Origin: a virus
IMG/VR virus record: IMGVR_UViG_3300012165_000001
Coordinates: 1-57,320 of that record
DNA length: 57,320 nucleotides
Direction: 5' to 3' (one strand)
Both the position numbers and the translations under genes were made by a program. Below, in pieces: positions 1-57,320 of this stretch. The notes under the pieces were generated by a model. It saw only the letters and a program-made list of their open reading frames with translations. It made no database searches and had not been told where the DNA came from. The first letter of the stretch is position 1. The number at the start of each line of letters is the position of its first letter.

Positions 1-123
1 GCCCAATCCTGGGATAGTCCATCATCCTCGGCGGTAAAATATCGGGTACACTTTGCATTCGCATGACTGGCGGCTGCATCCAAGGTGAAATGAAATTCCG
101 AATCTAATTTATTGAAAAAATCC
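1..123. repeat. Terminal direct repeat; bases 1-123 are identical to 57198-57320 (circular assembly overlap or terminal redundancy)
   Basis: Both ends read base by base give the same string gcccaatcctggg...ttgaaaaaatcc. Confidence 0.95.
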
Positions 124-173
124 CACGGTGTACACCAATCGTCTTTATTGCTGGAGAAATGCACTTTATCCAT
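1..173 (-). CDS. dam: 5' portion of the phage Dam-type N6-adenine DNA methyltransferase gene (same gene as 56918-57320, split by the window junction)
   Basis: ATG at 173 with AAGGAGG 9 nt upstream. Hand translation MDKVHFSSNKDDWCTPWDFFNKLDSEFHFTLDAAAS joins the 56918-57280 ORF in frame through the repeat. Confidence 0.85.
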   Translation of the reverse strand, partial: MDKVHFSSNKDDWCTPWDFFNKLDSEFHFTLDAAASHANAKCTRYFTAEDDGLSQDW

Positions 174-194
174 CGGCCTCTACCTCCTTTATCC

Positions 195-395
195 TTATAT
201 CCTTGTCAACTCCCTATATTTCGATTGGCAGGCATCTCCACTCCTGCCCAACCTATCCCCAGCCTGCTTGCCCGTTTCTCCGTGATTAATCAGGTATAAC
301 AGAAATCTTTCTTCTTTCCCGCTCCATGGTCTAGGCCCCTTTCTGTCAGGGCATATTTCGATGCAATCGCAGCAAGGATGATTTGAGCATTTCAT
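195..395 (-). CDS. Small Cys-rich protein with a Myb/SANT-like helix-turn-helix
   Basis: RPWSGKEERFLLYLINHGETGKQAGDRLGRSGDACQSKYREL fits the W..EE..L...G.......LGRS..C..Y Myb repeat pattern. ATGA overlap with the upstream gene. Confidence 0.5.
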   Translation of the reverse strand: MKCSNHPCCDCIEICPDRKGPRPWSGKEERFLLYLINHGETGKQAGDRLGRSGDACQSKYRELTRI

Positions 396-1105
396 GGCTG
401 CACCTCCATCGCCTTGCGCAAATCGTCTTTTATATAGTAGCTTCGGCCATGCTCAACACAAAGTCTTTCACATTCGCGCCCAAACTCTCCCCAATCAATA
501 TCAGAGGGCGCATAGTTGAGCTTCCCTATTTTGAATATATCAATAAAATCTATATCGCGTATCATAGCAAATACATATGACGGATTATATACAGGCTCAA
601 AAGAAGCCCATGTTTTTATACCCGATTCGCTTGCCCTCAATAAACTATTCAATCTTTCGTATGGCGTTCCCGTGTTTGGTTCATTTTCTTTAATCCATCT
701 GCTATATTCTGTTAGCGTCACGCCGAACCAATCCCCGCCATCCAGCAAATCAAAATCCCGCAAAGCGCGATTGCCGCCTTTTGTCAGAATCCGCACATGA
801 TTCCCGCTATTCTTGATAATTTCAATCACTTCACGGGTAACGCTGGTGTCAATGTCGGCGGGATATGGGTCACAGGTAAAGCACAACTGAATTTCGCGGT
901 CTCTTATGCCCTCGGTCACTAGTTGTTTTTTAAGTGCGTCCACAAGGCCATTGCGCGGCTCCACGGCGGCGAATTGTTTCTGTGTCTTATGTAGTACCCT
1001 CGGCGCATAGCAGTACACACAGCCATGATTACATCCGGTGTAGATGTTAATTGCCAAGTCACAATATTCTTGCGCACGGCCTTTCGGCTCATAAATTGGC
1101 TTCAT
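392..1105 (-). CDS. Radical SAM protein, SplB/DNA-photolyase-like (COG1533-type)
   Basis: N-terminus MKPIYEPKGRAQEY..NIYTGCNHGCVYCYA carries the CxxxCxxC cluster motif typical of this family. Confidence 0.7.
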   Translation of the reverse strand: MKPIYEPKGRAQEYCDLAINIYTGCNHGCVYCYAPRVLHKTQKQFAAVEPRNGLVDALKKQLVTEGIRDREIQLCFTCDPYPADIDTSVTREVIEIIKNSGNHVRILTKGGNRALRDFDLLDGGDWFGVTLTEYSRWIKENEPNTGTPYERLNSLLRASESGIKTWASFEPVYNPSYVFAMIRDIDFIDIFKIGKLNYAPSDIDWGEFGRECERLCVEHGRSYYIKDDLRKAMEVQP

Positions 1106-1144
1106 CCTGATTCCTCCAGTTCAATTTTGATTTCCACACGGGGA

Positions 1145-1492
1145 TTATTGAATCTCGATTTTAACTCCATCCCCATCCCAAAAATAAACAGAATGGCTTG
1201 ATACGTGGCGCTTATTATCGTCCGCTATCAAGTAACCCTTTAGGCCGTCAATAATGAGCTTGACAATATACCCGTGGTTGTCTGAATCAAGGCGGGAATT
1301 AAACCAGAAGTCAATATGTATGGATTTCTTAAAAAACTTCCGGGGAATCTTCTGCCGCCTTAATTCAGATAGTACCCGATAATGCCAATAGTCCGCGTCC
1401 TGCTTTCGCTTTGACCAATGCCGCCCTTGATAGATTTTATTGAGGCTATATTCTCCTAAGTTTGATTTAGTTTCTGGTATCGTAAACACCAT
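1145..1492 (-). CDS. rusA: RusA-like Holliday junction resolvase
   Basis: 115 aa with DSDNHGYIVKLIIDGLKGYLIADDNKRHV, which matches the RusA D.DN...K...D.L...DD signature. Follows dnaB. Confidence 0.7.
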   Translation of the reverse strand: MVFTIPETKSNLGEYSLNKIYQGRHWSKRKQDADYWHYRVLSELRRQKIPRKFFKKSIHIDFWFNSRLDSDNHGYIVKLIIDGLKGYLIADDNKRHVSSHSVYFWDGDGVKIEIQ

Positions 1493-2766
1493 TAAGAATA
1501 CCTCGTCTCAATCTCGCTAAATCGCTGATATTCCCCCTGAAAGTGCAATTTCACACTTCCCGTCTGTCCTTCTTTGTTTTTTGCGATAATAACTTGGCGC
1601 TGTGTAGGATCATCATCTTCCGGTGCATGTAATAACAAAATAATATCCGCATCCTGCTCAATCTGTCCAGATTCCCGCAAATTTTCCATTGTTGGCTCTC
1701 CGGTTCCAGCTCTATTTAGTTGAGATAAACCAAATACAGTTATTTTAGATTGCTGCGCTAGCGTATGCAATTCATAGGATATATTAGTCATCTTCTCATA
1801 CCTGCTGTTTCCGTCGGCATGGATTAGGCCGATATAATCGATGAATATTACTTCTGCGCCCAATTGCACTGCCTTTGCCTTGATTTGCGCTACCGTCCAT
1901 CCAGCGGCTTCTATGGTATATAAATCCAATTCATCAAAAACCTTTTTAGTATCAAGAATTTTCTGATAATCAATACCATTTCTGGATTTTATGCGCCCGA
2001 AATATTCACCACTAAGATTTGCAACTAATCTGGCAAATAGCTTTCCATTCTTGGTTTCAAGGCTGAAATATGCCACCTTGTTATGCTTCGCAATATTCTT
2101 CGCTATATCCAACGTTAGCGCCGTCTTTCCTACAGATGGCCGTGCACCAATAACGATAAAATCACCACGTTCAATGTATGTATGTTGATCGATTTTCGAA
2201 AATTCTGTGCGAATATATTCTATTGGATGCTGTAGTGAGGAATAGAATTGGTGAAATCCTTCTTTTGCCGATACTGTATCGCCCGTAGTGACCGTGGAAA
2301 GCTGTTCACATATCCTTGCTGCCATCTGCTGACATTCTTGCACGTCCGCTCGGTCCGTAAGCAAGCCAATCAGTTCTGCGGTGGCCTCATGTGCTCTATA
2401 TCGCTTTGCTGTATCAATTACAATCCGTGCATAGGATTTCCAGTTACCAGTAGATGGCATTGACTGAACGCATTCGGCGATTATTGCCTTGTATTCATCG
2501 CCATGCTGTGCTAATAGAGTAACGACATCAATAGGCTTTCCATCCACGAAATAGCCGATCATGGTCCGGTACAGTGTACGGTATTCGCTGATAAGAAAAT
2601 CATTTTCAGATAAAATTTCCTCGCATTCCGGCATGATCCTGTCAGCGTCTATAAGAATGGCTCCAACAATGGAACGTTCGGCTTCTATATTGGGCTGGAC
2701 GCCCGAGAATAAATCAATCAAGGGATTTCCACACCTTTCCTTGTGGTTCTTTTTTGTGCGGTTCAA
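1492..2766 (-). CDS. dnaB: Replicative DNA helicase DnaB; start uncertain (TTG at 2766 or TTG at 2721)
   Basis: Walker A GARPSVGKTALTLDIA, N-terminal NIEAERSIVGAIL and C-terminal RNGxxG/EQDAD motifs. Confidence 0.9.
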   Translation of the reverse strand: MNRTKKNHKERCGNPLIDLFSGVQPNIEAERSIVGAILIDADRIMPECEEILSENDFLISEYRTLYRTMIGYFVDGKPIDVVTLLAQHGDEYKAIIAECVQSMPSTGNWKSYARIVIDTAKRYRAHEATAELIGLLTDRADVQECQQMAARICEQLSTVTTGDTVSAKEGFHQFYSSLQHPIEYIRTEFSKIDQHTYIERGDFIVIGARPSVGKTALTLDIAKNIAKHNKVAYFSLETKNGKLFARLVANLSGEYFGRIKSRNGIDYQKILDTKKVFDELDLYTIEAAGWTVAQIKAKAVQLGAEVIFIDYIGLIHADGNSRYEKMTNISYELHTLAQQSKITVFGLSQLNRAGTGEPTMENLRESGQIEQDADIILLLHAPEDDDPTQRQVIIAKNKEGQTGSVKLHFQGEYQRFSEIETRYS

Positions 2767-3400
2767 CCTCGTCCTTCCATCCTCCAGCCCTCAACCAAGT
2801 CCCTGGATAGGGGATATATTTCATCTGTTGGCTTGACCATTCTCCAGAATCCTTCATTAGTTGAATAGACGCGATCATTTCGCCAACAAGAATTGGATTG
2901 GGCTTTCGGGATTTAAACGCTTTAAATGCATCGTCTTTACTTCTTTTTTTTGGATATGCCTCCCAAAATTGCATAAATAGCTTTTCGTTACTTTGCGCAT
3001 TACATATATCTGTGTTTATATCTGGTATAGTACAATCTCCATTTTTGTCAAATTGATTTGACTTATTTGGTAAATCCATTTGACATTTTGGGATAATCGA
3101 GTTTCCCTTATCGGTTAATGCATACCACTTAGTTCTGTCGTATGCAGATTTATTATAGTTGCCCGTAATAATAATGTCAGCATCTTCTAGTTTCTTAAGG
3201 GCGGTCATGATTTGTTTATTGGTCATATAAGGAAATAACTTCTGGAATGCCGCAACAGTATTATGCGTCCAATAGCGTCCATCATAAAAATTATCATTAT
3301 TTGCTTTATTTTTTTCAATCCAAAAGCTTATATTATTTAAAATTATAGCTGCATTAACCCCATATTCCTGTGCTATTTCAATAACAAATGAATGCTCCAT
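2714..3400 (-). CDS. Phage replisome organiser / replication initiator (DnaD-like N-terminal winged helix)
   Basis: IAQEYGVNAAIILNNISFWIEKNKAN..RYWTHNTVAAFQKLFPYMTNKQI resembles phage replisome-organiser N-termini. Sits directly upstream of dnaB. Confidence 0.6.
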   Translation of the reverse strand: MEHSFVIEIAQEYGVNAAIILNNISFWIEKNKANNDNFYDGRYWTHNTVAAFQKLFPYMTNKQIMTALKKLEDADIIITGNYNKSAYDRTKWYALTDKGNSIIPKCQMDLPNKSNQFDKNGDCTIPDINTDICNAQSNEKLFMQFWEAYPKKRSKDDAFKAFKSRKPNPILVGEMIASIQLMKDSGEWSSQQMKYIPYPGTWLRAGGWKDEVEPHKKEPQGKVWKSLD

Positions 3401-3403
3401 ATG

Positions 3404-3739
3404 TCACCTCCGGCCCCATTCCCGATCAATCTGTCCTTCAATGATCCGAATTTGAAGTTTGTAGGAATTGATTGCCTCTCCTGCTGATTTATACAATGAT
3501 TCTGCTATGTCTTTATCCATGCGCAAATCCGCTATTCTCTCATTGCCCTTGCATATATCGGATATAATCGTCACAGGAACCCCAGAATTGCGCTGTATGA
3601 GGATTTCTTTTGCAAGAGATACCTGGTACTCTCTACGTGCCTTGGCGTATTTTTCGCCCCGTTTTCGGTGTTCTGAGAGGGCAGAGTTTAATGCCTTTAC
3701 TTTATTATCAATTTCCAAATATAAGTCTTGGCCGCTCAT
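3404..3739 (-). CDS. Hypothetical coiled-coil protein
   Basis: 111-aa ORF in the operon, ATGA-type overlap with neighbours. Confidence 0.5.
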   Translation of the reverse strand: MSGQDLYLEIDNKVKALNSALSEHRKRGEKYAKARREYQVSLAKEILIQRNSGVPVTIISDICKGNERIADLRMDKDIAESLYKSAGEAINSYKLQIRIIEGQIDREWGRR

Positions 3740-3999
3740 TCCAAATAATTCCTCCCAAATATTTTCATAAATTCTTCTCGCGTATGCGTCTGCTCAAATT
3801 CTGCTTGAAATTCGCGCTTTAATCTCAAGTCCAGCGTCCGATTAAAATGCACGCCCTGTGGGCCGGTATGGTGGCTCATACACAAATCAACCACCATACC
3901 ATAGTTATCAGATAGCTTTCGATATCCACTGCCAAAGAACACATGATGGGCTTGGATGTCCCGTGTGGTCTTACAGATATAACACTCTCTGTCAATCAA
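3736..3999 (-). CDS. Small Cys/His-rich phage protein (HNH-like or zinc-binding)
   Basis: CYICK..AHHVFFG...CMSHH pattern; translationally coupled to the SSB gene. Confidence 0.45.
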   Translation of the reverse strand: MIDRECYICKTTRDIQAHHVFFGSGYRKLSDNYGMVVDLCMSHHTGPQGVHFNRTLDLRLKREFQAEFEQTHTREEFMKIFGRNYLE

Positions 4000-4613
4000 A
4001 ATGGAAGATCCTCATCACCTGAATACATTTCATTTGTAACGTCTTTGAAGTCATCGGAAGTGTCCACCTGTGCGCCGGTAAGATTCAAGTATTCAGGGGA
4101 AGATTTGATTTTATCCCTTACCCATTCCGGAAGTTTTTCCATAATTGACAAGCAGGAATCCGCAGACAAATCAAAGTAAATATTCTCGCCAACCGGTGCA
4201 GGCGCTTGCATTCCTTTTGGAAGTGACATTATGGATGAAATGTTAGCATATCCCTTGTCATTGTGTAGCACTTGAATCTGGCAGGCCTTGCCAAGAACAT
4301 TAACCAAATCAAATCCATTAAGCTCTGAATCCGTAAATTTTCTGCCGCGCCATGATTCTAGGTCTGCCCGAAGTTTCGCCTTTTCATTAAGCGAGAGAGT
4401 ATATTCTTTGCTAATAAATTTAGGCTTTTCTTCACCTTCAATAATCACAGTATCATCCGGCACTTCCCATGTGAACATGATTTTCCGTTGGGAATTTCCA
4501 AATCTTTCGTTAAATTGAGTGCCGATATCCACTATGCGAGTACATAACGCTATATGAACACCTGCTGCGACGGGATTTCCGCCGCCTCCGCTTGCCTTTG
4601 CCATGATCGCCAT
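3996..4613 (-). CDS. Phage single-stranded DNA-binding protein, DUF669-like
   Basis: 205 aa ending in the acidic tail SGDEDLPF typical of SSB C-termini. N-terminal GVHIALCTRIVDIGTQ OB-like region. GGAGG RBS. Confidence 0.65.
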   Translation of the reverse strand: MAIMAKASGGGGNPVAAGVHIALCTRIVDIGTQFNERFGNSQRKIMFTWEVPDDTVIIEGEEKPKFISKEYTLSLNEKAKLRADLESWRGRKFTDSELNGFDLVNVLGKACQIQVLHNDKGYANISSIMSLPKGMQAPAPVGENIYFDLSADSCLSIMEKLPEWVRDKIKSSPEYLNLTGAQVDTSDDFKDVTNEMYSGDEDLPF

Positions 4614-4616
4614 TGA

Positions 4617-4838
4617 TTATTCCTCCATTTCAAATGTGAATGGGCATCTCTCGCCCCGCTCTTTTTTATAATTAAGAATCCACTCTCCTGTAATCCGACA
4701 ACTATGCCGATCATATGACTGCTGATAGGATATATAGGTACAATATTGACAGTATGGAGCCTTGGCCGGGAGAGCAGCTTTTATTGTCGCCTCCCCGATT
4801 ATGTAATTGTCGCATGAGCCAAGAGATTCCCATATCAT
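4617..4838 (-). CDS. Hypothetical Cys-rich protein (start moved to the ATG at 4838)
   Basis: ATGA overlap with the stop of 4835-5101. Multiple Cys (CDNY..CQYC..C..C). Confidence 0.45.
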   Translation of the reverse strand: MIWESLGSCDNYIIGEATIKAALPAKAPYCQYCTYISYQQSYDRHSCRITGEWILNYKKERGERCPFTFEMEE

Positions 4839-5101
4839 GACAACCTCTGCCCTTCCCACAGGCAATCCAAGTATTCCCAATCTTTAATTGTTCCTGGTTC
4901 CGGCGGATTTGGATCGAATAGTAATTCGGTTTCCACTTCAATTGTTTTCCCCTTTGGTTTAAAGAGTAATAGACCGCCCATAACACATTCAATCTCCCGT
5001 TTTGTAAGTCCGGCATAATTCGTAATATCAAAATCAATCCCGGCCTCGTCAAGCTGCTTTTGGTAGATGGATAGATCGCCGGTGAAATCGTAGTCATACA
5101 T
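4835..5101 (-). CDS. Hypothetical protein
   Basis: 88-aa ORF with AAGGAGG RBS. Confidence 0.55.
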   Translation of the reverse strand: MYDYDFTGDLSIYQKQLDEAGIDFDITNYAGLTKREIECVMGGLLLFKPKGKTIEVETELLFDPNPPEPGTIKDWEYLDCLWEGQRLS

Positions 5102-5115
5102 GTGGTGAATCCTCC

Positions 5116-5553
5116 TTAATTATCAAACCAAAAGACGAATCTTACATCCTCAACGCCATCTGGCAAAGAGCAATCCTCATATTTTACATGGCCTGCGAAT
5201 GAATTTCTGAATAGGTATGTTCTTAGTATTTGGTGTTCAAGGTCATATCCCAAGAATCCCACATTATCCCTTTCGCCCCAATCATTAAGCGTTTCTGATA
5301 ATATTAAAATTTCATTTGCATTAAGCCAAGAATCAGTATGTCCGTCACGCCCCATATCCTCTCTTTCAAGTTTGGTGATAATGGAAACATCGTCAGGCAA
5401 GCCCCTTGGAGGCGATATTGGATTAACTTCCATGTTACGCACACCCGCAAGCAATCCAAATAACTTATACCATCTATCAACGCTCGGCGCGGCATAATGT
5501 TCCCACTTTCCACTTACCTTTAATTCGATATGTAAATGAATATCGCAGCCCAT
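5116..5553 (-). CDS. Conserved phage hypothetical protein (MGCDIHLHIE N-terminus)
   Basis: ATG at 5553 preceded by GGGAGG; 145 aa. Confidence 0.55.
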   Translation of the reverse strand: MGCDIHLHIELKVSGKWEHYAAPSVDRWYKLFGLLAGVRNMEVNPISPPRGLPDDVSIITKLEREDMGRDGHTDSWLNANEILILSETLNDWGERDNVGFLGYDLEHQILRTYLFRNSFAGHVKYEDCSLPDGVEDVRFVFWFDN

Positions 5554-5720
5554 CAATAATTCCTCCCTAAAATTTCATTTTCTCGTCTCTGTTCGTACTC
5601 CATATCCTCCAACGTATACCACCAATCCTCATACGGCAAAATCTCGTCAACGTCAGGCGGCTCCAAACGCTCAAGCCTTTCCAGCGCTCGTTGATCTTCA
5701 ATGGATAGCACTTGATGCAC
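5553..5720 (-). CDS. Small acidic hypothetical protein (GTG start), not in the ORF track
   Basis: Hand translation VHQVLSIEDQRALERLERLEPPDVDEILPYEDWWYTLEDMEYEQRRENEILGRNY fills an otherwise empty gap. Its stop overlaps the next ATG. Confidence 0.4.
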   Translation of the reverse strand: MHQVLSIEDQRALERLERLEPPDVDEILPYEDWWYTLEDMEYEQRRENEILGRNY

Positions 5721-5728
5721 CGCCTTTT

Positions 5729-6325
5729 CTACTGACTACTGGATTTATCAGCAATGCACTTGATATTCCCGTCAATGCGCCGGTATATATCGCTCTGCAT
5801 GATAACACCCATGACCGTTTCAGAAAGCATGTTGCGGGTCTGCGTGTCAAAAATCTCTTTGACTTTGGAATTAACGTCTTTGCGAAGTGCATCAATATTA
5901 GTTTTGATATGCTTTTCAATTTCGCCATCAACGCAATGGTTAATCACGTAATCACTAAACTTGACGGATGAATAATCGTTGCGACCGTTGGGCGTTCTGA
6001 CTTTTATTTCTTCCTTTTCAACGATCTTGCGAATTTCCTCTTTCACAAATTCGCGGTAGGTATATATTTTGGCTTCTTCTTTCCAGCCACCGCCAACAGA
6101 GACTGTACTATTTTCGGCAATGTCGCAGAGAAGTTCTTCTACAAAATCAATCGCCTTTTCTCTGGATATGGCCTCAACCTCTGGCTTTAGCTGCTCGATA
6201 AAATCCCGCTTGATTTCGGCGCGGATATCGTCAAGCGTTTCGCCGCTTAATGCCTCCATGACTGCCGCCTTTATGCCATCCCGAAGTTCCTGCATGTCAT
6301 ATTCGATCTTCAATATATTAGCCAT
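5729..6325 (-). CDS. Hypothetical acidic protein
   Basis: ATG at 6325 with GGAGG 7 nt upstream; 198 aa. Confidence 0.55.
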   Translation of the reverse strand: MANILKIEYDMQELRDGIKAAVMEALSGETLDDIRAEIKRDFIEQLKPEVEAISREKAIDFVEELLCDIAENSTVSVGGGWKEEAKIYTYREFVKEEIRKIVEKEEIKVRTPNGRNDYSSVKFSDYVINHCVDGEIEKHIKTNIDALRKDVNSKVKEIFDTQTRNMLSETVMGVIMQSDIYRRIDGNIKCIADKSSSQ

Positions 6326-6327
6326 TT

Positions 6328-6555
6328 TCAATCCTCCACAATCGTTACTTTTGTTCTGATTTTGATTTTGATGATAGTATCGGTCGCGCCAATCTCTTCA
6401 AGGTATCGCTCATATGCGGATTCGCAATATGCGCCCTCGCAAAATACTTGACCATTGGGTGTTCCATAGCTTGCATGTTCGCCATAATCAGTATCGGCGC
6501 AATAACCGCATAGCTCCTCGGAATCTTGAAGCTGCTCCATTGTTTGAGGAATCAT
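6328..6555 (-). CDS. Hypothetical Cys-rich small protein
   Basis: 75 aa, GGAGGG RBS. Confidence 0.55.
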   Translation of the reverse strand: MIPQTMEQLQDSEELCGYCADTDYGEHASYGTPNGQVFCEGAYCESAYERYLEEIGATDTIIKIKIRTKVTIVED

Positions 6556-6556
6556 A

Positions 6557-6584
6557 TTGACAAACCCTCCAATTTCGCTATAAT
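6557..6584 (+). promoter_or_regulatory. Near-consensus sigma-70 promoter on the plus strand, opposite to the surrounding operon
   Basis: TTGACA (6557-6562), 16-nt spacer, TATAAT (6579-6584). Confidence 0.5.
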
Positions 6585-6604
6585 AAAGATGAATAGTTTC
6601 CTTT

Positions 6605-6640
6605 GCCGCCTTGGTGTTGCTTCACTGGGCGGCGTTTTTA
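6605..6640 (+). terminator. Intrinsic terminator on the plus strand, about 20 nt downstream of the 6557 promoter
   Basis: GCCGCC (6605-6610) pairs with GGCGGC (6628-6633), followed by GTTTTTA. Confidence 0.5.
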
Positions 6641-6826
6641 CGCATGCATGAGATATTCAACCGCATATCCACCGCCAAAGTATTTGCCCGTTTCGTGACA
6701 CTTCATTTTGACTACATCGGAACCGCATATGCTATATGGATCGCTCAAAACTTCAAATATGCAGCCCTTATACTTTTCTTCCTCTGCGCTGCCTACAATA
6801 ACTACCTGATCGCCTTTCTTAAGCAT
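6638..6826 (-). CDS. Hypothetical small protein
   Basis: 62-aa ORF in the operon. Confidence 0.45.
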   Translation of the reverse strand: MLKKGDQVVIVGSAEEEKYKGCIFEVLSDPYSICGSDVVKMKCHETGKYFGGGYAVEYLMHA

Positions 6827-6878
6827 GAATTTCTCATTTCAATCTGCCCTATCGTAATTCCATCGCGGTGGGCGGCGC

Positions 6879-6965
6879 TTATTTCTTCTTGTTTTGCCAA
6901 AGCATTATGATATTTACCACCAGAATCAAAATGCTGAAATTCCCTTCCTTAAACCAATCAAACAT
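6879..6965 (-). CDS. 28-aa membrane micro-ORF (MFDWFKEGNFSILILVVNIIMLWQNKKK), not in the ORF track
   Basis: Strong GGGAGGAAAT RBS before the ATG at 6965; hydrophobic core plus KKK tail. Confidence 0.4.
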   Translation of the reverse strand: MFDWFKEGNFSILILVVNIIMLWQNKKK

Positions 6966-6977
6966 ATTTCCTCCCGT

Positions 6978-7292
6978 CTATTCCTCAAGCCCGTCTGGCG
7001 AAACTATCTCCAACCTTCCAACGCTGGGTGCATAATGGTATTCCAGCGTTCCTTTTGCGCCGCCCATCACAAGCACTACGGCGCGTTCGTTTTTAGATAC
7101 ATTAGGGCCGGATTTATCCCGCTTAATGATGATATTATTTTCGGTCCAAACGTTTCGAATGTCTTTCCCAGCCGGAACAAACGCCAATACCTTGCCGACG
7201 CGTTTTGGCATTTCTTTCAAATCATATGGTCTGGTGTCCCATCTCGTCCATTTCGTCCATTGGACGGTATCGCCGACTTTAATTTTGCTCAT
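6978..7292 (-). CDS. Hypothetical protein (start moved to the ATG at 7292)
   Basis: GAGGAGAGGG RBS upstream of MSKIKVGDTVQW. Confidence 0.5.
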   Translation of the reverse strand: MSKIKVGDTVQWTKWTRWDTRPYDLKEMPKRVGKVLAFVPAGKDIRNVWTENNIIIKRDKSGPNVSKNERAVVLVMGGAKGTLEYHYAPSVGRLEIVSPDGLEE

Positions 7293-7333
7293 AATATTTC
7301 CCTCTCCTCGCCGCGAATTCACGCGGTCGATGC

Positions 7334-7570
7334 TTATTCTTCAATAATCCTTTCCTCAGCCCACTGCGAAAATGACTGTCGTGTTATGCTGTGCTCATTC
7401 CCATCGGTGCGGTTATGCTTGGTTCCGTCCCTAATAACCCTATATCGGATGCAAACCGCATCCCGAACGCCACGATATAATACACATTTATCCCCCTCTG
7501 CTATAACCTTGCGGATCCCGCCCTTGCCATTGGAATATGTGCCGCCTACTACAATTTCGTTCTTTTTCAT
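7334..7570 (-). CDS. Hypothetical protein
   Basis: 78 aa, ATGA overlap with the upstream gene. Confidence 0.5.
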   Translation of the reverse strand: MKKNEIVVGGTYSNGKGGIRKVIAEGDKCVLYRGVRDAVCIRYRVIRDGTKHNRTDGNEHSITRQSFSQWAEERIIEE

Positions 7571-8265
7571 GATGCATTAACCTCCTCCATTATCTTTCGC
7601 GAATACCGCGTACTGGTCAACCCATTCCTCAGCATCCGGGACTCGCCGCAATTGTATGCTGTGAGTGCCTGCTCCGGCGGATATCGGTGCCAGTAATCTG
7701 CTAGGATGATAATTCCCGCCTCAATGCCGCCCTCCTCCGAATGCACATCTATTTCCATCTCCTCCAACTCCGGCCATGCGATTGCATTCACCATCATAAA
7801 GCCGGTGGAATAGAGGCCGTTGGAGTCCATGACAGTCAAATCCCGGTAGCCCGTCTCCTGGTACATAACGGCCAGCACAACCTCAAAAGGAACATCATAT
7901 TCTTGGCAAAGCTCCCAGGTGTGTTGCTGCAAGTCTATCGGCAGTGGAATGTCCATAGGCGTAAAGGTAGGTGCTGGGGGCTCCACGGGCTCCGGTACGG
8001 TCATTTGTACGGGTTCGGGGTGCTGGACTACATCTTGGGTTGCTATGGCCTTGTGGGCCTCCTGAGCGTCTTCCTTGAGTGCGGTTATCTGTACGGCCTG
8101 CGATGCAGCGCAGATTACCATAAGGGCAAGGCAGGCCATGATTATTATGTAGAATCGTCGTGAGTCCATTGGTATCACGTCCTTTATGTATTGTCGGAAA
8201 TTTTGATTGCTTCTTGTTTCTTCTGCATCCTCAGAAAATAAGGATTCGGGATGAAGTTTTTGCAT
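7567..8265 (-). CDS. Membrane-anchored lytic transglycosylase-like protein
   Basis: N-terminal TM segment FYIIIMACLALMVICAA. C-terminal VLAVMYQETGY...YSTGFMMVN...AYNCG resembles SLT domain motifs. Confidence 0.5.
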   Translation of the reverse strand: MQKLHPESLFSEDAEETRSNQNFRQYIKDVIPMDSRRFYIIIMACLALMVICAASQAVQITALKEDAQEAHKAIATQDVVQHPEPVQMTVPEPVEPPAPTFTPMDIPLPIDLQQHTWELCQEYDVPFEVVLAVMYQETGYRDLTVMDSNGLYSTGFMMVNAIAWPELEEMEIDVHSEEGGIEAGIIILADYWHRYPPEQALTAYNCGESRMLRNGLTSTRYSRKIMEEVNAS

Positions 8266-8311
8266 TGGCAGAGTCTTTCAAAGACTTTGCGTTGAGATTG
8301 CGTCAATTTAC

Positions 8312-8590
8312 TCATGCCCCCTTTACCATCTCCACTATCAGCGAAATAAGTTGATCCGCTCCCATGTCCTCGCCGCTATCCCAGCGATCAAACCGCTTGC
8401 GATGTATTCGATATTGCCAGCCTCCGGTTTCTCCATTATGGAATACCTCGGCATATGGATATAATTTTTGCGTACGATCCCTATAATAATCTCGGCGCAA
8501 TTCTTCCGTCATTTTCTCAACACTTAATCCCTTCCGCTTGGCAAGCTCGGCAGGAAGCATATATTCATCTGGTAACGCATTCCGGGCCAT
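8312..8590 (-). CDS. Hypothetical protein
   Basis: 92 aa with GGAGGAGG RBS. Confidence 0.5.
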   Translation of the reverse strand: MARNALPDEYMLPAELAKRKGLSVEKMTEELRRDYYRDRTQKLYPYAEVFHNGETGGWQYRIHRKRFDRWDSGEDMGADQLISLIVEMVKGA

Positions 8591-8604
8591 ATTGCACCTC
8601 CTCC

Positions 8605-8633
8605 TTGTGTTGGAGCCGTACCCATGCTATAAT
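8605..8633 (+). promoter_or_regulatory. Plus-strand sigma-70-like promoter
   Basis: TTGTGT, 17-nt spacer, TATAAT (8628-8633). Confidence 0.45.
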
Positions 8634-8671
8634 AGCGATGGGCGCAGCAGTGGTGTTGTTGCGTCCGTATA

Positions 8672-8716
8672 GGGTTTCCCGTGGCTGGTCAAGCAGCGGG
8701 ATTCCCTTTATTTATT
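8672..8716 (+). terminator. Plus-strand intrinsic terminator closing a ~75-nt transcription unit
   Basis: GGGTTTCCCG pairs with CGGGATTCCC (2x2 internal mismatch), followed by TTTATTTATT. Confidence 0.45.
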
Positions 8717-8859
8717 GCGATAAACCGATTGCTAGACAAAAGAGTATTTCAATGTAAATCAAGCCCATCAGTAATATTGGAATTATGTGTTTCATGGCTC
8801 ACCTCATTGTGGTTAATGTCGATTTTTGGTATAATCTCCCTATGAGGGGAGGTGAAATA

Positions 8860-9048
8860 ATGGATTTTGATAAAATCAAGGAATCTGTTTTAGCCCTAAT
8901 TTCACAGAGCCATAAAATCGATAATGAAAAATTTAGTGACCCGCAATTAAAGATGCTAGACTTTTGCAGAAAACAAGCATTAGAAGTTACAATTGCTTGC
9001 CTGCGTCAATATCATGAACAGGCTGAGCAAGATGACAATCGCCCATAG
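8860..9048 (+). CDS. Hypothetical protein on the plus strand within the minus-strand early region
   Basis: Extended -10 TGGTATAAT upstream; GAGGGGAGGTG RBS before the ATG at 8860. Confidence 0.5.
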   Translation: MDFDKIKESVLALISQSHKIDNEKFSDPQLKMLDFCRKQALEVTIACLRQYHEQAEQDDNRP

Positions 9049-9172
9049 GCTCAAATATCTTTGCGTAATATTCATCAATCTGTTCCTGCGTCAAGTTTAC
9101 ATCCTGCCGCTCTTGTACCGCTAATACAAGAGCGGCGATCTCTTTGGGTTCTGCTTCGATAATGATTTTCAT
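8987..9172 (-). CDS. Hypothetical small protein
   Basis: GGGAGGGAG RBS; its 3' end overlaps the convergent gene 8860-9048 by 62 nt. Confidence 0.5.
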   Translation of the reverse strand: MKIIIEAEPKEIAALVLAVQERQDVNLTQEQIDEYYAKIFEPMGDCHLAQPVHDIDAGKQL

Positions 9173-9205
9173 ATGTACTCCCTCCCGCCGCCTGGGCGGC
9201 TTTAA

Positions 9206-9658
9206 TTAACTGGCCTCGCCTAACGCCGAATCGATAGCCTTGAAAACTTCCGCAAGCTGTTCCAGCCCTGCATATTTCCGCTTGTAAGCCTGTAAGTCTC
9301 GCAAGGCTTTACGGTACATTTCGTCGCTGTATTCTTTGGTCCTTACAACCACGCTGACCGGCTTATAATCGTTTTGGATGCTCACAAATGCCCGCACCGG
9401 CTCCGTGATTTCCTCGTCATTGACAGTGACGGTAACAATATTTCTGATAAGCTCCTGTGCCTGCGTTTCCCGATATCGTTCAGCGGCGCTTTCGTTGTTC
9501 CACTCAAAACAGTTATGTAAAACAGCATCTTCGGAACGGCTTTCATCCACAACAGCGTCCGGCGTGAGGGAGTGGCGGGCTTGGGTGATTCTTTCCAATT
9601 CCTCACCCGCCGTTTGTGCGTCAATTTTGTATAGCGGTAATTTCCATTGATATATCAT
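9206..9658 (-). CDS. Conserved phage protein of unknown function (start moved to the ATG at 9658)
   Basis: AGGAG RBS before MIYQWKLPLY. The N-terminal extension in the ORF track lies in the low-complexity repeat. Confidence 0.6.
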   Translation of the reverse strand: MIYQWKLPLYKIDAQTAGEELERITQARHSLTPDAVVDESRSEDAVLHNCFEWNNESAAERYRETQAQELIRNIVTVTVNDEEITEPVRAFVSIQNDYKPVSVVVRTKEYSDEMYRKALRDLQAYKRKYAGLEQLAEVFKAIDSALGEAS

Positions 9659-9684
9659 GTGATTTCTCCTTTCGTAAAATCCGT

Positions 9685-10054
9685 GCCTGCCATACCATGC
9701 CTCGCCCGGCCCTGCCCTGCCTCGCCTCGCCATGCCTGCCTTATCGTGACACGCCGTACCAATCCCCGCCTCGCCTAGCCTGCCGCACCTTATCACATCC
9801 CGCCGTACCACGTCCTAACATGCCGCGCCCAACCTTGCCTGCCTTGCCAAAACATTCCGGAACTAAACACACCAAAGCCCACCTCGCCGTGCCTGCCTCG
9901 ACACGCCTTGCACCGCCATAACGCATCTCGCCCAGCCTAGCCTTGCCTGCCTCGCCAGACCTTACCACGCCGGGCCATTCCGTACCGTACCACGCCATGC
10001 CTGCCGCACCCTAACAAGCCTAGCCTCTCCGCACAATACCCCGCCTCACCTGCC
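9685..10054. repeat. C-rich (plus strand), G-poor degenerate tandem repeat array; each unit starts with GCCTGCC
   Basis: GCCTGCC occurs at 9685, 9734, 9778, 9837, 9891, 9945 and 9999 (CCTGCC at 10049). Four consecutive spacings are exactly 54 nt. 9721-9780 holds 29 C against 11 G by hand count. Confidence 0.8.
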
Positions 10055-10058
10055 GCGA

Positions 10059-10691
10059 TTATCCAACGTGATACATGCCAAATGTGCCGCCCTTTTCGGC
10101 TCTCCATTCACCAATGCCACAAGCGAAACCACCAAGATTGAATAGATTCACAATTTGCTCTGCGGATATTGCGGATGCATTATATTTCACGCCGACTTCT
10201 GCGCTCCACTCCTTAAACTCTCCGCGATAACGAATGTCAACTGTCATTCCGATACGCACCATATCCTCACACATTTCGGGAATCCCATTGATTTCAACAA
10301 ATTCATTGTCAATGTGGAAAGCGGCGTATGTACTTACCTTGTCTTTGGTAACTCCGCTACGATACCCGGCAGATACGGCGGAAGCCTTGAATGCAACGGA
10401 TGGAAAGCCAAAGGTTGCGCCATTCTTGATTGCCTCCGCGAATCCTTCCTCGGTTTTTTCCTTTGGTTCATGGGAAAGCCAATAAATGCTGTCAATAAAA
10501 TCAGCGACCGGAACCTTTGCATCCTTACCTTTTTTGGCCTTTTTCATATGCTTGTCAAGAATTTCCTTCTTAGCCTTTTCACTCCACTTATGCATGATAA
10601 GCGGGGAATCTCCAACGATTTTCAACGCAAGCCTTTGAATGTCGATTGCCGGAATGATGATTTCTTTTGTTTCCGCTGTTTTCGTTGCCAT
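10059..10691 (-). CDS. Conserved phage early protein, function unknown (start moved to the ATG at 10691)
   Basis: AAGGAGG RBS before MATKTAETKE; first gene after the Cro-like gene. Confidence 0.55.
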   Translation of the reverse strand: MATKTAETKEIIIPAIDIQRLALKIVGDSPLIMHKWSEKAKKEILDKHMKKAKKGKDAKVPVADFIDSIYWLSHEPKEKTEEGFAEAIKNGATFGFPSVAFKASAVSAGYRSGVTKDKVSTYAAFHIDNEFVEINGIPEMCEDMVRIGMTVDIRYRGEFKEWSAEVGVKYNASAISAEQIVNLFNLGGFACGIGEWRAEKGGTFGMYHVG

Positions 10692-10806
10692 TAATAAATC
10701 CTCCTTGTAATTGCACAAGGAACGTGATATAATTTAGTCAGGCTCCTTGTGAGTGTTTATATATCCTCTACTTTGCTTTGGACGGCGTGGGTAGAGGGTA
10801 TTTCTT

Positions 10807-11037
10807 TTAGCTGGCCCTATTATCTACTTTAGGTAGAGTATCAGGCAAAAAAATATAATCCATAGGGATTCCGGACAATTCCCCGATCTGTCTAAGATAC
10901 CGTGACTCTGGAGATGTTTTCCCGCTTTCCCAATTCTTAATCGTGCTTGTATGTACGCCTAATTTTGACGCCAATTCTGCTTGTGTAAGTTTGGCGTTCA
11001 CTCTGGCAGCTGCTAAACTAATATGAAGTTTCTCCAT
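10807..11037 (-). CDS. Cro-like XRE-family HTH regulator
   Basis: LTQAELASKLGVHTSTIKNWESGKTSP is a classic HTH_3 motif. Divergent from the cI-like gene. Confidence 0.8.
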   Translation of the reverse strand: MEKLHISLAAARVNAKLTQAELASKLGVHTSTIKNWESGKTSPESRYLRQIGELSGIPMDYIFLPDTLPKVDNRAS

Positions 11038-11056
11038 ATTTTCACCTCCTGCGTAT

Positions 11057-11144
11057 ACTCTACCACAAGTAGATTGCCATGTCAAGACTAAAAGTAGATT
11101 TTTTTATGCTATCTGTTGACAAACTTCTACTTTTGGTGTAATGT
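11057..11144. promoter_or_regulatory. Genetic switch: back-to-back divergent promoters with three AAGTAGA operator copies
   Basis: Minus strand: TTGACA (11085-11080), 17 nt, TAGAGT (11062-11057). Plus strand: TTGACA (11116-11121), 17 nt, TAATGT (11139-11144). AAGTAGA at 11068 and 11092 (+) and 11125-11131 (inverted). Confidence 0.7.
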
Positions 11145-11165
11145 ATGATTAAGGAGGTGAATAAA

Positions 11166-11510
11166 GTGTCTAATGAAAAGTTGATATTCTCTAAAATGCT
11201 CAACTACTATATGAATAAAAACGGAAAGACGCAAGTTGATTTAATCAATGATCTTGGAATAAACAAGTCCACAATATCAACTTGGTGTAATGGCACAAAG
11301 ATGCCTCGAATGGGAACAATTCAAACACTGGCTGATTATTTCGGTATTATGAAAAGTGATTTAATAGAAGAAAAGCCCGCCACCATTGAAGATGACGGGC
11401 TTTCGGGCCAAGAAAAGCAATTATCAGAATTATTTAAGAATTTGAATGAGGATAATCGGGATATATTACTTGATCTTGCTGCCTCATTAAAGCGCAAGCA
11501 AAATCAATAA
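11166..11510 (+). CDS. cI-like XRE-family repressor (GTG start at 11166; ATG at 11145 is the alternative)
   Basis: KTQVDLINDLGINKSTISTWCNGTKMP HTH; AAGGAGG lies 8 nt before the GTG. Confidence 0.8.
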   Translation: MSNEKLIFSKMLNYYMNKNGKTQVDLINDLGINKSTISTWCNGTKMPRMGTIQTLADYFGIMKSDLIEEKPATIEDDGLSGQEKQLSELFKNLNEDNRDILLDLAASLKRKQNQ

Positions 11511-11667
11511 GTACCTGCTTGTCGGCGCTGGATAGACATTTAGCGATTTTCATGAGTTTGGAATGCTTGTCTTTTTTCTCCGCATTTCCTCCGCGCCGTA
11601 CCAAGGACTCCGCTTCATTTAAAGCAGAGGCCGCCGGGGAGTGCGTGATCGTTCTTACGTCATTCAT
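11434..11667 (-). CDS. Possible small protein convergent with, and overlapping, the 3' end of the cI-like gene
   Basis: Open frame with a weak purine-rich RBS. Its C-terminus is antisense to the cI C-terminus. Confidence 0.3.
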   Translation of the reverse strand: MNDVRTITHSPAASALNEAESLVRRGGNAEKKDKHSKLMKIAKCLSSADKQVLIDFACALMRQQDQVIYPDYPHSNS

Positions 11668-11977
11668 GTTGTCCACTTCTTTCTTTTTATGTGCAATCGC
11701 GGTCGTTGCCCAACATCAGACTTTATTTACACTTTATCATTTTTGTATTGTAAATATTGTCATATATTGGAAATACTATGGATAAAATGTTGGAACCACC
11801 AGAGGAACATAAAGAGTGATATTTTCTAAGATTTCCCATAAGTAAATCATAAAACAAATGTTCTTAAAGATCAATCCGCAGAATAACCAAATCGCAAGTA
11901 ACATTTGCATGTTCTTTTTATGTGGCAATTGCATTTTTTGGAGAAGTTGAAAACCATTGACGTGGGGAGGGGTAGGC

Positions 11978-13084
11978 ATGGGGCGTAAAGCAAATGGCGA
12001 GGGAACCATAACGAAGTTACCCAGCGGCAAATACCGGCTGCGCACCGTAGACGAGATCGACGGCGTAACCGTCCGCAAATCTTTTACCGCATCGTCGCCT
12101 ACGGCCTGTAGGAAGGCCCACAAGGAATGGCTTGCCTCCGATAATAAGGTGCCCATAGAGCGCGTGAAGACGGTGGGGGAGTGGGCCGAACATTGGCTGG
12201 AAGTGTATCTAAAGCCGAACGTATCATACAGCACCCATAAAGATTACAGCATGTATGTGAATAATCACATTATCCCAGCCATCGGCAAACTCAAGCTGGC
12301 CGAAGTGAAGCCGGCCCATATCGCCAAACTATATGCAAATGCCCGGAATCGCTACGGAAAAGAGCTGTCTCGGCAAGCAAAAGGAAATATCATGATTTGT
12401 CTGAATGGGATTTTCAATACAGCGATAGACAACTATTTATGCCACAAGAACCCTGCCACCAACATTCAGTTGCCGGATAAAGCGCCCAGCCAGATTAAGG
12501 CGTTCAGCCGGACTCAAATTGCATACATCGTGGATTACCTGGATAAGCATGAGCACGGCCCGCTGATTGCATTTCTACTTTATACCGGCCTGCGTATCGG
12601 TGAATTTCTGTCCCTTATGTGGTCCGATATCGACACAGAAAACAAAACCCTCCACATTCACCGCACACTCACAAAAAGCGAGCATGGCGAGATTGTGAAG
12701 GATGCCACCAAGACGAAGCATGACCGGATTGTGACGTATGATGAAGCATTGGAAAGGCACCTTAATGTGTTGCCGCGTGTTGGGTTGTATGTTATTTGCA
12801 GGAAGGACGGAAATCATCACACGCACCGGACGTATGAGCGATTATATAAAATGTTCTTTGAGGATTTAAATGTCTACTTGGAAAGCGAGGGCGCGGATGC
12901 CATCCCTTATATGTCGCCCCACAAATGCCGTCACACCTTTGCCACCTATATGCTCCGGTCCGGTGCTGACATTCGAGCTATTCAAACACTGCTAGGACAC
13001 GCCACTTTAAAGACCACGGAAATCTATACCGAGGTGGATGTTGACGACCTAAAAAACAACGTCAAAAAACTCAACTTTAAATAA
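11978..13084 (+). CDS. int: Tyrosine integrase
   Basis: N-terminal [22 protein letters not shown]-terminal [39 protein letters not shown] carries the R..H-x-x-R..Y catalytic pattern. Confidence 0.92.
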
Positions 13085-13085
13085 T

Positions 13086-13315
13086 TACTGGACACAATTG
13101 GACACGAACAGCCAAAACGGAAGTTAGCCAAAAGAAAAAACCGCATAAACATCGCGTTTACACGGTTTCTCTATGGAGCGGGTTACGAGGCTCGAATTAG
13201 TAACTTGCCATACATAGAGAAGCCAGAAACCGCTTGTTATCGTGGTTTTTGGCTTTTAAATTTCTTGAAAAATCCTGAAATTTCTACGCTACTGGACACG
13301 AATTGGACACGAAAC
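13086..13315. other. Putative attP: a 23-nt tRNA-Gly 3'-end mimic (13174-13196, reverse orientation) flanked by duplicated TGGACAC arm-type repeats
   Basis: TGGAGCGGGTTACGAGGCTCGAA is the reverse complement of TTCGAGCCTCGTAACCCGCTCCA (T-loop, T-stem, acceptor, U73, CCA). TACTGGACACAATTGGACACGAA at 13086 and TACTGGACACGAATTGGACACGAA at 13290. Confidence 0.55.
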
Positions 13316-13318
13316 CGC

Positions 13319-13444
13319 TCACAGATCAAGGCCGGTGTCCTCCACCTTTTCCATTTCGCTGCCGCATACCATACAAACATAGCAGTTGTCCGGTTCTTCC
13401 CGCCAAGGCTCAAGTTCCCGTCCACAATTAGGGCATTTATACAT
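13319..13444 (-). CDS. 41-aa zinc-ribbon micro-protein (MYKCPNCGRELEPWREEPDNCYVCMVCGSEMEKVEDTGLDL), not in the ORF track
   Basis: CPNC...CMVC pairs; its ATG lies inside the stop region of the upstream gene. Confidence 0.4.
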   Translation of the reverse strand: MYKCPNCGRELEPWREEPDNCYVCMVCGSEMEKVEDTGLDL

Positions 13445-14069
13445 TGTTTTCGTCCTTCACGTATTCCATAATGTCGCCGGGTTGGCAATTTGATTGTTTT
13501 ATCGGCACTAAATTATAGGTATTATCAATTCCGCCGCAAGATTCTAAGTGGAAGCCCTCTCTTTCCATTAAGCGTTCGGGGCCAATATTGGCCGGAAATT
13601 GCTCTAATATTACAGCGTGGAATTTACGACCAGACAAAACGGCGTCAACTAATTTTTGATTAATGAATCCATTGATTCCATCGACTAAAGCAATTTTCAT
13701 ATGTGTTTTATGAGATAATAAGCGTTGTCTTAGATGCATAGTAGAGCAAATATATTTTTTTCCTTCATCATCAATTAAAGCATAGATGGCGGGGCCGTCA
13801 TAATCTTCTGGGATATCACAGAGAATCTGCATAGTCTTTAGCTTTTCTCTTCTTTCTCGACTTTGAATGCGTATACTTTCCTTCTTGTCTCGATTCATGG
13901 TTTCATTAATTGCGCGATTAACAAAGCCATTAAAGCTTTCGCCGTATTCTTGCGCATGAGTGGATACTATATTCTTTTTGCCTTTTTCCATGCGGATCAC
14001 GGGCTTGTCGTACTTTTTTGCCTCATATTTGGCCGTTGCTCTTTTTTGGGCCTCGCTAATTGGTGACAT
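13437..14069 (-). CDS. Ribbon-helix-helix (Arc/CopG-like) N-terminal domain fused to a GIY-YIG nuclease-like domain
   Basis: Start moved to the ATG at 14069 (GGGGGA RBS). The N-terminus SEAQKRATAKYEAKKYDKPVIRMEKGKK..FVNRAINE is RHH-like. IYALIDDEGKKYICSTMHLRQRLLSH is GIY-YIG-like. Confidence 0.55.
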   Translation of the reverse strand: MSPISEAQKRATAKYEAKKYDKPVIRMEKGKKNIVSTHAQEYGESFNGFVNRAINETMNRDKKESIRIQSRERREKLKTMQILCDIPEDYDGPAIYALIDDEGKKYICSTMHLRQRLLSHKTHMKIALVDGINGFINQKLVDAVLSGRKFHAVILEQFPANIGPERLMEREGFHLESCGGIDNTYNLVPIKQSNCQPGDIMEYVKDENNV

Positions 14070-14170
14070 TGTTTTCGTCCCCCTTTCATTCTTATTATAG
14101 CACATAAATATAATGCAGTCGATATACATAATTACCAAATATATAGTGCTATCTTTATATATCCCTCTAA

Positions 14171-14199
14171 TAGACATTATAGCGCAGTCGTGATAAAAT
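14171..14199 (+). promoter_or_regulatory. Promoter for the plus-strand small-gene module
   Basis: TAGACA, 17 nt, TAAAAT with TG at the extended -10 position. Repeated TTATAGC(A/G)CA and GCAGTCG motifs nearby. Confidence 0.45.
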
Positions 14200-14254
14200 A
14201 TAACCAAGAGATAAGACCATAGAGAAAACACAAACGAAACGGGAGGGCATGAAG

Positions 14255-14416
14255 ATGAAGCTTAATACATACTATTTTGAGGTTACGCATAAATCGGGGA
14301 ATGTCACAAGACAGCATTATAACTCCCGAAAACCCGAAACCGCATTAAAAGCTATAAAGCAAATGTTTCAAAAACAGCAAGGATATGTAAGCCATAGATT
14401 AATAGAGACAAGATAA
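14255..14416 (+). CDS. Hypothetical small protein (53 aa), not in the ORF track
   Basis: GGGAGGG RBS 7 nt before the ATG at 14255; MKLNTYYFEVTHKSGNVTRQHYNS... Confidence 0.45.
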   Translation: MKLNTYYFEVTHKSGNVTRQHYNSRKPETALKAIKQMFQKQQGYVSHRLIETR

Positions 14417-14491
14417 TCACAATCTCACGCACACCGCCGCCGGTCGGTCAAAACCGGCACTAACCACCAAAACCAACAGGAGGGAATGGGC

Positions 14492-14758
14492 ATGAATTAC
14501 AGCGAAGCAATCCGCGCATTAAAAATGGAACGAGACACAACGGACGACATACGCGCACGGAATACGTTTTCTGATTTGCTTTATGTCATGTTACGCGCAG
14601 ACACGCAAAAAGTAAAGCGTTGGGCATCCGACATGGAAGGAACAATAGCATACGTCAAAAATGGAAACTACGCCGGAACCTGTGACGATGCGCGACGGAT
14701 TTTGACGCGCCGCAAGCCAGCAACCATCACCAGCGCCGCTTGCTGGGACAGAAAATAG
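14492..14758 (+). CDS. Hypothetical protein
   Basis: AGGAGGG lies 7 nt before the ATG at 14492. Confidence 0.5.
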   Translation: MNYSEAIRALKMERDTTDDIRARNTFSDLLYVMLRADTQKVKRWASDMEGTIAYVKNGNYAGTCDDARRILTRRKPATITSAACWDRK

Positions 14759-14770
14759 GAGGGTATGAGA

Positions 14771-14956
14771 ATGCAGACTATTGAGATTAAGACATTAAAA
14801 GAAGCTAAAGGGATTATGTCGGGGCTTGCGATTCTTCAAGTTGCGCTGGCATTAAACCAAGGCGATACAGTAACGGTTGTTGACGAATACAGGGATATTG
14901 AGTATGTGTTTCGCCCAACCGACACCGAACCCCGGCACCAATCGGGGAATGGTTGA
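14771..14956 (+). CDS. Hypothetical protein
   Basis: AGGAGGG lies 7 nt before the ATG at 14771. Confidence 0.5.
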   Translation: MQTIEIKTLKEAKGIMSGLAILQVALALNQGDTVTVVDEYRDIEYVFRPTDTEPRHQSGNG

Positions 14957-14971
14957 AAGGGGTAAGTGAGG

Positions 14972-15268
14972 ATGGAATATAAGGTAATTGGAAAAACATG
15001 TAATTGCTCTGGCAAGCCAGTAGAATTGATTTTGAGGACTGCGACTGAAAAGGATTTATCTGAATATAGAAAGCAGGGGACTATCCTGCCGAACGATCAA
15101 GCAGTAATGGCCTGCCCTATGTGCGGTGGCTGTACGATTAACTGGTTATTTCTCAATCAAAACGTGAAAACAGCATTATGGGCCTTGTCTGAAAGATATG
15201 CCTTTGAGCCGATAGAGCACCCCGCAAACCCTCACCCCTCCCCATGCGGGAAAGATAGGAGGAATTGA
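14972..15268 (+). CDS. Hypothetical zinc-ribbon protein
   Basis: CNC...CPMCGGC cysteine pairs. Confidence 0.5.
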   Translation: MEYKVIGKTCNCSGKPVELILRTATEKDLSEYRKQGTILPNDQAVMACPMCGGCTINWLFLNQNVKTALWALSERYAFEPIEHPANPHPSPCGKDRRN

Positions 15269-15495
15269 TTGTGATATTGCAAAGCTCCAGAATAGGCGTG
15301 GTTGTTAAAAAGCAAGGCAACAAAATAATTGTCGGAACTAATATAACACTTGTTAAGCCGGGAACAAGTTTTTCTGAGTTGAAAGACAATATGAAGGTTA
15401 CTAATGAGAATGGGGATATCGTGGACCGATGCGGGGACCTGTATTTGTCGGACGAAACAATTGATCCATATCATATTTTGATTGACTGGTTTTAA
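15265..15495 (+). CDS. Hypothetical protein (TTG at 15265 or GTG at 15271)
   Basis: AGGAGGA RBS at 15254-15260. Confidence 0.45.
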   Translation: MIVILQSSRIGVVVKKQGNKIIVGTNITLVKPGTSFSELKDNMKVTNENGDIVDRCGDLYLSDETIDPYHILIDWF

Positions 15496-15518
15496 CCCAA
15501 ATTTGGGAGGGATTGATT

Positions 15519-15686
15519 ATGAAAGAGAATACATATCGCCTTTATTGGCTTGACGGAAAAATTGAAGATATTTGCGGATTTTCCATATCGGATGCATTCA
15601 TGAAAGCCGGTTATGGAAACGGTGCACTACGCGCACTTGATTACTGGAAAGAAATCACGAACGCCCATGGGAGAACGGAGGATTAG
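15519..15686 (+). CDS. Hypothetical small protein (55 aa), not in the ORF track
   Basis: GGGAGGG RBS; MKENTYRLYWLDGKIEDICGFSISDAFMKAGYGNGALRALDYWKEITNAHGRTED. Confidence 0.45.
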   Translation: MKENTYRLYWLDGKIEDICGFSISDAFMKAGYGNGALRALDYWKEITNAHGRTED

Positions 15687-15687
15687 G

Positions 15688-15966
15688 ATGAATTGCGATC
15701 AATGCAAAGAATATGAATTGGATTTTAATTTCTGCCCACATTGCGGAACGCCACTCACGGAACTAAAACCGCTTACATCGGAGCAATTAAAACAGATGGG
15801 CGGCGAACCATACTGGCATGTGTCGTTGCAAGGGAATGGGGATGAATGGCGTATATTGGATAAGCACATTGCCAGAAATCCGGAGGAATATTATTTCGGT
15901 GAATATTGGATTGCATTCGCCCACAAACCCAAAACCCAACCAGCACCAAAGAAAGGCGGGAGATGA
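15688..15966 (+). CDS. Hypothetical zinc-ribbon protein (start moved to the ATG at 15688)
   Basis: MNCDQCKEYELDFNFCPHCG; GGAGGA RBS. Confidence 0.5.
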   Translation: MNCDQCKEYELDFNFCPHCGTPLTELKPLTSEQLKQMGGEPYWHVSLQGNGDEWRILDKHIARNPEEYYFGEYWIAFAHKPKTQPAPKKGGR

Positions 15967-16320
15967 ATGGATAGACTGACATGGAGAAATGAACGCGGGC
16001 AAGCATGTTTCCGCATGGGAGATACTGAATATGTCGGTGGGGAAATCGCGGAAAGGCTTGCCGAATTTGAAGAAGAGGAAGAAAGCGGATTGATTGCGCG
16101 GTTGCCTTGCGGTGTGGGAGAAAAATGCTAGTGTGCTTTTCAACAAGAACAACCGAATGGCAAATCTGCTGATGTGATATATCCGGTCATTCTTATGGGG
16201 TTATGGACTGATATTGATGGTAGCGGCATTTCATCTCGCCATTTTAAGATAGAGCAACTACACCCAACCCCCGAAGCCGCCGAATCAGCCCTCAAAACCA
16301 AATCCACGGGAGGGGATTGA
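15967..16320 (+). pseudogene. DRLT-family phage protein interrupted by one in-frame TAG (16129-16131): either a read-through gene or a nonsense pseudogene
   Basis: Codon-by-codon reading gives MDRLTWRNERG...LPCGVGEKC-TAG-CAFQQEQ...HPTPEAAESALKTKSTGGD-TGA. No RBS or start follows the TAG. Confidence 0.5.
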
Positions 16321-16321
16321 C

Positions 16322-16585
16322 ATGATGAAATCGATGAAGTCTAAAAATACCGATAACTACGGCAATCCAAGGCAGAACTATATTGATAAACTCGCCGCCA
16401 TGACGGATGCAGACCTACATACCGAAACGCGACAAAAGATTTGGCTATCAGCCTACGCCAACAACAATCCTCGCTCTGATTACCACTGGCAATGCGACGC
16501 TACATACGACGAATGGAAACGGCGCGGCAATCCTGACGGATATAAAAAGGCATATGATGAAGAATATGCCGCGAATTTTGGATGA
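16322..16585 (+). CDS. Hypothetical protein
   Basis: GGGAGGGG RBS; 87 aa. Confidence 0.5.
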   Translation: MMKSMKSKNTDNYGNPRQNYIDKLAAMTDADLHTETRQKIWLSAYANNNPRSDYHWQCDATYDEWKRRGNPDGYKKAYDEEYAANFG

Positions 16586-16610
16586 AACAAAATCCCTGGA
16601 ATGTGGATTA

Positions 16611-16639
16611 TTGACATTAGTGGGTAAATGGTGTATACT
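16611..16639 (+). promoter_or_regulatory. Promoter inside the element's left end
   Basis: TTGACA (16611-16616), 17 nt, TATACT (16634-16639). Confidence 0.55.
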
Positions 16640-16661
16640 ATATATTGAAAGGGTGGTTATT

Positions 16662-16790
16662 GTGAAATTCAATATAAGTATGCCGGACGAGTTTTATAAG
16701 AAACTCAAAGAAAAGGCCGCCGAAAAAAACATGAGCATAAGCGAATATATTAGATTTGCCTTGACGTTATTGTGGGAAAGGGGAATTTGA
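16662..16790 (+). CDS. 42-aa ribbon-helix-helix (CopG/Arc-like) protein translationally coupled to tnpB
   Basis: [42 protein letters not shown]. Its TGA shares one base with the tnpB ATG at 16790. Confidence 0.5.
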
Positions 16791-17908
16791 TGGAGAAATC
16801 GTACAAATTCCGCATATATCCAAATAAAGAACAAGAAATTCTTATTCAAAAAACATTTGGATGCTGTCGCTTTGTTTATAATTATTTTTTAGCGTTAAGG
16901 ATTGATATATATAAAAATCATGTCAGAGCAATTCGATTTTATGAAATGGATGCAATGCTTACTCAACTAAAAAATGAATTGCTATGGTTAAAAGAAGTTG
17001 ATTGTTTTCCATTAACGCAATCCTTAAAGATACTCGATCAATCATTTATAAATTTCTTCCGGAGGGTAAAAAGTGGAAACCCAAAGGTTGGATTCCCCAA
17101 ATTTAAGAGTAGGAAGCGTAGCAAAAAATCTTATAATACTAGGAACAAAAACAATAGTATTTCTCTTTTCGATTCAGGAATAAAGCTTCCAAAGATTGGA
17201 AAAATAAAGTGTGCAATTTCAAGACAAATTGAAGGCCGCATACTTTCCGCAACCATTTCTCAAAATCCAAGTGGCAAATACTTTGTGTCGATTTGTTGTA
17301 CTGATGTAGAAATTCAGCAGCACGAAAGCACCGGCACATCAATTGGTCTTGATATGGGTCTGAAATCGTTTTGCGTTTCCTCTGATGGGTTTTCTATTGA
17401 TAATCACAAATATCTCGCCAAGAGCCAAAAGAAGCTTGCCAAATTGCAGCGTCAGTTATCCCGAAAAACAAAGGGTAGCAGGAATAAAGATAAGGCAAGA
17501 ATCAAAATGGCGCGGTTGCATGAACATGTGGTTAACCAGCGAAATGATACACTACATAAACTATCAACCCAATTTGTCAAGGATTATGACATTATTTGCA
17601 TCGAAGATTTGCAAGTGAAAAATATGGTCAAGAATCATAAACTTGCAAGGTCTATCAGTGATGCATCATGGAGCGAATTTTCACGCCAACTTTCGTACAA
17701 ATGCGAATGGCAACATAAGGCACTTGTCAAGGTGGACAAATTCTTTCCATCAAGTCAGATTTGCTCATGTTGCGGCTATCAGAACAAAGGCACTAAAAAC
17801 TTGGCGGTACGGGAATGGCAATGTCCAGAATGCAATACCGTACATGACAGGGATGTCAATGCTGCACAAAATATATTGGCTGAGGGATTGCGTCTATTGA
17901 GCGCATAG
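16790..17908 (+). CDS. tnpB: RNA-guided endonuclease TnpB (OrfB_IS605 / OrfB_Zn_ribbon)
   Basis: [16 protein letters not shown]-terminus. RuvC residues in IGLDMGL, ICIEDL and [11 protein letters not shown]. Zinc finger CSCCG...CPECN. Confidence 0.9.
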
Positions 17909-18035
17909 CCATACAAAACTACCGTGGAACACATGGAAAGTAACGCCTGTGGAGATTATGTAAGACTGGATTCGCCAGCAACGATCATTGAAGCAGGAAT
18001 TTCCCGGCTTGTATAGGGAGAATTGTTAAGGAATG
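17780..18035 (+). ncRNA. Expected omega-RNA (reRNA) scaffold overlapping the tnpB 3' end and the downstream right end; extent not determined
   Basis: By analogy with characterised TnpB loci. The 125-nt non-coding tail ends in GGAATTTCCCGGCTTGTATAGGGAGAATTG. Confidence 0.35.
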
Positions 18036-18059
18036 AGGGGAGAAAGGAGTGAAAAACAC

Positions 18060-18287
18060 ATGACCGACCTACAAGCATTCCTCCAAGCCCAAACAACCAC
18101 CGGCCTCACCATCCGTGAGATATCGCGTCAGACAGGCGTGGCGGCCTCTACAATCAGCCGAATATGCAATGGTGGTATTTCACCAAATATGGAGACAGCG
18201 GGGCGTATACTGCGGCCATTTGGGTATAGGGTGGCGATTAATAAGATAGGGCGGGAGCCGACAGGAGAGGGAGGACATAATGAATAG
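18060..18287 (+). CDS. XRE-type HTH protein
   Basis: LTIREISRQTGVAASTISRICNG; GAAAGGAG RBS before the ATG at 18060. Confidence 0.6.
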   Translation: MTDLQAFLQAQTTTGLTIREISRQTGVAASTISRICNGGISPNMETAGRILRPFGYRVAINKIGREPTGEGGHNE

Positions 18288-18492
18288 AAATTTAGATGGC
18301 GTATATTTTCGAGTAGAAAGAAGTGGAGCGTGGGAAAATGTTTGCTTCTCTGACTTGAGCGAAAATGAAATGGATACCGTATTAGCTGGCAAAGATACGA
18401 AGTGGTTAATATCTCTGTGCAAAATTTTGGGAACCAAAATCAAGTATATTGGAAATCAATTCGATATTATGGCCGCAGATAATCCCGAATAA
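18280..18492 (+). CDS. Hypothetical protein
   Basis: GAGGGAGGA RBS. Confidence 0.5.
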   Translation: MNRNLDGVYFRVERSGAWENVCFSDLSENEMDTVLAGKDTKWLISLCKILGTKIKYIGNQFDIMAADNPE

Positions 18493-18516
18493 GCCGGGGA
18501 ATTGAGGAGGATAACA

Positions 18517-18690
18517 ATGGACAATAAGATAACTAAATGCGTTATGCGCGAAGAAAAAGCATGCGTACAACTATCAAGATTCTGTCCCGCCGAAAGCGAC
18601 TACGACCCATATCAAATAGCTTATACGGGCGATAAATACCCGGATAACAAAATTGCAAAATGTTCAAATTACTGTGCGGAGGCAAAATAA
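18517..18690 (+). CDS. Hypothetical Cys-containing small protein
   Basis: GAGGAGG RBS before the ATG at 18517. Confidence 0.5.
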   Translation: MDNKITKCVMREEKACVQLSRFCPAESDYDPYQIAYTGDKYPDNKIAKCSNYCAEAK

Positions 18691-18731
18691 AAGACACCCC
18701 GGCTTTCACGCCGGGGCTTAAGGAGGACAAT

Positions 18732-18932
18732 ATGAAAAAATTACAATATTGGACGGTTGATTGCACTCATGGCGGCGGCCAATACAACGATCCCGCATAT
18801 TATTCTATTATTGATGGAAACGGCAAGAAGGTTGCCGAAGATACAGACCAACGGCTTTTACAAAGAATCGCAAACCAACACAATTTGTGTTTTATTGAGC
18901 ATGACGAGCAAAAAGACACCCCTATCGAATAG
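18732..18932 (+). CDS. Hypothetical protein
   Basis: TAAGGAGG RBS before the ATG at 18732. Confidence 0.5.
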   Translation: MKKLQYWTVDCTHGGGQYNDPAYYSIIDGNGKKVAEDTDQRLLQRIANQHNLCFIEHDEQKDTPIE

Positions 18933-18948
18933 ATAGGGGCTTTTCTTT
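18919..18948. terminator. Bidirectional intrinsic terminator between convergent gene blocks
   Basis: CCCCTATC-gaata-GATAGGGG is flanked by an A-run upstream and CTTTTCTTT downstream. Confidence 0.7.
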
Positions 18949-18951
18949 GGG

Positions 18952-19371
18952 TTACGTAAACCGGGCAGCGAGCGCATTGTGGTGAACCATATATGGATTC
19001 AAGTCAATATTTGGCTCAACCGTTCGGGCGTATTTGGCGAGGATTTGGAAATGGCGTAATTCATCATTTGCTACGCCCTTGAAATCTTTGTTGCCGGTCT
19101 GCTGCCACAATTTGATGTACTTCTCCGAATCTGCAAGCTCGTCAGCCATGTAATCCAGCAGGGCACCTACAGCGCCCTCATTTTCGCCCTGTGCGTCGGT
19201 TTCGGGGGTTGAGTGGGTAACTTCGCCTTGATAATCCTCATGGACTTGCAGGGCTATGCAAGCGGCGTACAGAATGAATTGCTGCTTTGTGGCCTTGTCC
19301 GGGTCAATGTCTTTCAAATCCTTATAGGTATCCTTGGCGTTCTTCTGCCAGCGTTTCATTTTGTCTGACAT
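18952..19371 (-). CDS. Hypothetical protein
   Basis: 139-aa ORF, last gene of a four-gene minus-strand cargo operon. Confidence 0.5.
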   Translation of the reverse strand: MSDKMKRWQKNAKDTYKDLKDIDPDKATKQQFILYAACIALQVHEDYQGEVTHSTPETDAQGENEGAVGALLDYMADELADSEKYIKLWQQTGNKDFKGVANDELRHFQILAKYARTVEPNIDLNPYMVHHNALAARFT

Positions 19372-19382
19372 GAATACACCGC

Positions 19383-19994
19383 CTATCCGAGATTGAAGTT
19401 AATATCTTCGCCCTCTTTGTGCTCATGCTCCATATATTCATGCATCCATTTAGATTTAACGGAAACATCATGAGGCATATAGCCACCAAATATAAAGCTA
19501 CCCTCAGCCATATCAACCTGCGTCCATTCTCCTTGAACCTCTTTGATAAGACACATGAGTTTTTCGTATATTTCCGCACTGATGGTTCGGCTTAAATGGA
19601 TAGCATGGTTAAGGCATTCAATAAGCTCTGCCTCATTCTTTTTCCACATTGGAAAATGGGCCTTAAAATCGTCAAGATTATTCATGGTATAGGGTTCTGC
19701 CTTTGCGACCATTGCCATATCAATTCGGGGGTCATATTTCAGCCTATCCCGAGACATTTTTAGCAAGCTTTTCAAAGAGCAGAAATCACCTGCTGCCTCC
19801 CCGTCATCGTGCCAACGGCCGGGGCCGCGAACATGTATTTTCCTTGAAGCATTAGCCGCCCTTAAATGCCATAAACAACCGGCGAATAAATATGTGCAAA
19901 TGCGGTCCAGTTCCATGCAGAGCTCTTTCTTTTTTTCTTCATGGTTCATTTCATCGTGGCTGGGGTTTCCGGGATTTCTCATATCATAAGGCAT
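19383..19994 (-). CDS. Hypothetical protein
   Basis: 203-aa ORF; TAATG overlap with the upstream gene. Confidence 0.5.
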   Translation of the reverse strand: MPYDMRNPGNPSHDEMNHEEKKKELCMELDRICTYLFAGCLWHLRAANASRKIHVRGPGRWHDDGEAAGDFCSLKSLLKMSRDRLKYDPRIDMAMVAKAEPYTMNNLDDFKAHFPMWKKNEAELIECLNHAIHLSRTISAEIYEKLMCLIKEVQGEWTQVDMAEGSFIFGGYMPHDVSVKSKWMHEYMEHEHKEGEDINFNLG

Positions 19995-20266
19995 TATTCG
20001 CTCACCTCTGTTTCGTCAGGCTTTTCGGGCGAAGATTTTAGATATTTTTCAAGCAAATCCATCAAAGACGGCATAACGCTATCAATAATTCCGTTCGTAT
20101 CGCCGTATACTTTTTTCATGACGAACACAAACATGGAAATATCGGTTTCAACACCATATTCTTTTGCGGTTTCCATGAGTGATTTTACTTGCAGTTCTTT
20201 TGATGTTTCGGGGATATAAGGCGTGGCGCAAAAGCCGCCATATCCGCCAACAGGAATATCCGTCAT
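19994..20266 (-). CDS. Hypothetical protein (start moved to the ATG at 20266)
   Basis: AGGAGGG lies 7 nt upstream. Confidence 0.5.
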   Translation of the reverse strand: MTDIPVGGYGGFCATPYIPETSKELQVKSLMETAKEYGVETDISMFVFVMKKVYGDTNGIIDSVMPSLMDLLEKYLKSSPEKPDETEVSE

Positions 20267-20268
20267 GA

Positions 20269-20661
20269 TTACGCCCTCCTGCAACGCCGAAGATGTTCTA
20301 CTCCACGGAGGTCATAAAAGATACTTGCGTCACTAAGGAACAGCGGGAGCCTATTTCTGCCGCGCTCACAAAGGTCTATCCCATAGACGATATTGCCGAA
20401 TGTGCATTGTCCGTGACAACCTTGGCTACTTCTGATTTCGCTGATTGTATGATATAAGGGAATTTCGGTTGTGGTTCCGGATATCTCCAAAACGACAGGA
20501 AGGGCTTCTCCGGCCTCCGGGATTGGCTGCGCGATGATAAGACAATACTTTGTGTCAATAGTCAATACCGTGGTCGCAGGAAGGGTTATAACTAAATTTG
20601 TACCTACGACCGCCACGCTAACGGATACGAGCTTGGTAAAACAAGTTCTGCAAGTGGACAT
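20269..20661 (-). CDS. Hypothetical Cys-containing protein (start moved to the ATG at 20661)
   Basis: AAAGGAG RBS before MSTCRTCFTKLVSVSV. Confidence 0.5.
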   Translation of the reverse strand: MSTCRTCFTKLVSVSVAVVGTNLVITLPATTVLTIDTKYCLIIAQPIPEAGEALPVVLEISGTTTEIPLYHTISEIRSSQGCHGQCTFGNIVYGIDLCERGRNRLPLFLSDASIFYDLRGVEHLRRCRRA

Positions 20662-20734
20662 TAAGAAAAACTCCTTTACATTATATAATAGTTGTAGTAT
20701 AATAGTAGCATAACAATATAGGAGTGATACTACT

Positions 20735-20890
20735 ATGAACGAAAAAGTATTGAACATGAAATTGCCCAAAGATTTGTACGAGCAAATAAAGAAAATTTCC
20801 GAAAACAAAAACATATCAATGGCGTCCCTGGTTCGCATGGTTATGACTGAATACTGCAATAAGGAGGTTGCGGAATGCCAAAAAGATTAA
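20735..20890 (+). CDS. 51-aa ribbon-helix-helix protein, not in the ORF track
   Basis: MKLPKDLYEQIKKISENKNISMASLVRMVMTEY is CopG-like. Promoter TTTACA, 17 nt, TATAAT at 20675-20703. Confidence 0.5.
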   Translation: MNEKVLNMKLPKDLYEQIKKISENKNISMASLVRMVMTEYCNKEVAECQKD

Positions 20891-21525
20891 ATCCAGATGA
20901 TTATATCGGTAAGAGATATGGTAAAATGATTGTACTGAATATGCTTGACATTGAATATGGGAAAAAGAGAAAAGTTGTTTGTCAATGTGATTGCGGAACA
21001 GTAAAGTCGTGCGATATATCCGACCTAAGAAACGGAAAAATAATTAGCTGCGGTTGTGCCCATAATGGATGCTATTTCAAGCACAATAAAACAAATGCCA
21101 GGATATACTATACATGGTCAAGCATGATGCAGCGTTGCCACAACTCGAACGCTAGGGCTTATAAGAATTACGGTGGGCGCGGAATCCGAGTTTGCGAAGA
21201 ATGGCATGATGCAGAATCATTTATCAAGTGGGCCATGGCTAATGGATACTCTGACGATTTGACGATAGAGCGAAAGAACGTAAATGGAAATTATTGCCCA
21301 GAGAATTGTATCTTTGCCACAAGGATGCAACAAGCTCGGAATACACGCGTTCGTCACGATAATACATCTGGAACGCCGGGCGTATATTATCGAAAAGAAA
21401 ATGGGAAATGGCGTTCTGCAATAGGGGTTGACGGTAAATTCATTTGGCTTGGTTCGTTTGACACGGAAGAAGCTGCCGCCCTTGCCCGAAAAAAAGCTGA
21501 GTTGAAATATTGGGGCAAAGGTTAA
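20875..21525 (+). CDS. HNH_3/NUMOD4-type homing endonuclease with a C-terminal AP2 DNA-binding domain
   Basis: YKNYGGRGIRVCEEW, LTIERKNVNGNYCPENC and GVYYRKENGKWRSAIGVDGKFIWLGSFDTEEAAA (AP2 pattern). Confidence 0.7.
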   Translation: MPKRLNPDDYIGKRYGKMIVLNMLDIEYGKKRKVVCQCDCGTVKSCDISDLRNGKIISCGCAHNGCYFKHNKTNARIYYTWSSMMQRCHNSNARAYKNYGGRGIRVCEEWHDAESFIKWAMANGYSDDLTIERKNVNGNYCPENCIFATRMQQARNTRVRHDNTSGTPGVYYRKENGKWRSAIGVDGKFIWLGSFDTEEAAALARKKAELKYWGKG

Positions 21526-21526
21526 A

Positions 21527-21787
21527 TTATAGGCGCTCAAGATGTTCATTTATTTTCTGTAGCTCTGAAATCATCGTTGTCGTGTTCTCGGCGTTTCGCT
21601 TGGTATTTTCAAGATTTTCGCTAGTCAAGGCGAGTGTTCGTGTGTTGATGCCTAGGTTTCGGACGGCCACCATCAATATAACGGCTGTTAATAAAGAACC
21701 AAACCAGCCGCCGAACGCGCCCAGGATAGCAATATCATCTGAATTCGGTTGGTTCCTCTGCGGCGGCTGTATCATTTTTAGCCACAC
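21527..21787 (-). CDS. Membrane/coiled-coil hypothetical protein; start uncertain
   Basis: TM segment ILGAFGGWFGSLLTAVILMVAV; overlaps the upstream ORF. Confidence 0.4.
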   Translation of the reverse strand: MWLKMIQPPQRNQPNSDDIAILGAFGGWFGSLLTAVILMVAVRNLGINTRTLALTSENLENTKRNAENTTTMISELQKINEHLERL

Positions 21788-21929
21788 CGCCCTTACTTGT
21801 AAAATTGCCCATCATCTTTTCTACTTCCGCGCCTGCGCCATTTAAGAATTTTGTAAATTGTTCTCTGCGGGTTGGGCTTTCTAATAGCATTCCAGCGTAA
21901 ATCAACGCAATAGCTTGTAATGGTATCAT
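21735..21929 (-). CDS. Hypothetical small membrane protein
   Basis: GAGGTG RBS before the ATG at 21929. Confidence 0.4.
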   Translation of the reverse strand: MIPLQAIALIYAGMLLESPTRREQFTKFLNGAGAEVEKMMGNFTSKGGVAKNDTAAAEEPTEFR

Positions 21930-22019
21930 TTTTATCACCTCATAAAAAACAGAGCGACATTAGCCGCCCTGTGTGCGGCCTTTTACGAAAAGGCGGCTAA
22001 CGAAGAATTGGGGGATGGT

Positions 22020-22583
22020 TTAGCAGAAGCAACAATCATCACGATCGCGTCTGCCTTCGCGCTCACGGAACCGATCAAAGCAGTTGAGCTGCGGCTGTAC
22101 ACAAGCATCCACAGTCTTTGCAAAATGCGGGACTGCATTGGGCTTGCGGTCAAGCTGCTCTTCAATAGCATTGAATTTGCAAGCAAGCTCTTTTTCGAGA
22201 TTCGCGAACATACCGCCGACAAAGAGCTGATTCTTTTGCTCCTGGATAATCATGTCTCGCTCGATCAGCTTGCGCTCCAGATTTTGCTCCAGAATCTTGT
22301 GTTGCTCCAGAATACCGGCATCGCGGGAAGTGACCACATCCTTGTCGATCTGGCAATTCGACACGCAGCAACACGGACTGGTGAACCGGCTACGTAATTC
22401 GTCGAAATCCCTGTCGTGATCTCTGCCGTGTCCACATTCTCCACGGCCAAACAAGCCTCCGCCACTAAACACAGCGAACAGAATCAAAAGCACGACCAGA
22501 AGACCGCAACCGCCTCCGAATCCGCCAAAGCCACCGAAACCACTACCACCTACGATGTCATTTTCTACCTGATAACTTGCCAA
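22020..22583 (-). CDS. Protein with a YjcZ-like Gly-rich/TM N-terminus, a coiled coil and Cys clusters
   Basis: GGSGFGGFGGFGGGCGLLVVLLILFAVFSGG resembles tiny YjcZ-family sporulation proteins. CCCVSNC and a terminal DDCCFC. TTG start with AAAGGAGAG RBS. Confidence 0.5.
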   Translation of the reverse strand: MASYQVENDIVGGSGFGGFGGFGGGCGLLVVLLILFAVFSGGGLFGRGECGHGRDHDRDFDELRSRFTSPCCCVSNCQIDKDVVTSRDAGILEQHKILEQNLERKLIERDMIIQEQKNQLFVGGMFANLEKELACKFNAIEEQLDRKPNAVPHFAKTVDACVQPQLNCFDRFREREGRRDRDDCCFC

Positions 22584-22695
22584 AATAATCTCTCCTTTCT
22601 AAAGAAATATTTATACAAACGCAATATGCGTATTGTAGCGAAACTATTGATTTAAGACGTAAGGTATGATATTATAAATATAAAAGGAGATTTTC

Positions 22696-23157
22696 ATGAG
22701 AAGCTATATTAAGCACGGGAAAAGAGACACAAGGTTATATACCATATGGGATAACATGAAACGGCGTTGCATGAATAAAAAGGCAACAGAATACGAAAAC
22801 TATGGTGGAAAAGGAATCGAAGTCGATAGTGTTTGGATAAATGATTTTAAAGCATTCTATAATTGGGCTATGGCGAATGGATATCAAGATAAATTAACAA
22901 TAGACAGGATAGATAGTGGTGGCAATTATAATCCAGAAAATTGTCGGTGGGTTACAGTTGCAGAACAAAGCAAAAATAGAGGAATGAGAAACGATAATAC
23001 ATCTGGATACGTAGGAATTTCGTTGCATAAGCGAACGGGAAGATGGCATGCATATCTCTGGGAAAACAAAAAACGGATTCATCTAGGATATTTTTCTAAT
23101 TTAGAAGATGCGATAACCGCGCGCAAAGAAGCAGAAACCAAATACTGGGGCAAATAA
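22696..23157 (+). CDS. Second HNH_3/AP2 homing-endonuclease paralog
   Basis: YENYGGKGIEVDSVW, LTIDRIDSGGNYNPENCRW and GISLHKRTGRWHAYLWENKKRIHLGYFSNLEDA align by eye with 20875-21525. Confidence 0.7.
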   Translation: MRSYIKHGKRDTRLYTIWDNMKRRCMNKKATEYENYGGKGIEVDSVWINDFKAFYNWAMANGYQDKLTIDRIDSGGNYNPENCRWVTVAEQSKNRGMRNDNTSGYVGISLHKRTGRWHAYLWENKKRIHLGYFSNLEDAITARKEAETKYWGK

Positions 23158-23499
23158 CTACCGAAGTTTTTTCAATCTTTCCAAAGAAGAGGATGCAGGA
23201 TTTTCATTTTTTATCTTGCCGGTGCCCGATTGATTATTAGACTGTAATTCCTTCATGACATTATCCTTTAAAGTCTCAGGCTTAACTCCAAATTTATCAA
23301 ACATTGCCCTTACCCTCGGCGCATTGTTGGCGAAATCAACTGCGTTATTTAAGAAGGTTTCGCCACCTTTATCCTTGATCAGTTTTTGCAATCCATCCCG
23401 GTCCGTAGAATAATTATTTAGCTCCTTTTCCGCCTTTTCCGCTATGTCCGGCCGTGCCGCTCTCACTGCCATCATTGCTATTTGCGCTAAATTCGGCAT
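23158..23499 (-). CDS. Hypothetical protein
   Basis: GAAGGAGGA RBS; its stop abuts the stop of the convergent HNH gene. Confidence 0.5.
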   Translation of the reverse strand: MPNLAQIAMMAVRAARPDIAEKAEKELNNYSTDRDGLQKLIKDKGGETFLNNAVDFANNAPRVRAMFDKFGVKPETLKDNVMKELQSNNQSGTGKIKNENPASSSLERLKKLR

Positions 23500-23857
23500 G
23501 GTTATCCTCCTTCTCCATACGGTCTATCTTATCGGATAATTTTTGTATGGTAGATAATAGGGTTGCGTTTATTTCCTGCTGTTGAGCTGCCTGTTCCTTT
23601 AGCAACTCCTCCGCTGATTTAGGCGGTACAATATCACCCAACTCGACGAGCCGATTATAAAATCCTTCTGCTTTTGACACGGCCTCATTCAGCGCAGACT
23701 CCAATTCATTACAGTAGGTCAAGGTGTGACCGATAAGCGTCTGCTGTTGCTCTCCGTTAAGCTCTAAAATCTGGTCGCCGCTAATTACCCTTGTTGGATA
23801 TTGTTTTTGGTACCCATACGGATAGGGATTGCTGTTCGGTGAAAAATAATCTGCCAT
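23414..23857 (-). CDS. Hypothetical coiled-coil protein
   Basis: 147-aa ORF. Confidence 0.5.
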   Translation of the reverse strand: MADYFSPNSNPYPYGYQKQYPTRVISGDQILELNGEQQQTLIGHTLTYCNELESALNEAVSKAEGFYNRLVELGDIVPPKSAEELLKEQAAQQQEINATLLSTIQKLSDKIDRMEKEDNHAEFSANSNDGSESGTAGHSGKGGKGAK

Positions 23858-23949
23858 ATTAAAACCACACCCTTATAAATAAAATCAGACCGTAGGGGAG
23901 GGCGCGGTGTGGGCACCTCTCCACACCTACAGTCCTATATAGCAACCGG

Positions 23950-24111
23950 TCAGAGCCGGGAGCTGACTTCCTTCTTTGCTTCGACGGCCTCCATCAAATA
24001 ATCCAATTTCCCATTCCGACGGTAAAGCTCAATAAGCCGATCCGCCTGTTGTTCGGTGTAGGACAGGTGGTGCATGAGTTCTAATTTGATTGTTTTGTCG
24101 GTGTACTTCAT
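23950..24111 (-). CDS. Hypothetical small protein (start moved to the ATG at 24111)
   Basis: ATGA overlap with the upstream gene. Confidence 0.45.
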   Translation of the reverse strand: MKYTDKTIKLELMHHLSYTEQQADRLIELYRRNGKLDYLMEAVEAKKEVSSRL

Positions 24112-24347
24112 ATAATTTTCTGCACTTCTGCAATGAAATCTTTCAGTGGTACCCCGTAAGATTGGGCTATGCTCTGGCCGCATTCTACACCGCTCAGCAG
24201 CATCATCCTGAATCGTTCGCGCTGTGCCTCACCCATACTGCCCACAAAGAATCTGGCGGCGATTTGGGCGGTTGCAGACGTTGTGGAAGCATCTTGTGTC
24301 ATGGCGGCATTCTTGGGCTTTGGAGGTTGAATCAAATTACTTATCAT
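24108..24347 (-). CDS. Hypothetical protein (start moved to the ATG at 24347)
   Basis: GGGGAGGG RBS. Confidence 0.45.
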   Translation of the reverse strand: MISNLIQPPKPKNAAMTQDASTTSATAQIAARFFVGSMGEAQRERFRMMLLSGVECGQSIAQSYGVPLKDFIAEVQKII

Positions 24348-24508
24348 TTCTCGCCCTCCCCAAAACGGCCGTAATACATACTCATCACAATGCAAACGGC
24401 CTCGACGAAATCTTTGTTGTATGTGCCCTTCGCCTTTGCGTGTTCGATCATTTCAATAGTCATTTCTGTCAGATCTGTCAAGGCTTTATCTAATTTGCTG
24501 GTGAGCAT
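24344..24508 (-). CDS. Hypothetical small protein (54 aa), not in the ORF track
   Basis: AAAGGAGG RBS; MLTSKLDKALTDLTEMTIEMIEHAKAKG...; ATGA overlap downstream. Confidence 0.45.
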   Translation of the reverse strand: MLTSKLDKALTDLTEMTIEMIEHAKAKGTYNKDFVEAVCIVMSMYYGRFGEGEK

Positions 24509-24620
24509 AGGTAAAACCTCCTTTATCTCTGATTTAATTATAGGTCATATATCAGAAAAAAACGGCATGATTAAGCCATTCAAGCGGCATACAAAAGACT
24601 GAAAAAGGACAAAAAAATAA

Positions 24621-24656
24621 GGCGGACAACTCCACATCGGAGCAGCCCGCCTTTTG
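24621..24656. terminator. Hairpin with flanking A- and T-runs (possible bidirectional terminator)
   Basis: GGCGGacaaCTCCacatcGGAGcagcCCGCC, with AAAAAAATAA upstream and TTTTG downstream. Confidence 0.45.
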
Positions 24657-24708
24657 TATTGCGTATATTTTGTTTTTGTGGTAGAATTTGGAGTAGGAGG
24701 GATGGATT

Positions 24709-25386
24709 ATGTTGATTAAATGCCCAGAATGTGGAAGGGAAATAAGCGACCAGGCGAAAGCTTGCCCAAATTGTGGCGTTGGAATCAATAAACAGCCGCA
24801 ATCCCCGCAGCAAATGCCGCCCACATATCAGCCCCCGCCACCGCCCAAAAAACCGATGTCTGGTTGCTTGGTGTTTATTATTGTGATAGCCGCAGTTTTT
24901 ACAGGGATACTTGTAATTGGAGGGATAGCAAGCATATTCACGCCATCTAAGGAAGTGGAGCCAACTTCGGAATCGGTTGCTTTAGACGAATCTCAGCAGG
25001 AATATCTTCCATTTATTTTAGTGCAAACAAGGGCGCTGGGTAATGGCCTAACTACCTTAAGCGAACAGATTAAAATTATAGAGGAAGACCCATCAAAAAG
25101 ATTTGAGGTATTCTGGAGAATAGATATGTTAGAATGTATCGACAGAATTAATGTCTCGGCGGACGCGATTATCGAATATGATGCCACACAAGTCCCGGAT
25201 GAATTTATAGATATACACAATTCCCTTGTATCGTCGGCTCAAAGCTATAGGGCGGCGATGGAAATCATAGCTGATGGGGTAGACGGCGGTGATATGGAGC
25301 GCATAAATATGGCGACGGAATATTTGGAATCTGGAGCAAATTATATGGATCTGGCAACTGAAAAAATGAAAGATGCAACAACATAA
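24709..25386 (+). CDS. Zinc-ribbon / Pro-rich / single-TM membrane protein (moron)
   Basis: MLIKCPECGREISDQAKACPNCG, PPPPPKK, TM GCLVFIIVIAAVFTGILVIGGIA. Own promoter TTGCGT, 17 nt, TAGAAT, and own terminator. Confidence 0.65.
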   Translation: MLIKCPECGREISDQAKACPNCGVGINKQPQSPQQMPPTYQPPPPPKKPMSGCLVFIIVIAAVFTGILVIGGIASIFTPSKEVEPTSESVALDESQQEYLPFILVQTRALGNGLTTLSEQIKIIEEDPSKRFEVFWRIDMLECIDRINVSADAIIEYDATQVPDEFIDIHNSLVSSAQSYRAAMEIIADGVDGGDMERINMATEYLESGANYMDLATEKMKDATT

Positions 25387-25393
25387 CGTCGGG

Positions 25394-25420
25394 CCCGCCC
25401 TAGCCGGCGGGTTTTCTTTT
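25394..25420 (+). terminator. Intrinsic terminator of the moron gene
   Basis: CCCGCC-ctagcc-GGCGGG followed by TTTTCTTTT. Confidence 0.7.
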
Positions 25421-25452
25421 CGGAAATATTTTAACCGAGGCGGCCCCTATCT

Positions 25453-25662
25453 TCATAATATATCCAATTTGTCCATCATAGCCCGGATTGTGGCGAGCTC
25501 CTGTTTAACAAAAGAGTAGCTATACCCCGTCAGATCCGAGATATAGCCAACTGATTTATTCTCTATATAGCGCATGCGAAGCATTTTTGCTTGTTCATCC
25601 GAGACGGTATACTCATCCCTTAATTTGTCGGCAACAACTTCCTTCTCCCGCCGTGTCGTCAA
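25453..25662 (-). CDS. Small sigma-70 region-4-like HTH protein; TTG start uncertain
   Basis: MLRMRYIENKSVGYISDLTGYSYSFVKQEL resembles a region-4 HTH. Confidence 0.4.
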   Translation of the reverse strand: MTTRREKEVVADKLRDEYTVSDEQAKMLRMRYIENKSVGYISDLTGYSYSFVKQELATIRAMMDKLDIL

Positions 25663-25827
25663 GGGATTGAAGAAAAACCGGTTTACCTTTTTGCTTAATT
25701 CACTGATACCGCCTCACCTCATTTCGGCTTGATGTCGCGGTAGTATTGATATGTAGTAGTTTGAGTGTTGGATTCTGGGTTGTATTTGGCGCTTACGGAC
25801 TTGCCGCTGGAAACCTGATATCGGGCG

Positions 25828-26232
25828 TTATTGTCCTTGCGTGTCATCCGCCGGGTTATTTTCACTCTCGCCGCCATATGTTACATCACCACCGCCGCCA
25901 ACAGCCCAACTATTATTGTCAGATTGCACATCAACAGATGTCTGGAAATCGTATTGCGACAAAAATTCCTTAAACCGGACATCATTTTCGGTCGCCAGCC
26001 GCTCAATAGATTGCTGATGCCGGTTGTTGGAGTCCCACAAGGTCCATTGGAAGTAGGCGAAACTGGCGACAAGGGCAAGAATTAAAACCCATATGGTGAT
26101 ATCTTTCCGAAACTCCTTCTTATCCCGCGCGGCCTCCCGCTCTTTGTAATCACCAAGGGTATCCCGCAGCACCTCGTTCACGCCGCCCTGAACATCCCGG
26201 ATTTCCTGCATTATATTATCTAAATTTTCCAT
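25828..26232 (-). CDS. Single-TM protein downstream of the lysis genes
   Basis: TM ITIWVLILALVASFAYF. Confidence 0.45.
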   Translation of the reverse strand: MENLDNIMQEIRDVQGGVNEVLRDTLGDYKEREAARDKKEFRKDITIWVLILALVASFAYFQWTLWDSNNRHQQSIERLATENDVRFKEFLSQYDFQTSVDVQSDNNSWAVGGGGDVTYGGESENNPADDTQGQ

Positions 26233-26267
26233 TCTATCAGCCTCTTCCCGGTTTTGATGATATTATA

Positions 26268-26546
26268 TCACGCTTTATGTTCAAGCGACAATACTCTTTC
26301 CTCAATTCCTTGTATTCGGGTAAAGAGTGTCTTGAATTTTTCTTCTGATTGCCTGCTGGATATTTCCAGATTGTGATTTTGAGCCTTTACTTCTTCTATG
26401 CTATTGCAAACCTTATCAATTTTACGGCCCAGCTCATCTATCTTTTCGGCCATACGTCCTTGTGCCTCAGCATTTTGGATGCCATCCTTATTGCCGCTAC
26501 GAACAAAGGACAATATGCCTATAATACAGCCAATAATAGCAATCAA
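26268..26546 (-). CDS. TM plus coiled-coil protein downstream of the endolysin; start uncertain
   Basis: IAIIGCIIGILSF TM followed by heptad-like repeats. Confidence 0.45.
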   Translation of the reverse strand: MIAIIGCIIGILSFVRSGNKDGIQNAEAQGRMAEKIDELGRKIDKVCNSIEEVKAQNHNLEISSRQSEEKFKTLFTRIQGIEERVLSLEHKA

Positions 26547-26613
26547 GAGAGTTATTGTTGTTGAGTCAAATATGCCCTCACCACCTTATTTTACCATTAA
26601 TGCCGGGACTTGT

Positions 26614-27225
26614 CTACCCAATCACCGGAATAGATTTATCTCCATCGTTGATATATATATTCCCGTCGGTCGTGTACGTCTGCTTATCCGGCGCGCTGGT
26701 CTTGCAGTGCATCCACTCCAGGGGATTGGACATAGTCAGATCGTTGGCGCCGGAGCTGCGGCCTTTGAATTTACTGGTGTTGTTTTTAATGGACGGCGTA
26801 TAATGCGTGTTCACTGTGTCCTCGTCAACCTCCATGTGCAGGTGCGCGGCGGTAGCGTAGGTGCCCGTGCTGCCATAGAGGCCCATCTTGGTATCCTTGG
26901 TGATCGCCTGGCCCTTCTTGACGCTCACAGACGCGAAGTGATACATGCGCACAATGATGTCGGCATAGCGCTTCTGGACGTGGTTATATGCCTGCGGGTA
27001 CTTAACGACAATGTAATTTCCAAAACAGGTATCCGTCCCGGCATCCAAGATAATGCCGTCGCCCATGCCGTAGATCTGGTAGTTGGATCGCGTTTTGTCG
27101 GCGCAATCCATACCATAATGTTTTCCCACGCCGAGCTTTGCCAGATATTCAGCATTCTTATAGCTGGCCGTCACGCGCATATTATTTTGCGGCTGGATTA
27201 ATTTTTGCTGTGTTGCGTTGCCCAT
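26614..27225 (-). CDS. M23 (LytM-type) peptidase endolysin
   Basis: HxxxD in GKHYGMDC and HxH in AAHLHMEV; follows the holin; AAAGGAGG RBS. Confidence 0.75.
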   Translation of the reverse strand: MGNATQQKLIQPQNNMRVTASYKNAEYLAKLGVGKHYGMDCADKTRSNYQIYGMGDGIILDAGTDTCFGNYIVVKYPQAYNHVQKRYADIIVRMYHFASVSVKKGQAITKDTKMGLYGSTGTYATAAHLHMEVDEDTVNTHYTPSIKNNTSKFKGRSSGANDLTMSNPLEWMHCKTSAPDKQTYTTDGNIYINDGDKSIPVIG

Positions 27226-27228
27226 AGA

Positions 27229-27429
27229 TTAGTCCTCCTTTGTTTCCGGCAGCCCCGCCAACGACGTTACAATCGATAGCAACCCCGCAAGGACGGTCAC
27301 CGATGCCACCGTTGCCCAATCGACTTCGTTCATTACCGCTGTTGTGCCAACGGTTGCAATAAAAACTTGTGCCATTGTTTTTACGGCCCGGACTCCAGCC
27401 GCCTTTACCCATGTCTTAAAATTACTCAT
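27229..27429 (-). CDS. Holin (LL-H / phi-LC3-like small holin)
   Basis: 66 aa, WVKAAGVRAVKTMAQVFIATVG plus a second TM; AGGAGGAAG RBS. Confidence 0.65.
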   Translation of the reverse strand: MSNFKTWVKAAGVRAVKTMAQVFIATVGTTAVMNEVDWATVASVTVLAGLLSIVTSLAGLPETKED

Positions 27430-27474
27430 ATTGCGCTTCCTCCTAAATTAAAATAACCGACCCAAAAGGCGATT

Positions 27475-27621
27475 TTATATCATAGATTCATCCAGCGCCG
27501 CCGTCAGCTCGGCGTACTGCCCGTCGGTCAGCTTGCCCACCGCGAAAAACACGTCGATTTTCTCGGCAAGCCCGTCTATGCGCCCCAGCGCGATGAGCTG
27601 CTTGATTGTGTTGTACAGCAC
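27475..27621 (-). CDS. XkdX-like small tail-associated protein (GTG start), not in the ORF track
   Basis: VLYNTIKQLIALGRIDGLAEKIDVFFAVGKLTDGQYAELTAALDESMI. The G.LT..QY.EL motif and the position after the XkdW-like gene fit. Confidence 0.45.
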   Translation of the reverse strand: MLYNTIKQLIALGRIDGLAEKIDVFFAVGKLTDGQYAELTAALDESMI

Positions 27622-27924
27622 CTATACCACCCCCAATTCCAGCAAGATTAACCGGTACTCCTGGTCCACGAGGATTTCGGCCATGTCTGAAACCGTTGCC
27701 GCCAACTGTTGCTGCATCTGAATAGTGATATCCTCCGGCATGCTTACCTCTTGGCCATCCCGGTAAAATCGTCCATCCGAATAAATATCTCCGATTGCAA
27801 CGGGCAAATCATCAACCGATACTGCCAGTAGGCTCATATTTGTTGCCATAGTTTGCGCTATTGAAAGACTTTCAAATTCCGCGATGTTATCCACTGTTCC
27901 ATTTTTAATAAGTGCGATTTTCAT
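27622..27924 (-). CDS. XkdW-like protein (start moved to the ATG at 27924)
   Basis: MKIALIKNGTVDNIAEF N-terminus; position after the tail fibre. Confidence 0.5.
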   Translation of the reverse strand: MKIALIKNGTVDNIAEFESLSIAQTMATNMSLLAVSVDDLPVAIGDIYSDGRFYRDGQEVSMPEDITIQMQQQLAATVSDMAEILVDQEYRLILLELGVV

Positions 27925-29423
27925 TCTGACCAGTCCCCCCATCTGATAATTACAATTCCGCTGCCACCAGCCCCACTGCTTCCGGTATTAGTGGCGGGAG
28001 TATCGTAATATCCACCACTGCCACCTCCACCGCCGCCAGTATTGGCCGTTCCAGCGGTTCCATTTCTACCACTAGTTCCGGCAGTGCCTGCCGTGCCCTG
28101 TCCACGTCCTCCACGTCCACCGCCGCCGCTCCCACCGACGCCACCTGCGGTATAGGTGCCGCTAAAGGCATTCCCGCCTCCACCGCCGCCTCCACCGGCA
28201 AACTGCATGGATGCAAATGGCGCCACATCGCCCAAGAACGGACGAGTGGATATACCTTGACCGGCGCCTCCAGCACTGTTTGTAGTGCTGTTTCCACTTC
28301 CTCCATTCGTCCCGCCAGCGCCTCCAGAATCCTGCGTGACACCAAAGCTTCGCCCAGCCGCTCCACCACCACTTCCCCCACTAACGCCAGTGGGAACATT
28401 ATTGGTGGTAGCGGTTGGACCATTTCTTGAATGAACGCCAAATACAGTAGCCCCACCAGCAGATGAGCTTCCATTTCCGCTAGTGACTGCCGACCCGCCC
28501 GATCCAATCACTACCGCAATTTCACTTTCAGATATTATGGATTCACCATAATAATTTTCCGTATATGCGCCTGCGCCACCGCCGCCGCCATAAGCACCAG
28601 AATCGGTGCTATAGTAATATCTCTTTCCACTTCCTCCGCCGCTGACTAAGAACACATCTATCTCTGCGTCCATATCAGATGTCAATGTGCCAGAGGATAA
28701 AAGTGACATGTAAAAACGCTCAGCCCCCGTGGTTGGGTGGATACTCTCTGCCAGTATGGAGGTACCGGTATAGGTGAATGTGGGGATCCCCTTAGGCGTT
28801 GCGCTCACTCGATTTGCTATATTGCGGTTCATTGCGCCAGTATCGCTATAGGGAAACGATTGATAATAGTATGTGATTCCATTTATAAGATCGCCGTCAA
28901 TTAACCCTGTGGATTGGTATTGATTGCGAATTTGGCTGTCCACGACTAACGTACCATCATTCTCATCAATTGGATACGAATCTGGCTTCCTGACAATTAG
29001 GGTTCCGGCCCAATTTACAATGGGCAATGTTCCATCCGGGGGATCGCCCCACGTTAATGTCACCTGAGCATTGTCGGGAACCGCCATAAAATCAGTAACG
29101 TCACCTGGCGGAGATATGGCGGAAAATGTATTCATCACATATGCGGTTGTTGCTATCTGGGATGTGTTGGTGCCTGTGGGCGGTGTGGGCGCGGCTGGAA
29201 TTCCAGTCAGCAATGGGGAAGCAACCGGCGCCTTTAATTCATTGAGAATTCTGCCCTGATTTGCGGATAACGCCGATTCAGCGGATACGCTTGTAAGATT
29301 ATCCACAATCGATACAGCGGAAAGATTTTCGTCGATAATATCTATGTTGTCATTAAAATCGTCCACATTATAGACGTCACCTTGCGCGGGCTTTTTGAGA
29401 TTGAAATTGGGCGTATATTCCAT
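27921..29423 (-). CDS. Tail fibre with an FN3-like segment and a long Gly-rich C-terminal domain
   Basis: N-terminus YTPNFNLKKPAQGDVYNVDDFNDNIDIIDENL; VTLTWGDPPDG; about 200 aa of GGxGG repeats. Confidence 0.75.
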   Translation of the reverse strand: MEYTPNFNLKKPAQGDVYNVDDFNDNIDIIDENLSAVSIVDNLTSVSAESALSANQGRILNELKAPVASPLLTGIPAAPTPPTGTNTSQIATTAYVMNTFSAISPPGDVTDFMAVPDNAQVTLTWGDPPDGTLPIVNWAGTLIVRKPDSYPIDENDGTLVVDSQIRNQYQSTGLIDGDLINGITYYYQSFPYSDTGAMNRNIANRVSATPKGIPTFTYTGTSILAESIHPTTGAERFYMSLLSSGTLTSDMDAEIDVFLVSGGGSGKRYYYSTDSGAYGGGGGAGAYTENYYGESIISESEIAVVIGSGGSAVTSGNGSSSAGGATVFGVHSRNGPTATTNNVPTGVSGGSGGGAAGRSFGVTQDSGGAGGTNGGSGNSTTNSAGGAGQGISTRPFLGDVAPFASMQFAGGGGGGGGNAFSGTYTAGGVGGSGGGGRGGRGQGTAGTAGTSGRNGTAGTANTGGGGGGSGGYYDTPATNTGSSGAGGSGIVIIRWGDWSE

Positions 29424-29959
29424 TATCCTAGCGGCTCCTCTCTTATTTGGGCATGGGTAAATTGAGATAAATATTCGTGAGTGTAATCTGACAATGATTG
29501 GTGTTGATTGTATCGGATATTCAGATTGTAGATTAAATTGGCGGGCAATATTTTTTCAAGAGTCAACTCCATTTCGTGAACCCAATTCTTCCCGTGCCGC
29601 AAACTATTAATGCTCAACCGATAATTGCGATAATCCAATTCATAAGACCAGTTTCCCGCGCCCATGATGTTGTTCATTATTTCCTGCAAGGTTCTCTCTG
29701 TATACGGCACATTGCTTGCCAGCCGGTTCAGGATGCGCCCCCGCCGAAATCCTATGTTTTCCGTAGTTGGATCGGCGACAATTCCCAGGATGATTTCCCA
29801 CCTTAATACACCTGCCGGTGTTGCAATCTTCGGAAACGCATCATAGAAATGGTTACGAGTCCTTTCGGACCGCTCGTCAAACTCCGGCTGCACGGCCTCG
29901 ATGATTGCATCCATTTCCAGATTGTCTTGGTAGATTCCATTAACAAAATCCCTAAGCAT
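29423..29959 (-). CDS. XkdU-like baseplate/tail protein (DUF2313-type)
   Basis: Size and position after baseplate J. Confidence 0.55.
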   Translation of the reverse strand: MLRDFVNGIYQDNLEMDAIIEAVQPEFDERSERTRNHFYDAFPKIATPAGVLRWEIILGIVADPTTENIGFRRGRILNRLASNVPYTERTLQEIMNNIMGAGNWSYELDYRNYRLSINSLRHGKNWVHEMELTLEKILPANLIYNLNIRYNQHQSLSDYTHEYLSQFTHAQIREEPLG

Positions 29960-31049
29960 TTGTGAGCGTCACCTCTCCCCGCATCGGCAACTGCTGTAGG
30001 CTGGATGTTTGCGTCAGCGCCAAATCATACGCCATCCCGTTTATAGTGATATCTGTGACGTTGCTTACGCCCCCCACGCCAATAATCGCGGCGTTTATCC
30101 GGGCAATAAAAACAGATATAGTGCCCGCGTCCGCCCACTCCCGCCGAAGCTCCAGCAGGTATGCGTCGATGACATTTTCAATGCTTGCTTGCAACTGTGT
30201 AATTGTGTATCCGGTTTTTAGGGTTAACGCGGCAGATATGTCGATACCTATCGGAATAGGCGTCGTAACCGTTACCCTGTGGCCGATGGGGGCAATGCCC
30301 AGCCCTTCACCATTGTGGGGGATGGGATCTATCTTTTCCTGTACGACGGCGATAAAATCAACCGTGGCAGGGTTGTATTCGCTGTCGATAATGGAGAGCA
30401 TTACAGTGCCACCGCCATCCCACACGGGGAAGACCTTCACATCCCCCACGCCGGATATGGCTCTGGTGAATTGCTTGTAGTCCGCGACGTTGCCGCCATA
30501 TGCTTTTTGGTTGATGCGCTCAAGCACCCTTCCCCGCAAATGCTCATCCGTTTCTTCGTCCTCCGCCGGTATATACGTGCCGATCATAGTGGCTACGCCC
30601 AGATTGTTAATGACGAATAAGGGGAACAGCGCCCCTAAATAAGCATTCCCCGCCGTTCCCACTGTCTCGCATTGCAATAAACATTGTCCAGCCTCAAGAT
30701 TTTCTGTTAACGCAAAGTTAAGCCCGCCTGCCGTGTTGGGCGTCGAGAATCGGCTGCCTACCGGCAAGTCAATGGGGTTACCATCTGTGTCAATCATTTC
30801 CCCGATTCGAATAGCATGAGTGGCGACGGTTCGGACGATTCCATAATCAGCAGCGCGGTTGTCAAGGTTGATTCCGGTGGCCGTGAGCAGATAGGTTTGC
30901 TCGGAAAAGATATCGATGTTGATGTTCATTTGCGCCAGCTCCGCCGCCGTAGGGGAAAGCGTATCCCATATGATGCTGCCTTGGCGTTTATCCCTCGCCG
31001 CAGATATCCGGTCAAGCATCCGATTGAGTATGCTTTGAAATGTTGCCAT
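29952..31049 (-). CDS. Baseplate J-like protein (XkdT-like)
   Basis: 365 aa; synteny within the Xkd-type baseplate block. Confidence 0.7.
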   Translation of the reverse strand: MATFQSILNRMLDRISAARDKRQGSIIWDTLSPTAAELAQMNINIDIFSEQTYLLTATGINLDNRAADYGIVRTVATHAIRIGEMIDTDGNPIDLPVGSRFSTPNTAGGLNFALTENLEAGQCLLQCETVGTAGNAYLGALFPLFVINNLGVATMIGTYIPAEDEETDEHLRGRVLERINQKAYGGNVADYKQFTRAISGVGDVKVFPVWDGGGTVMLSIIDSEYNPATVDFIAVVQEKIDPIPHNGEGLGIAPIGHRVTVTTPIPIGIDISAALTLKTGYTITQLQASIENVIDAYLLELRREWADAGTISVFIARINAAIIGVGGVSNVTDITINGMAYDLALTQTSSLQQLPMRGEVTLTNA

Positions 31050-31066
31050 TATTTATCGCCTCCCAC

Positions 31067-31465
31067 CTATAAACTGACATTGACTTCTGCGCCAAAGGTT
31101 CCCCGGCTACAGGTTACTGTAAATTCCACAAGTGCGCTGTCTGTCTTAATTTTTTCGATGTTTGTCACTGTGACGTCGATAATTCGGTCGTCCTGCAAAA
31201 GGGCATCCCTCAAAGTATTTTGTATCGAAGCCTCTAGGTAACCAAAACTGCGCCCGATATATTTCTCCAACTCCACGCCGTAATTGTCGTCGTAAATCGC
31301 ATAGGCGTAGCGCTCGGTAGACAGGATGTGATACACCGCCTGCTGCACCGCTTCTATGCCATCCGTGTTGCCTATGATTTGACCGTCGGCCAGCCGGTAT
31401 GTAAAGGACGGGAATGGGATAATTTCTATTTGTTCAATTATGGCGCCGCTGATTTGTGGTATCAT
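31067..31465 (-). CDS. XkdS-like baseplate protein (DUF2634-type)
   Basis: FPSFTYRL..G.I.G..DG.EAVQQAVYHILSTERYAY pattern. Confidence 0.6.
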   Translation of the reverse strand: MIPQISGAIIEQIEIIPFPSFTYRLADGQIIGNTDGIEAVQQAVYHILSTERYAYAIYDDNYGVELEKYIGRSFGYLEASIQNTLRDALLQDDRIIDVTVTNIEKIKTDSALVEFTVTCSRGTFGAEVNVSL

Positions 31466-31812
31466 ATAGGAAATTCAATCCTTTCCACAAAGAATTTCTG
31501 ATCTCCATCAAAGGATAGCAATATTACCCTCTCTCCTATGGAAAGTCCGGGCCAAATAAGCAACGTTTCCAATTCTGTGCTCGATGTTCCGGCTGGGGTT
31601 TCATGAAAATGGATGGCCGTGGATATCGAAAATGGTTTACATATCCTTGACAATACCAAAAACCCCTCCGTGAGCGGCGCCCTGCTATCTTCTCCTTCAC
31701 GAGTAATTATCAGTGGGTTGACGCTTGTCACAGTGCCATAGGATAGCCCTGAGACAGTATCTCTCCCCGCTCCAGCCATTGTATTTAAGAGCCTATTGAC
31801 GCCATTTGTCAT
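31462..31812 (-). CDS. XkdR-like protein (DUF2577-type); start moved to the ATG at 31812
   Basis: GGAGG RBS; synteny. Confidence 0.5.
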   Translation of the reverse strand: MTNGVNRLLNTMAGAGRDTVSGLSYGTVTSVNPLIITREGEDSRAPLTEGFLVLSRICKPFSISTAIHFHETPAGTSSTELETLLIWPGLSIGERVILLSFDGDQKFFVERIEFPI

Positions 31813-32777
31813 ATGAATACCTCCGACTGCATGGTATGAAAGTCTTTTTCGTATGTGTGGGTTGCGGATGTGATCCACATGGCCTGGTTGATTCCCAGCT
31901 TTTCAAGTTGGAAGGTAAACCCGCTTCCGGCGACCAATTCCGGCCTGCCAAGGGCGGTCAGCTTCATTGTCTTGGTTTCCCGGTTGTAGAGCTTCATATA
32001 ATTATTCGCCAATTCCCTTATCTGAGCCTCATTCTGCTCTTCCTTGGCCTGCACGACTGTTTGAAGCTTGCCCCATTGTTTTTGCGTGGTACTGTCAAAT
32101 TCTATCCATACTTCTCTCTTTCCCGTTTTCTCATTGTCCCGGTAAACCTTAACGCTGTTGTATGTATTTTTGTCAATGGAGATTTCATATTGATAGCTGG
32201 TCAGCAGGGATTCATCGCCGATAATGAGATTTGTTTTCTCTTGGCCCAATTCGGTAAATTGCAATACGCCAAATTTGTCTTTGACAAAATATTGCTTCTT
32301 CTCATTGACGTTGGCATATTGGATTCCATAATTGATGGTCTCATACAGCGTCTTCCCGGCGTGGTTGTATTCGGGGGCGATAAAGGTAGATGGAGTTATG
32401 ACTTTATATTGCGATGCCTGGAAATTATCCTTGCATACCCTTCCGAATACCGCGCTGGCCGTCTCATTGCTGGTTATGTAGGTTTCTTTGTTCTTCAAAT
32501 AGCGCATCTGGTCATAGGCCGTGATTTTGTATACTCCCGTCGCATCGGTCCCCATCGTGAATATGTAGCCGTAGAAAATGCCCACATCATCGACCGAAAA
32601 GCGAAGAATGCTCCCACAAACCAATTCCAATATGCCATTGGGATCCTGCTGCAATGAGACGGTCAGTTTTCCCGGCTGTCCATCAAGCGTGGTTTGGTGG
32701 GAAATCGTCCCGGCCAGGGTCACGACATCGTATATTGTCCCGGTAAGACTATTCTGGCATTCAAGTTTATAGATCAT
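31809..32777 (-). CDS. XkdQ-like / late-control-D-like tail hub protein (start at 32777)
   Basis: ATGA overlap with the LysM gene; size and synteny. Confidence 0.6.
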   Translation of the reverse strand: MIYKLECQNSLTGTIYDVVTLAGTISHQTTLDGQPGKLTVSLQQDPNGILELVCGSILRFSVDDVGIFYGYIFTMGTDATGVYKITAYDQMRYLKNKETYITSNETASAVFGRVCKDNFQASQYKVITPSTFIAPEYNHAGKTLYETINYGIQYANVNEKKQYFVKDKFGVLQFTELGQEKTNLIIGDESLLTSYQYEISIDKNTYNSVKVYRDNEKTGKREVWIEFDSTTQKQWGKLQTVVQAKEEQNEAQIRELANNYMKLYNRETKTMKLTALGRPELVAGSGFTFQLEKLGINQAMWITSATHTYEKDFHTMQSEVFI

Positions 32778-33406
32778 GACGTCACCCACGATGCCGGAAT
32801 TGTATAGACCTGGCCGGCATAAATGAGGTCCGGGTTGCCTCCAATCACGGCCTTATTTGCGTTGTACAATTCGCGCCAATTCGCGCCGCCCTGGTTGGAC
32901 AGCCTCTTGGATATTGCCCAAAGGCTGTCCCCGGCCTTGACGGTGTATGTCTGGCCGACGGCGGGCTTATTGTCTGTCCTGGCCTTTGCCGCAGGCGTGG
33001 CCGCCGTTGGTGTTGTCAGCTCGATAATCCTTGCGCCGTATGGACGGTATTCGGTAAAGGATAAATCGTAATAAATCCGTCCCTCCTCTCCCGCTCGCCG
33101 GTCGCTATCGAAGCTTTCAATCACGGTCTGCATGTCAATCCCCAGCCCGCTTGCGGTAAACTGGGCCGGGGTTTTGCTGTCCATCCATTTCTTAAAAAAT
33201 GTAGTATATGTTAGCCTGTCTTCGGGGGGAAAGAAACTGGATATATCAAAAGAGGAAAGCCCCGGCTCTCCCGGAACGACGATTTCGCCGAGGCTCACGA
33301 TATTCACCTTTTCATTATTTCCCGGAATGCCGATTTTGATATGTTCTGGGTTCACAGGCAGCGTGATTGAATTCCTATTGCGCTCAAAAATTAAATCAAC
33401 GGTCAT
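32774..33406 (-). CDS. LysM-domain tail protein (XkdP-like)
   Basis: YTVKAGDSLWAISKRL...NPDLIYAGQVYTIP LysM motif. Confidence 0.75.
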   Translation of the reverse strand: MTVDLIFERNRNSITLPVNPEHIKIGIPGNNEKVNIVSLGEIVVPGEPGLSSFDISSFFPPEDRLTYTTFFKKWMDSKTPAQFTASGLGIDMQTVIESFDSDRRAGEEGRIYYDLSFTEYRPYGARIIELTTPTAATPAAKARTDNKPAVGQTYTVKAGDSLWAISKRLSNQGGANWRELYNANKAVIGGNPDLIYAGQVYTIPASWVTS

Positions 33407-33427
33407 CTAAGCACCTCGATTCTTGAA

Positions 33428-35284
33428 TCATGCGGGCACCCACAAACTTGAATTCGCCACTTCTTCTGTCCAATCGGCCAATACCTCAATGACTTGGTTT
33501 ACGTCGGCTGACTCGCGGATGGTGTCCACATTCACGGCTATTTGTGGAGTGAGCGTCTGGTATGTAACCTGGTAATCGCGGGTAGAAATGTCCAAAAGCA
33601 TTTTAATGTCCTCGGAATCGATTTTAACCGGTTTGGTGGCAGAGGTTTTTAATGCTTTTCCTTCGGGGGTATTGATGGTGTAATCATCAAGATTCATTCC
33701 CTCCGTGGCCCCGCCAGCCGCCGCCCTTTGGCGTCTTCCAATTTCAGCCTGCCTATAGGCATGCTTGCCCTCTGCTAGCCTACGTTCGCGCTCAAGATTT
33801 GTCTGCCTCTCCGCCGCACTTGCTTCTATTTCGGCCTGCCTTGCGGCCAATCCCTCAGCCCTGGCTTGTTTAGCGGCTTCGTTTGCGGCGGCAGCGTCTG
33901 CGGCGAACGTAACTTCCGCGATAAGCTCTATGCCGGTATCGAACGCCGAATTCACCACGTTTATAAAGTCATTAACAATATTGATTGCTCCATTGACCAT
34001 ATTCTGCATGATTTGAAGTACGCCAATCGCCATATCATCTGTAGAGTTGGTGATTGCAATACTAATTCTCAACCAGCCAAGTTTTAGGTTGTCGAGAAAC
34101 CCCAACAATGTATTTACGCCTGTTAAATACGAAATTTTAAGCGCGTCCCAAGAAGTCATAAGATAATCTGATGCAATTGCCCAGGCGTTTTGCAGCCCAC
34201 CTACGGCTCGGATCCAGTTGTAAAGCACTCCAGTGCCAAATGCAGCCCTAATTGGCTCCGGGATTTGAGCGATTAAATCTATAAGATTTCCAATAAGCCA
34301 CGCAGCATCGGTCAATATCAATTCCATCTCAGCCCCTAAACTGGAGATCATTTCTCGCAATTCCGGCAAATTGTTTCTCACCAAGGCTTCATCGATAGAA
34401 TTAACAATCCCCTGCATCCCGCGAGTGGTTGCTGCATGCATATTGTCGAATGTGGCTCCCCAGCTTGAGCCAGCTTCCTGTGCGGCACCTGCAACTCCAG
34501 CCATTCCATTTGCTCCATCGGTTGCAGATGTTAAGAGCATTTCTACAAAACTTAGTCCCGCACCCTCTATGTTTTTGTATTGTTCAATAATTTCCTCGCC
34601 CATATAAGCGGTAATGCCAGGGAGTCTTTGAGATAACATCCTAATTTCCGTCTCGGATACCTTCCCTGTACTAAGTATTTTTTGCACAGCATAGGAGACA
34701 TCTTCTATCGCCTGGTTTGTTCCATCACCTATTCCAGTTACTACATCCGTTAGTTGTCCAAATATTCTGATTGATCTATCAATATCTCGCGTTGCTGCGA
34801 AGAAGCCTTGGGTGGATTCAGCTGCTACATCAAGCCCATAAGCCGTACCAACAACATATCCCCGAAGACTTTCAAGTGCCCTTGCTGCTGCGTCTGAGTC
34901 TCCTGTCATCCTGGTCATTGTCCGCTCAAATTGCTCCATCGTATCGATACGGTCAAACGCAGAATTTAATGCCGTTCTTAATTCAGTTTTAATACTGCTT
35001 GCTATGGCGGATATCGCTTGCACTGCGATTCCCTTCATGACCGTGAAGCCATCCCCGGCCCGCTGTGTGGACGAAGGAGTTTGTTGCAACTCTTGGTTCA
35101 TCTGATCCACGGCACTCTCGGCTAATCTTACATCGGCGGCAGCGGAGGCAAAGGTTGGGCCCAATTCTGCACCTTGAATTCCGCGCATTGCAGATAAAGT
35201 ACTATTCATGGCCTTGGTAATAGCTTGCATGGGTTGACTCATACGATCTTGGAGGGCTAATGCACTTTGTATGGTTGCGATAAT
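33428..35284 (-). CDS. Tape measure protein; probable non-AUG start (ATT at 35284 or ATC at 35281) upstream of the first ATG at 35242
   Basis: 604+ aa, helical and repetitive. The in-frame upstream IATIQSALALQDR matches typical TMP N-termini and follows GGAAGGAGG. Confidence 0.85.
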   Translation of the reverse strand: MIATIQSALALQDRMSQPMQAITKAMNSTLSAMRGIQGAELGPTFASAAADVRLAESAVDQMNQELQQTPSSTQRAGDGFTVMKGIAVQAISAIASSIKTELRTALNSAFDRIDTMEQFERTMTRMTGDSDAAARALESLRGYVVGTAYGLDVAAESTQGFFAATRDIDRSIRIFGQLTDVVTGIGDGTNQAIEDVSYAVQKILSTGKVSETEIRMLSQRLPGITAYMGEEIIEQYKNIEGAGLSFVEMLLTSATDGANGMAGVAGAAQEAGSSWGATFDNMHAATTRGMQGIVNSIDEALVRNNLPELREMISSLGAEMELILTDAAWLIGNLIDLIAQIPEPIRAAFGTGVLYNWIRAVGGLQNAWAIASDYLMTSWDALKISYLTGVNTLLGFLDNLKLGWLRISIAITNSTDDMAIGVLQIMQNMVNGAINIVNDFINVVNSAFDTGIELIAEVTFAADAAAANEAAKQARAEGLAARQAEIEASAAERQTNLERERRLAEGKHAYRQAEIGRRQRAAAGGATEGMNLDDYTINTPEGKALKTSATKPVKIDSEDIKMLLDISTRDYQVTYQTLTPQIAVNVDTIRESADVNQVIEVLADWTEEVANSSLWVPA

Positions 35285-35286
35285 TA

Positions 35287-35502
35287 TTACCTCCTTCCCC
35301 TTGGCTTCGCCTTGGCCGCCTGTGCTTCCATTTTCTTCTGCTGTTTCTTCTTGTCCTCAATCTTGTTTTGGATGCAGGCAATTACAAATGCTTTAACTTT
35401 TTGTGGAAGACGGGCAAACTTCCTTGGATCCCCATACGCAGGAATATTTAAGACGGCGTATTGACAACACGCCGCCTCCCCGTCTTCCGATATTAGTTTT
35501 TT
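35287..35502 (-). CDS. Extension of the tail assembly chaperone reached by a -1 frameshift (long form)
   Basis: The -1 frame stays open from the slippery site to the TAA at 35287: KKLISEDGEAACCQYAVLNIPAYGDPRKFARLPQKVKAF...KPRGRR. Confidence 0.6.
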   Translation of the reverse strand, partial: KKLISEDGEAACCQYAVLNIPAYGDPRKFARLPQKVKAFVIACIQNKIEDKKKQQKKMEAQAAKAKPRGRR

Positions 35503-35882
35503 GCCTTTTCGATATCCTCATTAATATCACTGTCGAAGCCGCTGATATCGATTATTTTCTCAGCAATATCAGCAATTTCTCCAGCCAGAAACTTTTTAGA
35601 AATAAAATCTTTTGCAGTCTCACATCCGGCCTCCGCGAGAAATTCGACATCGGAAAAGTTGGGATCGGTAGTTTGTCCAGTAATAATTAAAAGATTGAAT
35701 TTTCCACTATCAAAAACCATGCCCTGTTTGTTGATTTTGCCTTTGCAGCGGTTGCGATAGCCCTCCCATTGCTTTTCGGTCATAGGCTTAACGGTAAATA
35801 TCCCCAGCCGCTCATTAATGTAAATTTCCTTTGTGATGCCAGAAACATCCGGCAGGGCCAAAAAATCCTGTAATCTGCTCAT
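35493..35882 (-). CDS. Tail assembly chaperone (XkdN-like), short form
   Basis: Start moved to the ATG at 35882 (AGGAGGA RBS); lies between the tube and tape measure genes. Confidence 0.7.
   Translation of the reverse strand: MSRLQDFLALPDVSGITKEIYINERLGIFTVKPMTEKQWEGYRNRCKGKINKQGMVFDSGKFNLLIITGQTTDPNFSDVEFLAEAGCETAKDFISKKFLAGEIADIAEKIIDISGFDSDINEDIEKAKN
35496..35502 (-). promoter_or_regulatory. Canonical -1 slippery heptamer A AAA AAC immediately before the chaperone stop codon
   Basis: Read in the zero frame as GCA AAA AAC TAA. Confidence 0.6.
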
Positions 35883-35904
35883 AGTAAATCCTCCTAATAT
35901 TTTA

Positions 35905-36372
35905 TTACGCTGCCGGGAATAGGGCATTAAAAGCTTCCATGTTATCAACTTCGCTAAAAGTATAATCACATGAACCTTCAAGCATATCAGTGTCGATATC
36001 CAGCATAGCTATATCCCCACCATCAATGTTGCACTGTCCTAATTTGACGGAATTTCTTCCGGCACTGCTGCCGGGATCGTCATTAGTAATAACCATTGTG
36101 AAATATACATCTATGCCTGTTTTGGCATAGTCAATGAGCATCTTTTGCCAACGGCTTGTCACCCAATGGTACGTAAAACTTCCGGTTCCCGCCCATCCGG
36201 CAGATTTGTGTCTATCTGCTGGGTCACCCATAACCCTGTATGAGGATTTGTTTTTGGCTATATTGGCGGTGATGTTTTTGATTTCCGCAAGCTCTTCCAC
36301 GTTGCCAGCGATGACCGCCGTGATTACTCCGCGCCGCCCTTCAACTGGTCTTGTATCATGCAATAATGACAT
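35905..36372 (-). CDS. Tail tube protein (XkdM-like)
   Basis: 155 aa, directly after the sheath gene. Confidence 0.75.
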   Translation of the reverse strand: MSLLHDTRPVEGRRGVITAVIAGNVEELAEIKNITANIAKNKSSYRVMGDPADRHKSAGWAGTGSFTYHWVTSRWQKMLIDYAKTGIDVYFTMVITNDDPGSSAGRNSVKLGQCNIDGGDIAMLDIDTDMLEGSCDYTFSEVDNMEAFNALFPAA

Positions 36373-36386
36373 TTATGCGCGCCCTC

Positions 36387-37727
36387 CTATCCTTGCACAT
36401 TTACTGTGAGATATAATTTCTCCATGCTATCCACGGGACGAATCCACATGTTGCAAACAACAGCGTCAACTTCGGCTCCACGAGTAATTTCTACATCATC
36501 AGCGCCCGCGAAATCGTCAATCGCACCCAATGTTTGAAGCTCAGTAAGATAGCCAATAATATCGGCCTTGAAAATTTCCCTGCCCGTGGCGTTATTGCTC
36601 ACCTTGCCAAGATAAGACTGCTCCCAAACATCAGTAACGCTCGTGCCAATCTCGTCTAAAGTGCGCAATACGCGGTTCTTACTAAAGGCGTAATCCAATG
36701 TCGGCGTGAAAGTATGCAGACTGTTAATATCCTGCTCCACAATGATTTCGCCGCGCTGATTAGCCGACAGGATAAATTTACCGGATTTAAGCGCGTCAAT
36801 GATCTCCGAATTGGTGCGCTCGTTTATGATGGAAAGTGCCATGGTGACGACTCGCCCTGTATTTGATTGAATGATCGTTGCGCCAGCCGTCGCCCCAGCT
36901 ACCCATGCCGTTGCTTCATCTGCGGTCACTTCATCATCCGCGCGCCGGAATCCGCAATCGGAATTAATAACGCCGTGGAAGTCCGCACTGTCGTAATTAG
37001 CAAGCGCAACCTGTACATAACGTCCTTCATCATCACGCATGGTCTTTGCGAATGTGGCAATCTGTGCGTTAACCGTAGCGCCATCAAAGGGCACCGCCAT
37101 TGTCTGCCATCTGGCACGGCTTGCAAGGGCTAAATAGTTGGGATAGGCAGTTGCGGCGGTGTATGTGCCATTTGTGCCGCCAGTGAGCGGAATACCCGCA
37201 TTGGCAGTCGGCGCACCGAAACCGCTAAATTCCACATAGGCGTTGTCGGTAAGCTCCTGCACCGTGGAAATGGTCTGCGCGTCTTGGCTTGTACCGGCAA
37301 CGAATGTGGTCACCGTGAAGAGTCCGTCAGATTCCACAATAGAAATTGTGATTGAGTTACCGAATGTGCCGGGGTATTTTGCTTTTGCGGTCAGGCTTCC
37401 GGTTGTGATTGTCGCTTGAACACCGCCGGTATCCAGCCGGTAGATTTTAGCCAGATAGCAGTTTGAGAGCATGAGAGTAAGCAGCTTCGCGCTCTGTTCT
37501 GTGGCCTCGTCAAAGGCCGTAACGCCTACTTTGGATAGGCTTGTTCCGTCCAATAGGTCGGTGCTGTAAACGTCTATAAACGTGTTTTCAGGCCCCCATG
37601 TGAGCGGCATTGCCATTGTGCCTATACCGCGATCACCGACTGTCATTGTTGGGCGCGGGACGGACACAAAATTAATGTAAGCGCCGGGTCTGATTTTTGA
37701 CTGACTGAGCCATGTGCCTCCAGCCAT
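36387..37727 (-). CDS. Contractile tail sheath protein (XkdK-like)
   Basis: N-terminus MAGGTWLSQSKIRPGAYINF matches the sheath family signature; 446 aa. Confidence 0.9.
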   Translation of the reverse strand: MAGGTWLSQSKIRPGAYINFVSVPRPTMTVGDRGIGTMAMPLTWGPENTFIDVYSTDLLDGTSLSKVGVTAFDEATEQSAKLLTLMLSNCYLAKIYRLDTGGVQATITTGSLTAKAKYPGTFGNSITISIVESDGLFTVTTFVAGTSQDAQTISTVQELTDNAYVEFSGFGAPTANAGIPLTGGTNGTYTAATAYPNYLALASRARWQTMAVPFDGATVNAQIATFAKTMRDDEGRYVQVALANYDSADFHGVINSDCGFRRADDEVTADEATAWVAGATAGATIIQSNTGRVVTMALSIINERTNSEIIDALKSGKFILSANQRGEIIVEQDINSLHTFTPTLDYAFSKNRVLRTLDEIGTSVTDVWEQSYLGKVSNNATGREIFKADIIGYLTELQTLGAIDDFAGADDVEITRGAEVDAVVCNMWIRPVDSMEKLYLTVNVQG

Positions 37728-37758
37728 GTATTTTCCTCCTTAAATTTGAGCATAAAAA

Positions 37759-37816
37759 TACCGCCCTATCCGGCGGTTGTGAGCATAAGAAAAGCGCCTA
37801 CCGAAGTAAGCGCTTG
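37759..37816 (-). terminator. Two tandem intrinsic terminators just upstream of the sheath RBS
   Basis: On the minus strand: AAGCGC-ttacttcggtag-GCGCTT TTCTTATGCTCA, then ACCGCC-ggatag-GGCGGT ATTTTTATGCTCA. Confidence 0.65.
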
Positions 37817-37827
37817 GTTATTAAGTT

Positions 37828-37932
37828 AAGGGAAAGTGGAGCCAAGGAATTTGTTATCAGGTGCCGCCATTTTCCGCCCGGCATTAAGCGATGTTGAATA
37901 CGCGCCCGTTTCCACCCGGAGTACTTTCCCTT
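37828..37932 (-). ncRNA. 105-nt leader closed by a perfect 10-bp stem; class not assigned
   Basis: AAGGGAAAGT (37932-37923) pairs with ACTTTCCCTT (37837-37828). Lies between a promoter and the tandem terminators. Confidence 0.45.
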
Positions 37933-37939
37933 AATATTG

Positions 37940-37967
37940 ATTATACCACAAAAACACATGATTACAA
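37940..37967 (-). promoter_or_regulatory. Minus-strand promoter with an extended -10
   Basis: TTGTAA, 16 nt, TGGTATAAT. Confidence 0.55.
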
Positions 37968-37978
37968 GGCTTTTAGCC

Positions 37979-38440
37979 TTACGGAATCGCAATATTAACC
38001 TCAAGCTGCTCTTGCAGCGGGTCAAGTTCAATCGGTTTTGTGGCCATAACATCAACATTACAAAAGCAATGCAAAGCTCCGTCAACCTTTTCTGTCCTGA
38101 GATTGCTTATCCGCACTGGTATGCCATTCCAATAAATATAATCTAAGTCCGATAACAGCTTTATACTCGCATCGTCAAGCTGCTGCTGTAGGCTCCCCAC
38201 AACTGACGAAGGATCAGCGGCGACATGGAATCGCATGGTTGCGAAATAGCTTACCCACCAGTGGTTGCGGCGCTCTGGTTGAATATTAAGAGTTAATTGA
38301 TTAACGAACCAATGCGGATAAACAAGAAGCTGTGCTGGAACGGTCTCCCGATACCATGTCACGCCGGGGAATATCTCGCGGAGCCGTATACCAAGGGCAG
38401 ATGTGACAGAAGTGGCGACTAATTCGTATTGTTCAGGCAT
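37979..38440 (-). CDS. Tail completion / minor structural protein (start moved to the ATG at 38440)
   Basis: Position between the connector genes and the sheath. Confidence 0.45.
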   Translation of the reverse strand: MPEQYELVATSVTSALGIRLREIFPGVTWYRETVPAQLLVYPHWFVNQLTLNIQPERRNHWWVSYFATMRFHVAADPSSVVGSLQQQLDDASIKLLSDLDYIYWNGIPVRISNLRTEKVDGALHCFCNVDVMATKPIELDPLQEQLEVNIAIP

Positions 38441-38612
38441 TATCATCCACCAACTTAACCGCACAATAGGGACAATATTTTATTCCTCTCGCTCCCGGTT
38501 CAATGCAACCGTTGAAGTCAGTTCCCACCATCCATCCATTAAGCGCAGATTTTATCACATAATGATTTTCTGGTATTTGTTCGCATATATGCCTATCAAG
38601 TATATTCGCCAT
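38433..38612 (-). CDS. 59-aa zinc-ribbon protein inserted in the connector module, not in the ORF track
   Basis: MANILDRHICEQ...GIKYCPYCAVKLVDDNA; overlaps both neighbours. Confidence 0.4.
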   Translation of the reverse strand: MANILDRHICEQIPENHYVIKSALNGWMVGTDFNGCIEPGARGIKYCPYCAVKLVDDNA

Positions 38613-38613
38613 A

Positions 38614-39009
38614 TCATACCGCCTGTCTCGCTACCATAGTAGCTTCCTGTCGGCTTTGGATGACTATTGGAACGCCGATTGTCCCTTCATATTCTGCCAA
38701 GACGGCTCCACCTGTATCCAACTTACGCGCCTTAACTAAATCAGCATTTTGCAGGTCAACGCTTATAGCACAGTTGATCTTCAAGCTCACAATTATAGGC
38801 ATTGTGCCTGCCGTGACGGGATCAGGATTCGGAGTTTCGTTCGGGTCCAGATGACACTTTATGCCTGTATATAATGGCACATTTGGGTCGCTAACACTTA
38901 TTGAGCCATCCGGAAGTTCGATTTTTATTACCCTATAAATATCAATTTCGTCGCTATCCATATAATCGCCGATAATCCCGCCAATCTGCCCGAAGTCGAA
39001 CCCTGCCAT
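38614..39009 (-). CDS. Head-tail joining / head closure protein
   Basis: 131 aa; synteny after the gp6-like connector. Confidence 0.45.
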   Translation of the reverse strand: MAGFDFGQIGGIIGDYMDSDEIDIYRVIKIELPDGSISVSDPNVPLYTGIKCHLDPNETPNPDPVTAGTMPIIVSLKINCAISVDLQNADLVKARKLDTGGAVLAEYEGTIGVPIVIQSRQEATMVARQAV

Positions 39010-39013
39010 ACAC

Positions 39014-39364
39014 TCACCTTCTTTCCGTTATCCTGTACGGCAACCGAAAGCTAAAAATCTGCGCTTCTCGCTGCTTCAATCGATTCTCTGCCCACAGTTG
39101 TGCTTGTGATGTGTCAAAGTTTACGCTTCGTCCCGCCTCACTGACAGAGGTTGCCTTTCCTGTTGTGCCGCTTGTGTTAGACAGCTCATTATACATATCA
39201 AAAACCATCATGGCGGCCTCATTTTCAAGCTCTGCGGGCAATTCATGGCGGTTAGTGGCATTCAATATGCTTTGCGTTACAAGGCCGATATACAGCGTCA
39301 GAATAGCGTCCTTCGAATCGTCCGTGATGCCAAGTAAGGTTTTGACGGTATCAAGCAGATTCAT
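39014..39364 (-). CDS. gp6-like head-tail connector (DNA-packaging QLRG-type); start at 39364
   Basis: VKTLLGITDDSKDAILTLYIGLVTQSILN matches the family's N-terminal pattern. Confidence 0.6.
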   Translation of the reverse strand: MNLLDTVKTLLGITDDSKDAILTLYIGLVTQSILNATNRHELPAELENEAAMMVFDMYNELSNTSGTTGKATSVSEAGRSVNFDTSQAQLWAENRLKQREAQIFSFRLPYRITERR

Positions 39365-39368
39365 AGTA

Positions 39369-39656
39369 TCACGCTCCAAAATCCAAGCCCGGCAAGCCAG
39401 CACTCTTATAAAAGTCGCGCCTCATTTGCTCTTTCAAATCTTCAAGGTCAATCGTGATGGTTGTATTCGCGTCAATCCATACATCGCGGTAATCATGTTT
39501 TCGCAACACAGGCGCGGCTATGTCCTGCATAAGAGGTGCAGACATTTCAGCCATTAAGGGCGGTTCGTCAATATATGCACATGCAACCATCCGCTTTTCG
39601 TCGCAATCATCCTTGTGCTTGCATTTCTCGCATTTTTGGTATAGCTTACTCGGCAT
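39369..39656 (-). CDS. Hypothetical Cys-rich protein
   Basis: GGAGGGCAAAG RBS before the ATG at 39656. Confidence 0.4.
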   Translation of the reverse strand: MPSKLYQKCEKCKHKDDCDEKRMVACAYIDEPPLMAEMSAPLMQDIAAPVLRKHDYRDVWIDANTTITIDLEDLKEQMRRDFYKSAGLPGLDFGA

Positions 39657-39795
39657 CTTCTTTGCCCTCCGATTCATCCGGCGCAAATATACTTTCCTTC
39701 TTCGGCTTTTTTGCAGCCGTTTTTTCAGGCTCGGGTTTCTCTGCCCGTTCCTGCCGTTTGCTGATTATCTGTTGTCTTGAAAGTTCTGTCAGCAT
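39646..39795 (-). CDS. 49-aa Lys/Glu-rich small protein, not in the ORF track
   Basis: MLTELSRQQIISKRQERAEKPEPEKTAAKKPKKESIFAPDESEGKEDAE. Confidence 0.35.
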   Translation of the reverse strand: MLTELSRQQIISKRQERAEKPEPEKTAAKKPKKESIFAPDESEGKEDAE

Positions 39796-39800
39796 GTGTA

Positions 39801-40244
39801 TCACCGTCCTTTATCTCTGACTGGAACAATATCATAATCAATTATTTCCAATTCTGAGAAATCATTAGGATTAAATATTCCTACCCAAAAATTCCCGATA
39901 TATCGTTGCCTATTAATTACGCATTCGTTATAATGCCTAATCTCATTAATAATCTCCTTGTCGTATACGCCAAACTCGTCTTCATATAAACCGCTGTTCA
40001 GCTTATATTCAATGGATTGTCGGTAATTTTGAAATTTCAGCAAGTCTCCATCAACCGAAGCATGAGTGCCAATCGCAATCGGAACACAGACTATCAACCC
40101 AATCACGCCAGCTACCATTGCGGCAAAAGCGAAACCGTTGTCGTCAATAAAAATCCAACATATTATTCCGCCGATAAGAAGAATAACAAAAATCCACAAT
40201 AACATAATTATCGCTCCTTTTTTCATCCGCTCCAAATTAAGCAT
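39801..40244 (-). CDS. Two-TM membrane protein (moron) within the head/connector module; start may be the ATG at 40226
   Basis: LLWIFVILLIGGIICWIF and FAFAAMVAGVIGLIVCVPIAIG. The first 6 codons lie inside repeat copy a. Confidence 0.55.
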   Translation of the reverse strand: MLNLERMKKGAIIMLLWIFVILLIGGIICWIFIDDNGFAFAAMVAGVIGLIVCVPIAIGTHASVDGDLLKFQNYRQSIEYKLNSGLYEDEFGVYDKEIINEIRHYNECVINRQRYIGNFWVGIFNPNDFSELEIIDYDIVPVRDKGR

Positions 40245-40313
40245 AGAAAAAGGCGGGGGAGCGTAACCCGCCTACGGTTCATGATACCGTTCTATGCTGT
40301 TAAAGCCTATCGG
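40240..40313 (-). repeat. Structured intergenic repeat, copy a (outer stem, two hairpins, U-run)
   Basis: Plus strand: GCATAGAAAAAGGCGGGGGAGCGTAACCCGCCTACGGTTCATGATACCGTTCTATGCTGTTAAAGCCTATCGGC. Aligns with copies at 46213 and 48759. Confidence 0.8.
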
Positions 40314-40316
40314 CAT

Positions 40317-40586
40317 TTAACCTTGTTCGTCTGCCCGTTTCAATGCGTTTATCACTTGCCTGCGGGTTTTGTCCGTGGTGTCAATTTGCCTTTCAGCAGC
40401 AAGAGCGGCAAGGGCCTCATCGTCAAGCTCGTTGTAATCCGTGGATTCCTCCGAAACAGCAGGAGCAAGGGATTCCCCCTGCTCCGGTTCTGTCTCGCTT
40501 ATGGGCTTATATCCGCTTTTTCGGAATGCATTGATTTGGATTTCATCTACCACATCATAGGTTACTCCGTTTTTTGTGAGCTTCAT
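40317..40586 (-). CDS. Small head-associated protein with a Rho-N/HeH-like C-terminus
   Basis: DDEALAALAAERQIDTTDKTRRQVINALK. Confidence 0.4.
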   Translation of the reverse strand: MKLTKNGVTYDVVDEIQINAFRKSGYKPISETEPEQGESLAPAVSEESTDYNELDDEALAALAAERQIDTTDKTRRQVINALKRADEQG

Positions 40587-40597
40587 AACCTCACCCC

Positions 40598-41419
40598 TTA
40601 CGCGCTCTTATGGACATAGATTGCAGGCGCTTTATTTTGGAACACTCCGCAGTCGTGATAGATTCTACCCTCAATCAACCAGCCGTTAATACCAGGAGGA
40701 TTGTCGTGGTTTTTGTAATCGGCAATCTTCTGCGCCGCCCATGCCGCAATACGGTTTGTGAGCATAAATTCAACACCGGCGGGCATATAGCTCTTCGGCA
40801 CAAAGATAATCGGGATATTTTCAATCATGCCGACCTGCCCAGTAATAAGCATGTTCTGCGCCATATCGGACGCCTGAATAAATGCCGTGTCCAGGCGGAT
40901 GTAACGGTAGAATCCGGTGGAGATAAAGCCGAAAGTTCCAGCGGTGGGAGCCTTGTTGTCAAGCAGGGTTTCGACGCCCTTCAAAAAGCTCTCATATGCA
41001 TTGGCTTGCGTGATAGCGGCAGGTGTCGAAGTGTTGCCCGCATTAGCCGCAAGAATAGAAATCCTGTACTTGTCAACCTCGGGAATCACAACCTCGTCCA
41101 ACTGCCGACGAAGGGCGCGGCCGCTTTCTTTTACCATCATGGTATCAAGGTAATTCCGGCGGTCAATCGTGAATGTAAAGCTTCTGTCCTGCGTCAGGGT
41201 AAAGGATTGCACGGTGTCGCCCAGCTCATCAGGCGTACCATAACGGTTATCGCCCGCCATATTATAGTTGTTCATGGGTGCGGTGGGGATGCTGTAGACA
41301 TTAACGGTATTCACGCCGGTAAAGTCCAAATCCTGATTGAATGCGCTCTGCGTCACCGACGCTTTTGTAAACCTTTCGTCTACAATGCTTGCATATTTTT
41401 CTGCAAAGTTAATTGCCAT
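40598..41419 (-). CDS. Major capsid protein
   Basis: 273 aa immediately after the scaffold gene. The N-terminus MAINFAEKYASIVDERF is typical of this capsid family. Confidence 0.75.
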   Translation of the reverse strand: MAINFAEKYASIVDERFTKASVTQSAFNQDLDFTGVNTVNVYSIPTAPMNNYNMAGDNRYGTPDELGDTVQSFTLTQDRSFTFTIDRRNYLDTMMVKESGRALRRQLDEVVIPEVDKYRISILAANAGNTSTPAAITQANAYESFLKGVETLLDNKAPTAGTFGFISTGFYRYIRLDTAFIQASDMAQNMLITGQVGMIENIPIIFVPKSYMPAGVEFMLTNRIAAWAAQKIADYKNHDNPPGINGWLIEGRIYHDCGVFQNKAPAIYVHKSA

Positions 41420-41437
41420 AAATCATTCTCCTTTTTA

Positions 41438-42091
41438 TTAAGTTTCGTTGAATCCCGCCAAAAACGGGTCTGCTTCTTTGGTACTTGCGCCCTTGCTCCC
41501 ATCAGGCTGAAAGATTGATACGCCGACGGGGAGCTGCGCGGCGGGCGGCGCGTCTTGTGTTGCGGGCTGTGCCGGAATAGGAAAGTCAACTAAGGCAGCA
41601 TCCAGTGCCTTGCCAAAGTCGCCGTCCTCTGCCAAATAACTTTGAGCCAGCGCAATGTATTTGTCAGATTTATCTGCTGGGATTCCCTTGCCAACCGCCG
41701 AAAGCTGGCGCTGTAGTTTCAGGTTGTCGTTGGTCAGTCCGGTAATGGTGCCGTCCTTTTCGGCGGCAATCTGCTCCGGCGTCTGCTGTTTCGCTTTCCA
41801 TTCGGCTGTCATTCTGTTGATGGTTTCCGGGTCAAGGTTCTGCTGTTCCAGCATTGACCTAAAAACACCTGTCATTTTTCTTTCTGCGGCCTCACTGGCC
41901 TTTGTCTCGGCTTGACTGATAATGGAGTTAATGTCCACATTTACCGCCGTGGGCGTCGCTGCCGCCTGTACAGGCGTGGGTGCCGGTGCTGTCACCGTAG
42001 GGGTTGCCGGGGTAATGGATTCTGCCGGAGGCTGTGCCCCGCCATCTGAAAGCCTCATTGCCAAAGTTTTGATATTCATTTTCCTGCTCAT
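41438..42091 (-). CDS. Scaffolding protein
   Basis: Ala/Pro/Thr-rich N-terminus followed by helical Q/E/K-rich sequence; precedes the capsid gene. Confidence 0.65.
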   Translation of the reverse strand: MSRKMNIKTLAMRLSDGGAQPPAESITPATPTVTAPAPTPVQAAATPTAVNVDINSIISQAETKASEAAERKMTGVFRSMLEQQNLDPETINRMTAEWKAKQQTPEQIAAEKDGTITGLTNDNLKLQRQLSAVGKGIPADKSDKYIALAQSYLAEDGDFGKALDAALVDFPIPAQPATQDAPPAAQLPVGVSIFQPDGSKGASTKEADPFLAGFNET

Positions 42092-42145
42092 AACTTTCCT
42101 TTCCGCTCAAAGCGTCCGCTTAAGGCTCGTCAGCCGTGATTTTGA

Positions 42146-42188
42146 CAAAATAAAAAAGCCGCCCACTTCCAATAAGGAAATGAACGGC
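42146..42188 (-). terminator. Strong intrinsic terminator inside the late operon, after the radical-SAM cassette
   Basis: Minus strand: GCCGTTCATTTCC-ttatt-GGAAGTGGGCGGC (13 bp including G-U pairs), followed by TTTTTTATTTT. Confidence 0.7.
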
Positions 42189-42214
42189 TCTGACGGCTCT
42201 AGTTATTTGTTTTT

Positions 42215-42310
42215 TTATCCGCAATGCCCGCCTCCGGAATCGCCTCCGCAATGTCCGAATCCTGCCTGCTTGCTTCTCCGGTACATCCATTTGCAAAATT
42301 TAGTCCACAT
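42215..42310 (-). CDS. 31-codon Cys/Gly/His-rich micro-ORF, MWTKFCKWMYRRSKQAGFGHCGGDSGGGHCG (candidate precursor peptide), not in the ORF track
   Basis: ATG lies 3 nt after the radical-SAM stop. AAAGGAG RBS 7 nt upstream. Duplicated GHCG motif. Confidence 0.5.
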   Translation of the reverse strand: MWTKFCKWMYRRSKQAGFGHCGGDSGGGHCG

Positions 42311-42313
42311 AAT

Positions 42314-43198
42314 TTAACTCCTTTCTTTCATCCAACCGCCTTGTATTGTGCCGTCCTCATAGACAACGCCAAAATGACGATTATCAATAATTGGATTTCT
42401 TGTAACTGTTTTCGCAATCATCTTAATACCATCCGCAAATGAAGCTTTCAGGGATGATTCGCAAATAAAGCAACTTCGCTTTAGCAATACTGGCGTTTTG
42501 AGCTTCGCGCCCATTACGTTTTCAGTATCAATATATGTTTGACAGCCGCCGAAATATGGCGACGGCATTTTTATACCGAATATTTCTTCAAAAGATTTAT
42601 AATCTGCTGTTGAATGCTGAATTTCCGATAGCTTAAAGGAATTAAACCCAAATTTATCATAATGCAAAAGACATTTCGTTATCGTCTCGCGTGTGTCCAG
42701 CAAGCTTTTTACAATATTTAGATTTATCCTGATTTTTTCCTTCATCGGAATATTTGCATAAAATTCTTGGCGGTCATATTGAGATTTGTAGCCACGGATT
42801 TTATCGGCAATTTCCTCATTGTGGTGTTGCACAGACATATTGAAGCCATCTAGCAATCCCAAAACATCAGTAAATAGCGGGTTATCTTTGCAGGTTTTCG
42901 GAACGGATGATGTGCAATATACTTTCAATGCAGTTTCGCTTTTGATTGCCTTGATAAAATTCAGCATTTCTTCAATAAACAAGCAGGGTTCGCCGCCTAA
43001 AATCAAAACATCATCAAATCCGGTTTGTTTCTCAATTATGGCATTTGCCATTGCCCGCCAGTTTGGTTTTCCTCTGTTCACAGTTATGGAATCTCTGTCA
43101 ACACAAAATGCGCATTTATTATCACAAAACTTAGTGAAATGCACATCATATGAATTGTAAATGCCATCACAGCAATTACGGTTGAATGATTGTATCAT
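42314..43198 (-). CDS. Radical SAM enzyme of unassigned subfamily
   Basis: FCDNKCAFCVD CxxxCxxC motif, VLILGGEPCLF, and C-terminal Cys in GGC and CFIC. Confidence 0.75.
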   Translation of the reverse strand: MIQSFNRNCCDGIYNSYDVHFTKFCDNKCAFCVDRDSITVNRGKPNWRAMANAIIEKQTGFDDVLILGGEPCLFIEEMLNFIKAIKSETALKVYCTSSVPKTCKDNPLFTDVLGLLDGFNMSVQHHNEEIADKIRGYKSQYDRQEFYANIPMKEKIRINLNIVKSLLDTRETITKCLLHYDKFGFNSFKLSEIQHSTADYKSFEEIFGIKMPSPYFGGCQTYIDTENVMGAKLKTPVLLKRSCFICESSLKASFADGIKMIAKTVTRNPIIDNRHFGVVYEDGTIQGGWMKERS

Positions 43199-43421
43199 CT
43201 TCTCGGCTCTCCTTTTTCGGCTCTAATGGTGTTTCAATATGGATTGTCTTTGCGTCTGGCCATAGTTTACGGGGGTCAGTTTCGATTTTGATTTTTTCTT
43301 TACAGCCTCGACACAACACATAGACATTGCCCTGCTCGTCACGCTCCGCCACAATCTTTGCGCGGTCGTGGCAATTACATCTTATCTGTTCGATAATATC
43401 ACCACCTTTTTTGAAGTCCAT
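43176..43421 (-). CDS. Small zinc-binding protein
   Basis: CNCH...CRGC pairs; overlaps the radical-SAM start by 23 nt. Confidence 0.5.
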   Translation of the reverse strand: MDFKKGGDIIEQIRCNCHDRAKIVAERDEQGNVYVLCRGCKEKIKIETDPRKLWPDAKTIHIETPLEPKKESREDDTIIQP

Positions 43422-43433
43422 CAGGACGCAGGG

Positions 43434-43760
43434 TTATATTGCTTCAATTTCTTTGAACGCCGCCAACATCTTAGGAAATTGCATAGCAATCCAATGTACA
43501 CAAAATTCATTATCTAAAACCGTATTCAATGCGCCGGATTCAGTGATGAATGCATGTACAAGCTCATGCCTCTTAATGAGTTTTTTCCTTTCCGTCTTTT
43601 CATTTTCGTTGGCATGCTTATCATTCGCAAACGGTTCTTTTTCCACCAAGATATATTTATCGTAATTGCTACAAAAGCCATCTGCATTTTCAAGTATTCC
43701 GTTTTCCTTTTGCGTAGTTTCCATGATTTCATATTCTGCGCCAAGAATAGTGACTTTCAT
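43434..43760 (-). CDS. Small HExxH metallopeptidase-like protein
   Basis: KRHELVHAFITESG contains HELVH; GGAGGA RBS. Confidence 0.5.
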   Translation of the reverse strand: MKVTILGAEYEIMETTQKENGILENADGFCSNYDKYILVEKEPFANDKHANENEKTERKKLIKRHELVHAFITESGALNTVLDNEFCVHWIAMQFPKMLAAFKEIEAI

Positions 43761-43805
43761 TTATATCCTCCACAATGTATTCACGCATAGCGCCGCGCCG
43801 CGAGA

Positions 43806-44228
43806 TTAGGTTGCGCCCTTACTCTGCAAATAAGCCTTGAAATCTCTGTTGAAGCGCTCCGGAAGTTGCCGTTGGATACGGTCAATAGGAATCGTCATGA
43901 TGAAATATCCATCCCGCCAAGAGCCGTTGACATTTCTTGCTCCGAACTCAATAAACGAGCTGTAATCCTGGGGATTGCCCAGAGTAACCTCAAGATCATT
44001 GCCCACTCTCCTAACATCACTGACATACCACGATAATAGCATGGCTCTAGTGTCAACCGTTTTGCCCGTTGCCGCATAAACTTCGTTGTGACGTTCTATT
44101 ATTTTGTCAAGTGCTCGGTTGGCCTCTCTCAAGAAAAATTTCTCAATCCAACTTGGGAATTCTTCAAAGGCTTTAATATTGTTTTTTAGAAATTGTTCTA
44201 ACTGTGAAAAATCGGCGTTTTTGCTCAA
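43806..44228 (-). CDS. Head-associated protein (possibly HK97 gp10-like)
   Basis: Coupled (ATGA) to the gp7-like gene; 140 aa. Confidence 0.4.
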   Translation of the reverse strand: MSKNADFSQLEQFLKNNIKAFEEFPSWIEKFFLREANRALDKIIERHNEVYAATGKTVDTRAMLLSWYVSDVRRVGNDLEVTLGNPQDYSSFIEFGARNVNGSWRDGYFIMTIPIDRIQRQLPERFNRDFKAYLQSKGAT

Positions 44229-45232
44229 GGTACGTACCTCACTTTTCCATTATCCAACGGGGTCAGCCCTTTTCTCCATCGACTAAAGCTTAAGTCTGCC
44301 GGGATTTCGATTACCTTGCCGTTTTCGTCCGTTGCAAGTCTAACCGCTCTTGGATATAGGGCATCAATTTCATCTTTTGGCAGATACGGCCTTGTACCCG
44401 TACGGCAGTTTGGGTGAAATGGGTTTGCGGTAACTCCTGGTTGATATTCGCTTACTTTGAATATTTTGCCGTGCATCTCTTCGCAAATCTCTGATGTTTT
44501 GTGGTCTAAAACTGCATCAATCTTGTATTCTTCGATTCCAGCCGCTATGTAGCCTTTAAGCCTACCGTCACCAGCTATCTTGTTGAACTCCGTGCGGGCT
44601 AACCGGACGCCGTTGTATTCGCTTGTCTGCATAGCGTCGGATATGTTTTTCCCGATAATTCTGGGGCTTTGCCCAAGCGCCATACCTTGCGGAATTATCC
44701 TTTCCAGATTTAAGGTAAGCCGGTCTTTGTTCGCCCAAATCCTGTCTGAATAACTCTCCCCCAGCCATTTAGTCGAAACTGCGCTCTCTATCATTTTTGT
44801 ATTTAAGGATGAAAAACTGCTTGCCATACCAAACGCTTGATTGAAATCAAACATTGTGCGTAGATAGCTTTCCTCGTAGACGGTTCCAAGCCCTATCCTG
44901 AATGCGTCCTGCTCCTGCGCATACAATTTCTCAATCTGAAATTGCACGTCCGCTTGTAATGCTTCCAAGCGGCTCACGGCTGATTTTAGGGATAGTTGCC
45001 GGTGTAGCTTTTGGCGATAGGCGGGGTCGAATGCGTAGCCGGTAGCCTTGATTGCCTCGTAATATTCCTGCGTCTGTTCAAGATAGGATTTCAGCTCGGA
45101 TTTATTCAGGGCTTTCCGGGCATCTTCGAGGGATACGCCGACATCTCTTGCGTAGCGGCCATAGAACACTTCCAGTTCACACTGTATGGCCTTTTGCGCT
45201 TCTCTGTAGAGTTTTGAGAGATCGGCGTTCAT
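44225..45232 (-). CDS. Head morphogenesis protein, SPP1 gp7 family
   Basis: C-terminal region with TANPFHPNCRTGTRPY, typical of the family. Confidence 0.75.
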   Translation of the reverse strand: MNADLSKLYREAQKAIQCELEVFYGRYARDVGVSLEDARKALNKSELKSYLEQTQEYYEAIKATGYAFDPAYRQKLHRQLSLKSAVSRLEALQADVQFQIEKLYAQEQDAFRIGLGTVYEESYLRTMFDFNQAFGMASSFSSLNTKMIESAVSTKWLGESYSDRIWANKDRLTLNLERIIPQGMALGQSPRIIGKNISDAMQTSEYNGVRLARTEFNKIAGDGRLKGYIAAGIEEYKIDAVLDHKTSEICEEMHGKIFKVSEYQPGVTANPFHPNCRTGTRPYLPKDEIDALYPRAVRLATDENGKVIEIPADLSFSRWRKGLTPLDNGKVRYVP

Positions 45233-45360
45233 TTCTTCGGCGGTTTTTTCGGCGGCGAGAATGACTCTCTCGGCACGTTCAGACCAGTAACGCTCTTGCG
45301 CTTCCTTTGGTTTGTTAAGTATAGAAATGGAATGTCACCACCTTTAGCGGGCTACAACCG

Positions 45361-45384
45361 GGAGGGATGGGGGGAGGGATGGGG
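45361..45384. repeat. Perfect tandem 12-mer GGAGGGATGGGG x2, forming a G-tract run on the plus strand
   Basis: Read at 45361-45372 and 45373-45384. Followed by the hairpin GGGGG-cataatcg-CCCCC. Confidence 0.85.
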
Positions 45385-45400
45385 GCATAATCGCCCCCCG

Positions 45401-46186
45401 TTAATCATCCATTCCCAAAACCCATTGCAATGCTTTCCGTTGCACTATCGTATATGGGTCATTTCCACACAATTCCTTTATTCGCCTTTCAATCTCCCGG
45501 CGCGTCCTCATTTTCGGCGCTGCCTTATTCTCTGGAGAAGCAGCGGCGCTTTTCATTGTATGAACCGTGGGCTTTTCGCCGCGCTGTTTTATATCCTCAT
45601 AGCGTCTGACCTGTTCTTCGCGAGAATGACCGGACATTTGCAAGGCGGCTGTCGCGGAAACCTCACCATTCCCAACGGCCTCTTTTATTTGGGTCGGTAA
45701 TTCATCCACTGCTAACCACTGATCTACAGCCTGCCGGGTAACGCCAAAGACAACGGCGATCTGCTGAGGCGCATAACCCATATTAAGTAACTTGCGGGCT
45801 TTTTCGCCCTTGTTGATAACACTATCTTCGCGCCGAATTTCATTTTCTGATATTAGAACGCCGAACAAATCAACGTCAGAACCGCCGCGGACTATTGCCG
45901 GTATCAGTAGAGGCGGCTTGCCCTCTGCCGCAAAGCGCCGGTTTACCTCCAACGCGGCCTTTGTGCGTCCGCGTCCTGCGACAACCTCTATTGCGTCTCC
46001 GTTCTTGCGAACAATGATAGGTTCCAATACCCCGTGCATGGCGATATTGGCGATCATGCTTTCGCTTGGTTCATTCTCGACACGTGGGTCATACAGTGGA
46101 TGATTCTTGTCTGTCACCAATGTTAGGCGCTCCGGCTCTAACTTGAAAATGTCGCCCCTCTTTGCATCAATAGCACTCTTTCCCAT
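45401..46186 (-). CDS. ParB/Spo0J-like N-terminal domain protein with an HTH (start at 46186)
   Basis: HGVLEPIIVRKNGDAIEVVAGRGRTKAA (ParB box) and GYAPQQIAVVFGVTRQAVDQW HTH; AGGAGG RBS. Confidence 0.75.
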   Translation of the reverse strand: MGKSAIDAKRGDIFKLEPERLTLVTDKNHPLYDPRVENEPSESMIANIAMHGVLEPIIVRKNGDAIEVVAGRGRTKAALEVNRRFAAEGKPPLLIPAIVRGGSDVDLFGVLISENEIRREDSVINKGEKARKLLNMGYAPQQIAVVFGVTRQAVDQWLAVDELPTQIKEAVGNGEVSATAALQMSGHSREEQVRRYEDIKQRGEKPTVHTMKSAAASPENKAAPKMRTRREIERRIKELCGNDPYTIVQRKALQWVLGMDD

Positions 46187-46212
46187 GATAAACCTCCTAC
46201 CCATATATTTGA

Positions 46213-46286
46213 GCATGAAAAGGGAGAGGCGGGTTAAACCTCTCCGTCGGCTGTACAACCGTTTCATGCTGTAAAAGCCTATTGGC
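46213..46286 (-). repeat. Structured intergenic repeat, copy b
   Basis: Plus strand: GCATGAAAAGGGAGAGGCGGGTTAAACCTCTCCGTCGGCTGTACAACCGTTTCATGCTGTAAAAGCCTATTGGC. Confidence 0.8.
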
Positions 46287-47817
46287 TATTTACCGTTTCT
46301 TCCCGCTCCCGCGCCAACCGCTCGTTTTCTTCTCTCAGCCTTGCAAGTTCGCGTTCTGTGTTCATGTCGGATAGGGCTGCTTCTTCCTCTTGCTTCCGGC
46401 GCTGTTGTTCGATCTCGTGGGATTCGACGGCGGGATTATAATTGTCAATAGTTTCCTGGCTTATTCCGGTAGCCATAAGCTTGACGGTATCTTCGATATA
46501 CTGCGATTCATTGATAAGCATATCTCTGTTGAGAGTAGGGATTAAATTATATTTCGCCCATTGCTCGGACGTTCCAATGCCGCGAAAATTAAACCAAATA
46601 TCGACAAAGTATTTAAGCTGCTGTGTCATAAACACCTCAAATTCAGGTTCAAGCCCGTCCGTATAGGTGTCTAACCCCTGATAGCGGAATTCAAGCGCAA
46701 CGCCGGATGTATCGCTTGTTGTATCGCTATCTGGTGACATAATCATCTGTGCGGCTTTTCGTATGTTCTTTTCAAGGATTTTAAGCGCTGTTTCCATTGC
46801 GACAATTTCAGGACTGGCTTGCACATAATACGCTTTACCGCCCGTCCCGATTGCTACAATGCGGGAATTTTGCATAATGGCGCGTTGCTTTATCAGATCG
46901 CCCAATTCCGGCGAATACCCTTCAAGGGCGAGAACGGGGTCAAGCGCGTCCGCTATTGCGTCAACCATTTTGCTCTGGAGCGCATCGTAGCTGTCTACAA
47001 GCTGCCGAATTGGATTGAGTATAGGAAGTTCTTCTTCGTTTCCTTTGAAGAAAATAAACGGCACCCTGCTCCATTCAAGCGCCCCGAATACAGGATGTTC
47101 CATGTGACCTGTCGGCTGCGGATAATCGGGGTCTGGCTCTAGTGTGCCGTTCCCCTTATCAATATATCGTTCAACAATTTCCTTATCCCAATATTCGACC
47201 TTGGTGATTTCCTCGCGGTTGCCGTCCGCGTCGTACTGGATAACCTTGTAGTCTCGAACGATTGCGTCAAGGATAGTATGCTCCTTATCGGCCCATGCTG
47301 GATATATCTGCTCCGAATCCACATGCTCAATGATTAAATCGCCAGCTTGGTCGATTTTAACAAATGCCCAACCAATACCCTTGTTGATTGCACCTTGCTT
47401 TCCGATACGCTTTATAGTCTTCCTGCGGGCAGGGGAGAGATATTTTGACCATTCATCAAGATATATTGCGGCCTGCGGGTCTTCCGTACCGTCCGGTAAA
47501 GGGCTTTCCACGCTTATAGAAAATGGTTTACCCATTGCATAATTGCTTTTTTCGGTGACGCTTTCACGAACGAACGCAGACGGAATCTTAGCGTTTGACA
47601 GTGTAGAGTTCCCGCCATATTCGGGCAAGTCGCGGCGCTTTTTCAATATGGTTGTGTTGCGGACCATGAAGTATTCTTCAGCATCAAGCATATCCTTGAT
47701 AATATGCGCCCTATCGCCTGTACGCCATTCTTTAAGCGTAATGCGGGTAAAGTCCTTATTGCTACGCCCTCTGCCCATAAATTCAATTTTAGTGCCGATC
47801 AATTCGGTTTCGGTCAA
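46279..47817 (-). CDS. Portal protein (SPP1 gp6-like); TTG start
   Basis: 512 aa. AAAGGAG lies 7 nt before the TTG. Acidic coiled C-terminus. Positioned between the terminase region and the head genes. Confidence 0.85.
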   Translation of the reverse strand: MTETELIGTKIEFMGRGRSNKDFTRITLKEWRTGDRAHIIKDMLDAEEYFMVRNTTILKKRRDLPEYGGNSTLSNAKIPSAFVRESVTEKSNYAMGKPFSISVESPLPDGTEDPQAAIYLDEWSKYLSPARRKTIKRIGKQGAINKGIGWAFVKIDQAGDLIIEHVDSEQIYPAWADKEHTILDAIVRDYKVIQYDADGNREEITKVEYWDKEIVERYIDKGNGTLEPDPDYPQPTGHMEHPVFGALEWSRVPFIFFKGNEEELPILNPIRQLVDSYDALQSKMVDAIADALDPVLALEGYSPELGDLIKQRAIMQNSRIVAIGTGGKAYYVQASPEIVAMETALKILEKNIRKAAQMIMSPDSDTTSDTSGVALEFRYQGLDTYTDGLEPEFEVFMTQQLKYFVDIWFNFRGIGTSEQWAKYNLIPTLNRDMLINESQYIEDTVKLMATGISQETIDNYNPAVESHEIEQQRRKQEEEAALSDMNTERELARLREENERLAREREETVNSQ

Positions 47818-47851
47818 GGTATCACTCCTTTCTTGTAGGGTGAGCGGGGGA

Positions 47852-48175
47852 TTAAATCAAACAAACTGCAATCTGTAATAGGTGAAAAGTCTGGTCAATA
47901 TTAAAGCTGGCCTTATCCGACAACCCCATCTTTTTGTAATATCCTCGGCACTTCCATCCGTCCATGAGCAAATGTCCAACAAAAAGCTGTATCAATTTCC
48001 ACCATGCAAATATGCCGAAATATTGAAGTCCGAAAGCTATGCCCATAGCCCATATGAAACAATGGACAAATAAGGCATAATTGCTTTTCTGTTTCCATTC
48101 GGCCAAGAAAAAGTTTTGCAATGGATAATCGCATATATAGTTAATCATGACCAGAACTAAAAATGTCCACAACAT
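47852..48175 (-). CDS. Multi-TM membrane protein (DUF3307-like)
   Basis: Four hydrophobic segments; ICDYPLQ and GHLLMD motifs. Confidence 0.5.
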   Translation of the reverse strand: MLWTFLVLVMINYICDYPLQNFFLAEWKQKSNYALFVHCFIWAMGIAFGLQYFGIFAWWKLIQLFVGHLLMDGWKCRGYYKKMGLSDKASFNIDQTFHLLQIAVCLI

Positions 48176-48342
48176 CCAAAGTTATCCTCCTGTCCGAACA
48201 TTGCCGGCCCGCCAAAGTATGGATTAGGCCGCCATGCCCATGTTGTTAATGTATGCATGAGCGCAAGCTGATAAAGGCAAGATTCCAATTCTTCACGTTC
48301 TTGCTGCTGCTTTGCCTTTTTCTTTTTAATCCGCCTGTTCAT
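48157..48342 (-). CDS. Hypothetical small protein
   Basis: 61-aa ORF with a basic N-terminus. Confidence 0.4.
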   Translation of the reverse strand: MNRRIKKKKAKQQQEREELESCLYQLALMHTLTTWAWRPNPYFGGPAMFGQEDNFGCCGHF

Positions 48343-48396
48343 TCTCTCCCGCTCCCTTCCCGCATTAAAAATCCCGCTGGTGAGCGGGGTGGGTTA

Positions 48397-48723
48397 TTAT
48401 TTCAATTTGTTTTCATCAAACGGAGGATAGGTGATTTTCGCCTTGCATCTTTGCGTTTTACCGTTTTTGTAGTAGGCTTTCCATGAATCACCCTGTTCCT
48501 CGCCCTCTCCGCACAATTCAAAGATAACGTCAGGGTGCAGGAGAGACAGGCGCTTCATATCGTTGTCATGCTCATACCATTTACACGATTGCCCCATATC
48601 TCCATATTCATCAACGGCATATCTCAAATATTCAAATTCGCCGTCAGGAATATCGGCAAGAATTTCAGAAATGTCTTTATAACTGTTATGCGTACCAAGG
48701 CTATAGCTAGTCAAATATCCCAT
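48397..48723 (-). CDS. Hypothetical protein (start at 48723)
   Basis: AAAGGAG RBS. Confidence 0.5.
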   Translation of the reverse strand: MGYLTSYSLGTHNSYKDISEILADIPDGEFEYLRYAVDEYGDMGQSCKWYEHDNDMKRLSLLHPDVIFELCGEGEEQGDSWKAYYKNGKTQRCKAKITYPPFDENKLK

Positions 48724-48758
48724 TTTATACACTCCTTTTAATATCGCTCCAATTTTAC

Positions 48759-48836
48759 GCATAGAAAAGAGCCGGGGGAGCGTTCCCGGCTCACGGCCAT
48801 GCACAACCGTCTATGCTATATGAAAAGCCTGTGGGC
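48759..48836 (-). repeat. Structured intergenic repeat, copy c
   Basis: Plus strand: GCATAGAAAAGAGCCGGGGGAGCGTTCCCGGCTCACGGCCATGCACAACCGTCTATGCTATATGAAAAGCCTGTGGGC. Confidence 0.8.
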
Positions 48837-48864
48837 TAATCATTTGGATGTAGCCTAATGTAAC

Positions 48865-49026
48865 TTATCGCGCCCAAGTTACTTTTAAGATATACTTGCC
48901 ATTGTCTCCATATTGGATTTCAGCGGCTGAACCGCACTTAGGACATTTTACCCAATCAATCCTAATGCTGATATCGTTAACGTCATCAACGCATTTCATT
49001 TGCGTATGACATGTAAGGCATTCCAT
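48865..49026 (-). CDS. 53-aa zinc-ribbon protein, not in the ORF track
   Basis: MECLTCHTQMKC...VKCPKCGSAAE. Confidence 0.4.
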   Translation of the reverse strand: MECLTCHTQMKCVDDVNDISIRIDWVKCPKCGSAAEIQYGDNGKYILKVTWAR

Positions 49027-49027
49027 C

Positions 49028-49222
49028 CTAACCCCTCCGCAATCCGCACAACGGGCGTTGTTCGATTACTTCTCCGTTTTTCATGACTGCACCACAATTA
49101 GGGCAAACGGGCTCCAACCCTCCGCAGTTGTGTTTAAAGCATTGATTGCACACATAGCCCTTTATCCACTTGGGCAAATTATTAATGTAATATTCCTCTC
49201 CATCGAAATTCATAAAATCCAC
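49028..49222 (-). CDS. Zinc-ribbon protein
   Basis: CNQCFKHNCGG..CPNCG. Confidence 0.45.
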   Translation of the reverse strand: MDFMNFDGEEYYINNLPKWIKGYVCNQCFKHNCGGLEPVCPNCGAVMKNGEVIEQRPLCGLRRG

Positions 49223-49394
49223 CTCTCAAAAAGCCGCTGATAGCGGGTTTATAAGTTCTATTTCGCTAAAGATTCATTTAGTAACGCTAAAAACACTATT
49301 TTTGTGCATGATTACCCGACTTTTGCGCGGGAACATATTTTCAACATAGTTTTCAACGGTTAGATTGCACAAAAACGTGTTTCTTGCGGAAAAT

Positions 49395-49841
49395 TCATCC
49401 CGCCAAAAACTCTAATTGCTTACACATAATTCGTGCGACAGGCTCGCCTTCATGCTTCTTTGCGTGGCAAGCCTTGCAAAGAGTTTGCAGATTATCCAAG
49501 CTGTTACTCCCACCGTCTGCTCTGTGCACTATGTGGTGAACGTCCAGCATATCAGTGGCTCCGCACTCCACGCACATAAATCCGTCACGTAGTTTCGCTA
49601 GCTTTCTTATGCTTGCAAACTCGCTATTCTTTTTGTTTGCAAGTTTACGCTTTTCACTTATTTTTCGCCGATTTTCTTTTTTGGACATCCTTGCCATAAA
49701 CTTATTATGTATTTTGTCAAGCGTATCATATCGCCACGCGCCAGCCTCACCCTTATATGTTCCCCAAAATATTCCATGCCTCATTTTGGTTATAACATAT
49801 TCTCCAAATGCATATGGAAGACTTCTAGGTATTTCCATCAA
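49395..49841 (-). CDS. HNH endonuclease (terminase-associated type)
   Basis: CVECGATDMLDVHHIVHRADGGSNSLDNLQTLCKACHAKKH. Confidence 0.85.
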   Translation of the reverse strand: MMEIPRSLPYAFGEYVITKMRHGIFWGTYKGEAGAWRYDTLDKIHNKFMARMSKKENRRKISEKRKLANKKNSEFASIRKLAKLRDGFMCVECGATDMLDVHHIVHRADGGSNSLDNLQTLCKACHAKKHEGEPVARIMCKQLEFLAG

Positions 49842-49919
49842 AGATTCTCCTTAACCATGCATAGTTGTTGGGCTGTTTTCGTTGCATATAAATACACAAC
49901 GTGGGATTTGAACAAAAGG

Positions 49920-50105
49920 TTATTCTTGTTCCCTATTAGTGAATATCTTTAGCCACTCTACGTCTGCGGCTTCGATCCATCGTATGGTATCTTCCCGATA
50001 CTCCATCGGCGTATCGTTATAATCACCAGACCAATACTCTGCATTCGTACATCCATATAGCTGAATTGAGCCATACAGCACCGACAAAAGCTGCTTTACA
50101 GTCAT
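49920..50105 (-). CDS. Hypothetical small protein (start at 50105)
   Basis: AAAGGAG RBS. Confidence 0.45.
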   Translation of the reverse strand: MTVKQLLSVLYGSIQLYGCTNAEYWSGDYNDTPMEYREDTIRWIEAADVEWLKIFTNREQE

Positions 50106-50159
50106 ATTCAATCTCCTTTGCGCTTTCACCGCCCAACAAAAACCCATTCGCGGCTGTTG

Positions 50160-51419
50160 TCAGCGGTACTTCTCCACAAACACCCATTGATTCGCCGTGT
50201 TGAGAACAGAGAAAACAAAATATCGGCAAGCGTCAAGCGCATGGTCATTCGCCTTTACCGGCTTATCCTCCGGCGCTTTTTCATCCCACACATACAGGCC
50301 AAATTCTTTTATCAGATTTTTGCAGCAATCGCATATCTTAATAGCCCCACTTTGTAAGCAGCTTGCCGTAAGCCGTATGCCGTCAATCACGGCGTTGTTT
50401 GCTTGGCGCGTAGGTAATTGCCTTTTCTGCAAGGCGGCGATAAAGGAGGCCGCAGACGGGTCTATGATGATTGACAGAATAGGAATGTCGCCAATAAAAG
50501 CCTGTAGATCGTCCGCGAATTCTTCATCTGTTTTCTGCCGGTGCTCGTCGCGGCCCGAGTAGTAGTATTCTTTGGTGCAGTACCACACACCGCCGCAGTA
50601 ACCCCACAGAAGAAATGTGGTCGCGTTCTTTGTACCGTAGTCGCAGGAGACATAGTATTTTGTGTATTTTCGCGGTACCGGTTTGCTGTCAACCAAAGGA
50701 GTTGCAGGAACGACATGTAAGGCAGGATCGAACATATCATATACAAGTCCATGTGCCTGCACCCATTCGCCCAGCACATAGCGGTTATAAAAAACGCCGG
50801 TAAAATCTCGCTTCGCCTTTTCGAGTGATTTCTTGGATAGCCCCGGATTATCATCCATAAGGAAATGCAGATGCTTGGCGTTGTGTTCCTCGGCTTTTTG
50901 AATCCACTCGACATAAAACCAATGCATAGGGTGTTCGGGATTGCAATTAAACCACAATTTTGAGTTATCGACTGATAGTGTTCTTGTAATCGCCTGTTCC
51001 ACAAAGGATTGCGGCATGAGCGCCACTTCATCCAGAAGCACACCGGACAATGTAAGCCCCTGTATAAGCATGTAACTGGATTCGTCTTTACCGCCGAATA
51101 TGTAGAAATAGTTGATTTTGTCGCCGCGTCTGATGGTCAACAGCTTCATGCTTCTTGTATACGCAATGGCATATTTGTCCGTAATGCTTTTTGTTTCCAA
51201 CAAGGGATGTATAATATTGCGCTCGGCAGACTGTACGGTTTTCCCACACACCGCAAATATCGCGCCGTTGAATTGCTCCATAGCCCACCAGACAAAGGCG
51301 TATATCATCATCATGGTTTTTCCTGAACGCACTGCGCCGTCACAGATAAGTGCGTCGTAATTCTCAAATGGAAACTTGAACACTTCCGCTTGCTTTGGCG
51401 ATAGCTTTTCAAACTTCAT
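50160..51419 (-). CDS. terL: Terminase large subunit
   Basis: Walker A CDGAVRSGKT and Walker B-like VLLDEVA; 419 aa; overlaps terS. Confidence 0.9.
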   Translation of the reverse strand: MKFEKLSPKQAEVFKFPFENYDALICDGAVRSGKTMMMIYAFVWWAMEQFNGAIFAVCGKTVQSAERNIIHPLLETKSITDKYAIAYTRSMKLLTIRRGDKINYFYIFGGKDESSYMLIQGLTLSGVLLDEVALMPQSFVEQAITRTLSVDNSKLWFNCNPEHPMHWFYVEWIQKAEEHNAKHLHFLMDDNPGLSKKSLEKAKRDFTGVFYNRYVLGEWVQAHGLVYDMFDPALHVVPATPLVDSKPVPRKYTKYYVSCDYGTKNATTFLLWGYCGGVWYCTKEYYYSGRDEHRQKTDEEFADDLQAFIGDIPILSIIIDPSAASFIAALQKRQLPTRQANNAVIDGIRLTASCLQSGAIKICDCCKNLIKEFGLYVWDEKAPEDKPVKANDHALDACRYFVFSVLNTANQWVFVEKYR

Positions 51420-51858
51420 CTTTCTTTACCGCCTCTGCAATCGCGCTCCATAGGTTATCGTCTTCGCGCTCGTCATTGGGAATATTGCTTTTTGATTTGT
51501 AGGAAATTTCCTTTGATTTCAGCATTTTATCAGTAAGTACCCCATAGGCCGTGACAATCTGACTTATTGAAAGTCCGTCAAGCTGTTCCTTATTGATTAC
51601 GGGGTTCAGGCGTTCGTCAAGTATGTAATCTCCCAGCCGCTTTATACCCTCGGCCTTGCTGTCCAGATAAGAAAGCACATCAAGAGTGTTTTCCTCTTTT
51701 TTTTGGTGCAACAATTCGCAAGTAGTAGGATCGGCGGCTATGATGTTTTTAACGGTGGTTCGGCTGATTCCGTTTTTTCGCCCTGTCTCGGAATAGTTCT
51801 GACATTCCAGATAATCAGCTATAATTTTTTTCTTTTGCTTATCTGTTAATTTTGCCAC
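51409..51858 (-). CDS. terS: Terminase small subunit
   Basis: N-terminal HTH KKKIIADYLECQNYSETGRKNGISRTTVKNII; precedes terL. Confidence 0.75.
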   Translation of the reverse strand: MAKLTDKQKKKIIADYLECQNYSETGRKNGISRTTVKNIIAADPTTCELLHQKKEENTLDVLSYLDSKAEGIKRLGDYILDERLNPVINKEQLDGLSISQIVTAYGVLTDKMLKSKEISYKSKSNIPNDEREDDNLWSAIAEAVKKDEV

Positions 51859-51879
51859 GTATCACCACCTCAATTTTTA

Positions 51880-51906
51880 TATAATAAAAGCACCCCTTTA
51901 GGTGCT
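51880..51906 (-). terminator. Intrinsic terminator immediately upstream of terS
   Basis: Minus strand: AGCACC-taaagg-GGTGCT followed by TTTATTATAT. Confidence 0.55.
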
Positions 51907-51929
51907 TGCTTGATAGCCCGCAAGGGGCG

Positions 51930-52046
51930 TTATTCATGTTCAATCATTTCACATTCGCTCTGCCTGTCACAATACAATGCTTCGTCATCATCCTGTACAT
52001 GTTCACATTTTAGACATATAGGCCAATATTCAGACGGTATCTGCAT
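51930..52046 (-). CDS. 38-aa Cys-rich micro-protein, not in the ORF track
   Basis: GAGGTG RBS; MQIPSEYWPICLKCEHVQDDDEALYCDRQSECEMIEHE. Confidence 0.4.
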   Translation of the reverse strand: MQIPSEYWPICLKCEHVQDDDEALYCDRQSECEMIEHE

Positions 52047-52068
52047 GTGATTCACCTCAATAAAGACG

Positions 52069-52638
52069 CTATGCGCCTTTTGCCTCCTGCTTCATTTCGG
52101 CTGAAATAGCCGCCAATAAAACATCTGTTGGAATTGGGATATTCTCTGTGTTATAGTAATGGTTATTCGCAAGCTTGGTGTCATACTGCTTCAACCATTG
52201 CCGTCCATTATGTTTCCATGCCATTTGCAAAAGCAATGTAGGCAGGAGATAGATTTTACCGGATCCCAATACTGCATAAACTATGTAATCGCATTGAGAA
52301 TAGAACAGCCAGCCTAATTTCTTCCGCTCTTTATTCTTCCATAACTCAAGCAATATATCGCCATAGTCTTTGCGCCGTTTCTTCTCATCTACAGTTACAG
52401 TCCGACCATCTGGGAAGTGTACAACTTTATCAACTCCCCTTAGCTGCAATTCTGGATCTGCCTCATAAGAAATAGTTTCAATTCGTTCGGCTGTAGGAAA
52501 AGCCTTTAAGTAAAAAGCGTTTAATTGCTCATCTTCTCCCGCTTCAAACGAGTATTGGAGATCGGCGTGAAAGTCATTATATTTGATTCCCCCACACCTC
52601 CCATTTATCACTATGTTTTTGGCGGGCAAACATTTCAA
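52069..52638 (-). CDS. PD-(D/E)xK-like nuclease-fold candidate; start uncertain
   Basis: GVDKVVHFPDGRTVTVDEKKRR fits D...(D/E)xK. Overlaps the methylase 3' end. Confidence 0.4.
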   Translation of the reverse strand: MKCLPAKNIVINGRCGGIKYNDFHADLQYSFEAGEDEQLNAFYLKAFPTAERIETISYEADPELQLRGVDKVVHFPDGRTVTVDEKKRRKDYGDILLELWKNKERKKLGWLFYSQCDYIVYAVLGSGKIYLLPTLLLQMAWKHNGRQWLKQYDTKLANNHYYNTENIPIPTDVLLAAISAEMKQEAKGA

Positions 52639-53755
52639 GATAGGTTTCGTCCGGAAACATTCTTTCGATCATGGAATAATAATAATCTGGCTTTTGGCTG
52701 TGCCTCCCTCTCGCTTCCTTGTAAACAGAAGAAAAGCGATTTTCGGGCAATGGTGCAGCATGTTTACCCTTAACGCCCAAAAGCAACAATTCATGCTGTC
52801 CTCTAAACCAATATCCCATACCGTTCTTTTCTTTATCCCACGAATGGCAAGTGCGATATAAAAAGCCCCATGCCTCCATAACCTCAAGAGCCTCTGTCAG
52901 TTTTGGAGCTGTAGCCCATAAAAAAAGCACCGCATTGTCTTCACACGGCACTTGGATATTTTTTATGTCCTCCAATGTCATAGTTGGGTATTGATTTTCA
53001 ATGGCGCGGCTTTCGGTTTCGGAAAATTCATAACGCCATGGAGGATCTGCGTAGATTATATCGTATTTTCCGGTGGTTTGTTTCAGAGGCGCAATTTTAA
53101 TTTCTTCGCGTCTGATAAGCTGCGCAGCCGTTTTTATGGTAGCAGCTTGCCCGGTGGTTAACTTATCAACAATAGCCTTTTGCTGCTGCGGCTTCATTCT
53201 GGCAAGAGTAAGGGCATCTGTTTTTGGCATATCGTTTTTTATAACAGCCGCTTTTGCCTCCGGTGTAAGCTTTTTCGCAATCTGTATTTCCTGCTCCACC
53301 GTCCTGCGGGACACGCCTATTTTTTCGGCGGTATCCTCTGCAAAGGTTGGCGAAATAATTTCGCTGACCTCTTTAAATTGGTTTCCACGAAATGCGCCCC
53401 CTTTTGAAGTTGGCTTGGTCTCTGGATGCAACTCCTCATAAATTTCCTTACGCCGTGAAAATTGTTCTCCGCGAATAGTAAAATGTAATTCATTTCGTAT
53501 CAGGTTTTCGTCTATCTCGGCAAGTTCAGCATGAAGCCCGGAAAGATCTGTTGTGGTGGCCTCTATCTCTGCGCGTCCCAACAACTTAAACGCTTCTATT
53601 CTGTGTGCCCCGGCAATCAAGAATCTATCAATATCCAGTGTAATAGGATTAATAAGCCCGATTTCTTTTATGCTGTCTGCAAGATCCTTTACCTTCGATA
53701 TGTCGATAGCACGGCGATTGCTTCTTGTTTGAATGTCTGCGATTTTAACCAACAT
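52577..53755 (-). CDS. ParB-like N-terminal domain fused to an MT-A70-type N6-adenine DNA methyltransferase
   Basis: GLINPITLDIDRFLIAGAHRIEA (ParB box) and IIYADPPWRYEF (DPPW catalytic motif). Confidence 0.8.
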   Translation of the reverse strand: MLVKIADIQTRSNRRAIDISKVKDLADSIKEIGLINPITLDIDRFLIAGAHRIEAFKLLGRAEIEATTTDLSGLHAELAEIDENLIRNELHFTIRGEQFSRRKEIYEELHPETKPTSKGGAFRGNQFKEVSEIISPTFAEDTAEKIGVSRRTVEQEIQIAKKLTPEAKAAVIKNDMPKTDALTLARMKPQQQKAIVDKLTTGQAATIKTAAQLIRREEIKIAPLKQTTGKYDIIYADPPWRYEFSETESRAIENQYPTMTLEDIKNIQVPCEDNAVLFLWATAPKLTEALEVMEAWGFLYRTCHSWDKEKNGMGYWFRGQHELLLLGVKGKHAAPLPENRFSSVYKEARGRHSQKPDYYYSMIERMFPDETYLEMFARQKHSDKWEVWGNQI

Positions 53756-53854
53756 GATATTACCGCCTTTCCGTAAGCCTTAAAAGTTAATCCGGGGAAG
53801 GCGGATAAGGCTTTCCGTTTTTCGAGTGCGCTACTCTATCCCCGAATTTTGGGA

Positions 53855-53885
53855 TATAAAAACGCCTCATCCGAAGATAAAGCGT
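53855..53885 (-). terminator. Intrinsic terminator with a UUCG tetraloop
   Basis: Minus strand: CGCTTTATC-TTCG-GATGAGGCG followed by TTTTTAT. Confidence 0.6.
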
Positions 53886-53923
53886 GATTATTCGTTTTGT
53901 TCGGCCTGCGGAGGCCGGGTTAT

Positions 53924-54100
53924 TCACGGCAATTCGTTTTCTAGTAAATTGATAAAATAATCTGCACTTTTTGACAACTTGGTATATTCTTCTTTTCCCA
54001 AGACATAATAAACTGCACTCATAAGCGCTTTGATTTCCCCAATCGTTCTATGCTCTTGAATTGATAATATAGCATATGGCTCCTTATCGCTCGCAAACAT
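53924..54100 (-). CDS. 58-aa hypothetical protein, not in the ORF track
   Basis: AAGGAG RBS; MFASDKEPYAILSIQEHRTIGEIKALMSAVYYVLGKEEY... Confidence 0.45.
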   Translation of the reverse strand: MFASDKEPYAILSIQEHRTIGEIKALMSAVYYVLGKEEYTKLSKSADYFINLLENELP

Positions 54101-54310
54101 AACTCTATCTCCTTATCAGCGCAAGGTGTTGATTGTGTGGGCCGGGTGTGGGCCAGGGATGCTTCATTAAACTTCCCTGGCCTCACGGCTAGTATATGAT
54201 AAACGCCACGGAGATCAACCCGCAGCGTCCCGAGTAAATAAGCGCCAGTATGTTTCCATTACATCACAAGGCCGAAACCCAGTCCGGAATCGAACCGGAA
54301 ACTCTGGCAG

Positions 54311-54384
54311 TGGAGCGGATAGACGGAATTGAACCGACATAGCCAGTTTGGAAGACTGGAATTTTGCCGTTAAATTATATCCGC
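54311..54384 (-). tRNA. tRNA-Gly (anticodon UCC), 74 nt with encoded CCA
   Basis: Hand fold: GCGGATA/TATCCGC acceptor, ATTT/AAAT D-stem, CCAGT-CTTCCAA-ACTGG anticodon arm, GTCGG-TTCAATT-CCGTC T-arm (one T-T mismatch), U73, CCA. Confidence 0.75.
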
Positions 54385-54385
54385 A

Positions 54386-54491
54386 TGGTTCCCGCCATCC
54401 GTAGCCAGCGGGATAGAGAGGGTATGAAGTGGAAATCAATTTCATGCGGCCATCCGGGCAGTGTCTTAACTGTTTCTGCCCTGTTCCGCAT
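54386..54491 (-). ncRNA. Structured, tRNA-like RNA segment immediately 5' of tRNA-Gly, ending in a 7-bp minihelix plus ACCA; not a canonical tRNA
   Basis: TCCCGCT-ggctacggat-GGCGGGA-ACCA. Upstream nested stems ATGCGG/CCGCAT and GGGCAG/CTGCCC. Confidence 0.35.
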
Positions 54492-54561
54492 CGTGGGTTA
54501 GACTTAATGTCAATTCCACTAATAACATTTTACCCTATTGACAAAGTACATTCAAGTGAAA

Positions 54562-54954
54562 TCAACTGCAACCAACTGCAATCTTTTTAGCTTCATCATG
54601 GAGCTGATAAACGCGGCGGGGGGAATATCCCATTGAAGCCGCCGTCCAGTGCCACGGCCTACATTCCACATATCGAAGCATCATCAATTTCCGCTCAACA
54701 TCCGACAACTCCATTTTGTTTATTTCCCGCCGGATGATTTCCTTTTCGATTACAAGTTTGCCTTGCAGCTCCGCAATTTCCTGCACAAGCTCTGCTGCAA
54801 TCTGCCCCGCAAACACGCCTGCGCTGCCCTGCACGGGCGTATTATCGCCCCTGCCACCTATTCCACCCGTTGCCCTTAAATCGTCCAGGCGGGCTTGCAG
54901 GCGGTCTATCTTGCGCTGTAGGGATAGGGCTGCGTTTAATTCATCATTCGTCAT
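54562..54954 (-). CDS. Late-gene transcriptional activator candidate (DUF1492 / sigma region-4-like; RinA/ArpU-type role)
   Basis: LSDVERKLMMLRYVECRPWHWTAASMGYSPRRVYQLHDEA; located upstream of the packaging genes. Confidence 0.55.
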   Translation of the reverse strand: MTNDELNAALSLQRKIDRLQARLDDLRATGGIGGRGDNTPVQGSAGVFAGQIAAELVQEIAELQGKLVIEKEIIRREINKMELSDVERKLMMLRYVECRPWHWTAASMGYSPRRVYQLHDEAKKIAVGCS

Positions 54955-55138
54955 CGTTCTTCCCCCAATCAATCCGCTGTCCGCATTGTGAACAATACAT
55001 CATCCTCACGCCAACCGGCCTGCCGCAGCTCCGACAACAAAAATGTATTTGGGTTTCTGTTGGCGCCTTCGGTCTCTGCTTCTCCAAAGCGTAAGTCACC
55101 AGATTTATAGCGATTTCACTTAATTCTTCAGCCGTCAA
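54944..55138 (-). CDS. Zinc-ribbon protein
   Basis: CCRSCGRPV...YCSQCGQ. Confidence 0.45.
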   Translation of the reverse strand: MTAEELSEIAINLVTYALEKQRPKAPTETQIHFCCRSCGRPVGVRMMYCSQCGQRIDWGKNDDE

Positions 55139-55224
55139 TCTCCATCACCTCGTTTTTATTGCTAAAATCTTCCTTAATGTGCTATAATAAAATCCACCCA
55201 AGGTGCAAAACAGAAAGGATGTTA

Positions 55225-55305
55225 ATGACGGATTTCCAGATCCTTACCACAGTATTTACAGTTATTGGCCTATTGATAGCTTTTGGCAATTATTCTAAGA
55301 AATAA
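55225..55305 (+). CDS. 26-aa hydrophobic micro-ORF resembling Hol-Tox (holin-like type I toxin) peptides, not in the ORF track
   Basis: MTDFQILTTVFTVIGLLIAFGNYSKK; AAAGGA RBS 6 nt upstream. Confidence 0.4.
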   Translation: MTDFQILTTVFTVIGLLIAFGNYSKK

Positions 55306-55432
55306 TTTAGCTTTTACTTAAAGCACAATATGTAGTGTCGAGTGGTGGCATTTAGTTGTGGAATACACCAGTTCTGCCCTTTTGATAGTAATGATAGTTT
55401 TGCAAACTATAGCTGGGGCTCGGCACCTCATA

Positions 55433-55461
55433 TTGACAAAATGTGAAAAAACGGCTATTAT
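55433..55461 (+). promoter_or_regulatory. Near-consensus plus-strand promoter in a 490-bp intergenic region
   Basis: TTGACA (55433-55438), 17 nt, TATTAT (55456-55461). Confidence 0.55.
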
Positions 55462-55467
55462 TTAATT

Positions 55468-55605
55468 GTGGTAAGTACGTCATTAACGTCCAAGGTCTTG
55501 CAATGTGGTGATTGCGAGACAGATTAGAATGATTATACCCCACCCATTCTAATCGCCTCATCCCAGCGAAAAGGCTTCCTATCAAGGGGGCTTTTTCGCG
55601 TTTGC
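55468..55605 (+). ncRNA. Candidate ~130-nt sRNA
   Basis: Contains an 11-bp hairpin AGATTAGAATG/CATTCTAATC (55521-55554) and a terminal hairpin AGGCTTCC-tatcaa-GGGGGCTT followed by TTTCGCGTTT. Confidence 0.4.
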
Positions 55606-55632
55606 GGGAAAGTTTCAATCTCACCTCGCCTC

Positions 55633-55989
55633 TCATCTTCCGCATTCGGGATTGTTGGCCTTTATGGTAGCCGCATATCTATCTATAAATCGTTTGTATT
55701 TTGCACGTCCGCACTTTTCGCACAAACCGTCATATGATCCCAATGAACTATGCATAGAGGTTAACACAACCCTATCTGCGCCACATTCGGCGCACTTACC
55801 GTATTCGCACTTTTGAGTAGAATAACTAACACTGATATTCCGGTTAGCCGTAAATGCTCTCTCGCATTCTTCGCATTCAATCTGTCCTATATCTTCATCT
55901 TCCGGCCCGATGTCCCAGCTATCACCAAATTCATATCCGCACCATGGGCAAACTATTTCGCTGGTATACTCATGATTAATAGCATCCAT
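55633..55989 (-). CDS. Multi-zinc-ribbon protein
   Basis: CPWCG, CEEC, CAECG and CEKCG pairs. Confidence 0.5.
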   Translation of the reverse strand: MDAINHEYTSEIVCPWCGYEFGDSWDIGPEDEDIGQIECEECERAFTANRNISVSYSTQKCEYGKCAECGADRVVLTSMHSSLGSYDGLCEKCGRAKYKRFIDRYAATIKANNPECGR

Positions 55990-56309
55990 CACTTCCCCTC
56001 CCTCTCCATCTTCGCGCCGCTTTTCATTTCCGATTCCAATATTTTCTGAATACTGTCTCTCAGGGAAAGATAGGCATACATATATGGAGCAAAATTTGAA
56101 CCTCCGACAATAGAGTCCTTGATGCTTTCTGCCTCATCTATTGCCACTTGCAGCTCATCCGCTGGCACCTTCTTGATTATATGGTCATATTCGGATATCA
56201 TCCGCTTGCAACATGCACGCAGTTTCGCTATATCCTGCGTGGCGTATCCATCATTGCTTTTGGGTTGGGTGTCAGCTAGATATTGCCGGATTTCATCAAC
56301 TCTGTTCAT
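55989..56309 (-). CDS. Hypothetical protein (start at 56309)
   Basis: GGGAGGG RBS. Confidence 0.5.
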   Translation of the reverse strand: MNRVDEIRQYLADTQPKSNDGYATQDIAKLRACCKRMISEYDHIIKKVPADELQVAIDEAESIKDSIVGGSNFAPYMYAYLSLRDSIQKILESEMKSGAKMEREGK

Positions 56310-56484
56310 GGATGCCCTCCCGTTCAATTTTTGCGCATTTCTTACATGTGCAGGCCGGACCTTTGTTTTCCCAAGTTTCTACTGCGTCAATAGATAATCC
56401 ACAAACAGTAACGGTCCAGGCGCCTCCCTCGTACCTATCGTCCTTCAAGTGTATTTTCCCGCTGCGTGATCTAATTTTTATCAT
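56296..56484 (-). CDS. Hypothetical small protein (start at 56484)
   Basis: ATGA overlap with the upstream gene. Confidence 0.45.
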   Translation of the reverse strand: MIKIRSRSGKIHLKDDRYEGGAWTVTVCGLSIDAVETWENKGPACTCKKCAKIEREGIHEQS

Positions 56485-56849
56485 GGTTGCTCTCCAATTC
56501 CGCGCCATTGCCAACAACAAAACTGATGCAATTCACAAGATTTTTTTTCATCTCTTCGAGTACAATTTTCACAACTTTGATTCATGTTTTCAACGAGATA
56601 ATCCCGTTCTTCTCTCAACCGCTCATTCGCCGCTTTTAGCTCAGCAATCTCCTCTTGTAACTCCACATTATGACCTGCCGTTGCTATTTGACTTTTCGCA
56701 ATAGTGTTGATTTCGTCTGGCGTGAGGCCGGTGGCGCGACATTCCTTAAGCTCCGATAATGCCGTTTTGATATCAAGCCCATACATATGATAGTCATATT
56801 TTGACATTGCCAAGAGATTATTTATTGCATCGTTTGTTAGCCGTTCCAT
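56481..56849 (-). CDS. DRLT-family phage protein (intact paralog type)
   Basis: MERLTNDAINN..., TGLTPDEI and a coiled coil, then the Cys cluster CENC...C..FCC. Confidence 0.5.
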   Translation of the reverse strand: MERLTNDAINNLLAMSKYDYHMYGLDIKTALSELKECRATGLTPDEINTIAKSQIATAGHNVELQEEIAELKAANERLREERDYLVENMNQSCENCTRRDEKKSCELHQFCCWQWRGIGEQP

Positions 56850-56917
56850 CTTAACCCTCCATTCTCATCCACGAATCCGGATTGCGCCGCTCTTAATTTC
56901 CACCAATATCGCCTGAT

Positions 56918-57320
56918 TCATGGCGCCTTATCCTCTGCCTTAAATATAACTACGCAGGAGGGGAAGGGCGCTTCATCAGCCGGAACCCCTTGGTCGTTAG
57001 TAAATTTAATGCGGCCCGGTATCCATCTAATTTCCTTTGCGTGTGGAAATATCCACTGGTGGAAGCGCTTTGTATCCGTCCTGGCGGCCAAAAGCATGAC
57101 CACCGTTGTTTCCGGCTTCCGGCTCTCCAAATATGCTTTTTCTACCCATCTATCGGTTGCTCGGCCATATGGTGGGTTCACCCAGACTGTTTCCCAGGCC
57201 CAATCCTGGGATAGTCCATCATCCTCGGCGGTAAAATATCGGGTACACTTTGCATTCGCATGACTGGCGGCTGCATCCAAGGTGAAATGAAATTCCGAAT
57301 CTAATTTATTGAAAAAATCC
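56918..57320 (-). CDS. dam: Phage Dam-type N6-adenine DNA methyltransferase (3' 403 nt; the start codon lies 50 nt beyond the window end, equivalent to position 173)
   Basis: VWVNPPYGR (NPPY catalytic motif) and FTLDAAAS. Confidence 0.85.
   Translation of the reverse strand, partial: DFFNKLDSEFHFTLDAAASHANAKCTRYFTAEDDGLSQDWAWETVWVNPPYGRATDRWVEKAYLESRKPETTVVMLLAARTDTKRFHQWIFPHAKEIRWIPGRIKFTNDQGVPADEAPFPSCVVIFKAEDKAP

Follow-up and report, generated by a model that had tools for sequence, protein, structure and literature searches.

Insertion of IS605 elements produces no target duplication, and the right-end motif TCAA is a DNA motif used by the TnpA transposase, as in IS608 and ISDra2. TldR proteins are nuclease-dead, RNA-guided repressors derived from TnpB, and phage-borne examples are known. 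In ISDra2, the TAM sequence TTGAT is read by the TnpB residues Y52, S56, K76, F77, Q80, T123 and N124, and a pseudoknot arises in the omega-RNA through pairing of bases -5 to -3 with a segment further upstream (PMC10097598); an engineered ISDra2 variant, K76C, was relaxed at position -3 (PMC13639567). The first description of genes for Arc-like ribbon-helix-helix (RHH) proteins next to TnpB and homing endonucleases is that of 10.1101/2023.11.20.567912. In IS605 elements, including those that contain only arc and tnpB, such proteins bind and repress the tnpB promoter (10.64898/2026.09.24.754181). The RHH-tnpB operon analyzed here had originally been regarded as a configuration not yet described, which does not agree with the published Arc-IS605 elements, some of them carrying only arc and tnpB (10.64898/2026.09.24.754181; 10.1101/2023.11.20.567912), or with the archaeal RHH/MazE-TnpB loci (PMC10691335).

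The studied element is located within a rightward series of small ORFs in a virus genome of 57,320 bp (hereafter the window). The record is complete, with direct terminal repeats, and a tyrosine integrase is encoded in it, so the window phage is temperate. The tnpB gene (16790..17908, + strand) encodes an ISDra2-like protein of 372 aa assigned to the IS200/IS605 family by the NCBIfam profile IS200_TnpB (NF038281; 516.6 bits versus a cut-off of 425); the score with the IS607 model was under its cut-off, and the HTH_OrfB, OrfB_IS605 and TNB domains were all above their family cut-offs. The original prediction of intact RuvC positions and a zinc finger agrees with an alignment of 30 TnpB homologues, in which D188, E272, D355 and the zinc cysteines C328, C345 and C348 are invariant and the zinc cysteine C325 is at least 90% conserved. 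The triad aligns with D191/E278/D361 of ISDra2 TnpB. Among natural proteins of solved structure, this one is the nearest both in sequence (E 1e-99) and in fold (TM of 0.84 and 42% identity for the predicted fold against 8H1J). Judging from these comparisons, the protein belongs to the IS200/IS605 TnpB family and has an intact RuvC triad and CCCC zinc finger, and it is predicted to be an RNA-guided nuclease. Identity with TldR or with a rearranged RHH-TnpB was ruled out, as all three catalytic residues are intact. Neither a Y1 TnpA nor a serine resolvase was found in the complete 57,320-bp record in searches that included positive controls, in line with the absence of TnpA noted earlier. TnpA could possibly be supplied in trans by the host.

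Expression of tnpB may be coupled to that of a small upstream gene. A sigma-70/sigma-A type promoter (16611-16639, + strand), composed of TTGACA (16611-16616), a 17-nt spacer and TATACT (16634-16639), matches the consensus at 11 of 12 positions and is the top one of 4 sites found in 2.8 kb. It precedes an Arc-like RHH ORF of 42 aa (16662..16790, + strand; GTG 16662 to TGA 16790) that scores 25.7 bits with Pfam RHH_1 (cut-off 20.5) and has the PHROG annotation Arc-like repressor. A16790 is common to the TGA of this gene and the ATG of tnpB, and the last codons of the RHH gene form the purine-rich RBS of tnpB. The promoter, the CopG/Arc-like ORF and the shared base were thus correctly anticipated, and a small RHH gene adjoining tnpB and a promoter is what is found in Arc-containing IS605 elements.

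The RHH protein had also been proposed to be a dedicated regulator. A dedicated, co-evolved RHH-TnpB pair, either the Arc of a canonical IS605 element or a toxin-antitoxin pair, with TnpB bound by the RHH protein, would be in keeping with the one-base stop/start overlap and with the presence of the pair in two phage backgrounds; precedents are the repression of tnpB promoters by Arc in other elements (10.64898/2026.09.24.754181) and the toxin-antitoxin model proposed for archaeal RHH-TnpB (PMC10691335). However, the archaeal catalytic site is rearranged, that of the window TnpB is not, and the genomic context of the homologues points elsewhere. The four nearest RHH homologues (76-86% identity) directly precede Phage_rep_O, helicase-like, DUF927 and HNH-AP2 genes, respectively, and a like promoter lies 5' of them, with both hexamers in three cases and the -10 hexamer in the fourth, where the contig is cut. 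No such RHH gene accompanies the nearest TnpBs (L031, 78%; L032, 69%; L001, 68%; L033, 67%; L002, 67%), and the window is the sole member of its four-member TnpB clade (see below) to have one. A co-directional recognisable RHH gene was found at 0 of 140 non-redundant tnpB loci and unrelated divergent RHH-like genes at six, two of them above Pfam cut-offs, in a survey by small profiles and reading by eye that may miss weak RHHs. A lineage of this RHH protein tied to tnpA or tnpB is therefore not borne out by its nearest homologues, conserved RHH-TnpB pairing appears largely refuted, and we consider a dedicated partnership very improbable. Instead, the promoter-RHH module is, by its gene neighbourhoods, probably borrowed from a phage family whose usual position is in front of replication or HNH genes. 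Because its nearest relatives head such genes, the RHH of the window looks independently recruited with respect to the described Arc-IS605 elements. The bases directly 5' of the tnpB start in L031 resemble the end of the RHH gene, and this microhomology may have served the RHH-tnpB join. By analogy with Arc proteins, the RHH protein may repress the window promoter; no operator was conserved among the five promoters compared. A perfect 9-bp inverted repeat (16641-16649/16668-16676) was rejected as an operator, as it is not conserved in homologous promoters; two inverted repeats of that kind were found, with about 1.5 expected by chance by our own estimate. The RHH module has no DNA match among GenBank phages.

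Two further observations concern Arc-like genes. The window contains a second promoter-RHH-nuclease unit at 20675-21525 (+ strand), which consists of the promoter TTTACA-17-TATAAT (20675-20703), a gene for a 51-aa Arc-like protein (20735-20890) and an overlapping HNH-AP2 endonuclease gene (20875-21525); it is antisense amid minus-strand genes and is apparently missing in the sister phage L278. Divergent Arc-like genes lie 5' of more distant tnpB genes at L137, L072, L075, L085, L094 and L168, which is the layout described by Moon et al.

The non-coding tail of the element had been suggested to represent an omega-RNA. A covariance model built from 24 relatives, with the window left out, matches positions 17917..18029 (+ strand) with 84 bits (E 1.9e-17) and predicts a scaffold of three stem-loop domains plus a pseudoknot. 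The tail therefore aligns and folds as an omega-RNA would; the scaffold ends at 18029, 121 nt past the tnpB stop, so that 18030-18035, which had been counted as tail, already belong to the guide. The 3' regions of related tnpB genes align as far as the TCAA end and then diverge. Two-sided changes occur in 20 of the 28 predicted scaffold pairs, a count that exceeds all 500 shuffles and all slid controls and that may be inflated by kinship among the sequences. Single-sequence folding of the tail was not significant (z = -0.91), and the Rfam collection has no model for this omega-RNA and gave two chance matches; the support for the predicted structure is thus comparative.

The 5' strand of the predicted pseudoknot (17928..17931, + strand) lies in the loop of the first stem and pairs with 18024-18027, that is, with scaffold positions -6 to -3; this pairing is found across the set and all four pairs covary. 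The window has A17928-U18027 where 22 of 24 others have G-C (right-justified count), and it is the only one of the 25 sequences with this two-sided change. Its right end reads TTAA, versus TCAA in relatives. Since the change from TCAA to TTAA is offset by A17928, the RNA still pairs, although the DNA motif that serves TnpA is altered. Pairing of the 3' end with TTGA near 17989 was considered and abandoned in favour of the first-loop pseudoknot. The usual right-end hairpin with its TCAA cleavage motif is not present, as the motif reads TTAA and the upper stem is unpaired.

The predicted 16-nt guide (18030..18045, + strand) corresponds to a conserved intergenic motif of the phage family that is uninterrupted in sister phages. 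It matches 16/16 in three sisters (L001/L279, L010 and L031/L278), where the exact empty sites are preceded by TCCCC or TCTCC; L008 has one seed mismatch, the diverged L007 has no match, and the one host genome scanned, an Oscillospiraceae MAG, gives 2-mismatch matches only. The proposal of a nuclease directed against the un-inserted allele is supported to the extent that the guide matches these empty alleles. The same flanking motifs without the cassette are found in L001/L009, L007, L008, L010 and L031, each with a different small gene after the site. More generally, short conserved gene-end/RBS motifs flank interchangeable small genes in the window (16282-16320 and 18030-18059) and in L001, L007, L008, L010 and L031, and the guides of both the window and L031 are such motifs.

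At the left junction (16593..16606, + strand), the remnant of the empty site consists of TCCCT at the TAM position, where sisters have TCCCC or TCTCC, followed by a 9-nt partial target copy in which 8 of the first 9 guide bases match. The -35 box begins 4 nt after this copy. An element start at 16590 had been predicted; 16590-16606 is host-phage sequence rather than a transposon left end, no left end is visible abutting the TAM, and there is no hairpin between the junction and the promoter. In another clade member, L033, the first 11 guide bases are repeated at the left junction. As IS605 makes no target duplication, these two junctions suggest recombinational capture, possibly through repair of a TnpB break with one-sided homology. 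At L033:2916-2931, an intact GCTCC and the 11-nt perfect seed match lie just 5' of the tnpB promoter; speculatively, binding of the L033 TnpB at this place without cleavage might lead to autorepression. Taken as a mobile IS605/IS1341 transposon, the window cassette lacks a TnpA both in cis and elsewhere in the genome, it has no left end and an altered right end, and its RHH gene, judged by its four nearest homologues, is not a transposon-lineage Arc.

A target for the guide of the sister TnpB (L031/L278) lies outside the element (16277..16297, + strand), with a 16/16 match at 16282-16297 behind CCGCC. The guide of each of the two phages, window and L031, thus finds a perfect target behind CNCC in the other. 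For the L031 guide, the window alone among the sisters offers such a target; mismatches in the TAM or the seed occur at these sites in other sisters. The reading frame 15967-16320 (+ strand), whose tail holds the L031-guide target, is split by an in-frame TAG (16129-16131). No empty allele turned up for either L032 or L033. Other RNA-guided nucleases were also observed nearby. In L001 (3001-4226; same phage as L279/L280), a non-clade tnpB (68%) lies in reverse orientation within the neighbouring HTH gene; its target has a perfect empty copy in L007 behind GTTAT, and the corresponding window allele (18077-18092) is mismatched in both the TAM and the seed. An IscB-like gene (RRXRR plus HNH) lies in the same early region of L281 (3838-5088; same phage as L007), so that, across the family, several kinds of RNA-guided nuclease are found in this small region.

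In a quick tree, the window TnpB (P0001) forms a clade with P0002, P0003 and P0005 (SH-aLRT 99); the contigs of P0002 and P0005 are clearly those of phages, and that of P0003 is short and phage-like. The members are 67-78% identical to the window protein, occupy four different sites and all have full ORFs; a search for further members found none. Their right-end hairpin is shortened or rewritten, with the usual CTTTAG loop gone (L031:11131-11230, L032:4100-4200, L033:4131-4237), and the pseudoknot is whole in L031 and L033 and retains three of four pairs in L032. The TAM-pocket residues F50, D54, C72, T76, Q77 and R118 are unlike those of ISDra2 and unlike the usual residues of relatives: D54, T76, Q77 and R118 are common to all four members, whereas 0 of 396 other homologues have three of these, and F50, D54, C72 and T76 align with ISDra2 Y52, S56, K76 and Q80. 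The pentamers at clade targets are TCCCC/TCTCC (window guide), CCGCC (L031 guide, 16277-16281) and GCTCC (L033 junction), so that C at -4, -2 and -1 is common to three independent sites. Agreement of three random genome sites at three of five positions has p = 0.0025, in a post hoc comparison of three sites with GCTCC read from a junction rather than an empty allele. We infer from these sequences that the TAM of the clade may be 5'-CNCC. A cysteine at the K76 position, which relaxes position -3 in engineered ISDra2, fits the N in this motif, and on chemical grounds cytosine would be a suitable partner for an acidic residue contacting position -1. The non-clade L001 TnpB, with its GTTAT-flanked target, provides a contrast. 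A guide without a usable TAM, the empty sites lacking TTGAT/TTAT, was initially considered and was abandoned after the changes in the TAM pocket were seen. In a literature search, the phrase "C-rich TAM" turned up in no TnpB paper, which is weak evidence.

Could the cassette be an ordinary IS605 remnant (IS1341-like), non-autonomous and carried along by phage mosaicism, with a TnpB intact because it is recent and C-rich flanks that are coincidental? Most tnpB genes lack tnpA (10.1101/2023.03.14.532601), TnpB is common in phages (427 records), any insertion yields a guide that matches its own empty allele, and this family exchanges modules at conserved boundary motifs. Retention of full ORFs at four sites by proteins that differ this much argues against passive carriage, as does the compensated pseudoknot change, and the alteration of the right-end motif or hairpin in all clade members is in line with selection acting on the function of the RNA and not on transposition. 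We regard a passive remnant as unlikely, albeit deserving real weight.

We favour, with modest confidence, a domesticated, transposase-independent tnpB/omega-RNA cassette of IS605 type that is damped by the RHH protein and spreads by RNA-guided homing between sister temperate phages. The promoter would transcribe rhh, tnpB and the omega-RNA, and RHH dimers, as the Arc literature suggests, probably bind near the promoter and damp expression. TnpB would load the 3' omega-RNA, processed as established for this class, with the guide starting at 18030. When a sister phage or prophage with an empty site is present in the same cell, TnpB would cut behind the C-rich TAM, 5'-CNCC, and the break would be repaired from the filled genome with copying of the cassette, or the competitor would be lost. 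Cutting of the carrier would be avoided: TTAA precedes the copy on the downstream side, and the remnant on the upstream side, whose -1 base is changed, agrees with no more than 8 of the first 9 guide bases. Homing and gene drive by TnpB have been shown for chromosomes and plasmids (10.1101/2023.03.14.532601; PMC11870625).

A candidate case of spread is L284, which carries the cassette in a phage with different genes upstream of 16274. Over 16484-18359, where its contig ends, it has no mismatch to the window, and across 2,086 bp there are only seven; other shared patches are short and 91-98% identical. The near-identical tract begins 324 bp upstream of the junction. This shows a recent block exchange between the two phages, which fits homing with co-conversion and also ordinary mosaic recombination. 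Several points weigh on the homing reading: cleavage, expression and homing are deduced steps, the TAM comes from three sites picked after the fact, with none found for L032, sister alleles vary (L007 is diverged and L008 seed-mismatched at the site), ordinary module exchange between mosaic phages could account for L284, and four different sites are occupied although the cassette has no TnpA to carry it there. A related alternative is an active TnpB whose TAM is relaxed or different and whose main effect is to exclude sister phages, as superinfection defence or competition, rather than to copy itself. The guides of three TnpBs match conserved sister motifs, two phages target each other, several sister alleles have the seed or TAM mismatches that escape would give, and the cassette has its own near-consensus promoter. 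However, a guide equal to the insertion flank is simply what all IS605 elements have, the presence of an identical cassette in another background is in line with copying, and allele variation is high throughout these phages; exclusion as the main role seems highly unlikely. For the clade as a whole, we tentatively propose, at somewhat less than even chances, that IS605-type TnpBs on phage or phage-like contigs lost their transposon ends, remodelled the TAM pocket to C-rich 5'-CNCC and home under RNA guidance at the conserved module-boundary motifs of sisters, with two mutually targeting phages and one member recruiting a phage promoter-RHH module.

The coupling of an RHH gene to tnpB adds little, as both the pairing and the repression mechanism have already been published. 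If the C-rich TAM holds, a 372-aa ISDra2-like nuclease would reach GC-rich targets missed by enzymes with AT-rich TAMs, and four natural sequences would indicate the specificity-switching residues. The filled, empty and mismatched alleles, together with the two mutually targeting phages, are a ready test of transposase-free TnpB homing between phages. The C-rich TAM clade is therefore a specific and cheaply testable lead, better than the RHH pairing.

Compared with the described systems, the window cassette shares parts of each. With ISDra2 TnpB-omega-RNA (PDB 8H1J, 8EXA, 8BF8; PMC10097598) it has in common the domains, the DED triad, the zinc finger and an omega-RNA pseudoknot at scaffold positions -6 to -3, whereas the ISDra2 TAM is TTGAT, that proposed for the window is CNCC, and the window has no TnpA. 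Like the Arc-IS605 elements (Moon et al.; Zedaveinyte et al.), it has a small RHH gene beside tnpB with a promoter; in many of those systems arc is divergent from tnpB, while in the window the genes are co-directional and overlapping, the transposon left end is absent and the right end is altered. Arc-like genes beside homing endonucleases (10.1101/2023.11.20.567912) have their counterpart at window 20735-21525. The archaeal RHH/MazE-TnpB loci (Altae-Tran et al., PMC10691335) likewise have a small RHH gene 5' of tnpB and a long 3' untranslated region, but with a rearranged catalytic site and a proposed toxin-antitoxin role, in contrast to the canonical DED triad of the window. As in TnpB-dependent retention and gene drive (Meers et al., 10.1101/2023.03.14.532601; Mears et al., PMC11870625), a guide from the insertion flank faces the element-free allele; those systems involve chromosomes and plasmids, with empty sites arising from TnpA excision or plasmid copies, whereas for the window the empty allele is found in sister phages.

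Follow-up and report, generated by a model that had tools for sequence, protein, structure and literature searches.

A widespread phage gene pair encoding a compact radical SAM enzyme and a Cys-Gly peptide: a candidate two-gene RiPP-like module

Gene content of the locus and boundaries of the inserted segment

The locus lies within a 57,320-nt stretch of phage DNA (hereafter the window, meaning the whole stretch analyzed) and consists of four ORFs flanked by genes with matches to head proteins (Table 1). All four ORFs, their motifs, the ribosome-binding site and the position of the micro-ORF were found where a preliminary description, made from the sequence alone, had placed them. The ATG of the micro-ORF lies 3 nt past the TAA of the enzyme gene, with an AAAGGAG sequence 7 nt upstream of this ATG. 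The micro-ORF had been described as unannotated, and it is indeed uncalled, its exact sequence being absent from approximately 15 billion predicted proteins. The largest ORFs of the window are those of the portal, fibre and sheath together with a 604-aa ORF that weakly matches tape-measure proteins. A search for near-identical DNA among GenBank phages returned no match, and neither did a Pfam search with the scaffold-like gene.

Table 1. Coordinates of the genes and sequence features at the locus
Feature	Position in window	Strand	Description
Mu-F/SPP1 gp7-like gene	44225-45232		Flank of the four-ORF stretch
HK97 gp10-like gene	43806-44228		Flank of the four-ORF stretch
HExxH ORF	43434-43760	-	108 aa, HELVH; phrog_1233, function unknown
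Zn-ribbon ORF	43176-43421	-	81 aa, CxC...CxxC (CNC...CRGC)
Radical SAM ORF	42314-43198	-	294 aa; FCDNKCAFC, further on GGC and CFIC
Micro-ORF	42215-42310	-	31 codons/aa, MWTKFCKWMYRRSKQAGFGHCGGDSGGGHCG
Shine-Dalgarno AAAGGAG of micro-ORF	42318-42324	-	Within the final enzyme codons; read directly
Inserted two-gene module	42200-43198	-	~1.0 kb; delimited against L085 and L087 by blastn and alignment of the junctions
Intrinsic terminator hairpin	42155-42191	-	16 pairs, then T-run to ~42145; phage backbone
Scaffold-like gene	41438-42091		PHROG 'head scaffolding protein', E 3e-7

Comparison with enzyme-free phages delimited the segment encoding the enzyme and the peptide. In the syntenic relative L085, the scaffold and capsid genes share 90% nucleotide identity with those of the window, the Zn-ribbon gene and terminator are also present, and exactly the ~1 kb that encodes enzyme and peptide is missing. 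In L087 the Zn-ribbon gene and the terminator are shared and the module is likewise absent. The left junction coincides with the enzyme ATG (43196-43198), the right junction falls 1-15 nt past the stop of the micro-ORF (42199-42214), and the insertion replaced the last ~7 codons of the Zn-ribbon gene. At the level of sequence alignment, these comparisons show that, in the window, the module was inserted as a discrete ~1 kb unit, with a resident Zn-ribbon gene on one side and a resident terminator on the other.

The hairpin and U-run noted in the preliminary description constitute a real terminator, with a stem longer than the 13 bp given there. The stem is followed by TTTTTTATTTT, and a folding energy of -31.3 kcal/mol was computed for the 96 nt around the hairpin (42130-42225; z = -4.4 vs shuffles). 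The suggestion that this hairpin marks the end of a four-gene unit did not hold: the terminator region is found in enzyme-free phages (98% identity over 42144-42198 in L085, 88% in L087) and, given its presence in the module-free L085, it belongs to the phage backbone.

The same description had grouped the four ORFs into one cassette. In a four-gene RiPP locus, the HExxH protein would act as leader peptidase and the Zn-ribbon protein as an accessory, with the hairpin closing the unit. Consistent with this arrangement, the genes are adjacent and co-directional, with a 23-nt overlap between the Zn-ribbon and enzyme genes; H65, E66 and H69 of the HExxH protein are invariant in six sequences; and in L079 the peptide is followed by the 10-residue start of a Zn-ribbon homologue, a trace of this gene beside the pair. 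To assess the cassette, the fetched loci were searched by tblastn with the HExxH, Zn-ribbon, gp10-like, Mu-F, scaffold and capsid proteins. HExxH homologues were identified without enzyme or Zn-ribbon gene in L082/L083 (95% identity, directly before a scaffold gene), L084 (86%) and L081 (78%), and Zn-ribbon homologues without enzyme in L085/L086 (92%) and L087/L088 (72%), in the latter two as the N-terminus of a 137-aa protein. Among the loci fetched by then, the near-identical sister contig L001 was the only other instance of either gene beside the enzyme (E<=0.01). Pfam searches with the Zn-ribbon protein returned weak matches only (e.g. CSL zinc finger, E 0.008). No known peptidase fold was recognized for the HExxH protein, the AF2 model of which (pLDDT 75) had no match to PDB folds, solved peptidases included, below E = 5.9. 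Contradicted by synteny and disfavoured by the occurrence of the terminator without the module and by this fold comparison, a four-gene cassette is highly improbable, and the gene distribution places the HExxH and Zn-ribbon genes as neighbours outside the module.

A radical SAM enzyme related to viperin and MoaA

The enzyme presents a SAM-cluster motif of the form C25-x3-C29-x2-C32 and a GGE-type SAM-binding segment, GGEP, at residues 68-71. Across 30-37 aligned homologues no substitution occurs at C25, C29, C32, G68, G69 or E70, and the three Cys are likewise fixed in all 64 sequences derived from the loci. Tabulation of Cys conservation identified exactly three additional Cys that are universal in the family (C10, C219 and C243), together with two (C103 and C176) that are kept in most members and three (C9, C72 and C246) that are conserved only in the clade with GHC peptides. 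Pfam searches matched Fer4_12 at 33.8 bits, above its cut-off of 22, and Radical_SAM at 29.4 bits, just short of the required 29.5; a Radical_SAM match is on record for most of the homologues. These homologues number 856, and a profile search with the enzyme recovered 92 clusters (50% identity level) at E<=1e-30. The AF2 model (pLDDT 90) has 95 PDB matches at E<=1e-3, and all 50 matches listed are radical SAM enzymes. Motif, profile and fold hence agree in that the 294-aa enzyme belongs to the radical SAM superfamily.

Foldseek searches with this model returned viperin, MoaA, CteB (5why) and PFL-AE as best matches (TM 0.5-0.63), as well as SkfB (6efn). Viperin and MoaA matched with TM 0.56-0.63, and MoaA provided the best full-length fold match. 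In the model, C219 is followed by a strand-helix-strand segment and then by C243, a layout that resembles the Twitch-type domain of SPASM/Twitch enzymes. The BFVD viral structure library contained no close relative (TM <= 0.61, identity <= 19%). The enzyme is hence modelled as a radical SAM core with viperin and MoaA as its nearest structural relatives.

Viperins are also the nearest relatives by sequence profile (E ~3e-9), with an HFTxxCxxKCxFC segment that resembles the aligned motif of viperin-like PDB chains, but the alignment is limited to residues 15-209 and the C-terminal third of the enzyme does not align. The match to the PADLOC pVip model (33.7 bits, E 6e-9) denotes a distant relation only, and the NCBIfam viperin models scored 28.2 (NF038283, cut-off 180) and 17.9 bits (TIGR04278, cut-off 450). 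Every other NCBIfam model with a match also remained far below its cut-off, including NrdG, PflA, HxsC (25.2 bits, cut-off 267.9) and the SPASM maturases. Curated models of peptide maturases scored 16-25 bits against cut-offs of 262-425, with 22/395 bits for TIGR04053 and 20/381 for PqqE. The seven-Cys SPASM motif (CX2CX5CX3C) is absent from the family alignment, and Pfam and NCBIfam, which match the radical SAM core alone, detected no RRE or PqqD-like domain in the enzyme.

These scores bear directly on whether the locus simply harbors a housekeeping radical SAM gene of the NrdG, PflA or QueE type next to a chance small ORF, a check proposed in the preliminary description. By name, the best curated matches are indeed NrdG2, viperin and PflA, and homologues are source-labelled 'organic radical activating enzyme'. 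Nevertheless, the glycyl-radical activase models scored just 24-30 bits against cut-offs of 126-232 (NrdG2 29.9/131, NrdG 25.3/126, PflA 24/232), QueE models were not among the matches at E<=0.1, no NrdD- or PFL-sized ORF is left unassigned in the window and, as described below, the small ORF is kept across ~70 loci. The enzyme is not a housekeeping activase and matches no QueE model, and the conservation of the peptide together with the model scores refutes this explanation, to which we attach next to no probability. As part of the best explanation discussed below, the compact enzyme probably represents a radical SAM family without earlier description.

Conservation of the enzyme and peptide pair across phages

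Loci encoding a homologous enzyme were compiled (n=79, 100% to ~31% identity, Lak megaphages included). In these loci the gene neighbourhoods are unrelated, and the enzyme gene is almost always followed by an ORF whose C-terminal tail is rich in Cys and Gly. Of the 76 testable loci, 69 pass a strict motif test for an ORF built like the micro-ORF downstream of the enzyme, and the remaining seven present variant, fused or slightly displaced versions of the peptide. By this test, conservation of the micro-ORF is far beyond chance. Loss or frame disruption of the micro-ORF in relatives had been named beforehand as an outcome speaking against a functional pair; it is instead kept in frame, so that outcome was not observed. 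By source, the loci include 56 from IMG/VR and 15 from Lak megaphage records, and among 185,579 species genomes the enzyme was detected on only 11 MAG contigs. The pair thus occurs almost exclusively on contigs from phages of anaerobes.

Elsewhere it adjoins integrase, toxin-antitoxin-like, PemK toxin, DUF4160/DUF2442, dCMP deaminase or baseplate genes. In a clade with ~40% identity it lies directly upstream of gp25-like and baseplate-J-like genes, in a clade-specific synteny that also includes PnuC-like and NadR-like genes. All-against-all clustering of neighbouring ORFs identified no recurrent third partner, any synteny being clade-specific, and no peptidase, exporter or RRE gene recurs beside the pair across loci. 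The layout with a peptidase put forward in the preliminary description therefore does not apply, the HExxH gene not being co-inherited, and the position between portal and scaffold genes, to which significance had been attached, is incidental.

The association with structural genes in the window and in the ~40% clade could also reflect an enzyme that modifies a virion protein, or a Cys-tailed product built into the particle as a head or baseplate cross-link or a metal-binding element, and the distant partners, at 90-166 aa, are proteins and not peptides. Against this, the pair lies beside non-structural genes elsewhere, no structural gene co-varies with it, and L085 maintains the same scaffold and capsid genes without the module. 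We consider a virion role very unlikely. As far as gene content can tell, the data show that the real unit is the enzyme and the micro-ORF alone, co-inherited across at least 70 phage loci. Its initial description as a coupled pair of the RiPP maturase and precursor type is hence borne out as regards conservation.

The peptide encoded in the window comprises a basic amphipathic, leader-like part (residues 1-18, MWTKFCKWMYRRSKQAGF) and a core, GHCGGDSGGGHCG, with two Gly-His-Cys motifs. The 32 distinct short peptides from the enzyme loci share a basic amphipathic N-terminus of ~17 aa (M[WYF]TK[IL]LRK..), followed by GHC-x(2-13)-GHC-x. Their leaders have a net charge of +2 to +5 and a helical hydrophobic moment of 0.61 (0.29 when shuffled), and G precedes HC in 63 of the 64 motifs. 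Between 3 and 14 residues separate the Cys. Length differences are all in frame, and the codons that differ between close pairs comprise 32 synonymous and 21 non-synonymous changes. The number of motifs varies from two to four, the latter in peptides of 61-62 aa, and L023 encodes two tandem paralogous peptide genes; both features are in line with a precursor. More distant partners are proteins of 51-166 aa with 2-8 Cys, mostly in GCG-type repeats, and in distant clades their final residue is always Cys. A distant GGC clade has lost the His of the motif, and this residue cannot therefore be essential to a shared chemistry. An even-number rule for the Cys, as for paired metal sites, was rejected on account of counts of 3, 5 and 7. 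Neither the peptide (NCBIfam, PHROGs, PADLOC) nor the longer Cys-tailed partners (PHROGs) matched any known family.

In most relatives, conserved Lys-Gly-Trp codons at the C-terminus of the enzyme make up the Shine-Dalgarno sequence of the peptide gene (AAAGGATGG), and this placement inside the final enzyme codons suggests that the peptide gene is translationally coupled to the enzyme gene. Natural fusions of enzyme and tail were also identified in P0132, ending in ..SHDCHSGRGSRTGHC, and P0251, ending in ..GCHAKLPVSRGCH. These fusions support a physical association of enzyme and peptide, and would be equally expected of a subunit or a cofactor-carrying tail. A putative modifying enzyme encoded beside a short predicted precursor, in which the leader is conserved and the core varies, corresponds to the general definition of a RiPP locus.

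The same features can be read differently. The peptide could be a small metal- or Fe-S-binding partner (an electron donor, cluster carrier or regulatory tail) of a viperin/MoaA-like enzyme acting on a small molecule, for instance a nucleotide that would be modified during infection. The proximity to viperin and MoaA in sequence and fold, the viperin-like Cys motif, the fusions and the typical use of Cys/His-rich tails as metal ligands all fit such a subunit. A defined metal site does not readily accommodate two to eight motif copies, odd Cys counts, a variable Cys-Cys spacer or a distant clade without His; the tandem peptide genes of L023 and a conserved leader-like helix set apart from a variable core also argue against it, as do viperin model scores of 28-34 bits (cut-off 180) and a viperin alignment limited to part of the enzyme. 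On balance, this role for the peptide is unlikely. Alternatively, as for PQQ, mycofactocin or pearlin-type compounds, the peptide could be a scaffold from whose C-terminus a small diffusible product or cofactor is excised, and not itself persist in a modified form. PqqE and MftC are radical SAM enzymes that work on the C-termini of peptides, and the motifs here lie at the extreme C-terminus, with Cys as the invariable last residue in distant clades. Such a scaffold is quite unlikely, because a peptidase or further tailoring enzyme does not recur beside the pair and repeated internal motifs favour several equivalent sites over a single excised unit.

Proposed mechanism, comparison with known systems and significance

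The best explanation, and on our assessment the probable one, is an autonomous two-gene, RiPP-like phage module, in which a compact radical SAM enzyme acts on the Cys motifs of a coupled, precursor-like peptide. The basic amphipathic N-terminal ~17 residues of the peptide would dock on the enzyme as a leader. C25, C29 and C32 would hold the SAM-cleaving [4Fe-4S] cluster, and C10, C219 and C243 a second, auxiliary cluster with one iron site open. The Gly-(His/Gly)-Cys motifs would then be presented one by one, with the thiolate on the open iron, and the 5'-deoxyadenosyl radical would take a hydrogen from a nearby carbon to yield one C-S (thioether) bond per motif. For the peptide in the window, this would amount to two thioether bonds and an expected shift of -4 Da. 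Thioether formation on the Cys motifs is our leading guess, put forward by analogy. The auxiliary cluster of MoaA, the best full-length fold match, has three Cys, as proposed here. For thioether-forming maturases, a published account provides a precedent in which substrate Cys or Sec is bound directly to auxiliary clusters (PMC10177961). On the other side, the enzyme carries neither a SPASM motif nor a detectable RRE/PqqD-like domain, and its nearest sequence relatives, the viperins, act on nucleotides.

The module would be expressed with the neighbouring co-directional structural genes, presumably late, as it lies just upstream of the backbone terminator and consensus scans revealed no convincing promoter of its own; gene order and these scans are the basis for both expression and timing. 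Lysis would set the peptide product free, and this would account for the lack of an exporter and a protease. The peptide could serve in competition, signalling, metal binding or anti-defence.

Sactipeptide and ranthipeptide systems (CteB/SCIFF, PapB/PapA and SkfB/SkfA) likewise feature a radical SAM gene beside a short Cys peptide with a leader-like N-terminus and repeated core motifs, and the extra conserved Cys of the module enzyme, suited to an auxiliary cluster, and its Foldseek matches to CteB and SkfB reinforce the likeness. In contrast to these synthases, the module enzyme spans only 294 aa and lacks the SPASM motif and the RRE domain. The module is also set apart by its phage host, by the absence of protease and exporter genes, by a chemistry proposed by analogy and by a twin Gly-His-Cys motif that matches no NCBIfam, PHROGs or PADLOC family. 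Viperin (including prokaryotic pVip) and MoaA are nearest by profile and fold, but they act on nucleotide substrates and have no obligate peptide partner. PqqA/PqqE and MftA/MftC resemble the module in a very small peptide with C-terminal residues targeted by the adjacent radical SAM enzyme, and differ in their SPASM and RRE domains and in the further processing genes that they require.

A further parallel is the HXS anti-phage system, in which the His-Xaa-Ser repeats of HxsA are matured by the radical SAM proteins HxsB and HxsC (PMC13128918). Short repeated His motifs, maturation by radical SAM enzymes and a role in phage-bacterium conflict characterize HXS (PMC13128918) and would have counterparts in the module, and HxsC is among the weak matches of the module enzyme. 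HXS is bacterial and defensive, and consists of four genes with an effector that carries a peptidoglycan-binding domain (PMC13128918). The peptides of the module are devoid of H-x-S repeats, their motif being G-H-C, and the enzyme scores 25 bits on the HxsC model, with a cut-off of 268.

Full-text literature searches returned no description of a phage radical SAM and GHC-peptide pair, or of a phage-encoded peptide modified by a radical SAM enzyme. A paper on phage thymidine hypermodification that mentions radical SAM enzymes was set aside, as it concerns an unrelated DNA-modifying enzyme. The recurrence of the pair in dozens of unrelated phages suggests a family of phage-made modified peptides without earlier description. 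More tentatively, it is possible that a minimal viperin/MoaA-like enzyme produces phage-restricted ribosomal peptides, or peptide-derived products, through a new reaction on Gly-(His/Gly)-Cys motifs, and that the pair travels as a mobile 1-kb unit with a role in conflict between phage and host or between phages, for instance by counteracting defence, binding metal or acting as a peptide set free at lysis. The phages of anaerobes that carry the pair include temperate ones of 40-60 kb and, at the upper end, Lak megaphages of 550 kb.

As a widespread and compact module, the pair lends itself to direct testing, since only two genes need be expressed, and it may reveal a new peptide reaction by an enzyme without SPASM and RRE domains. 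Current genome-mining tools rely on these two domains and would therefore miss the enzyme, the partner of which is encoded by a gene of 27-38 codons, usually skipped by annotation pipelines. Among phages of gut anaerobes, its presence as accessory cargo both in small temperate phages and in Lak megaphages points to a common selective need for the module.

Genomic context of the radical SAM gene

The window carries genes for a tail sheath, a weak tape-measure-like protein, a tail fibre, a large terminase, an integrase, a DnaB helicase and a TnpB-type protein, a gene set indicative of a temperate contractile-tailed phage or prophage. Direct reading bore out the sequence features attributed to four ORFs and a ribosome-binding site in the preliminary description, all of which are present at the minus-strand coordinates listed below.

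Coordinates of the radical SAM region and of other features of the window
Feature	Position	Strand	Details
Portal	46279-47817		Flanking gene
ParB-like gene	45401-46267	-	Flanking gene, with the portal gene on one side and the Mu-F head gene on the other
Mu-F/SPP1 gp7-like minor head protein	44225-45232		Flanking gene
HK97 gp10-like protein	43806-44228		Flanking gene
HExxH ORF	43434-43760	-	108 aa, HELVH
Zn-ribbon ORF	43176-43421	-	81 aa, CNC...CRGC; 23-nt overlap with radical SAM ORF
Radical SAM ORF (enzyme)	42314-43198	-	294 aa, FCDNKCAFC
Micro-ORF	42215-42310	-	MWTKFCKWMYRRSKQAGFGHCGGDSGGGHCG; start 3 nt past enzyme stop codon; AAAGGAG 7 nt upstream
Terminator	42155-42191	-	16-pair hairpin, then TTTTTTATTTT
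Scaffold-like protein	41438-42091		PHROG "head scaffolding protein", E 3e-7; no Pfam match
273-aa ORF in major-capsid position	40598-41419		Homologue in relative L085 has weak Phage_capsid_4 match
Integrase	11957-13084	+	
TnpB/IS605 OrfB-type gene	16407-17908	+	Inside phage; OrfB_IS605 and Cas12f1-like TNB domains; preceded by 127-aa ORF
ParB N-terminal domain fused to MT-A70 methyltransferase	52577-53755	-	Second ParB domain; beside terminase region
int-alpA RNA	53778-53846	-	Rfam RF02996, 53.8 bits; near same window end as tRNA-Gly
tRNA-Gly	54311-54384	-	Anticodon UCC; close to one window end

GGA accounts for five of the eight Gly codons of the micro-ORF, and the tail-fibre gene encodes a Gly-rich domain. 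The public JGI call for the enzyme (P0281) spans only 245 aa and appears to be N-terminally truncated, since homologues support the 294-aa ORF.

The 96-nt stretch around the terminator folds at -31.3 kcal/mol (z = -4.4). A promoter scan returned 7 promoter-like sites against 5.8 expected, with no convincing promoter for the enzyme-peptide module, which lies just upstream of the terminator within a co-directional structural-gene block. Given this position and the lack of a convincing promoter of its own, the module is expected to be expressed with those presumably late genes.

Delimitation of the two-gene unit

The preliminary description had grouped the HExxH, Zn-ribbon, radical SAM and micro-ORF genes into a cassette closed by the terminator. 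In tblastn searches, however, L001 is the one locus where the HExxH and Zn-ribbon proteins adjoin the enzyme; this sister contig is 99.9% identical across the region. Homologues of the HExxH protein occur without enzyme or Zn-ribbon gene in L082 and L083 (95% identity, directly upstream of a different scaffold gene), L084 (86%) and L081 (78%), and the protein was hence rejected as a module member. Zn-ribbon homologues are likewise found without the enzyme in L085/L086 (92%) and L087/L088 (72%, where the homologue forms the N-terminal part of a 137-aa protein). Synteny with the window is seen in L085, which has 93% nucleotide identity over the Zn-ribbon gene to about 43196, the position of the enzyme ATG, followed by about 265 nt of unrelated sequence; identity returns at 98% over window 42198-42144, the terminator, and continues at 90% across the last part of the scaffold gene and through the capsid gene. 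L087 carries the same terminator (88% identical), also without the enzyme. Because both relatives keep the flanks without the intervening segment, the enzyme gene and the micro-ORF (about 42200-43198) form a discrete insertion of ~1 kb. In the Zn-ribbon gene, the insertion even took the place of the final seven codons, and the terminator is a backbone feature ahead of the scaffold gene, not the end of a cassette. A four-gene cassette is highly improbable on this evidence.

The Zn-ribbon protein gave a weak match to the CSL zinc finger (E 0.008, 16 bits, cut-off 29), a family (Dph3/Kti11) that acts as electron donor to the radical SAM enzyme Dph2 in eukaryotes and archaea. As the gene is not co-inherited with the enzyme, this match is probably due to chance. 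In a comparison with window 41209-45019, L001 (1-4494) is 99.9% identical from the HExxH gene through the capsid gene, but its gp10-like and Mu-F genes are only 80% and 73% identical, with a sharp mosaic boundary near window 43824.

L079, whose enzyme is 83% identical, has the ten initial residues of a Zn-ribbon homologue after the peptide, an arrangement by which the gp10-like-to-scaffold segment looks to be a region of variable cargo among these phages. Elsewhere the pair neighbours an integrase (L080), a PemK toxin gene (L007), DUF4160/DUF2442 genes (L005) or a dCMP deaminase gene (L078), and baseplate genes adjoin it in the L044 clade and L019. Clustering of neighbouring ORFs identified no cross-clade partner, whether peptidase, exporter, RRE or immunity gene. 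Modification of a virion protein by the enzyme is an improbable alternative.

Conservation and variation of the peptide partner

Exact-protein look-ups, IMG/VR, species-representative genomes and GenBank phages yielded 79 loci with an enzyme homologue, and 76 loci were testable (enzyme gene complete, with 120 nt or more of sequence after it). Under a strict test (ORF start -60 to +150 nt of the enzyme stop, tail with at least two [GSNA][HGRS]C motifs), 69 of the 76 carried a partner ORF. Four of the seven failing loci (L072-L074 and L061) present variant motifs (..SHCGGPTIGGSTHCK, ..ACEGGGSICGN, ..NPCCH, ..YGCGSSSAYNYRCGSGSSPGGRC), L030 an in-frame enzyme-peptide fusion, and L051 and L059 a homologous Cys-tailed protein slightly farther downstream. 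Among the roughly 12,500 other short ORFs of these loci, taken as a control, 26 contain the loose motif, and none of the 26 is family-like. In L030 (about 6001-6942) the enzyme reads through into the peptide, possibly through a frameshift or sequencing error.

The loci provided 32 distinct short peptides, with leaders of 17-18 residues in 28 of them, a net charge of +2 to +5, the leader consensus M-[YFW]-T-K-[LIF]-L-R-K-I-V and a helical hydrophobic moment of 0.61 (0.29 when shuffled). Their cores (9-20 residues) comprise 36% Gly, 16% His and 15% Cys, and Gly precedes His-Cys in 63 of 64 motifs. The two cysteines have 3-14 residues between them, and 0-3 residues follow the last one family-wide (1-3 in the short peptides). 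Every length difference among the peptide genes is in frame, and codons differing between close pairs comprise 32 synonymous and 21 non-synonymous changes. By these comparisons, the micro-ORF is a conserved, predicted coding gene and the constant partner of the enzyme. The Shine-Dalgarno sequence usually falls within the conserved C-terminal Lys-Gly-Trp codons of the enzyme (AAAGGATGG), so that translational coupling is built in.

Some peptides at 50% enzyme identity hold four motifs in 61-62 aa. At 31-42%, a range that takes in the Lak megaphages, the enzyme is paired with a protein of 51-166 aa that ends in Cys; its N-terminal helix is related (..ITKKIASRAAR..), and most of its 2-8 Cys belong to GCG-type repeats. 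In L023 (6864-7059) a single enzyme gene precedes two tandem paralogous peptide genes (..NGHCSSTGHCS, ..NGHCVPDKPDKPVGHCY), each with its own AGGAGG, and natural fusions of the enzyme to Cys/His tails are seen in P0132 (ending ..SHDCHSGRGSRTGHC) and P0251 (ending ..FGCHAKLPVSRGCH, with Cys-His motif order). A collection of about 15 billion predicted proteins does not contain the window peptide, which hence was never called. Together with the tandem genes and the fusions, this supports a precursor-type relationship. As judged from sequence, the pair is shown to be obligate, translationally coupled and mobile, keeping a leader-like helix and varying the number of Gly-x-Cys motifs.

In a clade at ~40% identity (IMG/VR loci L044-L055 and L064) the partner is an 89-157 aa GCG-repeat protein; PnuC-like and NadR-like genes (named from sequence reading) lie upstream, and gp25-like and baseplate-J-like genes downstream of enzyme and partner.

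Enzyme family, proposed reaction and distribution

Pfam returned only generic radical SAM signatures for the enzyme (Fer4_12, 33.8 bits; Radical_SAM, 29.4 bits, cut-off 29.5). No curated NCBIfam model came close to its cut-off (NrdG2 29.9 against 131, prokaryotic viperin 28.2/180, HxsC 25.2/268, PflA 24/232, PqqE 20.5/381), and QueE is absent from the listed matches. These profiles give no housekeeping identity, and a housekeeping activase followed by a chance ORF is scarcely credible. PHROGs holds no family for the enzyme (best match E = 1.6e-5) and PADLOC gave a weak pVip match (33.7 bits). The enzyme nevertheless belongs to a real family of considerable size: a word-indexed search recovered 856 homologues at E<=1e-3, and when 1.84 billion representatives were searched by profile, 92 clusters reached E<=1e-30 and 254 reached E<=1e-10.

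The AlphaFold model (37 sequences; pLDDT 90, pTM 0.88) best matched viperin, MoaA, CteB, PFL activase, DesII and SkfB in the PDB (TM 0.5-0.63, 11-19% identity), with MoaA aligning over the full length. A viral structure library contains no close member of the family. By sequence profile, viperins are the nearest solved proteins (E = 3e-9, alignment limited to residues 15-209); viperin and MoaA are thus distant cousins. This kinship and the natural fusions would fit a peptide serving as subunit or metal-carrier of a nucleotide-modifying enzyme, but the variable motif number, odd Cys counts, variable Cys spacing and tandem paralogues make such a role rather unlikely.

Beyond C25/C29/C32 of the SAM cluster, the enzyme is shown to have, alongside its radical SAM core, exactly three extra cysteines universal across all clades (C10, C219 and C243); C103 and C176 are found in most members, and C9, C72 and C246 are limited to the clade with Gly-His-Cys peptides. 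The model places a strand, a short helix and another strand after C219, the last of them predicted to stop just before C243. The ligands of the auxiliary clusters in Twitch and SPASM domains are arranged comparably, and the three cysteines may hold an auxiliary cluster.

Across 64 aligned members, peptide class co-varies with the enzyme: C9/C72/C246 are kept where the peptide has Gly-His-Cys, and clades with Gly-Gly-Cys, His-free partners have Met/Leu at 72 and Val/Lys at 246 in nearly all members (L055 is a partial exception). P0177 (695 aa) has a second, N-terminal radical SAM domain, distantly RlmN/Cfr-like (61 bits, cut-off 290), and could represent either two fused genes or an artefact of gene calling.

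Although the module works in the manner of a radical SAM RiPP locus, it belongs to no defined family: it has no SPASM motif or RRE and scores below every curated cut-off. In the proposed reaction, the leader helix would dock the peptide, each Cys would be brought to an auxiliary cluster that has one iron site open, and the 5'-deoxyadenosyl radical would take a nearby hydrogen, leading to a C-S bond. This chemistry is borrowed by analogy from sacti- and ranthisynthases, for which contacts of substrate Cys/Sec with auxiliary clusters have been demonstrated (PMC10177961). Other Cys-centred reactions (formylglycine or dehydroalanine formation, epimerisation, methylation) are possible, and a peptide-derived small product is unlikely.

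IMG/VR contigs, 4-448 kb in length, account for 56 of the enzyme loci, and 15 records are from Lak megaphages; 185,579 species-representative genomes gave only 11 matches, all on MAG contigs with the labels Clostridia, Lachnospiraceae, Spirochaetaceae, Deltaproteobacteria or Geobacter. This is in essence a viral family, and an oxygen-sensitive enzyme fits this distribution, as the labelled hosts are anaerobes. The product may be released at lysis, and the lack of an exporter would then be accounted for. No description of the module came up in literature searches, and a conceptual parallel on the bacterial side is the HXS defence system (PMC13128918). We rate the module as a new, phage-restricted enzyme-peptide family.

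Follow-up and report, generated by a model that had tools for sequence, protein, structure and literature searches.

Three copies of an intergenic repeat lie on the minus strand in the late operon of a stretch of viral DNA of 57,320 nucleotides (the window), which amounts to three copies in 57 kb, each ahead of a gene. Each copy, together with the tail that follows it, forms a leader of ~105-120 nt. The leaders, their parts and the genes after them are as follows, with H1 and H2 being the two hairpins of a three-way junction and CM a covariance model:

40203..40315, minus strand: whole leader of copy a, from the fold and a CM match at 40237-40315 (96.7 bits)
40304..40315, minus strand: copy a mini-hairpin, UGCC-GAUA-GGCU
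40240..40298, minus strand: copy a three-way junction (fold, pair counts), with outer stem 40291-40298 paired with 40240-40247, H1 40274-40290, H2 40252-40272 and U-run 40247-40251
39801-40205, minus strand: membrane protein gene after copy a, ATG 40205-40203
46184..46287, minus strand: whole leader of copy b, from the fold and a CM match at 46209-46287 (86.6 bits)
46276..46287, minus strand: copy b mini-hairpin, AGCC-AAUA-GGCU
46212..46270, minus strand: copy b three-way junction (fold, pair counts), with outer stem 46262-46270 paired with 46212-46220, H1 46248-46261 and H2 46223-46245
45401-46186, minus strand: ParB-like gene (261 aa) after copy b, ATG 46186-46184
48721..48837, minus strand: whole leader of copy c, from the fold and a CM match at 48755-48837 (75.3 bits)
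48826..48837, minus strand: copy c mini-hairpin, AGCC-CACA-GGCU
48759..48816, minus strand: copy c three-way junction (fold, pair counts), with outer stem 48810-48816 paired with 48759-48765, H1 48794-48809 and H2 48769-48792
48397-48723, minus strand: phrog_6306 gene after copy c, ATG 48723-48721

The order of parts is the same in each copy: a mini-hairpin, a U-rich linker and then the outer stem, AGCAUAGA/UCUAUGCU or variants, which encloses H1 and the GC-rich H2. The mini-hairpin pairs as AGCC-N4-GGCU in copies b and c and as just GCC/GGC in copy a. The apex of H1 is a 4-6-nt palindrome in every copy. H2 has an unusually large loop of 7-12 nt, and the U-run 3' of it, just 4-5 nt long and followed by C, contributes to the 3' half of the outer stem. 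The junction strands are 0, 0-2 and 2-5 (U-rich) nt in length, giving a three-way junction nearly without junction nucleotides. An earlier note on this DNA had placed the three copies within 1-4 nt of the CM matches, all on the minus strand; all the parts that it listed are found in the copies, and the H2 stem sequences that it quoted are exact. Its extent of ~75 nt describes the structured part and not the end point, since the element runs 25-40 nt further, to the start codon.

The repeats are a real, conserved family of folded sense-strand RNA elements that is absent from Rfam. Minimum free energy folds of copies a, b and c reproduce the mini-hairpin and the three-way junction exactly, with z-scores of -4.3, -5.3 and -3.6 (0/200 shuffles fold equally well), which are nested folding scores that leave the loop-site pseudoknot described below outside them. 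A CM search, proposed in the earlier note, finds just the three copies above noise in the window (next best 9.9 bits, E ~2) and 16 further distinct copies in related metagenomic phage contigs. The 19 distinct copies come from only ~12 related contigs and therefore represent few independent events; among them, pairing holds in 90.8% of cells, and both sides have changed in 15 of the 23 pairs. The covariation score of 0.415 compares with 0.183 for shuffles, none of 500 of which reached it, and slid partners score no higher than 0.096. The variation of H2 between copies, previously taken as a sign of selection on RNA structure, is borne out as genuine compensatory change, with all four helices significant across the 19 copies. 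In 14 of these the sense strand gives the more stable fold, and 32 of the 458 pairs are G.U. No Rfam family matches at the three copies, at the gathering threshold or at E<=10.

GenBank phages gave no match to a megablast of the region or to a blastn of two whole leaders, and a pattern restricted to the a, b and AAG subtypes returned chance matches only from 185,579 representative genomes. Loose DNA patterns run on viral contigs also gave mostly chance matches, the real ones among the matches listed being L022, L049, L073, L141 and L226. A tighter pattern gave real matches only in the viral contigs, and in metagenome contigs 10 of its 13 loci were confirmed by the CM, the exceptions being L252, L254 and L256. 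No element was found in the portal relatives L232-L234 (67-82% identity) or at the distant ParB-like loci L263-L268, and the best match in the portal relative L235 reached just 10.9 bits (E = 0.62). Two further stretches of the window that had been candidate copies, 52821-52875 and 54043-54054, proved to be coding sequence.

Copy a begins 1 nt after the stop codon of an upstream 89-aa gene, and the portal stop codon UAG (46281-46279) sits within the mini-hairpin of copy b. Copy c begins 27 nt after the stop codon of a Zn-ribbon gene. As the earlier note stated, an accessory-looking gene follows each copy (annotated as membrane protein, ParB-like and phrog_6306 hypothetical), and the genes after family elements are always accessory, including those for ParB-like proteins, methyltransferases, HNH, Ant and the membrane protein. 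Several small accessory genes in the terminase-to-portal interval of the window are without such a leader.

The element moves with or between accessory cassettes in the late operon. A leader of the b type lies ahead of ParB in the window, L237, L073 and L262 and ahead of HNH in L141, and an AAG-type leader lies ahead of an N6-methyltransferase in L073 and Ant in L141. L241 has the AAG outer stem with its own loop/site class, and the gene downstream encodes a C5-methyltransferase. The unit of copy b and ParB follows the portal gene in the window and is found upstream of the terminase genes in L073, and a phage 99.3% identical is without exactly this cassette. Between the window and L237 the flanks share 77.6% identity, and the element itself is conserved at 97%. 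The suggestion of a miniature mobile element thus holds as far as travelling with cassettes and preceding differing genes is concerned, but the L269/L270 cassette junctions, the single pair inspected, show no target-site duplication, and the annotated neighbouring genes include no integrase or transposase.

The tails between the junction and the start codon carry two tandem 4-9-nt sequences complementary to the H2 loop. Site 1 lies 7-12 nt past the junction, and site 2 lies 1-8 nt ahead of the start codon, over the Shine-Dalgarno (SD) sequence and spacer. The loops and sites of the three copies are:

40258..40266, minus strand: copy a H2 loop, UUACGCUCC, complementary to GGAGCG
40228..40233, minus strand: copy a tail site 1, GGAGCG, 7 nt past the junction
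40212..40217, minus strand: copy a tail site 2, GGAGCG, which is the SD region, 6 nt ahead of the ATG
46230..46238, minus strand: copy b H2 loop, UUUAACCCG
46191..46203, minus strand: copy b tail sites, with UGGGU at 46199-46203, the SD AGGAGG at 46193-46198 and GGUU at 46191-46194
48777..48784, minus strand: copy c H2 loop, AACGCUCC
48745..48750, minus strand: copy c tail site 1, GGAGCG
48730..48735, minus strand: copy c tail site 2, GGAGUG, in the SD region, with one G.U in the loop pairing

Both sites are present in every leader type, and neither is consistently the stronger. The sequence of the H2 loop is conserved while that of the H2 stem varies. The complementarity is class specific, with loop and sites co-varying by class in at least six orthogonal classes; for example, CGCUCC is found with GGAGCG, CCAGUCC with GGACUGG, AUUAACCCC with GGGGUUAAU, UACUCC with GGAGUA and UCAAUC with GAUUGA. 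Changes within a class also keep the pairing, as in UUUAACC/GGUUAA of L237 compared with UAUAACC/GGUUAU of L141, and C-to-U changes in the loops of L049 and L238 retain G.U pairing with the sites. Loops paired with their own tails sum to a duplex energy of -60.3 kcal/mol, compared with -45.7 for the best derangement, and the true assignment ranks first among 720 permutations. Shuffled tails do as well as the real ones in 0.1-0.7% of cases for classes A, C, E and F; taken by itself, the b class is not significant (15-21%). Copy b has the weakest loop match in the family, at 4-5 bp, and its orthologs in L237 and L141 have 6 bp, with the compensatory U/A change.

A known RNA of similar design, int-alpA, occurs once in the window, in the same prophage as the three copies:

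53753..53846, minus strand: int-alpA RNA and tail, the RNA itself being 53778-53846 (Rfam RF02996, 53.8 bits, gathering 35.8)
53806-53813: int-alpA H2 loop, AAGCCUUA, pairing 8/8 with UAAGGCUU at 53775-53782
53763-53770: int-alpA second site, AAAGGCGG, which is the SD of the ParB-N/MT-A70 gene 52577-53755

The loop-to-tail complementarity of int-alpA is a feature derived in this analysis, and a literature search found no functional characterisation of this RNA (RF02996). Among 14 int-alpA loci checked, 13 were confirmed as int-alpA. The summed energy of its loops with their own tails is -128.5, compared with -96.1 +/- 7.1 for permutations (0/20000), and two sites are present in 13 of 17 loop classes, with at least 17 orthogonal loop/site classes in all.

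int-alpA is an architectural relative and not a member of the new family. Both have a three-way junction in which an outer stem, ~8 bp in int-alpA, surrounds two hairpins, both lie just upstream of the ribosome-binding site (RBS) of a prophage or satellite gene, and in both a pair of tandem tail sites, of which the second lies at the SD, is complementary to the loop of the second hairpin and covaries with it by class. However, the RF02996 model misses the three copies even at E<=10, and the new model misses the int-alpA site. int-alpA has the conserved junction strands CUAG, CGAAAA and CUG, sequences that are absent from the new family, and its U-run, where present, comes after the outer stem, whereas that of the new family lies within it. 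The new family has an additional mini-hairpin upstream, at the stop codon. int-alpA is found upstream of integrase/alpA-type genes of prophages and satellites, and the new family in packaging/head modules and late structural operons.

The repeats appear to be portable cis-regulatory leaders that control translation of the cassette gene by pairing of the H2 loop with its RBS, possibly together with transcription attenuation; this reading is given a probability of roughly 0.55. As part of a portable accessory-gene cassette, the leader would be read in the sense direction within the late polycistronic mRNA. According to three-way-junction rules, H2 should fold back along the outer stem, and in this predicted arrangement its 7-12-nt loop would come to lie beside the 3' tail. 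Pairing of the loop with site 2 would mask the RBS, and pairing with site 1 would compete with this. Translation of the cassette gene would thereby be kept low and insulated from that of the heavily translated structural gene upstream. Judged from these sequence relationships, the leaders probably limit the output of the following gene. The cassette genes themselves encode nucleases and methyltransferases, besides an antirepressor and a membrane protein. H2 and the run of four or five U may also attenuate transcription or protect the 3' end of the upstream message. The earlier proposal of modules that gate moron expression survives in spirit, with the strongest evidence favouring translation as the step that would be gated, by way of pairing between the H2 loop and the site where ribosomes bind downstream.

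The late operons of phages hold many inserted accessory genes, such as those for nucleases, methyltransferases and antirepressors, that have to be expressed without disturbing the stoichiometry of structural proteins. The family offers a concrete, testable RNA device for striking this balance. The portability of the leader also provides an example of regulatory RNA modules that accompany gene cassettes in mosaic phage evolution.

It is unlikely that the main product is a trans-acting small RNA, freed by termination at the H2 U-run or by processing. The H2 loop of such an RNA would bind the tandem sites on transcripts that read through, whether made by the same phage or by a co-infecting one, and switch the downstream gene off or on. 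The c4 RNA of P1 and P7, the CI RNA of P4 and the IsrK RNA of Gifsy-1 act in this manner. This would suit the resemblance of H2 and its U-run to a terminator, the retention of the U-run in the AAG type even where it is unpaired, the many orthogonal classes in both families and the antirepressor gene that is one of the targets (L141), and P4 CI RNA and IsrK are precedents (PMC4825925). However, no promoter is visible, so that the RNA would need to be excised from the late transcript, and an RNA ending at the U-run would lose the 3' half of the covarying outer stem, leaving that stem without a role. Many int-alpA members are without a U-run, and kinetics favour pairing in cis.

c4 RNAs have heteroimmunity classes, which the many orthogonal loop/site classes recall. 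As is proposed for the new leaders, c4, P4 CI and IsrK are small structured RNAs upstream of, and co-transcribed with, the gene that they control, and their loops pair with repeated targets at or near its RBS (PMC4825925, PMC8201110 for P4 CI and IsrK). P4 CI RNA has two repeated targets, seqA and seqC, and IsrK occurs both as a terminated small RNA and as read-through mRNA (PMC4825925). The targets of these RNAs are often antirepressors. However, c4, CI and IsrK have no sequence or CM similarity to the new family, and Rfam C4 is unmatched at E<=10 over 37500-49100. c4, CI and IsrK also belong to immunity regions, have promoters of their own and are shown to act in trans and, in P4, to cause termination. 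The new family lies in a late operon, with no promoter seen, for which action in cis would be the simpler reading.

A GC-rich hairpin followed by a U-run could mean simple termination. It is rather improbable, however, that the repeats are ordinary intrinsic terminators, attenuators or 3'-end stabilisers between cistrons, copied recently from phage to phage and with an incidental match between loop and tail. A terminator scan flags copies b and c but not copy a, which has a 9-nt loop, and other terminators lie in the same late operon at 42191-42155, 48388-48373 and 37815-37760, two of which also have a U-run and an AUGCU tail. H2 and the U-run are thus terminator-like, as the earlier note had it, but the loops are large and the U-run is short for a terminator module. 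The covarying outer stem, H1 and the mini-hairpin would be superfluous for termination, as would loops of this size, and the conservation of the loop sequence over that of the stem does not fit this role. The class-specific covariation of loop and sites, which recurs in int-alpA, is very unlikely to be incidental.

A moron of a temperate phage is a gene that has entered a late operon together with a promoter and a terminator of its own. The new cassettes resemble morons as accessory genes between conserved head genes that vary in presence among near-identical phages, but the conserved element here is an upstream RNA structure rather than a promoter, and a downstream terminator is seen for cassette c alone (48388-48373). 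Another comparison is the PeSL, a mobile regulatory cassette of T4-type phages (PMC2839356, PMC4122927). PeSLs are likewise intergenic repeats of ~100 nt that finish with the SD and start codon belonging to a non-essential gene, include a GC-rich stem-loop and mark points of gene gain, loss and replacement. They are defined by a strong sigma-70 early promoter, of which none is found in the three copies, and are without a three-way junction or loop-to-RBS complementarity.

There is little to recommend PeSL-type terminator-promoter cassettes that would supply each inserted gene with a promoter of its own and whose main use would be to provide patches of homology for shuffling by recombination. 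This would account for ~100 conserved nt ending, as in PeSLs (PMC2839356), in SD and start codon, for one kind of leader ahead of differing genes and for a chimeric copy (L237:4325-4426) that stops right after H1, and a related phage (L232) has a canonical promoter-driven moron at the same insertion junction. Against it, a promoter scan calls no sigma-70-like site in any of the three copies, and the L269/L270 cassette swap is not bounded by two elements. The former reading of TATGCT as a -10 box is disfavoured because changes in the box follow pairing with the 5' half of the outer stem: -11A or -7T is missing in 7 of 19 aligned copies, the variants being TGTGCT, TATGCG, TATGTG, CATGTC and TATGCA. 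TTTACA as -35 and TAGGCU as the -10 of a small RNA were ruled out, like TATGCT, by variability and spacing.

An element that works as DNA, whether a structure-specific (attC-like) recombination site, a set of protein-binding palindromes or a MITE-like unit with the outer stem as terminal inverted repeats, is very improbable. The nested inverted repeats, the palindromic H1 apex and the link to cassette gain and loss would be expected of it. Against it stand the G.U pairs, the greater stability of the sense strand and the C-to-U loop changes that retain G.U pairing with the sites; position and orientation are also fixed between stop codon and RBS, with the loop complementarity aimed at the SD region. 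The lack of a target-site duplication and of an integrase or transposase, as described above, also counts against it. The reading of the repeats as tRNA-like, Y-shaped signals that punctuate the late mRNA for RNase P, RNase Z or RNase III finds as little favour: the Y-shaped fold between cistrons suits it and the P1 c4 RNA precursor is an RNase P substrate, but no tRNA, tRNA-like, RNase P-type or other Rfam signal is found at gathering or E<=10, a 3' CCA-like tail is absent and the stems are shorter than RNase III needs (the ARAGORN scan covered 53500-55000 only and has no bearing on the three copies).

For translational control by the leader itself, as favoured here, simpler parallels are known. 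The free-standing homing-endonuclease genes mobE and I-TevI of T-even phages have RBS-sequestering RNA structures, and in repZ of IncI-alpha/IncB plasmids a hairpin loop pairs with sequence beside the RBS to form a pseudoknot that activates translation. In the former an upstream RNA structure likewise controls translation of an inserted, potentially harmful gene, and the latter shares the pairing of a hairpin loop with RBS-adjacent sequence. These systems are single simple hairpins or one pseudoknot, without a three-way junction, tandem sites or a repeated portable family.

The new repeats and int-alpA may, more tentatively and at somewhat less than even odds, be two branches of a wider, hitherto unrecognised class of "self-targeting" leader RNAs, in which a three-way junction brings the loop of one hairpin to face a tandem pair of complementary sites in the ribosome-binding region of the following gene. 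If so, the many orthogonal loop/site specificities would serve horizontally acquired genes of prophages and satellites as portable governors of translation or as immunity-like switches. The shared logic offers a specific, testable mechanism for int-alpA, a widespread motif, and builds a conceptual bridge from both families to the classical immunity RNAs c4 and CI. As for the phages that carry the new family, the sequence of the terminase points to Firmicutes-type myophages.

Three stretches of the minus strand carry one structured repeat, and a covariance model built from them scores them as follows:

40237-40315, minus strand: copy a, covariance-model match, 96.7 bits
46209-46287, minus strand: copy b, covariance-model match, 86.6 bits
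48755-48837, minus strand: copy c, covariance-model match, 75.3 bits

The window holds exactly three copies, since nothing else in its 57 kb exceeds 9.9 bits with the filters off. As the earlier note had it, the stretches align over their full length, and the parts it listed make up the MFE fold of every copy: a mini-hairpin of 3-4 bp, a U-rich linker, a three-way junction closed by an outer stem of 8-9 bp (AGCAUAGA/UCUAUGCU and variants), hairpin 1 (H1, stem ACGG...CCGU in all three), a GC-rich hairpin 2 (H2), and a U4-5 run that partly serves as the 3' strand of the outer stem. Folding z-scores are -4.3, -5.3 and -3.6, and none of 200 shuffles folds as well. At its apex, H1 (40274-40290, 46248-46261 and 48794-48809, minus strand, and all related copies) has a palindrome of 4-6 nt whatever the element type (UCAUGA, UGUACA, UGCA/AUGCAU, UUGCAA, GCGC, UAAUUA), which formation of the hairpin does not require; the other two hairpins' loops are not palindromic, save that TTAA/TATA tetramers occur incidentally in three H2 loop regions. 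Candidate explanations for the apex palindrome are a kissing-dimer loop, a site acting at the DNA level and quasi-palindrome correction.

DNA-pattern scans followed by the covariance model, a model search proposed earlier, extended the three window copies by 16 more distinct ones in related phage contigs. Nearly all come from one JGI metagenome series, with one other JGI sample and ENA and Logan assemblies; the latter two carry the window's own phage (L269, 100% identical). Across the 19 distinct sequences 90.8% of cells are paired, both sides change at 15 of 23 pairs, and the covariation score, 0.415, exceeds that of shuffles (0.183; 0/500 as high) and of slid partners (at most 0.096). On these grounds the covariation that had been taken to argue for selection on RNA structure is statistically supported. 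Compensatory variants are found in the outer stem (AGCAUAGA/UCUAUGCU, AGCAUGAA/UUCAUGCU, AGCAUAAG/CUUAUGCU, UGCAU.../...AUGCA), the mini-hairpin (AGCC/GGCU, AUCC/GGAU, UGUC/GACA) and H1 (ACGG/CCGU, GCGA/UCGU), and there are at least eight different H2 stems. The sense strand is the better folder in 14 of 19 copies, and G.U pairs make up 7% of pairs. At gathering thresholds Rfam 15 finds only a tRNA and one int-alpA RNA (53778-53846) in the window, leaving the copies unmatched, and BLAST of the region and leaders against 50,697 GenBank phage records gave no match. The copies make up a real family of structured phage leader RNAs, with statistical support, that is absent from Rfam 15. A pattern restricted to the a, b and AAG subtypes gave chance matches only in 185,579 genomes, one per species, and as far as that pattern and current databases can tell, the family is narrow.

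The copies stay similar beyond the junction up to the start codon, so the element is longer than first described. The tail, from junction to start codon, has two tandem motifs that are the reverse complement of the element's own H2 loop in every element type:

H2 loops and their tail sites, by type or related contig
Types a and c: loop (U)ACGCUCC; tail GGAGCG twice (second site of c, GGAGUG)
AAG type: loop CCAGUCC; tail GGGGCUGG or GGACUGA, then GGACUGG(U)
L241: loop AUUAACCCC; tail GGGGUUAAU and GGGGUUAA
L236: loop UACUCC; tail GGAGUA and GGAG
L022: loop UCAAUC; tail GAUUG and GAUUGA
Type b: loop UUUAACCCG; tail (U)GGGU and GGUU(AA)

Site 1 lies 7-12 nt 3' of the junction, and site 2 lies 1-8 nt 5' of the start codon, covering the Shine-Dalgarno sequence (SD) and spacer. 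The match is class specific: six independent loop classes paired with their own tails sum to -60.3 kcal/mol, the best of 265 derangements reaches -45.7 kcal/mol, and the true assignment tops all 720 permutations. Shuffled tails equal the real match in 0.1-0.7% of trials for classes A, C, E and F and in 15-21% for the b class; window copy b, with 4-5 bp, is the weakest case. Pairing is kept through change within a class (loop UUUAACC with site GGUUAA in L237, UAUAACC with GGUUAU in L141), and C-to-U changes in the loops of L049 and L238 leave G.U pairs. The complementarity ends at the loop, with no extension into the H2 stem, as would fit a pseudoknot or a kissing contact that leaves H2 intact. 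One leader in L270 (5060-5125) lacks the three-way junction, yet its SD region is tandemly duplicated (AAAGGTTGATTATG / AAAGGTGATAATCATATG), suggesting that duplicated SD-like motifs may be common in this phage group.

On the evidence, the elements are best read as portable leader RNAs that regulate in cis. From junction strands of 0, 0-2 and 2-5 nt and the published classification of three-way junctions, we infer that H1 should stack on the outer stem and H2 should fold back along it, which would place the H2 loop beside the tail. Pairing of the loop with site 2 would occlude the SD, and pairing with site 1 would compete with this. Together these pairings would hold translation of the nucleases, methyltransferases and an antirepressor, encoded amid highly expressed structural genes, at a set and probably low rate. 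A further role of H2 and the U-run may be to attenuate transcription or to stabilise the message upstream. Other terminators occur within the late operon, suggesting that late transcription tolerates or overrides them. Of the proposal that the copies gate moron expression, leader-type control of cassette genes is the part best supported, and termination is a conjectural addition. The chief competing explanation is a trans-acting small RNA, for which c4, CI and IsrK-type RNAs are the comparison (PMC4825925; PMC8201110); the many orthogonal specificity classes would favour such a reading.

The gene context accords with the claim that copies precede accessory-looking genes. The window holds a myovirus-type prophage with all late genes on the minus strand. 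In order they are TerS and TerL, small genes (one of them HNH) and a Zn-ribbon gene, followed by copy c, phrog_6306 with small genes, and the SPP1-type portal gene. Copy b and a ParB-like gene follow, then MuF, more genes, and genes for a radical-SAM protein, a scaffold-like protein, the major head protein and a head protein of 89 aa. Next are copy a, a membrane-protein gene, connector and tail genes, and then the sheath gene. In related contigs the gene 3' of the element is accessory every time:

Genes 3' of the element in related contigs
ParB-like: L073, L237, L262
N6-methyltransferase: L073
C5-methyltransferase: L241
HNH endonuclease: L141, L236, L022
Antirepressor Ant: L141
Membrane protein: L049, L226, L238-L240
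Hypotheticals: related contigs

In 13 of 22 tabulated copies the start of the element coincides with the upstream stop codon or lies no more than 1 nt from it, and the portal stop codon, UAG, sits within the mini-hairpin. A small terminator-like hairpin at 48373-48388 (minus strand; CCCGCUCACCAGCGGG and AUUUUUAAUGC) lies directly 3' of phrog_6306, so cassette c has a structured leader on its upstream side and a plain hairpin on its downstream side.

The leader occurs before different genes. The b-type leader and tail precede ParB in four phages and HNH in L141, and the AAG-type leader stands before the N6-methyltransferase in L073 and before Ant in L141; the AAG outer stem is also present in L241, together with another H2 loop, other tail sites and another H1. 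The unit of b and ParB (89% identical) follows the portal gene in the window and lies upstream of TerS and TerL in L073. Between the window and L237, element b has 97% identity where the flanking genes have 77.6%. In L237 (4325-4426, minus strand) a c-type copy is truncated: the mini-hairpin, the 5' outer strand and H1 remain, and exactly after H1 the copy breaks and joins another gene's SD and ATG, which shows a recombination breakpoint inside the element. L270 and L269 are 99.1-99.3% identical on both sides of the cassette site, where a 960-nt block of 13 nt, element b, the ParB-like gene and about 60 nt (L269 5120-6079; window 46300-45341) is replaced in L270 (4540-6080) by three unrelated genes without an element. 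The replacement spans exactly the last portal codons to the MuF start, and the window's version has a MuF ORF call shorter by 36 codons. At the same junction L232, whose portal is 82% identical, has a classical moron: the portal stop is followed (2665-2725) by a canonical TTGACA-17-TGnTATAAT promoter and a small Zn-ribbon gene, without a structured leader.

Such exchange agrees with part of the suggestion of a miniature mobile element that carried in the flanking genes. Against a DNA-level or MITE-like element are the G.U evidence and the constant location from stop codon to RBS, and no target duplication is present at the single junction pair examined. An overlapping terminator-promoter unit, with TATGCT/CATGCT as a -10 box, is disfavoured: 7 of 19 aligned copies lose -11A or -7T, the changes tracking RNA pairing, and a promoter scan called no promoter-like site in the copies. 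The PeSL cassettes of T4-type phages have a similar role, with the key difference that they contain a promoter (PMC2839356, PMC4122927). Processing signals resembling a Y-shaped tRNA are unsupported, as Rfam gives no match at the copies either at gathering thresholds or when 37500-49100 is scanned permissively (E<=10).

The pairing of a loop with tandem sites near the RBS connects the new family with the uncharacterised int-alpA motif (RF02996) and, by analogy, with the c4 and CI immunity RNAs. The gene downstream of the window's int-alpA (53753-53846, minus strand; RNA 53778-53846; 53.8 bits) encodes a ParB-N/MT-A70 methyltransferase. The second-hairpin loop of this RNA, AAGCCUUA, is a perfect 8/8 complement of UAAGGCUU, which its tail carries directly after the junction, and the SD of that gene is a second, related site, AAAGGCGG. 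Viral contigs yielded 55 int-alpA-pattern loci, and 13 of the 14 checked with Rfam reach the gathering threshold. For 17 distinct loop classes the own-tail duplex energy is -128.5, against -96.1 +/- 7.1 under random reassignment (0/20,000). Two sites are present in 13 of the 17, one directly after the junction and the other about 12-20 nt further, shortly 5' of the start codon. The families share this distinctive higher-order architecture, but the new one is not a member of int-alpA, since the Rfam model gives no match and the conserved junction strands CUAG, CGAAAA and CUG are missing; the U-run and mini-hairpin are also arranged differently.

Other parts of the window carry further signals. 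The tail-sheath gene leader (37728-37970, minus strand) combines a sigma-70-like promoter, TTGTAA-16-TGgTATAAT, with a leader of about 100 nt and a tandem pair of terminator hairpins. Both hairpins are followed by a U-run and AUGCU(CA) tail as in the elements but lack the 5' AGCAU partner; this may be a late-tail regulatory region in its own right. Within the head module, a strong terminator-like hairpin (42155-42191, minus strand; 16 pairs and a long U-tract) lies between the radical-SAM/4Fe-4S gene (42314-43198), itself unusual in a head-morphogenesis cluster, and the scaffold-like gene, implying that late transcription reads through or antiterminates there. The prophage also contains a tRNA-Gly(UCC) gene (54311-54384, minus strand; tRNA-Gly by ARAGORN), followed by a tRNA T-arm-like sequence, GGTTCGATTCCGG.
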